A DNA stretch of 64,000 nt from Rhizophagus irregularis. Taxonomy: Eukaryota. Under the pieces are notes generated by a model that did not search any database, had not been told where the DNA came from, and was given only the letters and a program-made list of their open reading frames with translations. Positions 1-64,000 of this stretch are shown here, piece after piece. A program made the position numbers and the translations under genes. The stretch's first letter is position 1. Every line of letters starts with the position of its first letter. Location: the NCBI RefSeq assembly GCF_026210795.1, contig NC_089435.1:2666001-2730000 (forward strand), given 5' to 3'.

Positions 1-29
1 CTAGGGAATTAAATTCACGACAAATTATT

Positions 30-1136
30 TTGAATTTACAAAACAACCCACTCGGAAACATGGCTACTATTCAAGATGTTATGCATACATTATCACCTTT
101 ACTTGCACAATTACCCAGTTATGATGGGCAGGAACCACCAGATGTATATTATCAAAGGCTTAGAAATATAAATGAGACAGCACGTCCCTTAGCTGTTGTT
201 GGTTTTAATCCTGGTGTAAGATGTCAAGTTATGATAAATAAGATGACAGGTAGATTTGCACCTGTTCCTGCTAATGATCCATATGCCGGAGGTAATCCAG
301 CTATTGTTACTGAACCTCTCTTCCTAAACTGGTTGCGTGAAAGATATAGAGAAGTTATGGTAGGGACTAACCGAAGTGCTATATTTGCTCTTGTAAATGA
401 AAAATTCTTTGAAACAGATACCCCAGATAGTTATGAAAAACGAATTAAACCACTAGTACAAGCAATGCAAGATGCTGATGCCTTACCTTATCTATTTAAT
501 CATTTGCCTTCTGATTTAGAAATGAGAGTTAGAATTGCTACCCCTGCTACCGTCAATGCATTTTTTACAGACTTACGCAATATATGGCATGAAAGTGCAG
601 GCAAAAGAATACAAGCTCCTGCACCAACCTCAGTTAGCTTTACTACTCAACCACAAAAAGATGATTTTAAAATTCGGTTAGCAAGAGATTTAGCTTATAC
701 AGGAATAGGAATAAATGACGCTACATTAGAAAATTTTATTTACGAAGAACTTAAAAAGAGGTTAGGAGGCACAACTGCCCATGTTAGAAAAAGCCCTTTT
801 ACGTCCAGAAGTGCTTATGCTACAAAGAAAGTTATTCGAAAGGTAGTGCCAAAAGCATCTGCAAAGCAAACTCGGCATTGCTCAGCATGTGGAAAGGCTG
901 GTCATACAAAGGTTAATTGCCCCAAAGGCAAGCGGACTAAAAAAGTTAACTATGTATACCAAGATGAGGTAGAAGATCCTGAAGACTCCGAAGAATACAT
1001 AGTGGAGGAAGAAGTGGTGGAAGAAGAGGAAATAGAAGATGATGAAGAATATGATGAATATGTTGATAAAAATGATGACGAACCTCGAAATTGCTATGCA
1101 TCAAAAAAAAAGTGGTGCGAAGTGGAGTACCTATGA
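30..1136 (+). CDS. Gag-like protein with CCHC zinc knuckle and acidic tail; frame is open to the window edge (first ATG at 60), so possibly 5'-partial
   Basis: LPSYDGQEPPDVYYQRL resembles the Ty3-type capsid N-terminal motif; CSACGKAGHTKVNC is CX2CX4HX4C; D/E-rich tail. Confidence 0.8.
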   Translation: MNLQNNPLGNMATIQDVMHTLSPLLAQLPSYDGQEPPDVYYQRLRNINETARPLAVVGFNPGVRCQVMINKMTGRFAPVPANDPYAGGNPAIVTEPLFLNWLRERYREVMVGTNRSAIFALVNEKFFETDTPDSYEKRIKPLVQAMQDADALPYLFNHLPSDLEMRVRIATPATVNAFFTDLRNIWHESAGKRIQAPAPTSVSFTTQPQKDDFKIRLARDLAYTGIGINDATLENFIYEELKKRLGGTTAHVRKSPFTSRSAYATKKVIRKVVPKASAKQTRHCSACGKAGHTKVNCPKGKRTKKVNYVYQDEVEDPEDSEEYIVEEEVVEEEEIEDDEEYDEYVDKNDDEPRNCYASKKKWCEVEYL

Positions 1137-2852
1137 AAAAGAGCGGGTCCCAGAAGGACCGTGCCAAGACGAAAGAAAGAGCAACCAAGAAGTCCCCTAC
1201 TTCCAAGTCTCATACTAGCAATATAGTTATGGCTGAAAATTATATGTTTCAAATAGCCTTAAAATCTACAATATCATCATTAGTCCCTCATTGTCCTAGA
1301 GAGATTCTTATAGAAATTTCGAAATTTATTAATATGATATTCACCAAAATAAAAGACCATTGCTTGAATACTGCTATGTCGAATGATACGGTTAAAAGAA
1401 GGGAATTAGCATGGGGAAATGTTATAAGTAAATTCGAAGACATCTTATTTCCACTATTGCAGGCAGTAAATAGTGAGCAGAAGCCTCTTTTACAAGTTCC
1501 AGATAATAATGAATCTATCCTGAATGCCCCCAGTCTTAAAGAAGATATAGTTATGGCTGATTCGACTAAAATTAAGGAAATTAATACTACATCCACTAGT
1601 CATGTTTTACCAGAGAACATCCGGCTAGAACATGCTATTAAGGCTTATGCATCGGCTCAAAAAAAAAATAGCCAAATATATTGGCCCAAGCCCTTAGAGA
1701 TAAATTTTTTACAAATAAAGGATGCTGACGACGTTGCAACCATCTCCTGTAAGGTGGGGAGCGTGACTATACCCTATGCAATGATTGATAGTGGATCAGG
1801 CTCGTCAATAGTCTCAGAAAATGTTGCAAAACATTTGGGTCTAAAATAGTGCTCCGAATAATCCGAGTTAACCCGGGTTATTTTGACCCGACTCGACTTT
1901 TAAATCGGGTCGATACTTGTAATTTTGAGTGACTCGTGACCCGCATGACCCGCATGACCCGACCCGACGGGTCGGGTCATATATTTCCTTGACCCGGGTT
2001 TTAACCCGAATAATCATTTGATTATCCAAATCTTTTTTTTCGCACCTTTATTAAGTTAAAACGAAACAATTAGAGCATGTGCTTGAAATTCTGGCAGAAA
2101 TAAAGGTATTATTGAGTTTCTATTGATGTATTTAATAAAATTTTGAATTTTAATTCTAATCTTAATTAAATAGTTAATTATACATATGTAATGTAAATTC
2201 TTTTAAGTTTAAAATTAAATGTAATTGAATAATATATAACTTTAAATACGATAGATAAAAGTTGTGCAACCTACATGATGATCATTGTCATTATCTTGTA
2301 GGTCAATTTTTCTTATTATTGGTTAACCAAAAATTCGAGTTTGAACCCGGGTTATACGGGTTAAACTACACTCGGGTCAAGTCGATTTCGGGTTATAAAA
2401 TTGTGTGACCTGAACATATACGAGTCCCTCCTTTTTCACTTCAGGTCGGGTCGAATATATTCTCAAAACCCGACCCGACTTGACCCGGTAGGAGCACTAG
2501 TCTAAAAATAGATAAGAAAAAGATTCATAGGCTTAATGGAGTTGCGAGTAAGTCCCATTCCCTTGGTACAGTTGATAGTGTTCCTATAACTATTGAGGAT
2601 GGAGAAAATAGAGACACCATTCCGGATGAATTCTCTGTTGTCCCTACAGAATATGATGATAGTGGAAAAGAACTATCACTATTTATTCTTGGAACACAAT
2701 GGCAGTATCGTGCAGGATGGGAACCCTTAGTGAAGGGGGAATTTAAGGCAAGCCGAAATGGGAAGACTATTACTATCCCCTTATCAGTTCATAAATCCCA
2801 GCGTAATGTTTTTACTGTAGGGAAGGATCCAGAACCTATAAAAAAAAACTAG
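1091..2852 (+). pseudogene. Retropepsin-like aspartic protease ORF in the -1 frame of gag, interrupted by a hAT MITE
   Basis: AMIDSGSGSSIVS active-site motif; removing 1847-2507 restores HLGLK-IDKKKIHRLNGVASKS...LFILGTQW...PIKKN* (flap and ILG motif), stop at 2850-2852. Confidence 0.85.
1847..2499. mobile_element. Non-autonomous hAT-like MITE, 653 bp
   Basis: TIR TAGTGCTCC...GGAGCACTA; 8-bp TSD GTCTAAAA (1839-1846 and 2500-2507); many subterminal GACCCG motifs; AT-rich core. Confidence 0.93.
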
Positions 2853-3079
2853 CTGATCGAACTTGTATGTATTGTGGAAAGGAATTTAGATATCCTGCTA
2901 ATCTTAGGCAACATTTTTTACGAAAAAATCCATGCGCAGTTGAGAAATCCCATGTAAAGCCCATGCAAAATTTGGCAGACCCATGCGCAGTCAAGAATTC
3001 TCATATAAAGCCCATGCAAAGTTTATCAAACCCATATTTAGAAAAAAATATGGTACCCATTCGGTTAAGCCTTGCCTAG
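2843..3079 (+). CDS. Small zinc-finger ORF (C2HC/C2H2-like) in the -1 frame of the protease, probably a frameshift extension
   Basis: Frame reads KKLADRTCMYCGKEFRYPANLRQHFLRKNPC; the first Cys lies upstream of the only ATG (2867); followed by a duplicated PCAVxxSHxKPMQxL motif. Confidence 0.65.
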   Translation, partial: KKLADRTCMYCGKEFRYPANLRQHFLRKNPCAVEKSHVKPMQNLADPCAVKNSHIKPMQSLSNPYLEKNMVPIRLSLA

Positions 3080-3939
3080 ACATGAGTTCGAAAAGTATAT
3101 TTTTTTCGGATGTTTAGATCATCTTTAGCGTCATCATGCCATCTAGTCCACAATACTTTGGCTTCTTTTTCATAAAAGATAGTTGGCTCTATAGTATTAT
3201 CTATACAGTCAGGATTGATAGAACGGATTCCATCATAATAGGCAATAATTGTTTGGTCTTTAGAATAGATAATATCATCCAATGTCTTGATAGTTTTTTT
3301 AACCGAAGAAAGGACATGTTTAAGATCCTTTATTTCATTTTTAGATCGTGATAGGGATGCTGATAACTTGCCAATCTCCTTATCTTTCACAGCATTAGAT
3401 TTATCCAAAGCACAGATACGAGATTTGTATTGCCTCTCCAAGTCATCTGAGCCGGATTTCTGTTGCTCTTCTAGCTGATGTTTGAATGAATATATTTTCT
3501 GTTTCATATCTACCATACAATTATTATATTCACTCTCCAGACGAGACTTAAGAGCATCATATTCATCTTTTAGATGTTTACGTTCCTCAGCAACCTGGGC
3601 CTCAATAGTTTTCTTAATATTATTCTCCCGTTGCTGTACATGAAGCTCACGTTCCTCTAACTGTTTCTCAAATCCATCTAGCCGAAATAAGGTGGAGGAT
3701 CCCTCTGGGATCGCATTTGCTTCAATCTTAATCTTCTGGCGATTTTTTTTGTTATGGTATCTATTAACCTCCCTAGTAAGCAACTCCTCAATGTCTGGAT
3801 GGATACCCCTAACCTGCTCCTCAGATAATGGTTTATTTTTGCAGTTTGTAAGGCGTAACCATACATCCTTTTTCATGGATGGGGGTAATTGGTCAAGCAA
3901 ACTCTTATAGTGATCATTGAAATGTAGTTGGCTGGCCAT
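3076..3939 (-). CDS. Coiled-coil protein, unknown function; paralog of 5125..5655
   Basis: Long ORF, likely start MASQLHF at 3939; heptad-rich K/E/Q centre. Confidence 0.7.
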   Translation of the reverse strand: MASQLHFNDHYKSLLDQLPPSMKKDVWLRLTNCKNKPLSEEQVRGIHPDIEELLTREVNRYHNKKNRQKIKIEANAIPEGSSTLFRLDGFEKQLEERELHVQQRENNIKKTIEAQVAEERKHLKDEYDALKSRLESEYNNCMVDMKQKIYSFKHQLEEQQKSGSDDLERQYKSRICALDKSNAVKDKEIGKLSASLSRSKNEIKDLKHVLSSVKKTIKTLDDIIYSKDQTIIAYYDGIRSINPDCIDNTIEPTIFYEKEAKVLWTRWHDDAKDDLNIRKKYTFRTHV

Positions 3940-4144
3940 ATGTTTGAATAGGGTAAGTATATAGTCTTGGAAAATTCCCGGAAAAAAAAATATTCCAGGA
4001 AGTCCAGAAATTCCATATTTTCCCAGAAGTTTAGGTATTCCATTTGTTTCCAGCAAAACTTTCCGCCTAAAAAATTAGCCAAAAAATTAGCCAGGCCTAG
4101 ATTCTGGGAAAAAAAATACTAAGAATATTCTCAGAAAATTCCTC

Positions 4145-4918
4145 CTAAACAATTGTGATTTCCGTTCCATCTTCTAATTTTAACACTGGCTGATTAAGAT
4201 GGTTTATGGATGGTAGTAAATTATTTTGTTTAGCATACAGAGACGACATAAATACTTTACTTGTGACCCCTGGCTCTGAACACCTTTGGCTGGGACCCGA
4301 TGAATGATAAGAAGTTGGTGAAATACAAGTTGGCTCGAAATTTGGAGCACTTGACATAGTATTTTTTGCTATGGTTGCGGTCTTAGCCTTAAAACAAGAG
4401 TAATTCCAATGATTCTTCATCAAATCTTCAGACTCAACTTCATAGGCCCATCTGCCCCAACCACTATAATATACTTTTCTAGGCTCTACTTCGGTAATCT
4501 TCACCAATTTCCAGCATTTGAAACAAATAGCCATCTGACTTTTATGGACACTAGGTCTACGATATCTGAAATGATCTTCAAATAACTCACCATTAACATA
4601 GAATGTTTTGGATTTTAATTGACCAAATGAAGCGAAAAGGCAGTACACATGGTATACACTATATTCTCGCTTAGAAAGTAGTTCTTGCAGAGAACCTCTT
4701 ATACGATCAGCCCATTGCTGGGGTGTTTCATGAGGTCTAATAATAGATAAATAATCATATTGTTTTTCTATTTCAACCACTTTTTCATACCGATATTCAT
4801 CAGTTTGAGGACCATTAAAAACATGTTCCATATCATATCCGGGGCGGAGATTGATAGGTTTAGGCACAGTTTTATTATAAATCTTATCTAATATGATCTT
4901 AACCATAGCACCGGGCAT
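4145..4918 (-). CDS. Hypothetical protein with possible Zn-binding motif
   Basis: 257-aa ORF with ATG start; ICFKCW...HWNYSC. Confidence 0.6.
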   Translation of the reverse strand: MPGAMVKIILDKIYNKTVPKPINLRPGYDMEHVFNGPQTDEYRYEKVVEIEKQYDYLSIIRPHETPQQWADRIRGSLQELLSKREYSVYHVYCLFASFGQLKSKTFYVNGELFEDHFRYRRPSVHKSQMAICFKCWKLVKITEVEPRKVYYSGWGRWAYEVESEDLMKNHWNYSCFKAKTATIAKNTMSSAPNFEPTCISPTSYHSSGPSQRCSEPGVTSKVFMSSLYAKQNNLLPSINHLNQPVLKLEDGTEITIV

Positions 4919-5124
4919 AGCTACGCTAGTATAACTATTTATTAGTAAATTAGTGATTTATAGCAATTTCAGAGTTTTATGGTATTTTTAATGAATTCTG
5001 ACGATTCTTTAGCAACTTATTCTTTAGAATATCGTCATTCATTTTTTGTACTACATGAGATCAGTTTTAGCTCCATAACACCATCATAGCGCTAACATGG
5101 AACCAAGAATCATGGGATGATCGG

Positions 5125-5655
5125 CTAATTATTTTCCGACGATTTCATAAAAGCAAGGGCTTTTTCTATCCCCTGCACCTGCGCCTTTATTTCAATAATT
5201 TCATAGCGCAGTTGACTATTAGCCTTAATTCGTTCCTCATGTTCCCTAGACAGATTTTGCATAAATCGGCCAAAGGTTTCTTTATTATATTTAAGCATTT
5301 GCTTTTGCAGGACATTAACCCGGCTATTAATTTCCGCCTCATGATCACATACAATATTACCTGTTTGTGTTCCATTGTCTGTGACGTAAGAAATAGGCAA
5401 TGGTAAGGGTGCCGGGCATTCAGGCCAACTTTGGGGGCGTAATTTTTTCCGATCCATAGTTTTACGATTCCGGTCTAATGATTTCTGGTAAATCTCTAAT
5501 GTATGGAGCAAATAATCCTCTATACGCTTATTTTTCTCTGAAATCTGGTTTAGAGGAATGGGTTTGCGCGAATGATTTAGGAGCCTTTGATACGCCCTAT
5601 CTCTTATGCTTACTGGGAGTTTATCAGTAATATGATTATATTCAGTATGGAACAT
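5125..5655 (-). CDS. Coiled-coil protein, unknown function; paralog of 3076..3939
   Basis: Likely start MFHTEY at 5655; N-terminal ~65 aa align by eye with the 3076..3939 product. Confidence 0.65.
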   Translation of the reverse strand: MFHTEYNHITDKLPVSIRDRAYQRLLNHSRKPIPLNQISEKNKRIEDYLLHTLEIYQKSLDRNRKTMDRKKLRPQSWPECPAPLPLPISYVTDNGTQTGNIVCDHEAEINSRVNVLQKQMLKYNKETFGRFMQNLSREHEERIKANSQLRYEIIEIKAQVQGIEKALAFMKSSENN

Positions 5656-5900
5656 TTTATTAGATATAGTTTTGCGCAAAAATCTTGCATGCAAAAATTT
5701 ATTATTTAAAAATAACATTCGGAGCTTTATTAAAATTTTTAGATAGATAGATAGATGCCTTCCGGCTAAGAAATATAAAAAAAAAAATGGGTAGGAAGAT
5801 AGCAGATGAAATAAATGATGCACAAAGAGTCATAAACACTCTAAGAGGGAGGGAGTAGTACTCGGATCCTAGGCCATAAAATGAGAGTCCCAGCATCAAT

Positions 5901-6227
5901 TTATTTCGCACTACTACCCCCATTGAAGATGGTACCGTTATTACTTCTATTACTACTGCTACTGCTACTATCGCTAAAACTAACTACTTTCTTATTTCCC
6001 TCCTTTTCAACCCATGCAATAATTTTATCCATAGAAGTTGTTCTTGGAGATTTTTGGTGACGGTAAAAACTAGCTAAAGTACTAGCACTAAGACCAGTTT
6101 CGATTGATAAAATATTGTACAATTGCGTTGGAGAACGTCCTTCCTTTTTCCTCCTGTTATTAAAAAGAGCCGTAAACTCGACCCAGTATGTTTCATATTC
6201 ATCCGTATATTCAGAACATTGTCCCAT
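5901..6227 (-). CDS. Small XRE/Cro-like helix-turn-helix protein
   Basis: PTQLYNILSIETGLSASTLASFYRHQKSPRTTSMDKIIAWV fits the HTH_XRE pattern; likely start MGQCSEY at 6227. Confidence 0.6.
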   Translation of the reverse strand: MGQCSEYTDEYETYWVEFTALFNNRRKKEGRSPTQLYNILSIETGLSASTLASFYRHQKSPRTTSMDKIIAWVEKEGNKKVVSFSDSSSSSSNRSNNGTIFNGGSSAK

Positions 6228-6316
6228 GAAAACGTGACTTGTGGAAGAGAATCGGTTCGATCCAGCTAGATAAAAAATAAGGCGCAGTCGGCGCAGGTAA
6301 GTATTATGCATATCGG

Positions 6317-6625
6317 TTAATTCTTTTTCCTATCACATGTCATACCTTGGGACGAAGCATCATTTCGCCATTCAGCTTCTGTACGTATTCTTTGGAGCTC
6401 ATTGCTTAAAGTTAGGAGGGTTCTTTCAAGGTTATTGTTTTTATCTTGCATCCCCATTAGATATTTACGAGAAAGGAAGATAGCGATGGCAAGGATTATG
6501 TAAATGCTTGTATTTCCCGAAAGAATTCCCTGGATCATGTCCATAGTTAGGACATCATGGCTTATCATCTCGAAAATAATAACTACGATGCTGAAAACAG
6601 CAAACAAAAAAATATCTGAGAACAT
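6317..6625 (-). CDS. Small membrane protein with two hydrophobic helices and a coiled-coil tail
   Basis: IFLFAVFSIVVIIF and IYIILAIAIFL, then NLERTLLTLSNELQRIRTE; likely start at 6625. Confidence 0.55.
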   Translation of the reverse strand: MFSDIFLFAVFSIVVIIFEMISHDVLTMDMIQGILSGNTSIYIILAIAIFLSRKYLMGMQDKNNNLERTLLTLSNELQRIRTEAEWRNDASSQGMTCDRKKN

Positions 6626-7839
6626 TGTTTTAGTTTGTTTTAGATTGATTTTTGATATATGCAAAATTATTCTTGTTGGAGGAAAAGAAATACCAAAGCG
6701 CTTCTCTAGAAATATCCCTTTTATATGTTTTACAATCGCCAGGCAAAATTAAATGCCCATATATACTAGCATAGAGAATCCGCATCGAAATATGGATCTG
6801 GAATAATCGTGAAATGTTGTCATAATTTTACCTGATCCCTTTAAGATCCCCCTATTTCTGAAAAAAGAAAATTATCAAGATCCTCTCCGGCGTCTGTACC
6901 TAAAGACGAAAAAAGTTAGTGCATTCCCGTACCCCCATATCCCCACAACATGTTTCAAACAATAACGATAATAATATTTTTCGTAAATGCTTGGCCGTGA
7001 GACCTTACGCAAGAGAAGATTTTTATTAATAAAAATTTATTGAGATATTCGTTAGGTAGCTTTACTATTATGTATGTACAGTATGTGAATAAGCTATATT
7101 ATGCATAGCGCTTCGGCTAAAGTACTATTCTCTTATTACATTTTTATCTAAAGAAAGACCAAAGGAAGTACTAAATAACTATCTAGATTTTTTTTTTCTT
7201 GCTTCGAATTTAAGAATATAGGACTTCTTTTCCTTCGTGGCGCAGTTCGATATAAAAAACCTTCATTATCATAGGTAAATGCAGATCAAAACATGAAATC
7301 TGTTGTAAGGAAATAGGCGGGTATTTATAAAAAATTTCAGATTTCCGCAGGCAGTTCCGCATGAATATTTTTGCGAAAAATTAGCCATTCTAGGATAAAA
7401 TTATCGGGAGCAATGGCGTAACTTCACCCCCCTATTTTCAGGAGACGCATGTGTTTAGCCCCTTTGATCGCTTATCTTTGGGCGTAGATATCCGATCTAC
7501 GAAAAATCGAATCATTTTATAATCAGGATCTTCATAAAAAATAGGGGGGAAGTTGTATACTAAAACTTTCTGCAGATTCACATGAGCCGGTTGACGTATT
7601 ACTGCGGAGAAGTATAGATGACGTTTTACTGCGCATGATATCTAAGCCACCCACATGATTTTGGCGAATATATATCTTTAAATGATAATTTATCTTCGAG
7701 ATTCAGGACCTCTATATTATAACTAATACACTGTACATTGCTATTCAATTTTTTTTTATTACATGCGAAAAATAAATACAAGATCGGGATATTACCCATG
7801 ATACATGACGTCTAGGCTAATATACATGTAAATAGGCGA

Positions 7840-8921
7840 TTATTTTTTCGTTCGATATCCCTCTACCCTCACCCTCTTCCTATCAGGTTCTTCCTCCGCA
7901 CATGCCCTATCCTTTATTATCCCTACCACCACACTTAAAACCTTTTTCACGCCATTACACAGCGTTTGATATTCCACGGACTTTTTATCCAAAGCATCTT
8001 CGGAAAATTCGATGCTTAACGGAAGTTTGCTTCCTTGAGAAATTCTTCCAGGGGTATAGAGCAGGAAGTGCCAGTCTCGAGCTGTTGTCACTATACCATA
8101 TAGATAATCGTAGTCATCCCCATCGCCCCGCTTTCTCTTCTTCTTGTTCGTTTCGTACGAACTCTCGAGCTGTTTGATATTCTGAGCGAAGCCTTCGATT
8201 ACATTCCGCTGTGGTTTGTCCTCCGTAATGCAAATAAGGTTCTCGACATCCTGACCGGAGGAAGAATAAAGTATGGCGTTAGTATGGCTTATATATCATA
8301 TAAAAAAAAGTGCGGACATGCATCACTCACCTTGATCGCATAATCAACCCGCCCAGAGCTTTCTTCACCTATTACTTCATATTCAGGCCTCATACTTAAT
8401 TCTTTCCCTGTGTCATCCCTGGTTATATTTATAGCGGAATGAAGAATGGCCACAACGTACTCATTGCGCATGGCTTCCAAGCTATCCACAACCAAAGTTC
8501 CGTAATTTTTCAGCCTGACTAATATTTCCGCCATACATTGCTTGAAGTGCTCGTTAGTATCCTCTATCTCATATGACTGCAGTGAAAAAAGCGGGATAGT
8601 GTCTGTACCGTTGCCATCAATACCGTATTTCGCTAACACCTCACTCAAACTCTTGTACGAGGAGAACGCACGCTTCGGCTTTTCTTTGAGGGCCTTGGCC
8701 TCTTTTGCGAGAAGTGTTGCTGGTCCTATCTTCAAACCACACTCCTTAAAATCGTCCTTGGTCATGTCGAGAAAGGAAAGGCCGGTAATTTTTTCGTTGC
8801 GGAGTATTCCCAAGTCATCGTCATCGAGCTTGAGGTTCTGCTCTTTCAAAAAATCGATAAGGGTTTCTGTATCCCAGTTCTCAACTAAGTAAGAGTCGTG
8901 TTCAGCTGTTGAGGTAGACAT
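7840..8921 (-). CDS. SAM-domain plus PD-(D/E)xK (REase-like) nuclease protein, Crinkler-associated type; exons 8921-8331 and 8250-7840, 333 aa
   Basis: SAM-like VENWDTETLIDFL...ITGLSFL...GLKIGPA; nuclease-like GRVDYAIK...ICITEDK...GFAQ...LYGIVTTARDWHFL; intron GTGAGT..CTAAC..CAG keeps frame. Confidence 0.8.
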
Positions 8922-9207
8922 AGCGTTACGTTTTTATAGGGATATTTGGCTCGGACAAAAATAGTGTTACGTTCCGGAGTAGGATAAAAATTTATTTATG
9001 TTCGGGAATACTGGGCGTTAATATAGGTTTTTATGTCGCACAGGCATTACATCATCACACGTGACCGTTTCTCATATACGTTCGATAAAATAATACTTTA
9101 TTTATGAAATAAAAACATTGCCGGAAGGGTCCCAGAGGGACCAAGTCGGCCTACAATACATAAAAATGCGACTATATCGCTATTACATGATGTGAATAAA
9201 AAAATTC

Positions 9208-9660
9208 CTAACTATCTTTGCTTAGTACCTCCGGCACCCTTTCAGCGGGAGGGTACACGATAACATTAATTCCCATTTCACCATCAAAGATACGTTGGGG
9301 TTGTATAGGAAAATGAGTAAAAATTGTGTCTTGCGGTTCCATTCTTATTGCACCTTCTACTTCAAATTCACTGATGTTTCTTAAGCTGTTGATTATGACA
9401 CTATCAGCTATAAATGCGACCCTATATAAAGCCAAATTGGTCGAATCTATATATTGAAATCGATCTGGACGACGGGTTTTGACTGCCTCCGCGAGAGAAG
9501 AGACTCTATTGTTGTTAGCGTTAGATATCGTTACTTCGAAAATATCGTTCACTCCCTCATCAGAAATGAGACAGTTGAGAGTAATATCCCCACCAGCGAG
9601 AAACTTGTCAAGCTTGTCAGGAGTCTTGTTCTTATCAGATTCCTTGGTCTTATCAGACAT
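9208..9660 (-). CDS. Crinkler (CRN) N-terminal ubiquitin-like domain protein; upstream exons possible
   Basis: ITLNCLI...FEVTI...VSSLAEAVK...FQYIDSTNLALYRV...INVIVYPP matches the CRN-N layout (LxLFLAK-like and HVLVxxP-like motifs). Confidence 0.75.
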   Translation of the reverse strand: MSDKTKESDKNKTPDKLDKFLAGGDITLNCLISDEGVNDIFEVTISNANNNRVSSLAEAVKTRRPDRFQYIDSTNLALYRVAFIADSVIINSLRNISEFEVEGAIRMEPQDTIFTHFPIQPQRIFDGEMGINVIVYPPAERVPEVLSKDS

Positions 9661-10214
9661 CTTGCTTTCCTAAATACAAGACCCATGGTGAGAAAAACTC
9701 GCTCCCGTACATTCATAACTTCTGACATATACATACCTTAATTTTTTTTCGCAGGGATGTTGGGTGAACTTCCACATGCCCTTACATGCTTTATATCTTG
9801 CTGGGAAAAAGTTAGGGAGGTATGAGGCGTGATTAGCATTGTCGTATGATGCCAAGAGCTCTATGAAAGCACATGTAAACGGAATCCTCATACCTTTTCA
9901 CATGTAGATCTACCGAAGAGATACATAGTTGGTCTTACGCCTGGCGATCTCGAAATTGCAAGTCCCTCAGCCTTTCATAACATATGCTTTTGCCGTCAGT
10001 ATTTACTTTTAGAGTAGGTCCTGTGTTGCAACTAGACCTCCCTTCACATTTTCTCTCATTTGTTTGGGGAAAAAATAGAGGAACTGGTTAGTATATAACT
10101 TCGATATGTGAAAATTAATATGTCGCACAAGACCTGACTGATGATCCACTTATTTTGTCGCACAATCTGGTCGAAGGCGCAGTGCATGGCTCAGCAATTC
10201 TTCCGAGCTGATGA

Positions 10215-10430
10215 TCATTTCTCCGGACTAGCATTAATCGAACTGCTTGGGGAAATTGGGATCGGAATTTTACTCACATCGCTTTTAAACAATTTTACCA
10301 TGTTTTCTAGCGCCTCTAATTTTTTCTCGAATACTTTGGTTAGCTCCTCCGGATCGCTAGGTAATTTATTGGATAAATCTTTTTCACTTGGTCCCTCTGG
10401 GATCCTTTCGGCTTGGCGCTCGCTTTCCAT
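10215..10430 (-). CDS. Small hypothetical coiled-coil protein
   Basis: 71-aa ATG ORF co-oriented with neighbours; amphipathic LTKVFEKKLEALENMVKLF. Confidence 0.35.
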   Translation of the reverse strand: MESERQAERIPEGPSEKDLSNKLPSDPEELTKVFEKKLEALENMVKLFKSDVSKIPIPISPSSSINASPEK

Positions 10431-10506
10431 TTCTACCTTCTACTGCGGAAATTAGTCTAATTATTGAGAAAAAAAATATGCAATAATTAGTTGATTATGC
10501 TCCGGA

Positions 10507-10902
10507 CTATTTTGATCGTACTGCTCGGGCTGGATTCCTTCTAGGTTTCGCCTTCTTATTGCCGGATTTTTTCTTCACACACTTTACTTTGCAAATATTC
10601 TTTTCTGAGCTGGTAGGCGCTTCGCATGGCTCATATTCATAATCTGAATCGGATGAATCTGAATCGGATGAAATCTCTTTACCTGGCTCTACACCAGTTT
10701 TCTCTTCTACATAATTTTCTATACATTCTACAGTTGTTTCTAGCTTTTTAATTTGCACAAATAAAGCACCTACGTTATTTTTTAGCCAGTCTGTTAAAAC
10801 CAGTAGCTTGGCACCTTCTTCATCTTCTAAATATGTTTCGCTAGGCATCCTATTGTTTGATAAATGCTTGGTCCTGGAGGTATCATTTCGTCTGACTACC
10901 AT
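10507..10902 (-). CDS. Hypothetical protein with coiled coil, acidic S/D tract and basic tail
   Basis: 131-aa ATG ORF; SSDSDSSDSD and K/R-rich C-terminus. Confidence 0.55.
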   Translation of the reverse strand: MVVRRNDTSRTKHLSNNRMPSETYLEDEEGAKLLVLTDWLKNNVGALFVQIKKLETTVECIENYVEEKTGVEPGKEISSDSDSSDSDYEYEPCEAPTSSEKNICKVKCVKKKSGNKKAKPRRNPARAVRSK

Positions 10903-11074
10903 CTTTTCTATAACTGAATATTTTTTGCCCCAGAAAAAAAAAATATAATATAATAATGTATGCGATCTGACTACTTGTCACTATCTAGCTTATGTGGATG
11001 AGCTGGACATGTAAGACGTATATTCGTTTTGATATTTCTCTGGGAGCTTGGCCCTTATAGCTCTTTTTTCGGCT

Positions 11075-14000
11075 TTAACGGCGGTGTCTTTCATTGCACC
11101 AGAGACAGGTAAGTCTTACATTCTGAAGATAATGACCCTCAGAATCGTCTATCCGATCAATCGAAAATGATTGCGGATGGCGCTTCGGATAGCCTTGGAA
11201 TAAGAGTGGAACATAACATACCTTACAAACTTTCTTTTGCTGATATGCCATAGAAATTATCTCTTCTGGCGTGATTGATGGAATAGCTTTCTCCTCATCA
11301 TTCTCTGCTAGATAGAGCGGATTCTCACATACCGTAGTGTCCTCAATCAAATCAGTCTTATCATCTACCTCCCAATCCTCAGCTATCATAAGCGGTCTTG
11401 GAAAATGTCGCTTCTTTTTCCGATCATCTAGCCTATGGCGTCTTAATTTTGCCTCAATAATTTGGGGACAAGGAGTTGCTTGGAGTTCAGTAGGTTCGAT
11501 ATATTCAAGGACACCGTCTGGTGGTTTAACTCGAATCATTTGATTCATGTATCGTACTCGACTGCAGGCTGTATATACGGCATTGTTAATCCAGCCTTCC
11601 AGGCTATGGTCCACAATGAAACAACGTTTCGGAGGCTCGACAGTCTGTCCTTGGATTCGATGAATTGTTCCCCAGCCGGCATATTTCCACTCAGCAGGAA
11701 GTCCACGCAGTACTATCTCAAGTGGTACATTTATCATCGTACCAACATATGCTTCGATAATTTCATTGCTACCCGGGATCTGCACAGGTTTCCCTTGGAT
11801 ACGATACATATGCTTGATACTTTCATCTGGGTCAAAACGGATAATTGAGGGTACATTGAGGAAGCGTGACTTATGAGCCTGTATTAATGCACTTTCAACT
11901 CGCATACCCATATCATTTGTGGAGCAAATCCAAATATCTTCTGGAGTCCACTCAGTAAGTGCATTCTTCCATGATGTTGTAGGTAAAGCCTCACGGAATT
12001 CTTGCAATTGGGTCATATCATCTTTCATCCACATGCGTAATTTTAATGCCTTAAGTTCGGGATCATAAGCACGATAATCGTCCATGCACCAGATTACTTC
12101 ATCAGCCCACTCGGTAAGAAATTTATGCGGACCTTCTTTATCACCCCATGGTGTAAGTTGACCTGGATCTCCACACATAATACTTTGGCATCCACGACTT
12201 TCGGCATATGACAATAATCTCTGCAATACCTTCTTAGGAATCATGCATGCCTCATCAAAGATAAGTATTTCGGCTAGAGCTTTTTTTCCAAGACATGCAG
12301 GATCCCACTCATCGATAGGTGTTGCCCCTAGATGAAAATACTTATGGTATGTCATAGCCGTTAAGCCTGGATTTTGCTTTCTATGGTATTCTGCAAGCAA
12401 ATTTGCTGGTGTGAGAACTACAACCTTTCGACCAGGGAATGCACGAATGGCTCGTGTTGTTTTCTCGCTACCGCCTTGGCCAACTAGATAAACTTTTTGC
12501 AATGTTATTAGTTTCGAATCAATAGAAAGAGGGGGTGCGTCGCTTGGAGGGATTTCTAGTGTACCTTTATAATTGATAGCCCAGGATGATGCTTCTTTAC
12601 GATAAGTATATCCCTCTTTTTTCTTGCGCCATTGACCATACTTAATTTCTGGTGTTTCTAGAACAATAGCTGATTCATACTGCTTTCTTATTTTATCTAG
12701 TTCAGCCTCATATTTCGCATGCACTTCTTCTAACTCTGCACTATTTTTCGCTTTAGCAAAGAGGCTTTCATCAAAATCGGGGAGTAATTTTTGCCCCATC
12801 TCAACAACAGTTTCATCTAAAATAGTTTCGGAAATTGCTGTGGTGTAAATGGCATCTGTACATACTCGTAGTACATTTTCTATCGGAAAACGTTTTAGCT
12901 GTTCGAGTACAGCAATATGGGTATAGGCAAGGACAAAAGAACGGATATGCAACCATTGCCCACGCTTTTCATCACCTTCATACTTGATTAAAGTTCCTTG
13001 CTCTGTTCGGGTCCAGTTTGGTCGGTGTTTATTTTTGCTAGCCAGTTGACTAACATATCCGCTTCATTTATATCCCGAACTAAAATGGATGTTACTTGCG
13101 CATTACGTGCACAAGAGCCCACGAAGCGAACAGCTAAATCACGATCTGGTGGAAACTCAATACGGGATTTTTTACCTACGCTATATATAACTTCTCTTGG
13201 AGTTGCGCTTGAAAGCCATCCTCTGCTTAGCAAATAATCGACTAAGGGCGTTGGTATCCAACCTTCTTTTTCTGCAAGATGTTGCCCAATAAGTCCTGCT
13301 GTAAATGGATGCAAGTTTAGAGCGAATTCCCATGCTATAAGCTGAACAATACCTGTCAAGTTGCGAATAGTATCTATATTGTCAACTTGAGCACGTCGCT
13401 GTATCCTTTCTGGGAATCCATATCGTCGGACCCAAGGCAATGCTTCTGATGCACTTCGTTCTGAATCTTCACAGCCAAGATACGCTCCACGAAGATCTAT
13501 ATGAATATGCTTGGGGGAGGATCTATTGGTGCATTCCATACCATTGATTCCACCTGTGATTTATGCCAGATCTCTACAACATTTCTAGGCGTAGGCGCAA
13601 TAGCTTCTTTTTCTCGCCAGCAACGGAATCGATAAGACTGGGCGCCTCCTAATGATTTCAAGACTTTATCAAACTCAGCTTTAAGCTCTTCTGAAGGAGA
13701 CGGTGTATTAGATTGATACTCATCTTCAATCCATTGACGAATATCTACATTTTCTCCTCATAAAAGTTCTTCAGGTATGGATTGCGATTTTTCACATATG
13801 AATGCGTCGTTCAGCTTCTTCCATTCATAAGAACTACGATAAAGAATACCTTCATGAGTTAGAATCTCCTTACCTACAATCCATATTCTTGTAGCTCTTG
13901 GAAGGTTTCTTGCGACAAATGATATAAGAGCTTCAGCAATCTTTTTTTCATCGATATTAACCTCCCCCTTCTTAGTTTTCGTGCATGCGGAAACAAGTGC

Positions 14001-15568
14001 TCTTTCACATTCATAGTCCATATCATAGACTGAAGATACTCGAGGCATTTCAGGTATACCTCCTGTCCATGCATGATTATTATGGCAAAATACTGTTAGC
14101 TTACGTTGTTTAAGATACCTACCACTATTCCACATTTCGTTACCTAAAATATCCTTGATGACGATTTTCATCCCTATACCTCCAGATTTTTCCGGCTTTT
14201 CAAGGATATGCAAATCATCTAAAGTACAGCCGGGTGCTCGTACCTTTTCATTAAATTTCGCAAGGGCACTTTCACGAGCTGGCGTTAGCCCTATGGCCCG
14301 CTTTGTTCCTCCATGCTCTATTAGTCGTTGTAATTCTGCTACGATACAATTTAAGTCGCCATCATAAAATGGTCCTGGTGGTCCTTGTGGTCTCGGAACT
14401 GGTCGAAGTTCATAGCAAATATGCTTAACATACTCTCAGGTTTTTAATACTAAAAATTCGTTAATTCCCTTTAGTTGTCCTGGCGTAATTTCTTCTCCAG
14501 TAAGACTTCCGGCTTTCTTTTTCTTACCGAAATGCCATCCTTTATCTCCCATTTCTTCGACTATACCTTCAGATGTGTAGAGTCTAGTAAAAAGTGTATA
14601 CTCTGTAGAATGATAAAGAAGACGGCAAGCTTCTGATGCCATTTTATAGCTAACTCCGACTAATTCATCACTATGCCACCATACAGTTCCATCTTCATGA
14701 ATTCCTGGACCATATAATTTTTGACGTGGACATGACATGAACTGAAAACGTAATGTATAGGGCAGGCCTTCTAGCTCAAGATTATATGGCTCGTCTTGAT
14801 ACTCATCAAGTTTAATCGCATATGAATCTTTCCAGGATAACCACCCCCTTTTATCTATTAATAGAAGTTCATCCAGGCTGGCTTTCCCATAAAAATGAGC
14901 ACACAATGATGGCCATCCATGAGGATCCATGTGATACTCTTCTTTTCCTTCTGGAACCCATACCTCCTTTATGCCCAAAAAGGCACCAGATTTATCAAGT
15001 TGTATTTGCTCTACCATTCTACCCATTTCCCAATCATTAGCCACCCCAATAACATATTCTTCTTCATCATCCATTAGATCCCGAATTTTCTTAGCATAAT
15101 TATTTGTTATATGTGGTTTATATGCCTCTCTAGCAAGATGCCAGTACTCAAATCCATCTTCATTTTTTACCTTTTTGGGCGCTAACTTTGGAATTCATCT
15201 TGAAAACCACCAAATCGATCCATTCTCATGCCGTTCTGGATTTTCTTTTCCTAGCCACTCCTGCTTGTCTGCCCATTCATCAAATGTAGTGGGAAGTATC
15301 TCTTCTGATTTTTTGGCTTAGAACCCTTTACTGGACCCGCTAGCCAGTCGGCCAATTCATCTATAGATTTGTTTTGCGAAACATCATGCGTTCCATTTCT
15401 TTTTTCCTCAGATACCACCTGAAGTTGTGCGATTTCCTCTTGATACTTAGCAAGCAAATCATTGGAACGTGGGTATGGTATCACGTCTAACGTTACTCCT
15501 TTAAGCTCTGCAAGTTTGGCTCGAATTTCTTTACGAATATTTGCTTGGTTAGCTTGACGAGATGACAT
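11075..15568 (-). pseudogene. Family B DNA polymerase (protein-primed-like, divergent) fused to SF1 helicase and C-terminal HNH-like nuclease; ~1500 codons, disrupted
   Basis: Five track ORFs join through 3 in-frame TGA (15195, 14436, 13758) and 3 homopolymer frameshifts (~15310, ~13515, ~13033). PolB motifs HIDLRGAY, LAVRFVG, HIRSFVLAYTH, VLRVCTDAIY, YGQWR; helicase GQGGSEKT, IFDEA, CGDPGQL, TIHRIQGQT, YTACSR; nuclease CKVC..SIDRID..GH..NV..CLWCN. Confidence 0.85.
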
Positions 15569-15869
15569 CTTATATAGAATATCTTTCACGGTGTAATAAT
15601 ATCCTCAGAAAATTTTTATTCAATTAATTAATTCTCCTCCTGCCTTCATATATGTCGAAGCAGAGTACTATTTATCTTTTTCTGAGCATTACGAAGAAAA
15701 AGGCCACCTACCCCGCCCGACAATTCACTAAATGTGCCTAATGGCGCAGATATGGGTCTAGGTCTACACACTTTGCTTTGCAACATTGGCCAGCAGACAT
15801 TGTTGTCTTGCCGGTTAGAAACATGAGTGATCTTATATGCTTTCACGATTTGCTTTATAGTTTGGTTAC

Positions 15870-16430
15870 ATACTCCGCTTCGCTCCGCAACATTGGCATT
15901 CATATTTGCCTCATATATAGCATACATTAGAATAGGTAGCATATGGGTCGGGGATAATAGCATCCATATTCGCTTCGCCCTAAAGGGCTTTGCTCATATT
16001 CCTGCTATTATCCCCTCCCGTCGAATGCGTATTTATAGGCATCGCCCTAAAGGGCTTTGCCTACTCATACTTATTCTCCTATATCGAACGCGCATTCATC
16101 GTCACTCTGCTCCTCCTCATGCTTGTTCTCTCTTGCTACCTAAGCAGTATGCTATTGGGAGGCAATTTGTATACCATATCTTGCGTACATGCTCCGCTTC
16201 GCTCCGCAAACTGCAAACACTATTTGCCCACTTATTGTATTTACAATTTGCTTACCGCTCCACTTCGTTCCGCATACAGTAAGCTTATTTGCTTTCAAAA
16301 AACCAGTGCTAAATAAAATATCAAATTAGTATTTATACAATTCCAAAGAGTTTAGCTAAGTAAGATTACAAATTAGTATTTCTGAGATTGCGGAGTCTCC
16401 AGCTAGGCAGGAAAACAAATTAGTAATTTT
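15870..16430. repeat. Subterminal repeat region of the large element
   Basis: GCTTCGC at 15877, 15972 and 16196; GCCCTAAAGGGC hairpin twice (~15977, ~16044); CAAATTAGTA at 16322, 16369 and 16416. Confidence 0.7.
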
Positions 16431-17738
16431 AATGAGCTAGAGGTGCAAGGAATAAAAAAAGAATACAAAGTAATATAGCAAGAAGGCACTCTGGGAAGCG
16501 TACTCCTCTAGTGGGAACTGCCCTTGCCCCCCCCCGTATAATAACATTAATAAAAGTTATTTATTAAATTACAAATCAAAGCTCAAAATTTATTATTAAT
16601 ATAAAGATAGTACATTTTCTGAACTTTAACTTTTATAGAAGACGAATATTTATTTTAAACCTCTGCCACATAATTTAATTTAATTATTTAGTATATTAAA
16701 TCACTAGTGATTTGACCATTTTACTATTAATTTCGTGGAATAAATGAAAAATCTTTTTTCTAATAAAAGCTAAAATCATTTTTTTTTTTATTAGCCGTAT
16801 TACTTGTGTGCATGAAAGAGTGGTAAATAAAGGAAGACAAGTAATATTAAGATTTAGAACGGGACAAATTGTAAGATTACCGAATCAATTTCAATGTTGT
16901 GTACAACGATCATCATCCATATTAATATTCGTTTTTACTAATAAAGTAAGTCTGGTCTTATTGACAACCCAAATTTATAAATAATTGATCGACATGTTAC
17001 GATGATGGCGCTCGCATTAGGAGGACAAAATAAGTATGGCTGCTCACATCACTGAGTCACATGTCTTTTACAGTTTATGCATCATATGAAATATTTAACC
17101 TTTATTATAATAATTTTACCTAAAATGTGTTAAATATAAATTAAAATAGTTCTTTGTTTTGTGTTTTCGATCATGGAATCCGCTAGTCTACTTCAGGAAA
17201 TTTATTTAACTATTGACACCATCGTGGGAGTATTCTACGTATATCTCCGAATAATGAGACTCTATTTCCACGTCTTTCTTAATAACAAAAAGAAAATTAT
17301 TTTTATATAAATATAAAGATATTTGAATTTCATTCAAAAAAAAACCCAATTTTTGAGCGTACTTTAATTTATTAATAATTGAAAAAAAAATTTTACCATG
17401 GAAAATCATCTAGTACACATGTATTTAAATACTTTTTTTTCGTGCTTTTTATTTTTAATTTTCTGTAATAATTTTTTTTAAAATGTATATGTGTATATAT
17501 TATTATTATTATTATTTTATTAAACGTTGTTTATAGCTAGTTATACAATTTTTTCCGTTAATCTTTCTACTCTTTTTCATGCTATTTTTAATACTACTTA
17601 TAAAAAAAGCATTACAGTGAATAAAACACGTGATTAACAGTAAATACAAATATATAACTTTTCTAAGTAAAATGTAACAAAAGTATTAAATATTTTTTTT
17701 ATTATACAGGTATAAAAAGATTTTTGGGAAGATCTCGA

Positions 17739-19215
17739 CCCTATGAAAAAAAATCATCCAATTTTTGTACAATATTTGCTCAAGTTCGTGTGGAAATTGT
17801 ACAATTATTGCAGATTTTTGGATAAAAATAGCTATGAAGTTTTTCAAAGCATATTAAAAGTATGCAATTTTTGTATAACTTAAATTTAGGATATAGAAAA
17901 TGTTCAATTTTTGTTTGATCTTTATACAACTTAAATTTAGGATACAGAAAACATTCAATTTTTGTACAATAAAAATTGTGATTATTGTACAACTTGAAAA
18001 TAGATATACGGAAAGCAATTTTTGGATAATCCTACTATACTACTTTCCATCTTACCTGTATGGTTACATTTGACCACTTTTAGGGTCAAATAGACCACTT
18101 TTAACCATTACAAATACATTTTCCTAAGTAAAGTGATTTATGCAGTAATGTTACACAAAATTCAATTGCATATTTGCTTATAAACAGGCATCTTCCAGAC
18201 CCATTGGTGAAATTTTTGTATTATCTTGTAACTAAAAAAAAGTTAAAAACTTTTTATTAGGTTACAAAATTAATTCTGACTGGAATTATAATTTGGCCAG
18301 AATTATGCGGTAAAAATCAACTCTTAAAATTATATATGTTGATCACGTGATCTGATCGTCAAAATAAATATGACGACGTGAAATGTTTTTGTTTATGTTT
18401 TTTTAACCTTTTAACTTTTCTTCAACTTTCTTTTAAAATATCAGGTAAGAAAAACTTGTGTTCTTTATCTTTTTATTTTCCTAACTTTTTACATTTTAAT
18501 GTTACTAACTTGCTTTCTTCACTAACTTCATACTTTTTTTTTTATTACTAACACTAATAATTTACTTTTTAACACTACTAATTTGCTTTCTTCACTAACT
18601 TCATACTTTTTTATTACTAACACTAATAATTTACTTTTTAACACTACTAATTTGCTTTCTTCACTAACTTCATACTTTTTTATTACTAACACTAATAATT
18701 TACTTTTTAACACTACTAATTTGCTTTCTTCACTAACTTCATACTTTTTTATTTAATACTAATAATTTACTTACACTAATAATTTACTTTCTTCTTTGAT
18801 ACTAGTACTAATTTACTTTCATGTTACTAACATACTTTATTTTATTTTATTTTCTTACAAATTTTTATATTTATGATTATATCAAATTTAGTATTTTATT
18901 TATGAAATATTGTGTATATTTTTTATATTTTAAGTCAATAAAAATTCATAATTTCACTTTATAAATTGCCTGTTATTACTGTAATATTTAACCTATAATT
19001 CCTAAAATATGGCCTAAAATTTGGCTCAAAAATCACACAATAATTGTATAAATTCAGGTCAAAAATAGGATAATTATTGAATGAATTGCCATGCAATAAT
19101 TGTGTGATTTATTGCAATTTTTAGCACAATTATTGTATGGTCAAATATACAGAAATTGTAGTGAATTTAATTGAATGATTTTTCAACAAAAATCACACAG
19201 ACTTTTTTCATAGGG
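17739..19215. mobile_element. Non-autonomous DNA transposon with 3-bp TSD (CMC/EnSpm-like, CCC termini)
   Basis: TIR CCCTATGAAAAAA...TTTTTTCATAGGG; flanked by CGA on both sides (17736-17738, 19216-19218). Confidence 0.8.
18505..18800. repeat. Minisatellite, ~69-bp unit, 3-4 copies, inside the CMC-like element
   Basis: Repeated CTTTCTTCACTAACTTCATACTTTTTTATTACTAACACTAATAATTTAC. Confidence 0.9.
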
Positions 19216-19443
19216 CGAAGGTGAGGCTCTTCACTTAACCACATGAATTCACTAACCACGTGACATACTAAACAAATACTTTCATAGCACCAGAACCACT
19301 GATCCCAGGCATACAACCAATTTCCTTTTGAACAGGGATTATAGGATGGATATAAGTTATATATTAAATAACGCCACCACAATTCATCCTCGTGATCCAA
19401 GGCACTCAATCAATTATCTCCTAAATGATGATTATTTATAGAG

Positions 19444-19584
19444 TTAACAGAGAACCTCGAGCAAGAGTTTGCATAGAATGAACCAAATAACGTGTAGGTA
19501 GGTCTTTCAATAATGGCAGGCAGCATTATGTAGTTCTGGCCCGATCTCTTGTTATCTATTTATATATTGCTCGGGTTCTGTTAA
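19444..19584. mobile_element. Short MITE-like element
   Basis: Imperfect inverted ends TTAACAGAGAACCTCGAGCAA and TTGCTCGGGTTCTGTTAA. Confidence 0.5.
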
Positions 19585-21606
19585 TAGATGACGGACTCTA
19601 ATCAACTATAAGTGATAATTGGATTATATGAAATTTATTATTCCCATTTCTGACATTTCCGATTATTTATTTTGTGTTCTTATGACAATAATAAAATAAT
19701 TACTATTATTGAATAAAAATAGTTGCATTTTTCATGACGATTACATAATGAAATTTACGACATTTTGCGGAAAATGATGTTTTGTAACTTTGTGTAACAT
19801 CAAATTTACTATTAAATTTACAAATCAGCACGGACAATAATCACTTATTTAGTAAGTCAGATGATTTCCTTTGTAAACCTTCTTATTTTGGTTAATTTGT
19901 TTTGACAGATAAAAATCCAAAAAATAAAAACGTCGTTTATTTTATGTATAATAGCAATGAAATTTAATAATTTAATAACAAATTATTATGACAAACCTTT
20001 TTATTTAAAATTGTTTTATTTTATTTTATAGTTTTTATGGTTTTATTATCTTGTAGGTAAAATACATATATACAGTATACTGTATATATAATAATCCGAA
20101 GTGTAGGATTTTTCGAATCTTCAAAAAAATATTTTCGAGTAATTTTTAACAATTTATATTTAATTTATTTTATTAGTTTATTTATTTATTAAAATATAAG
20201 AAGAATGCCAAAGATTGCAAAAACTTCTGATATAAAATATGTGTATATAAAATAAAAAAATTTGAAAATTGAAACAGATACGCGTTAATAGATTATGATT
20301 ATTGCGGATTGCGAAATTCTGTAATATTATTCAGTCAGCTGATCAGTAATTTTTAGTGCCATTGCAGATTTCTGCAATCCACAAAAATTATACTACACCA
20401 GTACATAACTCAAAATCATGCACCTTTTTAGTGGGTCCACTAAGATTGGCATGATCCTAATATGAACTAAACTTACATCCTATATTATTAATTCAAATTA
20501 CATACTTACGCCATCATCGACTCAAGTTAGTTAAATACAATGATTTTAATTAAATTCATTAATAAGATATAAATAATAATCGATAATATTTCTGAATTCT
20601 GATATCTCATAAAAACTTTTTTTTTCCAAAAATTTTTATTCACTTATTGACGAAATTATGGATTTTTGTTCAAGAATAAGTACCAATTAAATAATACTGG
20701 AGAAGTCTGGAACATTAATAATATTAGCGTTAGTTATTTTTTAAACTATCGTTATGACAGACCTTTCAGGGATCTTGATCGTGATGAAAGTCCTTCATCG
20801 CATCATTAGTGGTTGATTATTTTGGGATAATCTGATCAAATTGAGAGAATTCCATTTATTTTTCGTGCTTTTAACAGTAATATTGATTTAATTATTAAAA
20901 TTCTTTGAGATATTTCACTTAATCATTTTTTTTTTATTTTAAACCAGAAAAAACAAATTTCTGATCTCACTGTATAGAGATTATGGATATATAATCTAGC
21001 CCATGCAATTATTTTTAAATGATTTATTAAAGAACTCTTAAAATTCTCATTTAATATACTTATACTAATCGGCTTTATTGCTTTATTTTCTCACAATAGG
21101 AAATTTTAGCCTAATTTAAGAAAAATAAAGCTCGGGAGATCTTTATCATGAAATAATTTTTTTTTTATATTTCATAATATTCTTTAGCATGAGTATTAAA
21201 AGATGTATTATAAAAAAATTAATTTATGTCAGCGCTTTTTGGTGGTAGAAAATAATAGTTGTCTTATTTTAATATTTAATTACAAATAAAGGAATAATTT
21301 GCAACATTCATTTCGTAAATAAATTAATTTGCGATCAAATTTTCAAATTTTTTTTAATCTATGCAATTTACGAAATACGGCCGTAAAGTCACGTTTAAGA
21401 AAAATATAATGATGTATATATTTCTGAAATTAGACAAACATCAATTACAAATTATATATTGTAAAACAAACGTAAATATTCATTGTGTAACAAATTAAGT
21501 TTCGCATCAGAATAATGATTATGTAATTCTATTTAGTTTGTCTTTCAAAAAATTCTCATTCTTTTTTTTTAAAAAAAAAAATAATCTCAATCTTTTCATA
21601 ATAAAG

Positions 21607-22690
21607 ATGATTATTCCAATTCGTTGTTTTACTTGTGGAAAAGTATTAGCTAATAAATGGAATCATTATCAAACTATGTTAGAAAGCGAATATTCTGAAA
21701 GGTATTTTTTTTTAAAATTGATTTGATTTTCACACAAATCATTTTTAAATTAATATTATTTCCTTTTATCAAATGTAAAAAGTGCTGCATTAGAAGCTCT
21801 TGGAATAACAAGATATTGTTGTCGTCGTATGCTCATATCTCACGTTGATTTTATTCAAAAAATTTTAACGTTTGCTCGTATGTTAAAATTTATTTATACC
21901 ATATATCTTATTGTCCGGAGCGAAGCGTAAGGACACTATGAAAAAAAAATCGATCACGTGAATTTCTCTGTCCGCCACGTGAACGTCACCCAATGAAATC
22001 TTCCCGTTTCCTAGTTAATAATAATAATTCTTCTAATCAATGATTTCATTTTTATTTACTGTTAAATAGCACAAGTATCAACGGGAATTAGTATTGAATA
22101 TTCTGGGCCTTCTATTTTTAGAAACATTTATAATGAATCGTCTACATCACTTTCATCTTTTAATTCTCCACGATATGAACCTGAAAGTTCTCGTTCCTCT
22201 GATGAGAATCTTTCTAACAGGACTTATAGAATCACACCAGGAAACCTTCTTGATAATGGTTCTCCCAGATATGTTTCAGATGAAAGTTCACCAAGATATT
22301 CCCAAAATGATGATACTTCTCCCAGATATGTTTCAGGTGAAAGTTCACCAAGATATTTCCAAAACGATGATTCTTATCTAAACTCTGGCCAAATTAATCC
22401 CGTATATGGACTTAATTCTGATGATCATTCTCTTAGGTATGTATCGTCTCCAATTCTGGTTCTCCATCTTATCAATTTTGAATCAATTATTTTACGATGT
22501 TTCTTCTATATATGAACCATTTCCCAGTTCTTTGAGACAAGAGCCGAGACAAGAAATTCCTGATTCTCCAACCTATCAATCTGCTTCAGTTGGAGAATAT
22601 GAACAAGAGAATGATTACCTCTCACAAAATTTACCTAAACAAGATCAAGCATATGGTGATGAATCTCCAAGATATTCTCCTGATTATTGA
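21607..22690 (+). CDS. RPB10: RNA polymerase subunit Rpb10 (RPABC5) homolog with long C-terminal SPxY-repeat extension; exons 21607-21701, 21783-21877, 22070-22436, 22528-22690, 239 aa
   Basis: [13 protein letters not shown]...[17 protein letters not shown] is the Rpb10 signature; GT-AG introns give a continuous 720-nt frame. Confidence 0.85.
21906..22014. mobile_element. Tiny Helitron/Helentron-like insert in RPB10 intron 2
   Basis: A|TC...CTAG|T boundaries; hairpin TGTCC-GGAGCGAAGCGTAA-GGACA; more GC-rich than the rest of the intron. Confidence 0.5.
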
Positions 22691-25600
22691 AGTAATTTAA
22701 TATGTATGACATACTGTATCTACCTAATTTTAAAAATTTTGTGTTTCTATTATTATTTACACAATTTGCACGTAATCTTATATTTCTTTAACTTGCGTGA
22801 CCATTTGTATTTTTTCCTGCAATAATAAAAATATATATATATAAATTTGCTAATGTTCATTAAGATCAAAAATAGAAAAATAATTATTTAGACTTTCATT
22901 TAAGGCTTCCATATCATTCATTCGATCTTGAATTATCGAATTAACCAAATAGCCGTAAATACTTTCAATTTGAACTTCAGTTAAAACCATTTATTAGTGG
23001 AAAAAAAAAAATTACATGTTATACAAACTAATGAATAATTTATGTAAAAAAAACTTACTCGATAGAATATTTCTTTGTACTTTACATTCCCCTATATGCC
23101 ATTTCATTCTCTAAATTATTATTTTCAAGGTACTAATACAAAAAAAAGGTAACAACACACCAGGCGGCATTATGTAATTCTGGTGCGTGGAGTTAATATT
23201 AAAATAAGCGTAATTATGATTATTTATCCTATGTTGCAAATCAGACGAAATCCACATTAATCACGGTGTTTGTACGACAGATTAATTTCTTTTACAAAAT
23301 ATTTTTGAACACATACTTGTTATATTTGCCAAAATATAGCAACGGAAAAAATAATTCACAATATAACAAAAAATTGAAATTAGATTTTTGTGAAGGAAAT
23401 GGGTGACTTGGATATTTAAGATAAAAAAAGGATTTTGTTTGGTGGGTAAATTATACGTAAAGATTAATGGTCGCAAATTCTTAAAGTGACCGAAGACAAG
23501 TAGGATGTTAAATTAATTAAGCTAACTTATGCTGGTCACAAAATTCCATGCAGGTACTGTATAATCGAAGAAATGAAAACGTAAATAAAAAATGAGCAAT
23601 TTTTGTTGAATATATAATATTAAATATCAATTTTTTTTAAAAAAAATACTAACAAATTCATCTGGTTTAATATCAAAATAAATAAATAAATAGATTTTAG
23701 GAATAATGCAAGGATACCCTTTGACGACCAGCCAGGATTTCACTTTCTTATCAACAAGGGACCAGCCGTACCACATACTTGTAAAGAAATAATTGTCAAC
23801 ACCGTTCAGTTCTTAAGATCAAATTATCATATTGAAATCATTGGTCCATTTATAAAAGTTAGCAGATAACGCGTTTGTATTCTTTATTTAATTTTTATTT
23901 TACTTCAGAGAAATACATTATCAGTAACGACTACTGGAGGTTACATAATTTAATTCGGAATAGTACAAAATTAAACTGTAAAAAAGTCACCCTAGGATGA
24001 CTTTTCTCCGTTGGAAGGGGAAGTCGGACTAGCTATAATGCACTACATTAAATATTACAGCTCTCACCAGGGCGTGTGAAATAAAAACTATGTAATAATC
24101 ATCTAAATGAATGATTAATAATCGCTCGAATCCAATGTATTGTTCTTTCATTCTAAAAAAATAAAAAAAGGGAAATGAAAAAAGGTTAGGATGCTATATG
24201 CACATACTGTCAGGTAGAGTGGTACAGTTATGATAGGCCTGATATTGTTTTTATTTTGGTACGGAAATAATTGTCCATGTGCTGAAGTGTGAGCGGAAAC
24301 GTAATAGTTTCCGCTTGTATACTAACAGTACTGTCACTGATGTATCATTATCGGAGTGTGGAGTTCTTTTGAAGGAACAAATCTGGTTGTGAAAGTAATT
24401 TGCTGTCTTGTTCTGAAATATCGAAGAAAGTATCGTCTAGTACTGTAACACCTTCGATGATCGCCGCAGTGATCACCATGTGAGATATCTGCACGTTCAT
24501 AAAAATCGGGTAAGCTGCTACAATCGTAGCGTTTCTTTATTTGGGGTTGAACTCATCTAGTACTGAGAGGAAGTGTAGGTTAAGGTAATTTCCGTTGATT
24601 CTTCTTCTTTTTTTACGGCGTTTCCAATTTTTGAAGGTTTTACGGACTTGGCAGTTTCCGTATTATGGCGTGAACCATGAACTTTTCACTATTTCTCAAG
24701 GCACATGTTGAATTCGTTTAATAATAGTAGGATTAATTTTCTTATTCCTTGTATGCAAGAGAAAAATGGTTTAATCTATTATTCGAGGATTCTTATTGAC
24801 GATTCCATCTTTCCTTTTGTTGTTGAGAACGAACTGACATATCGTCGCAGTCGACACACAGAAAAAATCTTCGAAGGTTTGTTGTTGTTCTTGATTATAG
24901 TACCGTTGTTGAACGTTGTTGAGAAATGTGGGTGTTGTTTAGAGTAAAAATAAAGTGAATAGTAAATAATAAAATTTATATAGGATACGGAATAAAAGAT
25001 ATAAAATATGAATAGTGACTCGAATTATTAAGTAATTTGATAATTATAATAACACAAGTAAACTAATTAATTAAATTTGATATTAAAAATAAATAGATTT
25101 AAAAGTTGTAGACTATAGACATATTGATAAAATAATTATTTAACTATACATTAAAATGAAGATGTTTACAAAATGTTATTAATTTATTACATGACTGTAC
25201 AATCAGTAATGGCCTTCGGCTTTTCAGTGACTTCAGCAGTTGCGATAGATGGAATGGATAATTTAATGGTAACTTCGGTTTGATTCATTTTGTTAGAAAA
25301 TTTTAATTTTAAAAGTTTGAATTATGTGAAAACTATCAAAATTTTTTTTCTTTTTTTCTTTTTTCTATTTTTTTTTTTTAATTGAATTTTAATTATTTTT
25401 CTTCAATATGAAAATTTTTCGCTTATTTATATCTTTTTCATAGATTTCAAAGGATTTGTGTGCATTACCGTGTTTGGAAATATAAAACGTCAAATTTATG
25501 TAGATCACACTTTTTAGACTTTTTGAAACAAGACACCTAAATCATGTATCAATAATATACAATAGATTTTTCATTTAGACAATATTTCAATATTTTTAAT

Positions 25601-25703
25601 ATTATTTTTCACTATGATTCTGTGTTAACAATATTTTTAAAATTCAGTATGAGTATTGTCTTAAAATACCATTTTATTGTAAAATATTGTCCAGAGCGAA
25701 TGC

Positions 25704-25925
25704 AGCCGATTATGACTAAATAATATAATTATATTATTTAGTCATAATCGGCTTAGACTAGGTTATTTAGTAATAAATAACCTAGATATAACTAAATAAT
25801 ATAAATATAACTAAATGATTTAAATATAACTAAATAATCTAGATATAACTAAATAATTTAAATACAACTAAATAATCTAAAAGTAATAACCTGAATATGA
25901 TTAAATAATCTAATTAAATAACTTA
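25704..25925. repeat. Perfect 50-bp palindrome (25704-25753) followed by degenerate ~22-bp tandem repeats
   Basis: AGCCGATTATGACTAAATAATATAA/TTATATTATTTAGTCATAATCGGCT, then repeated ATATAACTAAATAAT. Confidence 0.85.
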
Positions 25926-26859
25926 AGTGAGACGATTTTTTTATACCATCTTATTTTTCCTACTATATTTCTTACCTTTGAAATTGCTTGTCAAGACCTT
26001 TTCCTATTTATTATTTGAGATCATGTGATTAAATAATCTAAATATAACTATGACCAAATAATCTGAATGCTTCTATTTTCATTACATACTGTGTTAATAA
26101 ATGGGTTCCACTATAATTTATGTTACTGATTCTTTGTAGGTCAACTTCTATGAGGGTGTTCCACTATACCATTTTGAGATCCGGCTTTTATAATGAAGAT
26201 TCTGACTCACTGTGCCAGTTTTAGGACCAATTTCTATGCTAAGTTTTATGGCGCCTATTTGGTTTTGCCGAAATGATGTAAAAAATATTACGTCAGGTGG
26301 CGCAGTAAATTTGCGTTTAATTTTGGCTGACACTATATCATAATTCTGGCCGATCTTTAGGACATGTGATTCGAGGATCCAGCTTGGCACTATGGAACTA
26401 TCGTGAAACTGGTAGGGAACTGTCATGGAACTTGCAGGGAGCCAGAGATGTTCTATTAGTTTGCCAGTTTTATGCCAGCTTGGGTGCCGAATTATTATAT
26501 CCAAAGTTCTGGCTGAAATTATTGAATAGTGCTGGTCAAAATTAAACGAAACTTTACTGCACCTTTTTTTCTAATATGGGTTGCGAGAAAATACATATAT
26601 TATTAGGAGAGTCATTTGATAGTGCTCCCAGAGGAGCAGAGGGCTCAATGACAGGTGATTCTTTGCGCATATATTGTTAATTTACTGTGCCTAAAGTTTT
26701 TGTGATACTTTACACATATATTGTTAGAAGAATCATATGATAGTAATCCCAAAGGGCTCTGTGTCAAGTTATACTCCATACATAGTTTGTTTTATTAATA
26801 TTAAAAATATTAATAATAAATTAATTATATATTTATATTAATTATTAATATTATAAATA

Positions 26860-28315
26860 ATTTACCTTTAAATGTTTGGCCATTGTACATCCAATATCAT
26901 ACATAACATTAATTTGTGATCCAAATTTATCTAAAATATTACTTAATAAAAATAAAGAATATACTAATCTAATAATATAACAATAATTAATAATATAATA
27001 TTTATTTAAAAATAAATACCTTTCTCTTGTTTTTATATTAAAAATTTCATTGGAATTCCATGTTTACATGTTGTACCAACAACTCCACTAATATCCAATG
27101 CATTTGAAAGTATTATAGAATTTTTTTCATTTGCTGCCTTAAAAGCTTTCATACATGGATCATTTTCTTAACATATTGTTAATTATTTAATATTTAATTT
27201 AAATTCAACTTTTTAATATTTATTAATCAAAATTTACCCCAGAACTTTCTTTTTGTAAATATTGTAAATATAATTTTTCAAAATCAAATAAAATATTTAG
27301 AATAATAATCTTCTTCTGTATTATCATTTCCACCAATTTTTAATCGTCGTAATTGGAAACATCCATCAAAACATACAGTTAATCTATTTAAAGAACCTGA
27401 ATTACATGAATTTTTCTAAATAAAATATAAGTATATGTAATTATTTATATTAAGAATATCAATAAATACTTACTAATGGACATGCAGGACAGAGTTTCTT
27501 AACCACTTGTTCTTAATTTTTTCTTTTTTAACTAATATATATTGTCTAAAAGTAGACATAAAAGGTTTATAAATATTTTTATGGCTACTAAGCTATAAAT
27601 TTTAATTAAATATCATTAATAATTAAATATTGTTAAAAATGTTAAAATTCATTTATACATACTTTATTATCATGAATATGTCTTAAAGCAATACAAAACT
27701 TTCATATGATATTTGTGCTAATAGAAGTAGTTTTTCTGCAAATTCCAATAATTTTATTTCAAATGCAATTAATGGATTTATAGGAGAAGCAGGAAATAAT
27801 GTTCTGCGTGTTAACGCAACTGTTCACAATTACACAAATTGAATTGTTTTTTAATTTCATCTAGAAACAAATAAATAAATAAATTAATAAAATTTTTATA
27901 AATATTTACAAATAACAATTAACTTACGTTCAAAATAAATACAATCGACTGTAATTATTTTAAATAGTTCATTATTATAACATTTTCCATAAAGACATAT
28001 ATTTTCTTCAACATTACATTGACTTTCCAACTCAATTAACGCGTCTTTAAGTTGAACACGAATTGACTGCCAGGATTTATTCAAACGAGTTTGCTTTTCT
28101 CTATAAATACTATCATCACTATCAACAGGTATACTTTCATCAATAAAATCATCATTAACATCATCATCATCACTTTGTTGCAAATTAAATTCGGTAGGAT
28201 TTGAATCATAAGTTTGTTCAAGAAATATAGGTTGAAGTATTGGAATTTCAGTATTGCGAGTAAATGCTCGTGATTTACTATATTTGATACCACGAGGTTT
28301 TATAGTACGAGGCAT
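26860..28315 (-). pseudogene. KDZ (Kyakuja-Dileera-Zisupton) transposase relic with CxC domain; intron-rich and truncated
   Basis: Exon fragments translate to LFPASPINPLIAF, LCPACP, VCFDGCFQLRRL, LDISGVVGTTCKHGIP and NVMYDIGC. Confidence 0.8.
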
Positions 28316-28749
28316 TTTGCCAAAAAAGTTTTTGATTCAGTCTCCTAAAAAGAAAGAAAATGTTTAACATACTTAAAAAACAACAAAGAATTTCTTTTCC
28401 GTCAGAAAAGTGAAAAAACTTACCAACTAATGTCAATAAAAATTTTGTTAAAAAAAGAATAGGTATATATTAAAAAAACCAGAAATTCCTAAGTAGTTTT
28501 ATTCTCAGTTTTTTCAACGTTTAATTAAGTGCCGAAGTGTAGATTTTTTTTCGTTGGTGCCGATTATAATTAATTGCACGTGATTAGCTCAAAATCAAAT
28601 GACTCATCAGTGGGGTTTTGGTACGACCTTTCAGCCTTTTATAGGTCATGATCAGCGGGTGAATGAGGTCATCTCATCAATAATAGTCTCATCAATACAG
28701 TAGTCTCATCACACAATCTTGTCTTCCTTTTATCTTCATAACATTCATA

Positions 28750-29218
28750 ATGCCACAAATTCGCCAAATTCGTCAAGCTTCACTTAATACAATATTACGC
28801 GAAATACAAAGTGTTACACTAGGTTAGATACATTATTGAGGAAACTATTAATGATGTTAAAGAAACTATTAATGATGTTAAGGAAACTATTCGCGCTCGT
28901 ATGTATATTATTTCATTCCCAATAAAAATAAATTTAAAAATGTTACTAATTTTTAATTTTTTTTAGAGGAACTTCGTTTCGCGGGAAGAACAAAAAATTC
29001 TATTATTACTCGTGGGAACGTTCAAAACATTGAACCCTTATTCGTCGATTCAGGTCATTTGCCTATGAATTATCTGACTACAAGACACGAACTAAGGTCA
29101 CTAAATGGAGAAGAAGTACGCGAATTACTTACGCTTATTATATAAGAATAGGTGATAATGAAACTGAGAACGGGCAGAGAAACAAAGCTCGCAACGTTCT
29201 TAGGCATTTTTAACTTTA
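28750..29218 (+). pseudogene. Small frameshifted two-exon gene, Mug135-C-like, divergent from the KDZ relic
   Basis: MPQIRQIRQASL..., short 21-bp repeats, intron GTATG..TAG, then RTKNS..IEPLF..GHLP..TRHELRSL..VRELL; family call is by eye only. Confidence 0.4.
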
Positions 29219-31369
29219 ATTATATGATATAGTCAATCACTATTTTTATTTAGCTTTACCGCTTTGCTGTCAAAATTATTCATTAATGCATATGTAACTA
29301 GATAATAACGCTTTGCTGTCAATTATTCATTAATGCACATGTAACTAGTAACTACTATAGATAATAATTCTATATAATTATATTGCAAAATAATAAAAAA
29401 AACAGCTTTTTTTAATGCAAATAAAAAGCTTACTTTACGATATGGATAATAGAGCAGTAATGGACCTCCTATCGATTATGTACACTAATAATATTCTGAT
29501 CGTTAAAGAACGTGTATTAATAGATGAAATCTTAATTCATGATCAGTAAATTAGATTGCCCACGAAGATCTGGCTTGTTATGCAACTATATCTGCAGACC
29601 TTTAGTGCATGAGAACGAGATAGGTGCGTTAATTTCGGGATTCTCATTCTAATGTTTCGGACTAATATTACTTTTTTTCAAATCGGAGAATGTATAAGTA
29701 GGATTGTAGGAAGTGGATGAGAGAGATTATTATTTCATTTCTCCTTACAATTCATCACTATAGCCAGTGAACCATCATCCACCACTATAATCAGCGAACT
29801 TTTGACCAGCGCTTCTGAAATTCAAACAGATACTTCTGAGCCTTCTCAACTCGAAGTACTTGCATTAAATTATCTTCGAAATCAAGAGATTTCAACTATC
29901 CCCAGCAGAATTCCGAAACTCAATCCTTGCAGTATTTTCCAAAGAGTAATCCTAAAATTCCGATTACCTTTTCCACCGCCAATGTCTTGAGAGATATATT
30001 ATGCAAGCAGAAACAGAACCAGGATTCGGTCACTATTCCTATTTGATACTTCAGTGTAGGTCATTATCCCTTTGAGAATCATAGCTTAATGGTCAATCCA
30101 GATTGAAAAATAATATACGTACGGGAAATCATGATGGATTGACATTGATAAAAATTTCTTTCAAAGAAAAAATGCTCTTAAACAAGTGATATAAATAAGC
30201 TAACTCTCTTACACGTTAATGGCATATACTGTAACAATTTGAACATTATTCATAACAATCATAATTTAGTCATGAGTCATAATTATATAATTTACATTGC
30301 ATTTTTCTTATTTTTCAATCAATTTTTAATTTATCATTATTTAACAACTCTACTAATAAAAAAAAATTAATTCCATCCTTTTTTACATAGGTTCTCAGAT
30401 TCAGAATGCGACATTTTCACCGAGCAGAAAAGAAAACCCACTATCATTTTCTTTAGAAAGGATCTACAGTATAAAAAAAAAGATACGAAATATTTATTAA
30501 CAATTTACTACTTAATTTTGAATAATAAATCATACATTTTTCTAATAAATAAATAAAATAATTAAATTATGTTTGTAATATGAAAAAAATTACGAAAAGT
30601 TTGTTTCATTGTAGCATCCGTTTTCTTTCGTCTGTTATGAATTTAGAACTTAATTCTTCTTGATATAATAAAATTTCGGTTAGCTTTGAAGGATGGATCT
30701 CCCAAAAATCCTGACCATAATATCGACAGTCTGAAATTCAAATCCCGATTTAAATTAAAATCCTGATATAGTCACAGTCTTGATGATCTAAAGTCAAACC
30801 CTGAAATTCAACCGGATAAATTTGAGATTGGTTAACGTTAATTTTCAATGCGATTGTTTCTAATTTAAAAGACAACCGTTGAACTTTTCAATCTCGTGCT
30901 ATGACATTTATTTTACCTTTGCATTTTACCTTCAGAATAGTGTTTAATTAATATCCTAAAATCAAAAATGTCTCCTGAAGCAAATGATGTGGCTCAATTA
31001 TTTGAAGAAAATTATATTTATGAAAAATAAGATGACAAATTTGAAATGGTAATGTAATTCGTGCATCATAGTCAGTTTATGATTCATTTAAAACAATTTC
31101 GGTAATATGAAAACAATTTGCGTTTTAAAATACTAATCAAATTATAACGATATATTTGACACGATACTGCGCCTGCGCCACAGCGTTTTTAAAAATTATA
31201 CACTTATTGGAAAATAACTTCTGGATTTTAACTGTTAAATTTACGACTATCGGGATGTTGATTCAACCGGAATTTGTTGGGATTGTTGAGATTATTGTAT
31301 TAAGATTATAGACTGTCGATATTATAGTTGTCAGGATTTTGTGGTAAACCCTTGCAGATTCGCAGAATA

Positions 31370-31509
31370 CAGTCTAACCTCGATATACCGATATACTATT
31401 AAAAACTTGATATACCAATAAAATTTTATTTTCCCACTATATGTGAGGACATATAAATATCGGTATAACTTTGATATAACGATATTTCCTCATATCGTTA
31501 TATAAACTG
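31370..31509. mobile_element. Tc1/pogo-like MITE
   Basis: TA|CAGT...ACTG|TA with degenerate TIRs and repeated CGATAT motifs. Confidence 0.55.
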
Positions 31510-31627
31510 TAATAGATTTTTCTGATTATATGACAAGATAATGAACGATTTTTGGTAATTAGTGCATTGTCTATAAATAGATTTAAATAAATATGACTAG
31601 ATTAACATAAACTTTGTTATGAAATAT

Positions 31628-31742
31628 GGGCTGCCGTAGACGCAAAAAGTATATACAAAAATTATTTAAATATACAAAAGTGATCATTTGAATATACAAA
31701 AATATATAACTTTTGTATATACTTTTGCGTCTACGGCGGCCC
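31628..31742. mobile_element. MITE with ~33-bp TIRs
   Basis: GGGCTGCCGTAGACGCAAAAAGTATATACAAAA...TTTTGTATATACTTTTGCGTCTACGGCGGCCC. Confidence 0.85.
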
Positions 31743-33017
31743 ATAATATAAATCACGGAACGACTTTTTTTATAGGGTGTTTGGATCTCATTACACCATT
31801 TTAGATTTTTAGTATAAATCCATCTAGCCAAATTTATAAATGGTGCTAAAACCACCCTCAGTAAAATATCTTAATCTATTATAAGGAATCCATTCTATAC
31901 CTTCAAATCGATTTCTTGCACTCAGTTGAGCTTCTTGGATAAATTTGTTAACGTATTTATTTTCACTAGTTCATTTAATAAAATCATGTTAAAATGTTTT
32001 ACTATTGCCAATTATAATCAGTTTTTAGTCGTTCACAATTGGAACACAAACCTTTTTTGTTCGTATTTATTCAAAGTATTTAAATTGTCATTTTTTGAAA
32101 TTTTTAAATCTTTTAAACATACTATTTGAAGGATACGGTATGTAGAGTAAAGAATACTTCTTGCAAAATAATTTTTCAAATTGATTGGCGTTATATTTAT
32201 TTATTTCTAGATTTTGTCTCAACTTTATTAAATGATTATATTATATCCCTTATTTTGTATTCATTTTGCGATTTTGCGTTCATTTTTGCGATTTTACGTT
32301 CATTTTTGCGTATCAATGAGATTTATTTTGGTAAAGAAAGGTAACGACAACGTACAAAATTCCCGGATAATTTTCCGAGTAGAATTCACGATATAAATAC
32401 ATTATGCAAAAAATAAATTTTCGTAATTCTTGTTGTGATTATACTTCTTTACCAGACTAAATTCATTATAGTTTGTCATGGTAAAATGACGACTGGATCA
32501 TTATCTTTTTTTTACGATGAAACTGATAATTTAGTATTTATATTTTTAATGCAATAGATGTCATTGAACTAACTAATATACAATAATCTAGTTCATTTTT
32601 TTGTATAAAACGAATTTATCAACACTACATATTTATCACCTGGCCCGCACCAAGTTAATTTTTGCCGATATTACAGATATTTTGATTTATTAACTGAAAG
32701 AATGTAACTAAAATTACTCACTGTAAAAAATGTTGATCCGTGTTTTATATTTCCATGTTTTTTTCCGGGAATGTATCATTTTCATGGAATTTATAGCCTT
32801 AAATCATGAAAATTTTCATCTCTATAAACATGAATATCCATAAATATCCGTGAATGTACCATTTTCACGGAATTTTTACGAATGCCAGGGGAACATCGGT
32901 GTACAGCAGTATATGGAGTATTTATTAGATACCCATGGAATAACGATACACCGATGGATTTTATACTTTTTTATACTTTTTTTTATACCGGTGGAGTAAT
33001 TTACATCGGTGTATACT

Positions 33018-33221
33018 TGCCGTCGGAATTAATTATGGCATATGAAGCTTATATTAAATCGCCGTAATGCCGTAATTATTTAAAAATGCCAAATATACAA
33101 AAATTACACAATTATGCCATAGATAATTTGTAATCCGTAAGTCTTATAATGATGATGATCTTAAAGGGTAAAATACAACATTTCGTAATACCGTAATTTC
33201 AATTCGGCAATTCCGACGGCA
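33018..33221. mobile_element. MITE-like inverted repeat, apparently nested in a CATCGGTGTA-rich element
   Basis: TGCCGTCGGAATT...AATTCCGACGGCA; CATCGGTGTA on both sides. Confidence 0.45.
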
Positions 33222-34919
33222 CCTAAAAAACATCGGTGTATACATAATACCGAATATTATTTACATAATAAAGCGTAATACAAAAGACGATCAAAATGAC
33301 ATAATGATTTCCCGGAAGTTCGGTGTTCGGATTTTTAATAAGCATTTAAAAGTTCCTTATTATGTTAGCACAACGCAGTACAATTTATCATAAAGAAATC
33401 AGTCACTAAATAAATTATCAGAATAAATAATGTAATGTGAGTGTAACCTAAATTAACCATTATAAGTTAATCAATTAAATCGTAACACATTTGAAACCCA
33501 AACGGGGACCATTAATAGAAAAAAAAAAAATTTTTTTTCTTATTATTTTTGTGAATTTTTTTCTATTTATACATTATTTTTTTTTTATCTCCGTGAAAAC
33601 TCCGGATTTGGCGATAACCGATTTACAATACATATAAACTTCTTTTAGTTCTTAAATTCGAAGTCAAAAAAAAAAAAAAAAAAAAAATGTGAAAATGAAG
33701 AAATGATAAAAAATTATTTGATGCCTTTTAATGTAACTAAAGTAAATTGTTGACGTGCATATAATATATTCGTACAAAAATTTAAGTTAATAATTACAAT
33801 ATAACTTTATAATACTATTGGAAAAAGAAAAATGTATTGATTACCTGAATAAGAGATATTTGTTAAATAAACCTGCGTAAAATACTTTACTTTATTTGGT
33901 AATTTTTATTACAGGGAAATATATGATTTGTTTGTAATGTTTTGCATTAAGAAATATTTTCATATTTTCGGAATTTTTTTTTTTACGGTAAAGAATCTCC
34001 TCGTATCATTTCCAAACCTGTCATTCTATTAATAGATTTTGAACCTTTTAGTAATCGGATTTTTTTTCCTTTTACTTTTTCGGTATTTTCATTGTTATTT
34101 AATAATTTAAGGTTCCAAAAGATTAATTCATCAGGATCTAAAACATGTTCAATAAATAAAAATCATTTGATGTAATTAAAAATAAAATGATGATGTTAAA
34201 ATACCTGATTTATTATTCATTTAGGGAATTTTGGTCCTTTATAAATAAAACAATCAGGTTTATTAATGCAACTATAGATTAAATATAGCATATCAAAAAA
34301 GTATTTAAAATTCCGCCCTAAGCCAAATAAAAAAAAAAATTATTATATTTTTCAATTTACCCTTATTTGGTATCTTTTTTTATTTTTCTAATCGGATGAA
34401 CGATGCCTTTATATTATTTAAAGTAAAAAAAAAAAATTTTAAATTTCACTTTTTTTTTTTTTTGTAACTATTTCAACTTATTTCACACTTTTTTTCTTTT
34501 TTGTACAATTTCACTACATTTTATTATTAAAACGATTTTTTAAAACAAACATTCACAAATCTTAAAAAATTTTTACGTTCCGCAATTACTTATCTTACGT
34601 CTTACGTATGTATTTTATTGTTTATCGATAAAAAAACAAAATAAAAAAACCATTCCGAATGTATTAAAATAAATATATATTTTGTATTATTTTATTTTTT
34701 CTTTCCTCTATTAAAAAAATTTATTTTTTTTTCTTTTCTTTTCTTTTCTTTTCTATCAAGTATAATATTTTTATGAATACAACGAAAAATTTTCTTGAAA
34801 TATTGGATTTTTTTTTAAAAAAATAATAACTTTGCTCTATATAAATAAAATAAAATAAATAAAAACCTTATTTTTTAAATTTATATATATATTTTCTAAT
34901 AGTTGATATTGTATTTAAT

Positions 34920-35065
34920 CCCATAGTCAATATACTTCCATAATCGATATATCTTCCATAGTCGATATATCTTTCATAGTCGATATATCTTTCATAGTCG
35001 ATATTATCTTCATAGTCGATATTACTTTCATAGTCGATATTGTCCATAGTCGATATATCGATATT
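34920..35065. repeat. 18-bp minisatellite upstream of the TPR gene
   Basis: About 7 copies of CATAGTCGATATATCTTT-like units. Confidence 0.85.
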
Positions 35066-35128
35066 CATTCCACATTTTTAAAGTAATTATTCCGCACTTA
35101 CACCTACTCATACTGATAGTGTACAAAA

Positions 35129-37890
35129 ATGGAACAAGTAAGACAATTTAGACGTCATACAACTTCGATTGCAAGAAATTCAAGTTATGAAGCAAATGAA
35201 GTAAGTTATCTAATCATCTTTTCCTTTACATTTTATTATTATCATATTCCTTTATTTACGTCATGCTGCGTCTACTTTCGTAGTTTTATCGTAGTCCCGA
35301 AGTCATAAATCCTATGTTAATTCGACCACGTCGTGCATCAGAACCTGATAGTCAAGCATCACAACCATTCGTTACATCATTATCATCTTCTCTAACACAA
35401 GATTCACCTTTAAATGACGACAATTTTAATAAAAGCCTTGGCGACGTCAATAATAGTCTAAACAACCTCAACATCAATAAATCCATCATCAACAACAACA
35501 ACATCAACATCAACAAAAAACTCAACGTCAACATTAATAATAATGGTAGTGTTAGTACTGGTGGTGCTTCTACAACAACAACATTTGTTAATATTAATTC
35601 TACTACAAATCAAGTTCCTGTAATAAGTCGTAAATTTACTAAATCTACTTTTAGTGGTTTTAGTAGGATAGGCGGTAATGGCGGTAATCATAATCATAAT
35701 CATCATAATCATCAAAATCATCATCAACAACATCAACATCAACAATATAGCAGTAGTAGTAGTAGTTCTAATAATACTATTAGTACAAATAGTAATAATA
35801 CTACCATCTCTTCTTCTTCCATTGATAATAATTATAAATCTGAAATTCCTCCTTATAAAATGTCCTCCTTAAATATTTCAAATAATGATTTAAATACTCA
35901 GAATAATCATCAAACTAAATTAAAGAAATTCTTTACAAAATCAAAAAAAGACAATCCTCAACTATCAAAAGCTCATGAATTGATGGAACAAAAAAATTTT
36001 CATGAATCAATAATATATTATACGAGAGTATTGGATAAACATCCCGGTTCTTATTCTGCAAGATGTGATAGGGCTTACGCTTATCATCAAATGTTTAAAT
36101 GGAATTCTGCTTTACAAGATTTAGGTATTGCAATTCAACGTCATCCTCAAAAACCAAGAGCTTACGCTTTAAGAGGTGAAGTTTATAGATTAATGGAAAA
36201 ATTTGATATGGCCATGATAGATTTATCAAAATCCTTAAAATTACAACAAAATGCTTTCGCTTTTAGGGCTAGAGCTGAAGTTAATTGTTCTTTGGCAAAA
36301 TATGCTGAGGCTATTAGTGATTTTAATTCTGCTTTAAATTTAGAACCAAATAATTCTTATACTTTAACTCGTCGTTCAAAAGTTTATTGTAATTTAAAAT
36401 TATTCCCTGAAGCTTTAGATGATTTAGATAATGTTTTAATGTTGGATCCTAGAAATACTTCTTCCACTTTGGCTAATCGTGGTGAAGTTTATCGTCTTAT
36501 AGGTAGATTTGATATGGCTTTGGCTGATTTAAATAGTGCTTTGGAAAGGGAAGAAAATAATACTTTAGCGTTAGAAAGGAGGGGTGCCCTTTTTAGACAA
36601 ATGGGTAAAAATGTTGAAGCTTTAATGGATTTTGATAATATACTAAAATTGAACCCTAAATCTGTTTTTGGTCATAAGAATCGTGGTGAAATTTATCAAG
36701 CTTTAGGAAATTTAAATGAAGCACTTTATAATTTTGATGAAGCTTTAAAATTAGAAAGGGATAATTTATCTTTACTTAAACATAGAAGTGAAATACATCG
36801 TTTACTTGGAAATTATCAATCCGCTATTAACGATCTTAATCATGCATTAAGTATTGAACCTAATGATGCTTTCTTATTAAGGGGTAGAGGTGAAGTGTAT
36901 CGTTTAATTCAATGTTTTGACTTATCTTTAACAGATTTCGATAAAGCTCTTGAAATAGATCCTGGTAATGCTTTTGCTCTAACAAGTCGTGGTGAAGTTT
37001 ATAGAATGTTAAGAAAAGGTGCCGAAGCTTTAAATGATTTAGATAATGCCATAACTCTTATACCTAATAATTTACTGGCGCGTGAGAGTAGAGGTGCTTT
37101 AAATAGAACATTTCGTAGATATGAAGAAGCTTTACGTGATTTAGATTACGCCTTACAATTAAAACCTTCTAGTGTGTTCGCTTTGGCGAATCGTGGAGCT
37201 ATTTATTATATGTTGAGTAGATATTATGAAGCTCAAATTGATTTGGATAAAGCGTTAGAATATGATCCTAATCACGCTTTTACCTTGGAAACACGTGGCG
37301 CTTTATATAATACTCTTGGAAAATACGATAAAGCTTTATCAGATTTAGATAGAGCGTTATCGATTGAACCTGAAAATAGTTGGGCTTTATGTTATAGAGG
37401 TGAAGTACTATTCACTTTGGAAAAATATGATGAGGCTTTAGAAGATTTAAATAGGGTGTTGGATTTACAACCAAATTGGTGTTATCCACTTTCGGTTCGT
37501 GGTGCATTATATCGTTCCCTTGGATGTTATACAAAAGCATTAGAAGATTTAACAAGTAGTTTACGTAACGCTAAAGATAGAGCGTATAATATTAAATATG
37601 AGAATAAAGCTTTATTAAATCGTGGTAGTGTATATAGGATAATTGGTAAATTTGATGAGGCTTTAATAGATTTTAATAAGGCCTTATTAAGAGATCCTAA
37701 TAATATTTTTGGGTTATGTGAAAGGAGTTATGTTTATTATTCATTAGAAATGTATGATTACGCTTTATTGGATATTAATGTAGTATTGGTTATTGATCCT
37801 CACAATAGTTTTGCTCAAAATCTAAAAAGTAAAGTGGAATTTGCTCAAAACGATAAAAATTTAAATGACGACAATAAAGACAATTTTTAA
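35129..37890 (+). CDS. TPR-repeat protein with N/S/H/Q-rich disordered N-terminus; exons 35129-35200 and 35284-37890
   Basis: About 18 34-aa repeats (RGEVYR..G...AL.D...AL...P); upstream exon MEQVRQ..ANE splices in frame via GTAAGT..TAG. Confidence 0.9.
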
Positions 37891-40343
37891 AATTGCGGAT
37901 ACTTAATACGTGACGGGAAGGTTTTAATGAGATGAACAATTTTTCCGCGAAGGTTAGGAAGAAAGAGTGATTGATGAATTATATAATTTTTTTGTATAAA
38001 GTGTTTTATTATTATTATTATTATTATTTCTTACTGTTATTTTACTATTATGAAAAAAAAAAATTGTACGAAAAATTCGAAAAATTTCGTTTGTAAATTT
38101 ATTTGAAAAAAAAATTTTTTGTATTATTTATTATTTCTTTATTTTCTTTATCATTTTTTTTTATTTTTTTTTTATCCTTTTTTTTTTTGTTTTGTCATAT
38201 AAAAAAATTATACATATTATTTCTTTTTTTTTTTTTTGATTTCTATTATTAGAATTTTTATTTTTATAAAAGAATATACATATAAACTATTTTCTTTAAA
38301 TACATTTTATACAAAAAAAAAAAAAAAAATTAACATTTTTTAAAAATATATATTTTGTATATATACACAAATATTACAACATTTTTTTTTTTATTGATTT
38401 TTACTTGATGTTTTTTAGAAAAAAAAAAAAAGAAAAAAAAACGAGAAAAAATAAAATAAAATGAATTGTTATATATAAAGTACATAAATTCATATTATTT
38501 TTCATTTTTTATTTATATAATTTATCATAATTGATTTTTCGTCGTCTTTAACCGTGTCGTCACTCGTCAGTTGGGCGAGATCAACATTTTTATCGTATCC
38601 TATCAAAAATTAGTAAAAGATACTTTGGTGTAGTGCCACCTCAGGCATGCATACATGATTTACAAGGAAAGATTGTTACATTAGCAGTTAGTTTGTTGAT
38701 TGTAGTGTCGTTGATTCATTTCCACGTGTATTAAAATTCGTGATCGGAATCAATCGGTACGCTTCCTGTCATTCAAGTACAATAGAAGTACAATAGGGCG
38801 TGAGATTGAAATCACAGACAAAGATTTAAGAATATGTACGAGATCTGGAACCTCCTACGTTAACGTCACATATAGAATCAAACTTTTATAGCTCGTAACA
38901 ACCCGGCGGTTGAAGTGTTGAATCACTGATGAACACCAAAAAATCATCACTACAATCAGTACATAACATGTTTTTTAACAGGTTTGTTATCAGTCAATGA
39001 ATCCAATTTAAGGAAATATAATAAGATTAGTATCTTAAAGGATGAAATTAAAAAGTATGGAATGAATGGTCAAGAAAAAGAAAATGGTACGGCATCAGAC
39101 GTACAGTTATCAGACGTACGTAATGTATAATACGCAAATAAACTAATGATTAACACATGTTAATTATTGCCAGTTCGCCACGTACATATTTATGTGTTAA
39201 CTAATTAAAGTGATAATACTATTTTTTATTTTAAACTACTTTTTTAATTCATTCAAGTGATACGATGATAATAATAACACAATATATTAATTATAGTTAG
39301 GACCATTTTAAATGAAATTAATTGATCGTCAATATATTATTAGAATTGTTTGAAACACTTGTGTAATTTCTGGATTGTACCAAGTTATGCAAAAATTATG
39401 TAATTGTACTCGTACCTTAAGCCTTATATATATTTTATTTGTTACACTTTAAAAGAAAATTTTACAATAACGAGTATAAGAAGTATAATATAATTTTTTT
39501 TATTGTATATTCCCTAAAATAAAACTATAGTGTACTGTACATTATTTGACGCATTTAAATAAATACAAAACAATACTTTTAATAATCGACATTTTAAGGA
39601 ATACGTGTTTCTTGATGATGAGTGAGATTCATTTATTAGAATTATCTTGAAAAAGGAATTTTTATTTTTATCTCATACTTATTGTCATCAATATTATTAT
39701 GTTTGTATTTTGTATTATTAAAACTTATCATTTCTTAATTCGCATCTGCGCCATTAAATTATTTACAAAGCTCGATCGTCCTAGTATATAATTTTTCATG
39801 AACTAACCTAAATTCTGGCTAACATATCAATAACAATCATTTCAATCATTTACAAATTTTTATATTTTTCTTAGTAAATGTATAATTTTCTATTTAAAAT
39901 ATTTTTGTAAAAAATCATATAATTCTTTTTGAGACAAGTTTGGTTTTTTGGTAATACAAGCATATGAATTTCTGATTATTGTGTTTCAAAATAACTGTTG
40001 AGTTTTTTTCGTTTTAATTCATTTAATACTATATTGAGTAAATAATAAGTCTCGAAATTTTTAATTTAAAATGGTAAAATAAAAAAAGAAACCAAAAATA
40101 TGTCTTAAAGTGATTTGCATTAAAAGTAATAAATCAATAAAACAAACCTTATATATAAGTAAACTATATACTAGAATTAGAAACGTTGTTTATCCAAATC
40201 TGGTAAAAATTTACTTATTCCTTGTTAATAGAAGCCCATACCATTTTTTAGATTACTTAATATAGTATGATAATGATTAAAAAAATATAAAATATATTTT
40301 CGTTGAAAATAATTTATCTTATAGTTTCAGTGTTTCTTTAAAC

Positions 40344-41975
40344 ATGGTTGACATATGTTTCTATTGTAATTGTCTGACTTGCATTTGCAAATTATTACAA
40401 CCGGATTGGACTAGCGGAAATAAATACATCGACAAGTTTATCAAAGAGGCTCAATTGAAAGTAAACGTAAATTTAGATGAAATTATCATAGAATGGATTC
40501 CTTTTAATGGATTAAGAAATATTAAATATTTAGCTCATGGCGGTTTCAGTACCATTTATAAGGCAATTTGGTTAGATGGATATATAATTTCTAGTGACAA
40601 AAGACATCGTGATCCACTTAATTATGAGGATCATAAAATTGCAAAAGAAAAAGATGTCAAGTCACCACTTAATAAAAATGAAAAAAAGGGAGTTCATGTT
40701 GCATTAAAAAGCTTAAAAAATTCTTCAAATATTAGTGATGATTTCATAAATGAAGTAAGTTTTTTTTTTTTAAAAAAAAAAGCATATGCAGTATTTATTT
40801 TGATAAAATTATTTATTTATATTTAATATTTAGTTGAAAAATCATTTACAATGTATGAATTCAAATGTTTCGTCAGCAGTACGCATATTTGGAATAACCC
40901 AAGATCCAGAAACATCGAATTACATGATAGTAATGGAATTAATAAATGGAGGAAATTTAAGATCTAATTTATTAATAAAAAAATATAATCCATTTGAAAA
41001 ATACTATAATTTAGCGTGTATAGCATATGTACTTCTAAAATTACACAGATGTAATATAATCCATGGTGATTTCCACAGTGGAAATATTCTTATACATTAT
41101 AGCTATAGTCCATGTTATATAAGCGATTTTGGATTAAGTAGACCAGTAAATCAAACTATTAATTCGAATGAAATTTATGGGGTGATTCCTTATATGGCTC
41201 CAGAGGTATTACGTGGGAAATCATATACTAAAGCAGCTGATATTTATTCTTTTGGAATTATTATGTGGGAATTTACATCTGGTATTCCTGCTTTTAGCAA
41301 TAGGCCTCATGATTTTAATCTTTCTTTAGATATTTGTAAAGGTTTGAGACCAGAAATTGTTAAAAGTACATTGCCAGTTTATGCAAGTTTAATGAAGAGG
41401 TGTTGGGATTCTAATCCTAATAAAAGACCAACAGCTGAAGAATTACATCAAATCACTGCTTTTTGGTGTGATTATTTTCCGAAATGTTACGAGAATAAAA
41501 GGAATAAAATTCCTAGTAAGTTAAAAAAAAAAATGAATGACTTTATTGAAAAATTATTATCAATTATAAGATTACTATATTTATTTTAAACCTTTATCTA
41601 CTAGGCAATGAACAAATTACAAAGAATCATCCATTATCTTGTTACACAAGCAGAAAAATCGATTACTCTGCAAAAATAAATGAAATTTTATCTCAGGAAG
41701 AACTAAGCAATAAAATCGTAATAGATGAAGAAAAAGAAATTATCAATGATATAACATCATTAAGTAAAAATTTAGGTAAAAAAAAAAAACATTATACCAA
41801 ATTTTTTAACATCTTTTATTATAATTTTTTCTTATTTTTCAAAAAATTTTAATTTTATACTTTTTTTTAAAAAAAAATTTTCAACTTAGAAAACTTTAGA
41901 ATTCCCGATTTAAAGAAAATTTTAAAAGAGGAAAACTTTAGAATTCCCGATTTAAAGAAAATTTTAAAAGAGTAG
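40344..41975 (+). CDS. TKL-like protein kinase, tandem copy 1 (exons 40344-40754, 40834-41515, 41605-41775, 41890-41975)
   Basis: GGFSTIY, VALK, HGDFHSGN, DFG, YMAPE, DIYSFG; canonical introns. Confidence 0.9.
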
Positions 41976-42593
41976 ACAATTGAGATTATATTTGTATTTG
42001 TAATTATTTATTATTTTTTTGTACCATTAATTTTTGCAAAAAAAAAATTTTTTTTTCTTAATTTTTTTGCGAAGAATCAACCGAATCAGGACTAATGAAT
42101 GTTTGAAATTGTTTATTTTAGATTACTTACTTTATAGATAAAAATTTCGATTTTTTTTTTTTAATAATACATTTTAAAAATATGGTGTATTTCGCATAGA
42201 TAGATATAAAATTTGTAACTATTTATTGTACTATATAATTCTAAATTCCTAAATATATAGACTTTTTTTGTTAATAAACAATAAATAATAAAAATCTTAT
42301 TGAATTTTTTTTTTTAAATGAATAAATGAATATTAATAATAAAATAAATAAAATCGGAACAGTCCTATTTTAGCAACATTTGATACATATGATATAATAT
42401 GTTGAGAATTTCTATTTAGTTGGATATTCTATGTAGAATAAAAGAATTTTTCTTGTGTAATTCTTCGGAATAATTAACTCCGTTAATGTGGATTATCATG
42501 TATTACTAATACATGATAATTCAGATATATAGGTTATTTGTTGAAAATCAACATACATAAATATAACTTCGTAATTTCAGTGTTTCTTTAAAC

Positions 42594-44192
42594 ATGGTTG
42601 ACGTATGTTTCCGTTGTAACCGAGTAAAAACTGGTATTTATTGTCTGACTTGCATTAGCAAATTATTACAACCTAATTGGACTAGCGGAAATAAATACAT
42701 CGACAAGTTTATCAAAGAGGCTCAATTGAAAGTAAACAGTTATGGTGCATTTATAGAATGGATTCCTTTTAATAGATTAAGAAATATTAAATATTTAGCT
42801 CATGGCGGTTTCAGTACCATTTATAAGGCAATTTGGTTAGATGGTATATAAGTTCTGTCGCAAGATATCGTAATTTACTTAATTGTGAGGATCATAAAAT
42901 TGCAAAAGAAAAAGATGTCAAGTCACCACTTAATAAAAATGAAAAAGAGGGAGTTCATGTTGCATTAAAAAGCTTAAAAAATTCTTCAAATATTAGTGAT
43001 GATTTCTTAAATGAAGTAAGTTTTTTTTTTTTAAAAAAAAATATATATATGCAGTATTTATTTTGATAAAATAACTTTATTATTTATTTTATATTTAATT
43101 AATATTTAGTTGAAAAATCATTTACACTGTTTGAGTTCAGATGATTTGTCAACAGTACGCATATTTGGAATAACCCAAGATCCAGAAACATCGAATTACA
43201 TGATAGTAATGGAATTAATGAATGGAGGAAATTTAAGATCTAATTTATTAATAAAAAAATATAATCCACTTGAAAAATACTATAATTTAATGCGTATAGC
43301 AAATGCACTTCGAACTTTACATGAATGTAATATAATCCATGGTGATTTCCACAGTGGAAATGTTCTTTTAAATAGTAATATTTCCTATAGTTCATTTTAT
43401 ATAAGCGATTTCGGATTAAGTAGACCAGTAAATCAAACTATTAATTCGAATGAAATTTATGGAGTGATTCCTTATATGGCTCCAGAGGTATTACGTGGTA
43501 AACCATATACTAAAGCTGCTGATATTTATTCTTTTGGAATTATTATGTGGGAATATACATCTGGTATTCCTGCTTTCAACAATAGACCTCATGATTTTAA
43601 TCTTTCTTTAGATATTTGTAAAGGTTTGAGACCGGAAATTTTTAAAGGTACATTGCCGGTTTATGCAAGATTAATGAAGAGGTGTTGGGATTCTGATCCT
43701 AATAAAAGACCAACAGCTGATGAATTATATCAAATCATTTATTTTTGGTATGATTATTTACCGAAATGTTACGAGAATGATAGGGTAATTCCTAGTAAGT
43801 TAAAAAAGAATTGAATGACTTTATTGAAAATTATTATCTATTATAAGATTACTTTATTTATTTTAAACCGTTTATTTACTAGGCAATGAACAAATTACAA
43901 AGAATCATCCATTATCTTGTTACACAAGCAGAAAAATCGATTACTCTGCAAAAATAAATGAAATTTTATCTCAGGAAGAACTAAGCACTAAAATCGTAAT
44001 AGATGAAAAAAAAGGAATTATTAATGATATAACATTATTAAGTGAAAATTTAGGTAAAAAAAAAAAATTTATATACCAAATTTTTTAAACATGTTTTATT
44101 ATAATTTTTACTTATTTTTCAAAAAATTTTAATTTTATACTTTTTTTTAAAAAAAAATTTTCAACTTAGAAAACTTTAGAATTCCCGATTAA
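42594..44192 (+). pseudogene. TKL-like kinase copy 2 with a 1-nt frameshift in exon 1
   Basis: GATGGTATATAA at ~42840-42851 versus GATGGATATATA in copies 1 and 3; otherwise intact, so could be a sequencing error. Confidence 0.75.
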
Positions 44193-44363
44193 AGAAAATT
44201 TTAAAAGAGTAGACAATTGAGATTATATTGTATTTGTAATTATTTATTATTTTTTTGTACCATTAATTTTTGCAAAAAAAAAATTTTTTTTTTTCTTAAT
44301 TTTTTTGCGAAGAATCAACCGAATCAGGACTAGTGAAAGTTTGGAATTATTTATTCTAGATTA

Positions 44364-44552
44364 TCTCATGTTTACTAATTGGTCGCCAGTGATTTTTTGA
44401 TGATATATTCATGCCTGTAATGTTTCTGATGATATTTTTCATGCTCACGTGTTTTTATAGTCTTTCCACTTTTTCCCATCACTGGACGGAGTTATTTCAC
44501 GTGTCGTATAAATATTATGATTTTCACGGCGCAGCCGTGAAAATCATCAACT
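44364..44552. mobile_element. ~190-bp insertion with terminal hairpin (Helitron/Helentron-like)
   Basis: Absent from the paralogous spacer at ~42121 (GATTA|CTTACT); 14-bp stem ATGATTTTCACGGC-GCA-GCCGTGAAAATCAT at 44517-44547. Confidence 0.65.
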
Positions 44553-45027
44553 CTTACTATGTAGATAAAAATTTCTATTTTTTTTTAATAATATATTTTA
44601 AAAATATGGTGTATTTCGTATAGGTAGATATAAAGTTTAGTAACCATTTATTATATATAATTCTAAATTCTTAAATATATATATAAACTTTTTTGTTAAT
44701 AAGCAATAAAAATCTTAGTTTATTGAATTTTCTTTTTTTAATGAATAAATGACGGAATAATAATAATAAAAATAAATAAAATCTGAACAGTCCTATTTTA
44801 ACAACATTTGATATAGTACATGATATAATATGTTGAGAATATCTATTTAATTAGATATAAAAAAATATTCTATGTAAAATAAAAGATATTCTCGTGTGAT
44901 TCTTCGGAATTAATTAACTCCGTTAATGTAATACATGATAATCCAGATGACCTTATTAGGTTATTTGTTGAAATCAACATATATAAATAATATAACTTCG
45001 TAATTTCAGCGTTTCAGTTCTTTAAAC

Positions 45028-46609
45028 ATGTTGGACGTATGTTTCGATTGTAAACGACCAAAAACCGGTGATTTATGCCGAAAATGCATTAGTGAATTAT
45101 TACAACCGAATTGGACTAGCGGAAATAAATACATCGACAAGTTTATCCAAGAGGCTCAACTAAAAGCAAATAATTCTTATGAAATTATAGAATGGATTCC
45201 TTTTAATAGATTAAGAAATATTGAATATTTAGCTCATGGCGGTTTCAGTACCATTTATAAGGCAATTTGGTTAGATGGATATATAAATTATGGTGTCAAA
45301 AGACATCGTAATCCACTTAATTATGAGGATCATAAAATTGCAAAAGAAAAAGATGTCAAGTCACCACTTAATAAAAATGAAAAAGAGGGAATTCGCGTTG
45401 CATTAAAAAGCTTAAAAAATTCTTCAAATATTAGTGATTATTTCTTAAATGAAGTAAGTTTTCTTTCAAAAAAAAAAAACATGTGCAGCATTTATTTTAA
45501 TAAAATAACTTATTATTTATTTATATTTGATTAATATTTAGTTGAAAAATCATTTACAATGTATGTTGAGTTCAAATGCAGCAGCAGTACCCATGTTTGG
45601 AATAACCCAAGATCCAGAAACATCGAACTACCTGATAGTAATGAATTTAATGAATGGAGGAAATTTAAGATCTAATTTATTAATAATAAAATATAATCCA
45701 CTTGAAAAATATGAAGATTTAGCGGATATTGCATATGCACTTCTAACTTTACATAAACGTAATTTAGTTCATGGTGATTTCCATAGTGGAAATATCCTTT
45801 GTAGTAGTAATGTTGCCTCTATAAATTATATAAGTGATTTTGGATTAAGTAGACCAGTAAATCAAACTATTAATTCGAATGAAATTTATGGAGTGATTCC
45901 TTATATGGCTCCAGAGGTATTACGTGGTAAACCATATACTAAAGCAGCCGATATTTATTCTTTTGGAATTATTATGTGGGAATTTACATCTGGTATTCCT
46001 ACTTTCAACGATAGACCTCATGATTTTAATCTTTCTTTAGATATTTGTAAAGGTTTGAGACCAGAAATCGTTAAAGGTACATTGCCAGTTTATGCAAGAT
46101 TAATGAAGAGGTGTTGGGATTCTGATCCTAATAAAAGGCCAACAGCTGATGAATTAAATCAAATCATTTTTTTTTGGTATAACTATTATCCGAAAGACTT
46201 TGGTAATAAAATTATAGCTGTCCCTAGTGAGTTATAAAATTTTTTATTTCATTTAATTATTCGGATTTCTTTTATCAAATTATTATAAAAAGTCTATTAA
46301 AATATTTATTTAGGTAATGAACTAATTACTAAGAATCATCCATTATCTTGCTACACAAGCAGAAAAATAAATTACTCTGCAAAAATAAATGAAATTTTAT
46401 CTCAGGAAGAATTAAGCACTAAATTCGTAATAGATGAAAAAAAAGGAATTATTAATGAAATAACATTATTAAGTGAAAGTTTAGGTAAAAAAAAAAATAT
46501 TATGCCAAATTTTTTTAACCTTTTTATTACTGTAATTTACTTTTCAAACATTTTAATTTTATACTTTTTTAACATTTTCAACTTAGATAACTTTATAATT
46601 TCTGATTAA
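45028..46609 (+). CDS. TKL-like protein kinase, tandem copy 3 (4 exons)
   Basis: Same motifs and intron positions as copy 1; N-terminal CxxC..CxxC. Confidence 0.9.
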
Positions 46610-47737
46610 TGAGAGGATCCCAGAATACAAGAAATTTTATATAGTGAACCTTATCTAGAAAAATAGGTAAAGCTTACAGTCAAATTTAATTAAAGTGCAC
46701 CGAAATTAACAAAAATATACATAAAATTTAATTGAAAATTTTAGTTAAAATGTACTACTATAAAACTTTATGTTTTAACTACAATATGTACGACAAAAAT
46801 TTTAATCATCATTATCACTTATTCTATTTTTCATAATTTTACAGTATTTACAAATTACAATGCTATTTGCCAATGATAATAATTGCAAGTCAGATAACCA
46901 TAACACTTTATCTGCCATTTTGATGTACCATGAAAATAACTTTTTACATTATCGGTGCAAATTAATGATCAGATATCACAAAAAATCTGGTATGAATTCA
47001 ACTAGCGTCCAACTCCATCTAGCGTTTCAGCTTTAATATAACTTGTACCACGTTTCTATCATAGTGACAGTTTTAACCTCTAAATCTAAAATTTTTATAA
47101 ATAATTAGACATATCACAAACACTGCTATAATTTCTGCGATAAAAATTGATGGCGTTTCATCCACAAAAAAGAAATAATTTTCAGCTTTAAATTTGATGA
47201 CAAACATGATGGATGTAGATCAATAGTGATGCTAAATGTGGTAATTTCTAATTAAAAAGTAGGCAATTGACTATATTATATTCGTAACTATTTTTTGTAT
47301 TGCAAAAAATTTTAGCGTAGAATAAACTGAATCAGCAGGACTATTCAAAGTTGAAATTGTTTATTTAGATTACTTGATTTTTTTGATAATAAAAATATGG
47401 TGTATTTCTACTAGTAGGTAGATATAAAATTTGCAACAATTTAATATATATAATTCTAAATTCATATATATAAATATATAAACTTTTTTTTGTTGATAAT
47501 AAACAACAAAAATCTTAGTTTATTTAATTTATTTTTTTTTTTATGAATACAGTATTAAAAATAAAATAAATAAAATCTGAACAGTCCTATTTCAAAAATA
47601 TGATATAATATGTTGAAAATATTTATTTAATTAGAGTAAACATATTCTATGTATAGATTTCTCTTTTGTAATTCTTCGAAATTTAAAATTTATAAAGTTA
47701 AAACTAACTCCGTTAGTGTAATACACGATAAGCCAAT

Positions 47738-47951
47738 TAGTGTTTCGATCCGGATAAAACCTCAAATATTTTAACGTGGGATTATGATTAAAAAAGGTTA
47801 CAAATTTCGGCTTTGAGTGGACTATAATTTCGGCCAGAATTAAAATAATATTATTCCATAAATTTTTATTAATTTTGGTGGTCCCAACCTAAATTAACCG
47901 AGCCGGTATCCGGATAAAAACCGGATAAAACCGCTACGGATCGAAACTCTA
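47738..47951. mobile_element. hAT-like MITE, 214 bp, upstream of kinase copy 4
   Basis: TIR TAGTGTTTCGATCCG...CGGATCGAAACTCTA; 8-bp TSD AAGCCAAT; CCGGATAAAA subterminal repeats; absent at the paralogous site (~44935). Confidence 0.92.
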
Positions 47952-48069
47952 AAGCCAATCATTTTTATTTAGATGACCTTATATAGATTAATTTGTTTGA
48001 AAATCAACCAACATAAATATAACTTCGTTGGAATTTCATAATTTCAGTGTTTTTTTAAATACTGTATTA

Positions 48070-48688
48070 ATGGCATACATAACATATATTTTAATTGTAA
48101 ACGACCAAATACTGGTCTTAGGTGCCTGACTTGCATTGGCAAATTATTACAACAGAATTAGACTAGCGGAAATAAATACATTGCAAGTTTATCCAAGAGG
48201 CTCATTAACAGTCAACGTGACTTTATAGAATAGATTCCTTTAAAAGATTAAGAATTATCGAATATCTAACTCATGGTGGTTTATAAGGCAATTTGGTTAG
48301 ATGGGTTTATAACTTTTGGTAATAGTGTCCAAGAGGATTATGAAATTGCAAAAGAAAAAAATGTCAAGTCACCACTTAATAAAAATGAAAAATAAATTCT
48401 TCGAATATTAGTATTTATTTTGATAAATAACTTAATTTTTAGATGAAAAATCATTTACAATGTGTGAGTTCAAATGCTTTGTCAACTGTACGCATTTTTG
48501 GAATAACTCAAGGTCCAGAAACATCGATAGTAATGCCTTTAGCAAATGAAGGATCTAATTTATTAATAAAAAAAAATATAATCCACTTGAAAAATATCAA
48601 AATTGCAAGTGTACTTCTAAATTTACATAAAAGTAATTTAATTCATGATGATTTCCACAGTGGAAATATTCTTTTGGATAATACTATT
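48070..48688 (+). pseudogene. TKL-like kinase copy 4, degraded and truncated
   Basis: Similar to copies 1-3 with stops and deletions; ends just after HDDFHSGNILL at a CCCTATAAAAAA terminus (48689). Confidence 0.85.
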
Positions 48689-51108
48689 CCCTATAAAAAA
48701 ATTGGATACGTTTTTTATAAAGTTTTTATACGATTTTTTTCCTTAGAAATAACGTATCATAATAGGATACGGAAAAATGCACAATTCCGTATCACTAAAA
48801 ATATATTGATACTGTTGATGACTACAGAACTTTAGTTTCAAACTAATTGCACACGTATTTCACGCTTCGTTATGTATGCCTTTGCCTCTTTGTTAAACGT
48901 TGGGTTTTTCCTTTGTGTATCACTTTGCAACGTATTGGTTGAACATTCATGTGCATGCAGTTAACTTGTTTATATAAACCCTTACTTTGATGAGTTTGAT
49001 CTTCCGATCTTCCTTTCTGTCTTTCCTTTCCTTTCTCTTTTCTCGTCTTATTTTTGTTATTTTTTCTAAAATTTTCTTCTTTTTTCGTCACCCCCCTTTT
49101 AAAAAAAAAATTTTTTTTTTCGTACCTCACTTTATAAAAGTTTTTTTTCGTCACTCTCCTTTAAAAGAAAAATTTTTTTGATTTTATTCTTTTATTTCCA
49201 CTCTTCTTTTTTTTTTAAAAAAAAATTTTTTCTATTTCCTCTTCATAAAAATTTTTTAACTTTACTAACTTCGTTACCCCTCTTTTTAAAAAAATATTTT
49301 TTTTTGATTTATTCTTTATTCCCCTTTCTTTTTTATTTATATTTATCCCTTTTTTATTTCATAGGCCAGCAGATTTTTTTTTTTGTGAGAAGATTCAGTT
49401 TTTTTTTTCTTTTTTGTAGATCAGTTTGGGAGTCCTTTCCTTTCTGTAGGATGGTTCAGGATTTTTTCTTTTTTTAGGTCAGTTCAAATTTTCTTTTTTT
49501 TTTGTAAGTTGGGTTCAGATTCTTTTCTTTTTGTAGGTTGTTTCAGTTTTGTTGCTTCAGAGTCTTCTTTTTTGTAGGTCAGTTTTGGATTTATTTTGTT
49601 GTTTTGGTTTCTTTTTCATCAGACGCTTCATAATTCTTTTCTTTCATGTAGGTCAGACATTCTGGAGTTCTCTTTCTTTTTTTGTAGGAATGGGCGTTAC
49701 CGGTGTCAGCACTTGAAACGGATTGTTATAAAAACACCAGAATACCGAGCACCCTGAAATTTTCACTGTATGTCTCAAGCATTACTTTCTATCATCTATG
49801 CGAGTGGAACGTTTTCGTTTTATTTCAGTTCCATAAGTAGTGGACCACAAATGCCGTTTGTTTTGAATAGAACATAACTCCCAAATCTCTTAAGCCATAA
49901 ACATCTGATTTTTACTGCGGATTTATGAAATGGCAAACGATGGCATAGATAAGAAACCGAAAAATAGGGGAGAGTTCAGTTATCCAACAAATGGGGGATT
50001 TTTGTGTCCCTAAGAACGGTTGTAATTTCCATTAAAGCTGCGTGTGCCTCACGAATTATAAGGCGTTTTGTAACGTGTCCGCACTTGCAGTACAAATGCC
50101 CGCCTAGTACGAGTCTGAGACCCAGGATAATATACCGAAACCTCTGCTTCATACCCAGAGGATAGTTTACCTGAAGGAGATACTCCGGAGGAACTTGAAG
50201 AGAGGCGTGGTAGCTTTAAGTCTTATAGTAACGGTTAACGTTATTAAGAATTACACTGTATAGTACAAAGATTGCTCTAAAGTCACCTCATTTTTGTCCT
50301 ATTTGTATAATAGTGGGCTTTGCCCTGAATGTGAGCTTCGCTTAGTTACACTCTTGCCACCCTTTGGACTAAAGTCTCAACAACGCCTGGTAATTATAAT
50401 AACATATAAATGTTTGTTATCAATGACAGGGTCGTACATTATTACGTACCTAATATCTCCAGTGAACGTCTTACTTCTCTCTCAACCACGCTTCTTATTC
50501 GTTCATTGTTAATAACAATCAATTGTAAGTATGAATGTTAATCCATGCGGTCATTTTCTTTTAGGAATGAATCCCAGTATTAGTGAATATTATAATGGCT
50601 AGTTACGCAGATAATTTGTCACATGTTCTGAATGGTACACATGGATAGATGAAATGTTATTGATAACTGTTTTTGTTCTCCCATCCAAGTGTAGTAGAGT
50701 AAAATTTTATACACCTAAACAAGATCATGCTGATAGTTAAATTTACTAATACGATAATATTACACAAAAAATATACATTTGGATATTAAAAATTCTAATA
50801 ATAATAAATTAATTAATTTTATAGTCGATATGATTGCAAATACTGTATATTTATTATTTAAACATTAACATAAATATCAGTCTGTCAAAATCAGCATAAT
50901 CCTAATAGACATAGGCTGATCAATAAAAAGATAATTAATTTCTTAGTATTACGAATTTATATATAAATAACAGCACATGTATTGTTTGTAGTTGTTAATA
51001 ATTATTTATTTTTATAAATTTATCACAATAAATTTTATTTTTAAAATTATTAGCAATATTGGCAAAATAACAATAAATAAATAAATAATAACCCTAGTAA
51101 TGTTTTCA

Positions 51109-52388
51109 TCTATATAACTAAAAAAATTGGTCATGTTTAGATTACCGTATATAAATAATTTGAATTGTGTAATATGAAACACATGATCTGCCGCGCCTAA
51201 TCTATTCCATATTAGGTTAGTAATACTAAAAAAATTCCTGTGTAACCTAACGTTTAGATTAGCTGCCACATGATTTGTCTACGCTTGAAAAATTACTAAT
51301 ATAAAATACTTTAAATTATTTTTATTTCTGGTAATTAAAGTTTTGCTAATATTAATAAGTAATAGACAATTAAACTTATTAAGTTAATAAATTGTAAATT
51401 TTTTTAAAAACAGTATCGCTCTTCTTTTTTACAATTAGTAATTTTTTTTATTTTTTTTTTTAGGATTTTTTTTTTAATTTAGAAATTTTTTCAGATTTTT
51501 TTTTCCGACAATAGATCGGACTTTGTCTTTCTTTATGTTCGGTACTGACATTTACTAATATTAATTAGTAATAGTTAGTTCTCGGTTATAAAAAAAATTT
51601 ACTTTTTTTTTGATTGGCGTCATTCTAATACTATTAAGTAATAGTTCTATCGATTTTTTTAGTAATAACAATAAGTTTTGGTGATAAGAATATTTTTTTT
51701 TTTTTGTAACAATAGATTTGATAATGGAAATTTTTTTTTGGTATAAATTTTTTTTAAATAGATTACTATGATATAATCTTCTGTAATAATACATTCATAT
51801 GATGGTATTCTTGGTGATGAGAAATTTTTTTTTTTTTTGTAACATTTAATTAATTTTGCGATGAGTCTGTAAACATATAATTAAACCATAAATTCTATAA
51901 TGCAACATTTGTTTAAGTTATTGTAATACTAAATTATTTTAATTTAATCATATTATAAACATACCTCACATTATTGTATTGTAAATATTGTAAATATAAA
52001 TACTGTATGTTCAGTATTATACAAAAATTAAATTGTTAGTCCAATATTAATAAATACAAATCTACATAACTACTTCAAGAAATTTTTCTAATATGTAAAA
52101 GAATTTTTCTATATAAAAAAATTTTTTCTAAAGGTACTGACTACCTTTCAGACCCCTTTCTTAGGTTTTTTTTTCACCTTTTTAAATTTTTATTTTATTT
52201 AATTTTATTATTTGTTTTATTTTGAATTATTTATTTACTTTCAATTCTTCAATTTCTAATTACAAACAAAATTAGTATTATATAAGTAACAAAATTTCTA
52301 AACATAAATCAGAATTTTCTTTTCAATACATATTACTATAATATGCAATTAATATATATCCCGGCGCAGCGCGACGGGTTACAGCTAG
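51109..52388 (+). mobile_element. Non-autonomous Helitron
   Basis: 5' A|TCTATATAACTA; 3' GC hairpin CCCGGCGCAGCGCGACGGG (52360-52378) then CTAG|T; no TSD; 5' end less certain than 3' end. Confidence 0.75.
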
Positions 52389-52416
52389 TTTTATCTAAAT
52401 TTAAATAAAAAAATTT

Positions 52417-55238
52417 TTAAATTACATTACATGAATCGGTTAGATTCTTTTCCCTAAGTTTTTCTAATTTATTTTGAGCATCTTGACATCCTTGCTTAGC
52501 TGATTTTTTGTACCAATAAATTGCTTTATTTATATCTTTAACAGTTCCTAATCCATTCTCATACATCATAGCAAGATTATATTGAGCTGTACTATTTTCC
52601 AAATCTGCTGATCTTTGATAAAATTCAAATGCTTTTTTTATATTAATATCAATTCCAATTCCATTTTGATAAAAATATCCTAAACTATTCATTCCATCCA
52701 CATTTCCTAAATCTACTGCTTTTTGAAATAATTCAAATGCTTTTTTCTTATCAATATCAGTTCCAATTCCATTTTGATAACAATATCCTAAATTAAATAT
52801 TCCAATTGCATTTTCTAAATCTGCTGCCTTTTGATATAACTCTAATGCTTTTTTCTTATCAACATCAGTTCCAATTCCATGTTGATAACAATATCCTAAA
52901 CTATTTATTCCATATGAATTTCCTAAATCTGCTGCCTTTTGATATAATTCAAATGCTTTTTTCTTATCAATATCAGTTCCAATTCCATATTGATAACATT
53001 GTCCTAAACTACTCATTCCATCTAAATTTTCTAAATCTGCTGCCTTTTGATATAATTCAAATGCTTTATTCTCATTAATATCAGTTCCAATTCCATTTTC
53101 ATAACAATATCCTAAATGATCTATTCCAGATGAATTTTCTAAACCTGTTGCCTTTTGAAATAATTCAAATGCTTTTTTCTTATCAATATCGGTTCCAATT
53201 CCATTTTGATAGCAATGTCCTAAACCAATCATTCCATATGAATTTTCTAAATCTACTGCCTTTTGAAATAATTCAAATGCTTTTTTCTTATCAATATCAG
53301 TTTCAATTCCTTTTATATAATAATATCCCAAAATACATATTCCAAATGCACTTCCTAAATCTGCAGTTTTTTGATAAAGTTCAAATGCTTTTTTCTTATC
53401 AATATCGGTTCCAATTCCATATAGATAACAATATCCTAAACCATTTATTCCTAATAAATTTCCTAAATCTGCTGCCTTTTGTAATAACTCAAATGCTTTT
53501 TTCTTATCAATATCAGTTCCAATTCCTTTTATATAATAATATCCCAAAATACATATTCCAAATGCATTTCCTAAGTCTGCAGCCTTTTGATTTAATTGAA
53601 ATGCTTTTTGCTTATTAATACTCATTCCAACTCCTAAAAAATTAAGTTGACCAAGTAAGACAAGAGAATTTGAGCTATTTTGATTATTTAATAATAAATT
53701 ATTATATTCTTGTAAAGTTATATTATGGCTATTAAGACAAGTTAGTAATTTTTGTTTTCCTTCTTCAATACTATCATAATCAAGAAGATTAATCATATCA
53801 TTGACTATCATATCAAAGCTATTCTCAAATTGGTTACTTAATGATATTGAAGATTCTATTTTTTTTGTATTCATCATATTGAAGTCTTGAATAAGTTTAG
53901 ATAAATCTCCATGTAATGAATCAATATTTTCAGAAATTTTAATTGGCTGTTGATTGTTTGATGATTGAATATTCTTGTTATTATCATGTAAGTGAAGATC
54001 TTTTATAATTATATTTTCTTTTGTCATTTTTGCCTTTAATTCATTGACCACTTGATTGATAGTTGGACGGTTATCAGGTTCAATATTCCAACAATCTACA
54101 AAAAAATGTCTTAATTAATCATAAATTGTAGGTTTGAATTGTAAGTTTGCCAGTATTTACCAGTATAAATTTTTATATATTCTTCAGGTGTATCAGGAAT
54201 AGGTTTCTCTCTAAGGCCTTGAAAAATTGCCATAGCCAATCCAAGATCATTTAATTCATCACCAAAAGGTGGTCTGCCACTGGATATTTCCCATAAGAGT
54301 ACGCCAATACTGTAAACATCACTCTTTTTGTTTAATGAGTATACTTTTATTTGGTTTTCACTATTTACTTTTCTATTGAATATTTTTGGATCAATATAAG
54401 GAATTAATCCAAATGTTTTTGATTGAGGGTTGGATATTTCCTCAATTCTTTTTGATAAACCAAAATCTGCTAACTTAATAGTCTTCTGATGGACTAACAC
54501 GTTATTGGAGTGCTATTAATATTAATTAAGGTTATAATAAAGTAAACATTAAAATAAAACACATAATAAATTGTAAAATATTTACTAAATCACGGTGCAT
54601 GATCCCTTCATCGTGTAAACATAATACTGCATAAGCCAGTTGGAATGCAAGATCAAGTTTATCTTCCCAAGTAAGATTTTCAAAATTTTCTTTTAAATAT
54701 TTTCGGAGAGTACCATTTTCAGCATATTCTATCACCAATGAATACACTTTTTTTTGAGTTTCTTTTTTAAAAAGAAAATTTTACGAATTAGATAATTAAT
54801 TATTATATATTATAAAATAAAATAATATTAGAACTTATCAATTATCATACCTCTAGAAATTGTGACACCATAGAAACGAATAACATTATCATGAAAATCA
54901 ACTTCACGTTGAAGTTGAATCTAGTAATAAATAAAATATTACATTAATAAAAAACTTAGATATTTATAATTAATTAATGAGATATGGTTAATAATTACCT
55001 CACGAATAATTGCTTTAACTGTAGCATCATTGATATTAAAAAAAGATTTTATTGCGTAACGCTTATGTGAATTCTTCCAATTTGCACGACTAACTTTTCC
55101 AAAGCCACCGAAACCAATTTCTTGAATATCATAAAATAGGTCAAATTCATAATATTTAATAAGTTTTTTAGAAATGGCTTCTTCAATCCATTTATTTAAA
55201 TCATTTGAATTGTTAACAAGTTCAGCGTTATTAGACAT
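52417..55238 (-). CDS. TKL-like kinase with 11 Sel1-like repeats; exons 55238-54999, 54920-54851, 54761-54586, 54512-54161, 54095-52417
   Basis: GFGGFGKV, AIK, HRDLHSNN, DFG, DVYSIG; 36-aa repeats LG.CY..GIGTDIDKKKAFELYQKAADL. Confidence 0.93.
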
Positions 55239-58200
55239 CGTCGGGTACAGAAAAATTCTTACTGCGGAATTTAAATTTATGTTTTTTCAAAAATTAAAGT
55301 ATTTTTTTTTTTTTAACAAGAAAAACGGAAAACCATCGTAAAATCCAGAGCATAAATAGTTATGTTTATTTATATTGTGCAAATAAGTGTTGTGCTTTAT
55401 TTATGTTGATCAAATATGCAAGAATGTTTCAATGTTTCATGTGTGCGAAAAGACGGATTTCGTACTCCAAAATGATCAATATCGCACAAATAATCAGTGA
55501 TCACATGATATTTGACCAATCAATTAGCGTGCGCCTTCATTTTGCCGGGTTACATATAATATTATGGATGTGACAATTAATGACGACAATTAAAGTTTTT
55601 ACATAAAAAAAAATTTCAAGTCCACAGAATAATAGGATGTGACACTTCGTGAAAAATTACTAACCCTAATCTCCTTAATCTCCTTAAATCCTAATCCCCT
55701 TACCCTGAACCAAACTCTAGTTCTAACCTTAATCTAAAGAACCGGCAAAATGAATCCGGCTAATTAATGTTTAATACATAGTGTTTTTTAGATAAACCAA
55801 TATTTTTTAAAAATACTTTTAATTACCTATTAAATAAAATTTATTTTACATATAAGCATAATACTTTAACTTATAACGTACCCAATCCTCCTATCTTCCA
55901 TTTTTATTAAGATCCAATTTTTCCCAAAATTTCCAAAATTTTTATTACGCAAGTTTGTTTAATGAAACTTCCTCCTTCTCGTTAAACAAATTGTAACGTC
56001 TTAAAGTTAGATGTGAAAAATACTGATATATTTATATTTTTAACAAAGTTTCACAAACTCAAGTATTGGACATGTCTTTTTTTGTGAACCAAATTTGTTA
56101 GTATACTCGGTACACAGTATGTACAATATTATATAGGGTCATGCGATAAAACACCATAAAAATATTCTTAGTATATGTGTTTTATTACAGGAAACCATAA
56201 ATCATATCCATCATCTAAACACATATGTAAACATAAGAAAACTATATCATATATAAAGAAATTGGTAATATCTTATGGTGGATAAGTATTGTATAATAGA
56301 CGGAAAGGGAAGATACACACAATGCATAATACAAGATTTTGAAAAAGAAACAATTTTTATAGATAATGATGAATAAATAAAGTATTCCAAGTATTATATA
56401 TATCATATTATAAATAAAAAAATTCTGATTAATAAATTTCTTACTTGCCAAATTTATTCATTTTTTTTGTTGGCCATAATTTGTTAAAGTCAATAAAAAG
56501 AAAATCCGTTGAAAAATTGGTAATTAATAAAACACTTGTGCTTTACTGTGGGCGGGAGCCGGGAGGTTCCTATTATTAATGGGTATAATAGAAGACAAAG
56601 AATTATAAGAAGACATTTTCGATCTTAGTTGTTTCTTTTTTTAAGAATGTATTTTCGTTTGTATAACGCACATTAAAGAGGAAAAAAAAACAACGTGTAT
56701 ATTTAAAGAAGAGAAAAAAAGATACAAAAAAAAACGATGCATTTATAACATTTTTAAATATTTAGCATTGCACAAACTACGTATAGATTTTATTACTAGT
56801 ATATAAACGATTATTAAAAATTTTTGTAAAAGAAATAATCTATTGGCGTTTTAGTATTTTGACAACGTGAATGGATGCGTTAAAATTGGCGCATTGTTTA
56901 ATTGTTTTTTTGTTTTTGCGCCTATAATTTTATTATTATCTAAACTATTAAAAATTTTTGTAAAAGAAATAATCTAACTCTGTTAGCGTTTTAGTATTTT
57001 GAAACAGAAGACGTGAATGGACATGTTAAAATCGGGGCATTTCTTAATCTTACTGCATATTCCGAATGATTCAATTAATTCCTCAAAATTTGATTTGTTT
57101 TTAAAAGTTCATTTTCAAATTCCAAAAGTTGTGTATATTGATCCAAAAATTCTAAGTCTAAATCATATAAAATTATCATCTATATTTTCTGATTTTAAAT
57201 TGCGATAGTCTGTTGATTTATGTTCCAAGATTTCCATGAATTATTTCGTCAAAATCAATTTTCCACTTATTTCATCTTTACTATTTTTATAAAATTCTAA
57301 ACTGAAACTTCTCCTTGTAATTTGGATAGCCGTCTTTTACATGTACGAGTTACTTACTTAGGCTTGAATCAACAGCTCCTAAGTGTTCATTGCGAATGTA
57401 TTTCGTGAATTCCAGTAAAGCTACAAGAAAACGCTTTTCCAAATTGCAAGAAACTTCAGTTGTTAAGGCAATACGGTGACTAATATTACGACCAAAAGAA
57501 AACTATAACTACAAAATCTAAAATGCATATTCAAAAATTCTTCATTGGCATGTTCATATTCATCTAAAATTTTCTCTATCTATATTCTAAAACTAATCCA
57601 TAAAAATAAATTCTAAAAATAAATATTAAAGATATATCTCTTAATTCTAAAATTTTCACCATCATTACCATCATATTTTTGTTTTGGCTTGGTTAAAATA
57701 TGTCCCTATTTATGTGACCAAAAATTTTCTAAGTCCAAAAATTCCTGACCAACTTTGGTCAATTAATATTTTAAATTTCCATTTCAAATCTTCAAGATCT
57801 GAACTTTTTAACGTCTGACCTCTTTCATCATATATACTGAAACCTAAATTTTCACTTTTCATATCAGATTTCCATAGACATTAATTTCAGAAATTTCCCC
57901 CCCTATATCAGCTTCAAAATTTTAATCACCATATCACTTCAAATTTCATCAACATATATCAACTTCAAAATTTCATCTACATCTTGATCTCAAAAATCTC
58001 ATCGCAAAAATTTTCTAAGTTCATAAATCTGGTCGACATTCCTATACTATTTTGATCGTCTACCCATATTAAAATTTTTGAAATTCTTCGCTCGGATTTT
58101 AACTGCGGATCCCCAAGTCCAAAAATTTCAAAAAATAATTCATTTTTTTGATTCTAACTAATATTTTTGACTCTCATAAATTCAAATGAAATTATGTGAT

Positions 58201-61200
58201 ATATAAATTCTAATACTATTAATTTACATATCGAACGTGTATTAGAATACTTAATAAAGAGGAGGATTTTTTCAGTAATGAATTAAATTATTGTCTATTT
58301 AACAAGAATTTATTTCATAATTTACGAACACCAAGATCATTTCAACTTGGCGCTAATGTTACTAATAAATTGTGAAACGTTATTTTAACGTTTAATCTGA
58401 TTTTTTTTTGAAAATTGTAGTTGATTCATCTTGTAGCACTTGTTGAACTAACAATAGGATTATTCAAGGTAGAATACAACTTCAATTTATCTAGATCCAA
58501 TGTCGCAGAATCCAGGATGAACTTTGTGAATAATGATGGTACTTGGCAGCTTTTTATAGATAATAAAAAATCCATTTAATTTAATATAAATCATGCGATA
58601 CCGTAAAAAATTCAAATTTGATAAATCATTTAGATAATTTCGCAAATAAAACATTACCAGGGCCCGAACAAATATATAACGTAATGCCGCCTGGCATTAT
58701 CCAAAGAAGAAAGGATCTTCACATCAGATGTTGTTCATAAATTAAGTTGTTAAATTCTGTTTCTTTGATTTGATTGATTAATTCTAGATCATCTTCAGTC
58801 TTAGCGTAAAACAATCCATAATTTTATTATCAAACAATCAACTTTAAAAGATTTGCATTAAAGTAAATTTGATCCCATTAATAAATATTTAATATTACGT
58901 TTATTATTAGAAACCTTGATATTACTTTCTCATGCGGTAAAATTTTAGTACCCATCTATATATACACATATTTATTGCCAATGTTGTAAATTCGGAATCA
59001 AATACATTATTATCGAATTTGATCAAGTCCAAATGCAATGTTATAATATTATCAGTTATCCTCATAAGTTCATGCAGATTTTACATAATTGTTATTTAGA
59101 TCGGTTATCTCATATTACTATGTATTAGCATAATAATAAAATTATTGGATAGCAACGGGATTTTATTATAAAAATGGCATGATCGGTCCCGTCAATTAAA
59201 CTATATAATAGTCTAATAACGGCACGTAGTGCCGCATTAGATATCCAAGAATATATAATTATAATTCTGATTTTTCAATAGCCTTTCCAATATTTCTATT
59301 ATGCGTAATATAATAACATTAATATCTCAATTAAACCATAACCCTAATTCTCTCATAAATTACAATATAGTAGCTCAATAAAGGTGTGTTATATATAGTA
59401 ACAGATAGTAGCGATATATTATAAAACCTTTATTTCCCCTAATAGTTTTAAGTTTTCTGGTATAAATAATCTTTTTTTACTTATTATTCAATCAAATTAT
59501 ATCGTGTACTAACATCTTCGGATCGAGGGCGCTGATCTGTTTGATCAGTGATTCTTATATAATACATCTTCCAGACCAAAATTTTAAAAATTTTAGCAGA
59601 AGAAAAATAATTTTATGTATATACAAGAGTTCGTAAACACTTTTTATCAAGATATTTTCAGATTTTTGGCGAGAAACTTTCGTGGAATATGAGACGAGAC
59701 ATAGACATACTTTTCGAGACAGTGTTGAACGGTGTTTAAACAAACGACGACAAGCAAAAAGATTTTTGACAATATAGCTTGTGAAATAAACATACCGTCG
59801 GAGATAATAATGTTATTACTAGAGAGTAGTGTTGAAGTCGCTCATAAAATATATATGGATAATATAAAACGTATAGTATAGGTAAAGAGATATAGCAAAT
59901 CAGGAAGTATGATCAAATCTAAAGAACGAATTAAAATCGCAATTTATCAACAAGCCGGTGAAACATCTTAAATACACCAAAGCCCTTACGGAGCCAGACA
60001 CGAATGATTACAACTTCCTAGTCCCGTACTTCACATCTCGTACCCCACGTGAAGATTTGATCTACCGAACTGAAGAAACTTCTAGTAGTATCATAACATC
60101 ATCTGATGACGTTACGTCGTTACGTCCCCCAAACAACTAATTTATACAGTAAAACCCTTTAATCCTACACCTAACATGTTTATACCCCTAAAATATCGTG
60201 TATTATACCACAACAACCGATATACTCCGATGAAGGTGTGAATGGTTTACTTATATGTATCAACTTGAGAAACAACTGTCCCGAGATCGGAAAAACGTAA
60301 AATTGAACAAGAACACTTGGAAATTTACCACAAGGAACGTATTGCAAAATAACTAACTGAGAAAGCTGAAGCAGCTTTCCATGGATCAAGTGTGAAGAGA
60401 CTCTATAGTCGCACTAATCAGAAGAGATTTATAAATAGTGCAACTGACACCTTCCATACGACTATGGTTAAATTCAACAAGCGTGCATCAAAATGCAAAG
60501 ACGATAATCAATACGAAAAATTGAATAAAGAAATGAAGCAATTTATCAGGAAATTTCCTAACACTTTTGAATCCCTTAACTCATACAAACGAATGGCTTT
60601 ACCCAAAAACGCATCATTAGAAACCTCTAATGACACGAAAGAAATAGAGGCAAGACCCAACAAGCGAGACTTTGCTCGCAATACTAACCTACACCCATCC
60701 CACATCACAGGATCTCCCAAACGTACTCGTCCTCCAGATTTTATCGATGACTCCTTGGAAGCGGGACCTTCGAAATTTTAGATTTTATATATATTAATAT
60801 ATTAGGAGTCAATTTACCCCTTAACAAGTAGTTAAGACTGCATCTTTATAACTAAATTTTTTTTACAATCCAAACAATTTAGAATATTGTGAATAATTCC
60901 ACCATTGACAGTATTTACAGGTGGCGACCTTTTGGTCGAAAACAAAATACGGATCATTAATTTTATATTTTGATTGTTTTTCTAGCCTTTTCTTTCTAGA
61001 TAGTTTATATATTTACAAATCCCAAGGCTGTCTCTTATCGGTCGGGATATTAAGGGATGGTGGACTTTTATAGGGTATAAGTGAGGGTTCGTCCTTGGAG
61101 GATGAGCGACAATTTGTGTCATTATTCTTTTGACTTTTTTATTGTTTACTCTCCTGCTTTTACATAAAATAAATAAATAACGAATGATAGAGCAGTTAAA

Positions 61201-63666
61201 TCACACCATACGCCGAACAAAGAAAGATAATAATAGTCTAGACGAAAAAAGGGAAAATCCACGAAATCAACTAATAAGAGAAATAAATTGGCCGGTCACG
61301 TAGAAAAAAAATAAAAATAATTTTGGTTGATGATCAAAGAAAAGGAGGAAGATGAGATCATCAAAGAACTAACCAAACTAGGAAAGGTTTACCGCGTACA
61401 AACAAAGAAGAAAGCAAATATTTTATTTTAAGAGGAAATAAGATATGTCAGACAGTCAGTATGAAATCGGCGAGTATAAAAAGGATGAATTTGATTTCAT
61501 AATGAAAATAAAGCGGGTTGATAACATAGCCTTCGTCAAAGTTCTTAAAATACCAAAAAATTGGAAGGTATTAATTTATTTAAAGAACGAAAATTCAATG
61601 ATGAAAAAGATAGAATATGATTTAAAGAAAGGAATCTTATGGAGTTTTCGACAATGCAAGGAACCTATCAAAACTAACGGAGGTAAAGGTAAGGTTAAGA
61701 AAGTCAAGGAAACAATAAAGCTAGATAACGCTCTATTGGAACGAAAAGAAGATAAAGATACAACTACGTTGCCGGATTCGAATTCGATGGATATCGCGAC
61801 TACAGCACGGAGCTGCCGGAAAGACACTAATGAGGAAATGGTTTATAGCCAATAATTCTTATAATAATATGACTAATAATTTGACACTAAATTATATAAT
61901 TATTTTGTCAATCTGAAACTATATGTTCGAAGGAACAATTATCAGAAGAGTTTGTGATCGACACGATTAATCAAATTCAGACAAGGAATAGAAAGTCATG
62001 AAATAAGAAGGTAATGAGAAATTACACAAAGACAACGATTCTACGGAATAGATCGTGAAAATTATAAACAATCAAAGGGAACAATTCCGGTATGAACGTT
62101 ATGTTGCGCCTCCAACAGTCATGACGAAGAAGCAAGCATTGGAAGAGATCGTGTCGCCAAAAGTAAATGAATTGAAGAAGATATTTGAAGAATGTTGAGA
62201 AGAAATGGAATGGAAAGCTATGGAAACGAATGTGTATGAAGAGGTGAGTAATAACCGTGAAACTAAATGGCTAAAATCTCTTGATTGGAACTTGAAACTT
62301 AAAGAAAAACTCATTAGTTTAGCGGAATCACATGATGTGATACAACAATTTACGACGTTGAATAATGAGTTTACAAAAGGAGAATAGGGAAATCGATGAA
62401 AAAAAAATAAATGATAAAAGAGCGACTAAAAGTGTAATGGATAAGCTATATAAAAAGCGATTGGGAGCGGAAGAGCGTAAGTAATTTAGATTAGATTAAC
62501 GTAATCCTAGTTGAAGCATGTGTTTCACGTTAAATTTTTCCAACATAAATAAAATAGGTTTAGTAATGTATTAATAGAGTTTTATTTTAGGATTGGTTTA
62601 TTTAATATACGAACATACACGATATTTAATGGTACTACAACTTCATCGTATGGGATGAAGGTTTTGGTGTTGAGGGAGGTGTTAGGCTTTAGTTTAATTC
62701 CAAACTCGGGATGTACTATTTTATACGTTTGTATGTTCTTTATCATATAAATAATAGAGTATTTCGTTTTACCAGAAAAAAAAAAAAATACTAAATTTAT
62801 AATTGCATTGTTTATACTGTATAAAACCAACAAAATGATATTAAAGTTATATTTTACCCAATTAAATTTATGTTTATGATGAATTTTTCTGTTATACAAA
62901 AAATTGACAGTCCTGTATCTTAGTGAAATGTACTGCTAAGTTCTATAATTGCCATTGACACAAAATTTATTGATGTACATAAATTTATCCGAAACTATAA
63001 AAAGCTTAATATTTTTATTTTTATTTTTATTTACTAAAAGGAATTCTACGTTTTGAAATAACATAAGTTATAAGTAACAGTGAACAAATAATCCCTTCGT
63101 TCTCAAATAATGATACTACTAACTTTAATAAATGGCGAATAGTTAGCAATAAATCCAGGTGTAACCAATGTACTATCATGTATTATCATATACTTTATCA
63201 ACATTTTCATATTGACAAGACTGACAAAAACCAGATCATTATGACAAAACATAAAGTTTTATGAGTATTTATTTACGATTTTGAATAAATATGACTCAAG
63301 AGAGATAAAAAAATAAGTATCTGAGCAAGATATTTAAAATTTGTATATAAATTTGAGTCTGTTCTTTGTCACATTAACAAGTTCAAGTTATTTGTAATTA
63401 AAATCATATCAAACTTTTGTCAGTCTGATTCATGTACATATTTAGAGATTATATTGATTTGTGTATGTTTAATAAATGACTTAACTTTGGTCAGTCTAAC
63501 TCATTTTTAATATTTCATGTGTTAAATTTTTTTCACTTTGATGTCTCAATGTGTCAGTCCAAGTCATACTACCTACAAAGGATTTTTTTTATTTAAGATC
63601 CCTCACCATATTGATTTTACCAATATTGGTTTTACCTTCTCTAATGGAACATTGGAACTTAAATTG

Positions 63667-63748
63667 AATAACCTGTTTCTTATATTTCTGTTATATATAT
63701 AGAATTTGAATAACCTGTTTCTTATATTTCTGTTATATATATATAGAA
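63667..63748. repeat. Short tandem duplication (~41 bp x2)
   Basis: GAATAACCTGTTTCTTATATTTCTGTTATATATATAGAAT repeated. Confidence 0.8.
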
Positions 63749-64000
63749 TAGTAAATTTAGTCTTGTGAGACTATATATTTTTAACTTATATTAATAACTA
63801 ACAAAATCTTACCTTTCCAACCCTGGGCTAGCCATTTTTTGCATGAATTAAAGAAAAGGTGCGTTTTTTATTTTGCAATGGGTGGGTAACCCCTAAGTTG
63901 ATCATTGGTTTGGCTCTGGGGAATTACTGGATTTGACAACCTTGGTAACCACCCCAAGTTTCTCGGTTCAGGTGCCCTAACTTTGTCATTGATATAAGTC

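What the first reader, a model, noticed from the sequence alone, without database searches (positions are those of the whole stretch)
21607..22690. Rpb10 homolog with a ~175-aa tail of Pol II CTD-like SPxY repeats
Seen: after the Rpb10 core the spliced frame continues through a Ser/Asp-rich tail with SPRY x6, SPTY and terminal SPRYSPDY. Known: Rpb10 is normally ~70 aa and highly conserved; Rpb1 CTD heptads (YSPTSPS) read SPSY across repeats, and SP-containing repeats are CDK targets. The core here looks divergent ([20 protein letters not shown]). Inference: a paralog with a phosphorylatable CTD-like tail, possibly part of a specialised RNA polymerase.
Basis: partly seen in the sequence, partly recalled or inferred. 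Interest (0 to 1): 0.72.

Follow-up and report, generated by a model that had tools for sequence, protein, structure and literature searches.

The report
Tailed RNA-polymerase subunit in mycorrhizal fungi
Root-symbiotic fungi of the genera Rhizophagus and Funneliformis carry a second, rarely transcribed copy of the small RNA-polymerase subunit Rpb10 whose annotated protein has a long tail of conserved Ser-Pro-x-Tyr motifs, which likely gives a minority of their polymerases an extra, probably phosphorylation-controlled docking surface.

Summary
A four-exon model (21607-22690) gives a 239-aa protein identical to Rhizophagus irregularis OCT59_027372: a 62-aa Rpb10 core with all four zinc cysteines, then a 177-aa acidic, predicted-disordered tail with 8 SPxY motifs (0.29 expected). 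Introns 1 and 3 appear as joints in contigs of one probable RNA run; the intron-2 joint that links core to tail was not seen. Tailed orthologs are annotated in R. clarus and three Funneliformis species, with cores 91-98% identical and motif residues better conserved than the rest of the tail. R. irregularis has two copies. It is a true paralog: a 99-aa RPB10 found in Glomerales and Diversisporales supplies about 99% of reads at a shared position. 'CTD-like' is only partly right: no heptads, motif spacing 9-10 or longer, no yeast CTD functional unit, no full CDK consensus, no AGO hooks. Nothing here shows a specialised polymerase, and RPB1 is reported single-copy. Best reading: a minor or stage-specific Rpb10 variant that likely adds a phospho-docking tail to some polymerases. 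Not found in ten literature searches. New variant of a known kind.

The parts
21607..21701 (+). Exon 1: Rpb10 residues 1-32, with the CxxC zinc ligands C7 and C10
   Evidence: covered by a spliced contig of X12
21702..21782 (+). Intron 1, 81 nt, GT..AG, 15% GC
   Evidence: joint 'skips 81' in X12
21783..21877 (+). Exon 2: Rpb10 residues 32-64, with C44, C45 and the altered motif HVDFIQK
21878..22069 (+). Intron 2, 192 nt, GT..AG, holds a high-copy repeat at about 21934-22000; links core to tail
   Evidence: model only and database annotation; joint not seen in 8 runs; the Pro64 codon is split by it and aligns with the Pro of other Rpb10 proteins
22070..22436 (+). Exon 3: first 121 aa of the tail, five SPRY motifs
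   Evidence: part covered by an X12 contig, 22134-22284
22260..22375 (+). 57-bp tandem duplication (2 copies, 93% matches) that encodes four of the SPRY motifs
   Evidence: one unit is missing in R. clarus
22437..22527 (+). Intron 3, 91 nt, GT..AG; its donor lies in a degenerate SPRYVS repeat
   Evidence: joint 'skips 91' in X12
22528..22690 (+). Exon 4: end of tail with SPTY and terminal SPRYSPDY, stop TGA
   Evidence: X12 contig 22526-22649

Best explanation
This gene is a conserved, weakly transcribed second RPB10 paralog of Glomeraceae fungi whose zinc-cysteine core likely takes the Rpb10 slot in a minority of nuclear RNA polymerases and thereby would add a predicted-disordered, probably phosphorylated SPxY tail as an extra docking surface. 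Shown: gene structure (introns 1 and 3 by RNA-type contigs), Rpb10 sequence and predicted fold, a separate abundant short paralog, a long stem branch followed by near-stasis of the core, and preferential conservation of the motifs. Inferred: (1) intron 2 is spliced so that core and tail are one protein; (2) the core assembles on the alpha-like dimer as Rpb10 does in yeast; (3) Pol II is the more likely host, because the changes L55F and E57Q fall in the motif recalled as needed for Pol I assembly; (4) proline-directed kinases modify the Ser-Pro sites and readers bind the Tyr-bearing motifs; (5) use is limited to a stage or condition not sampled here. The tail would act beside the Rpb1 CTD, not in place of it, since it lacks the seven-residue tyrosine period.
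For: Model equals annotated P0004. PF01194 98.5 bits, cutoff 26.9. AlphaFold model of the 62-aa core, pLDDT 82.8, matches Rpb10/RpoN chains at Foldseek ranks 1-29; tail pLDDT below 50 on a 12-row alignment. Core identity 61/62 to R. clarus, 36/39, 36/39 and 30/33 to the N-terminally shortened Funneliformis models; SPxY residues identical at 22/25, 20/27, 23/29, 22/30 against 75/121, 38/114, 39/114, 42/117 for other tail residues (Fisher p 0.008 to 1e-5). Tree of 26 cores: tailed-type clade 100/99 on a 0.49 stem with short inner branches, short-type clade 96/94 on a 0.19 stem. Of 14 variable positions among eight 239-aa R. irregularis proteins, 1 lies in the 32 motif residues, 12 elsewhere in the tail, 1 in the core. 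The tail has no Met, so it needs an upstream exon. [quoted passage not shown]
Against: No joint across intron 2 in 8 runs; several R. irregularis annotations end in intron 2 or begin at exon 3, and both Glomus cerebriforme models are short. An acceptor at 22014 would give a 72-aa protein. In three poly(A) runs only 8/618, 7/612 and 6/481 reads at position 21825 lack the short paralog's letter, and 0/520 in a fourth run; the 1-7x coverage of exons 3-4 also spans intron 3 and downstream DNA and shows no splice joint, so it may be unspliced RNA or DNA. The motif-conservation test is partly circular, as motifs anchor the alignment. One G. cerebriforme copy has lost zinc ligands. The short paralog also departs from HVDLIEK (HTDLISK), so the Pol I argument is weak. 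No protein, phosphorylation or binding data.
Confidence: 0.5

Rival explanations
1. The paralog is a spare, functionally ordinary Rpb10, and the tail is a tolerated low-complexity extension whose SPRY motifs come mainly from internal DNA duplication.
For: Four of the six SPRY motifs lie in a recent 57-bp tandem duplication; motif number varies from 4 to 8 between species; 13 of 14 variable positions within R. irregularis are in the tail; expression is near background.
Against: Motifs far from the duplication (first, SPTY, terminal) are kept in Funneliformis while flanks are about 35% identical; the core shows a burst of change then stasis, with F55 and F62 seen in 0 of 52 other rows.
Confidence: 0.17
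2. The protein acts before or against assembly: its core would bind the alpha-like dimer and hold or divert polymerase assembly intermediates, with the tail controlling its stability or location by phosphorylation.
For: Rpb10 is described as seeding the assembly platform, and mutation of its conserved motif depletes Rpa190 (PMC8160253, passages); the tailed core changes this motif and Y62; low transcript level fits a regulator; the tail is Ser/Pro/Asp/Glu-rich with net charge -14.
Against: The zinc ligands and most of the core are intact and strongly conserved; nothing here shows inhibition.
Confidence: 0.13
3. It is one subunit of a dedicated, Pol II-derived polymerase of Glomeraceae with other private subunits, comparable to plant Pol IV/V.
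For: Long stem then constraint is the pattern expected of a re-specialised subunit; plants show that duplicated Pol II subunits can found new polymerases (PMC7714444, abstract start and passages).
Against: RPB1 is described as single-copy and monomorphic in R. irregularis (PMC4183475, passages); the tail has no Trp and so no GW/WG AGO hook; none of the 18 window frames scanned against Pfam is a polymerase subunit. The genome could not be searched.
Confidence: 0.12
4. Core and tail are not one protein: intron 2 is retained or spliced to another acceptor, giving a 72-100 aa Rpb10, and the fused model is an annotation artefact.
For: No intron-2 joint in 8 runs; split annotations P0048, P0050, P0307, P0309, P0310 and short G. 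cerebriforme models; an alternative acceptor gives 72 aa.
Against: Fused models in R. irregularis, R. clarus and three Funneliformis species; the junction reads FAPQ and aligns with YNPQ of the short paralog and YAP of animal Rpb10; the tail is spliced at intron 3 to keep its frame and has no start codon of its own.
Confidence: 0.08

Closest known systems
Rpb10 / RPABC5 / POLR2L / archaeal RpoN (Pfam PF01194)
   Same: Core of 62 aa, four zinc cysteines, about 60-67% identity to eukaryotic Rpb10, same predicted fold.
   Different: Second paralog beside an abundant short one; HVDFIQK for HVDLIEK, F62 for Y62; 177-aa tail with SPxY motifs, found in none of the other 288 Rpb10-core proteins fetched except one protist protein with 2 [ST]PxY.
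Rpb1 C-terminal domain (YSPTSPS heptads)
   Same: Predicted-disordered, Ser/Pro/Tyr-rich, repeated SPxY; SPXY is named as one proposed building block of the heptad (PMC13377220, passage citing Chapman 2008).
   Different: On Rpb10, not Rpb1; no heptads; spacing 9-10 or more; acidic spacers; no yeast functional unit; the seven-residue Tyr period that Mediator binding needs (PMC13377220, abstract and passages) is absent.
Plant Pol IV/Pol V subunit paralogs
   Same: Lineage-specific duplication and divergence of a polymerase subunit with a new disordered C-terminal region.
   Different: There the largest subunits are duplicated and the Pol V tail has WG/GW hooks; here only Rpb10 is shown duplicated and the tail has no Trp.
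Spt5 C-terminal repeats (recalled, not tested)
   Same: Non-heptad [ST]P-plus-aromatic repeats carried on the elongation complex as a second phospho-platform.
   Different: Carried on an elongation factor, not a core subunit; no sequence comparison was run.

Membership tests
Rpb10/RpoN (PF01194) | Profile match above the curated cutoff | tested here: met
   98.5 bits against 26.9, residues 2-59
Rpb10/RpoN (PF01194) | CxxC...CC zinc ligands | tested here: met
   C7, C10, C44, C45 present and invariant in the 59-row alignment
Rpb10/RpoN (PF01194) | Rpb10 helical fold | tested here: met
   Model of P0038 (identical to residues 1-62) pLDDT 82.8; Foldseek ranks 1-29 are Rpb10/RpoN chains, TM about 0.57-0.79; a prediction that leans on known homologs
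Canonical eukaryotic Rpb10 shared by Pol I, II, III | HVDLIEK motif (its role in Pol I assembly recalled from Gadal 1999; cites it only as 'the conserved motif') | tested here: not met
   HVDFIQK here; HVDLIEK in 140 of 177 proteins scored; the short paralog has HTDLISK
Canonical eukaryotic Rpb10 shared by Pol I, II, III | Incorporation into polymerase | not testable with these tools
Pol II CTD | Tandem YSPTSPS heptads on Rpb1 | tested here: not met
   No heptad; one YSP, p=0.26; motif spacing 32, 9, 10, 9, 43, 33, 4
Pol II CTD | Yeast functional unit: three SP pairs within nine residues plus tyrosines seven apart (PMC3646058, passage) | tested here: not met
   At most 2 SP pairs in 9 aa in P0004; 2 of 16 Tyr have a Tyr seven residues on, 0 in R. 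clarus and Funneliformis
Pol II CTD | Disordered, SP- and Tyr-rich low-complexity region | tested here: met
   pLDDT below 50 over the tail on a shallow alignment; 20% Ser, 9 [ST]P, 8 SPxY
Pol II CTD | Phosphorylation by transcription CDKs | not testable with these tools
   Only minimal SP sites; 0 [ST]Px[KR]
Pol V-type specialised polymerase | WG/GW AGO hooks in the tail | tested here: not met
   0 Trp in 6 of 6 tails
Pol V-type specialised polymerase | Dedicated largest-subunit paralogs | not testable with these tools
   No genome held; literature describes RPB1 as single-copy

The most novel reading that the evidence does not exclude
Glomeraceae have built a stage-specific RNA polymerase II variant by subunit exchange: a private Rpb10 carries an independently evolved second 'CTD' of SPxY repeats on the assembly-platform face of the enzyme, read by its own kinases and partners, possibly with further private subunits not yet noticed.
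Probability: 0.2. Interest if true: 0.85.

Novelty: new variant of a known kind. Interest (0 to 1): 0.56.

Why it matters
Rpb10 is among the most invariant proteins of eukaryotes and is normally a single small subunit shared by all nuclear polymerases. Here both Glomeraceae paralogs depart from the consensus at different, otherwise nearly fixed positions, and one has gained a conserved repeat tail. If the tailed form enters polymerases, it is a way to diversify transcription by swapping a common subunit and a natural test of whether SPxY motifs, a proposed CTD building block, work as a docking code away from Rpb1. It is directly testable in yeast.

Tried and rejected
Whole-genome search: no genome held, so other subunit paralogs and a possible third RPB10 could not be counted. 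Run search listed no holder on record as RNA. Metagenome contig scan with the alignment returned 80 of 344 loci, at most 63% identical, none of the tailed type. Viral contig scan with P0004: no relative; a viral origin is also disfavoured by introns and 60-67% identity to cellular Rpb10; the ESM Atlas top hit was a Nucleocytoviricota cluster at 0.86, a lead only. Atlas search with the tail: no usable hit; Pfam: none for the two tail pieces. Earlier scan findings: none in three look-ups. Full-length AlphaFold on a 12-row alignment was poor (mean pLDDT 44). dN/dS not computed: no relative DNA; the 11 coding variants listed (7 table rows were not shown) split 5 synonymous, 6 non-synonymous, too few to use. 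Similarity of intron 3 as a whole to the repeats was not significant (p=0.125). The tail of protist protein P0014 is not significantly similar to this tail. No complex prediction was run: no native partner was available and a textbook pair would pass by likeness. Proteins longer than 419 aa were not searched with the core by the word-index tool.

Full report
Observation. The window is AT-rich fungal DNA. Four exons (21607-21701, 21783-21877, 22070-22436, 22528-22690, + strand, all GT..AG) give 239 aa, the same sequence as P0004, annotated as Rhizophagus irregularis OCT59_027372. Residues 2-59 match PF01194 at 98.5 bits. The 177-aa tail has SPRY six times, SPTY and SPDY: 8 SPxY against 0.29 in shuffles, 0 of 10,000 shuffles reaching it. 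It is 20% Ser with net charge -14, and has pLDDT below 50 in a model from a shallow 12-row alignment. Pfam and the ESM Atlas find nothing for the tail.

Is the gene model real? Eight runs were laid. In contigs of X12 (RNA by the tool's guess) intron 1 (81 nt) and intron 3 (91 nt) appear as GT..AG joints, one contig each, and part of exon 3 is covered. Intron 3 matters, since without it the frame ends at 211 aa. The intron-2 joint, which links core to tail, was seen in none of the eight runs. Indirect support: fused models in five species of two genera; the Pro64 codon is split by this intron and the junction FAPQ aligns with YNPQ in the short paralog and YAP in animal Rpb10; exons 3-4 contain no in-frame Met. 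Against: some R. irregularis annotations stop in intron 2 or start at exon 3, both Glomus cerebriforme models are short, and an acceptor at 22014 would give 72 aa.

A paralog, and the minor one. In four raw-read runs of the same coded species label, hundreds of reads match only 21810-21843; their loose ends, translated by eye, match P0294, a 99-aa RPB10 of Rhizophagus whose 90% cluster also holds Funneliformis, Cetraspora, Dentiscutata and Scutellospora entries. At position 21825 the short paralog's letter is in 610/618, 605/612, 475/481 and 520/520 reads. The tailed gene's own coverage is 1-7x in three poly(A) runs (two of them one sample), spans intron 3 and downstream DNA alike and shows no splice joint, so in those samples it is at or near background. 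A third, fully canonical RPB10 cannot be excluded, because no genome was held and only 120 of 413 short hits were listed.

Distribution and constraint. Tailed proteins: R. irregularis (two loci in one strain's annotation, OCT59_027372 and OCT59_024230, 96% identical), R. clarus, Funneliformis mosseae, F. caledonium, F. geosporum; the same core type in R. diaphanus and G. cerebriforme, where one of two copies has lost zinc ligands. All 33 hits of 131-419 aa were listed and none was named from outside Glomeraceae with this core; the profile search of 1.84 billion representatives gave 5 hits at E<=1e-30, four of this family and one tandem-core artefact. Of 302 Rpb10-core proteins fetched, 14 have two or more [ST]PxY after the core: 13 of this family and one protist protein whose tail is not significantly similar. 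In a tree of 26 cores (no other fungi included, rows picked by me from the hits) the tailed type is one clade (100/99) on a 0.49 stem with short inner branches, the short type another (96/94) on a 0.19 stem; their sister relation is weak (59/84). Core identity is 61/62 to R. clarus and 36/39, 36/39, 30/33 to the shortened Funneliformis models. SPxY residues are identical at 73-88% of aligned positions against 33-62% for the rest of the tail (p 0.008 to 1e-5), a test that is partly circular because motifs anchor the alignment. Against 52 other rows, mostly of unnamed origin and chosen as nearest to the tailed core, the tailed form has F55 and F62 (0 of 52 each) and Q57 (1 of 52); the short form has S9, T53, S57 (0 of 52 each). 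So both paralogs have left the consensus, at different places.

How CTD-like? SPXY is named as a proposed building block of the heptad (PMC13377220; abstract, outline and passages read). The same paper reports that Mediator pockets match a seven-residue Tyr period and that octamer repeats clash. The yeast functional unit is three SP pairs in nine residues plus Tyr seven apart (PMC3646058, passages). The tail fails both: spacing 32, 9, 10, 9, 43, 33, 4; at most two SP in nine residues; one YSP at chance level; no [ST]Px[KR]. It may work like an auxiliary proline-directed phospho-tail, but it is not a CTD. It has no WG/GW hooks of the Pol V kind (PMC7714444, passages), and RPB1 is described as single-copy in R. 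irregularis (PMC4183475, passages).

Mechanism. Most likely (0.5): the core, which keeps the zinc ligands and the predicted Rpb10 fold, replaces the short Rpb10 in a minority of polymerases, in a stage or condition not sampled, and displays the SPxY tail as a phospho-regulated docking surface. Yeast Rpb10 bridges the alpha-like dimer and the second-largest subunit, and mutating its conserved motif depletes the largest Pol I subunit (PMC8160253, passages; that the motif is HVDLIEK is recalled from Gadal 1999, which I did not see). That points weakly to Pol II as host, weakly because the short paralog also alters the motif. Incorporation, phosphorylation and partners are inferred. Rivals: spare subunit with a tolerated tail (0.17), assembly regulator (0.13), dedicated Pol IV/V-like polymerase (0.12), core and tail not joined (0.08).

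Novelty. Ten searches of the held library listed no paper on this gene: six accessions gave 0 papers, and none of the 22 papers listed holds 'Rhizophagus'. Subscription journals are largely missing, and I read no supplements; expression tables in supplements of R. irregularis transcriptome papers may bear on stage specificity. PMC13082827 and PMC12716044 were read as passages only and added nothing specific. Databases label the protein RPABC5 or uncharacterised. Verdict: a real, apparently undescribed variant of a known subunit; interest 0.56, held down by the unseen intron-2 joint, very low expression and no sign yet of partner subunits.

Noticed in passing
window 22428-22445 and 22437-22527: The donor of intron 3 lies in a degenerate copy of the SPRYVS repeat (it reads SLRYVS through the donor), and the intron is 32% GC like the exons, against 15% for intron 1. 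It may be intronised repeat-coding DNA; whole-intron similarity to the repeats was not significant (p=0.125).
   Followed up: partly
window 21934-22000: A short, very high-copy repeat sits inside intron 2 (hundreds of contigs and many loose ends); probably a small mobile element, and a likely cause of split annotations.
   Followed up: no
P0294 cluster (not in window): The abundant short RPB10 is itself unusual: HTDLISK motif and a conserved C-terminal extension of about 35 aa shared by Glomerales and Diversisporales entries.
   Followed up: partly
P0014 (marine protist transcriptome entry, not in window): A 240-aa Rpb10 with canonical core and a Ser/Gly/Thr/Pro-rich tail with TPxY motifs; possibly an independent gain of a similar tail.
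   Followed up: partly
P0051 (Glomus cerebriforme, not in window): One of two tailed-type cores has altered zinc-motif residues and looks like a decaying copy.
   Followed up: no
window 1-16000: GC 35-42% against 23-34% elsewhere, with long intron-poor frames, one with an AAA_30 helicase-like domain (11078-13063, minus) and one with a SAM domain (8292-8933, minus); probably one or more mobile elements.
   Followed up: no
window 35284-55286: A TPR-repeat protein (35284-37887), a tandem run of protein-kinase genes (about 40281-48832) and a kinase-Sel1 gene (about 52420-55286, minus).
   Followed up: no
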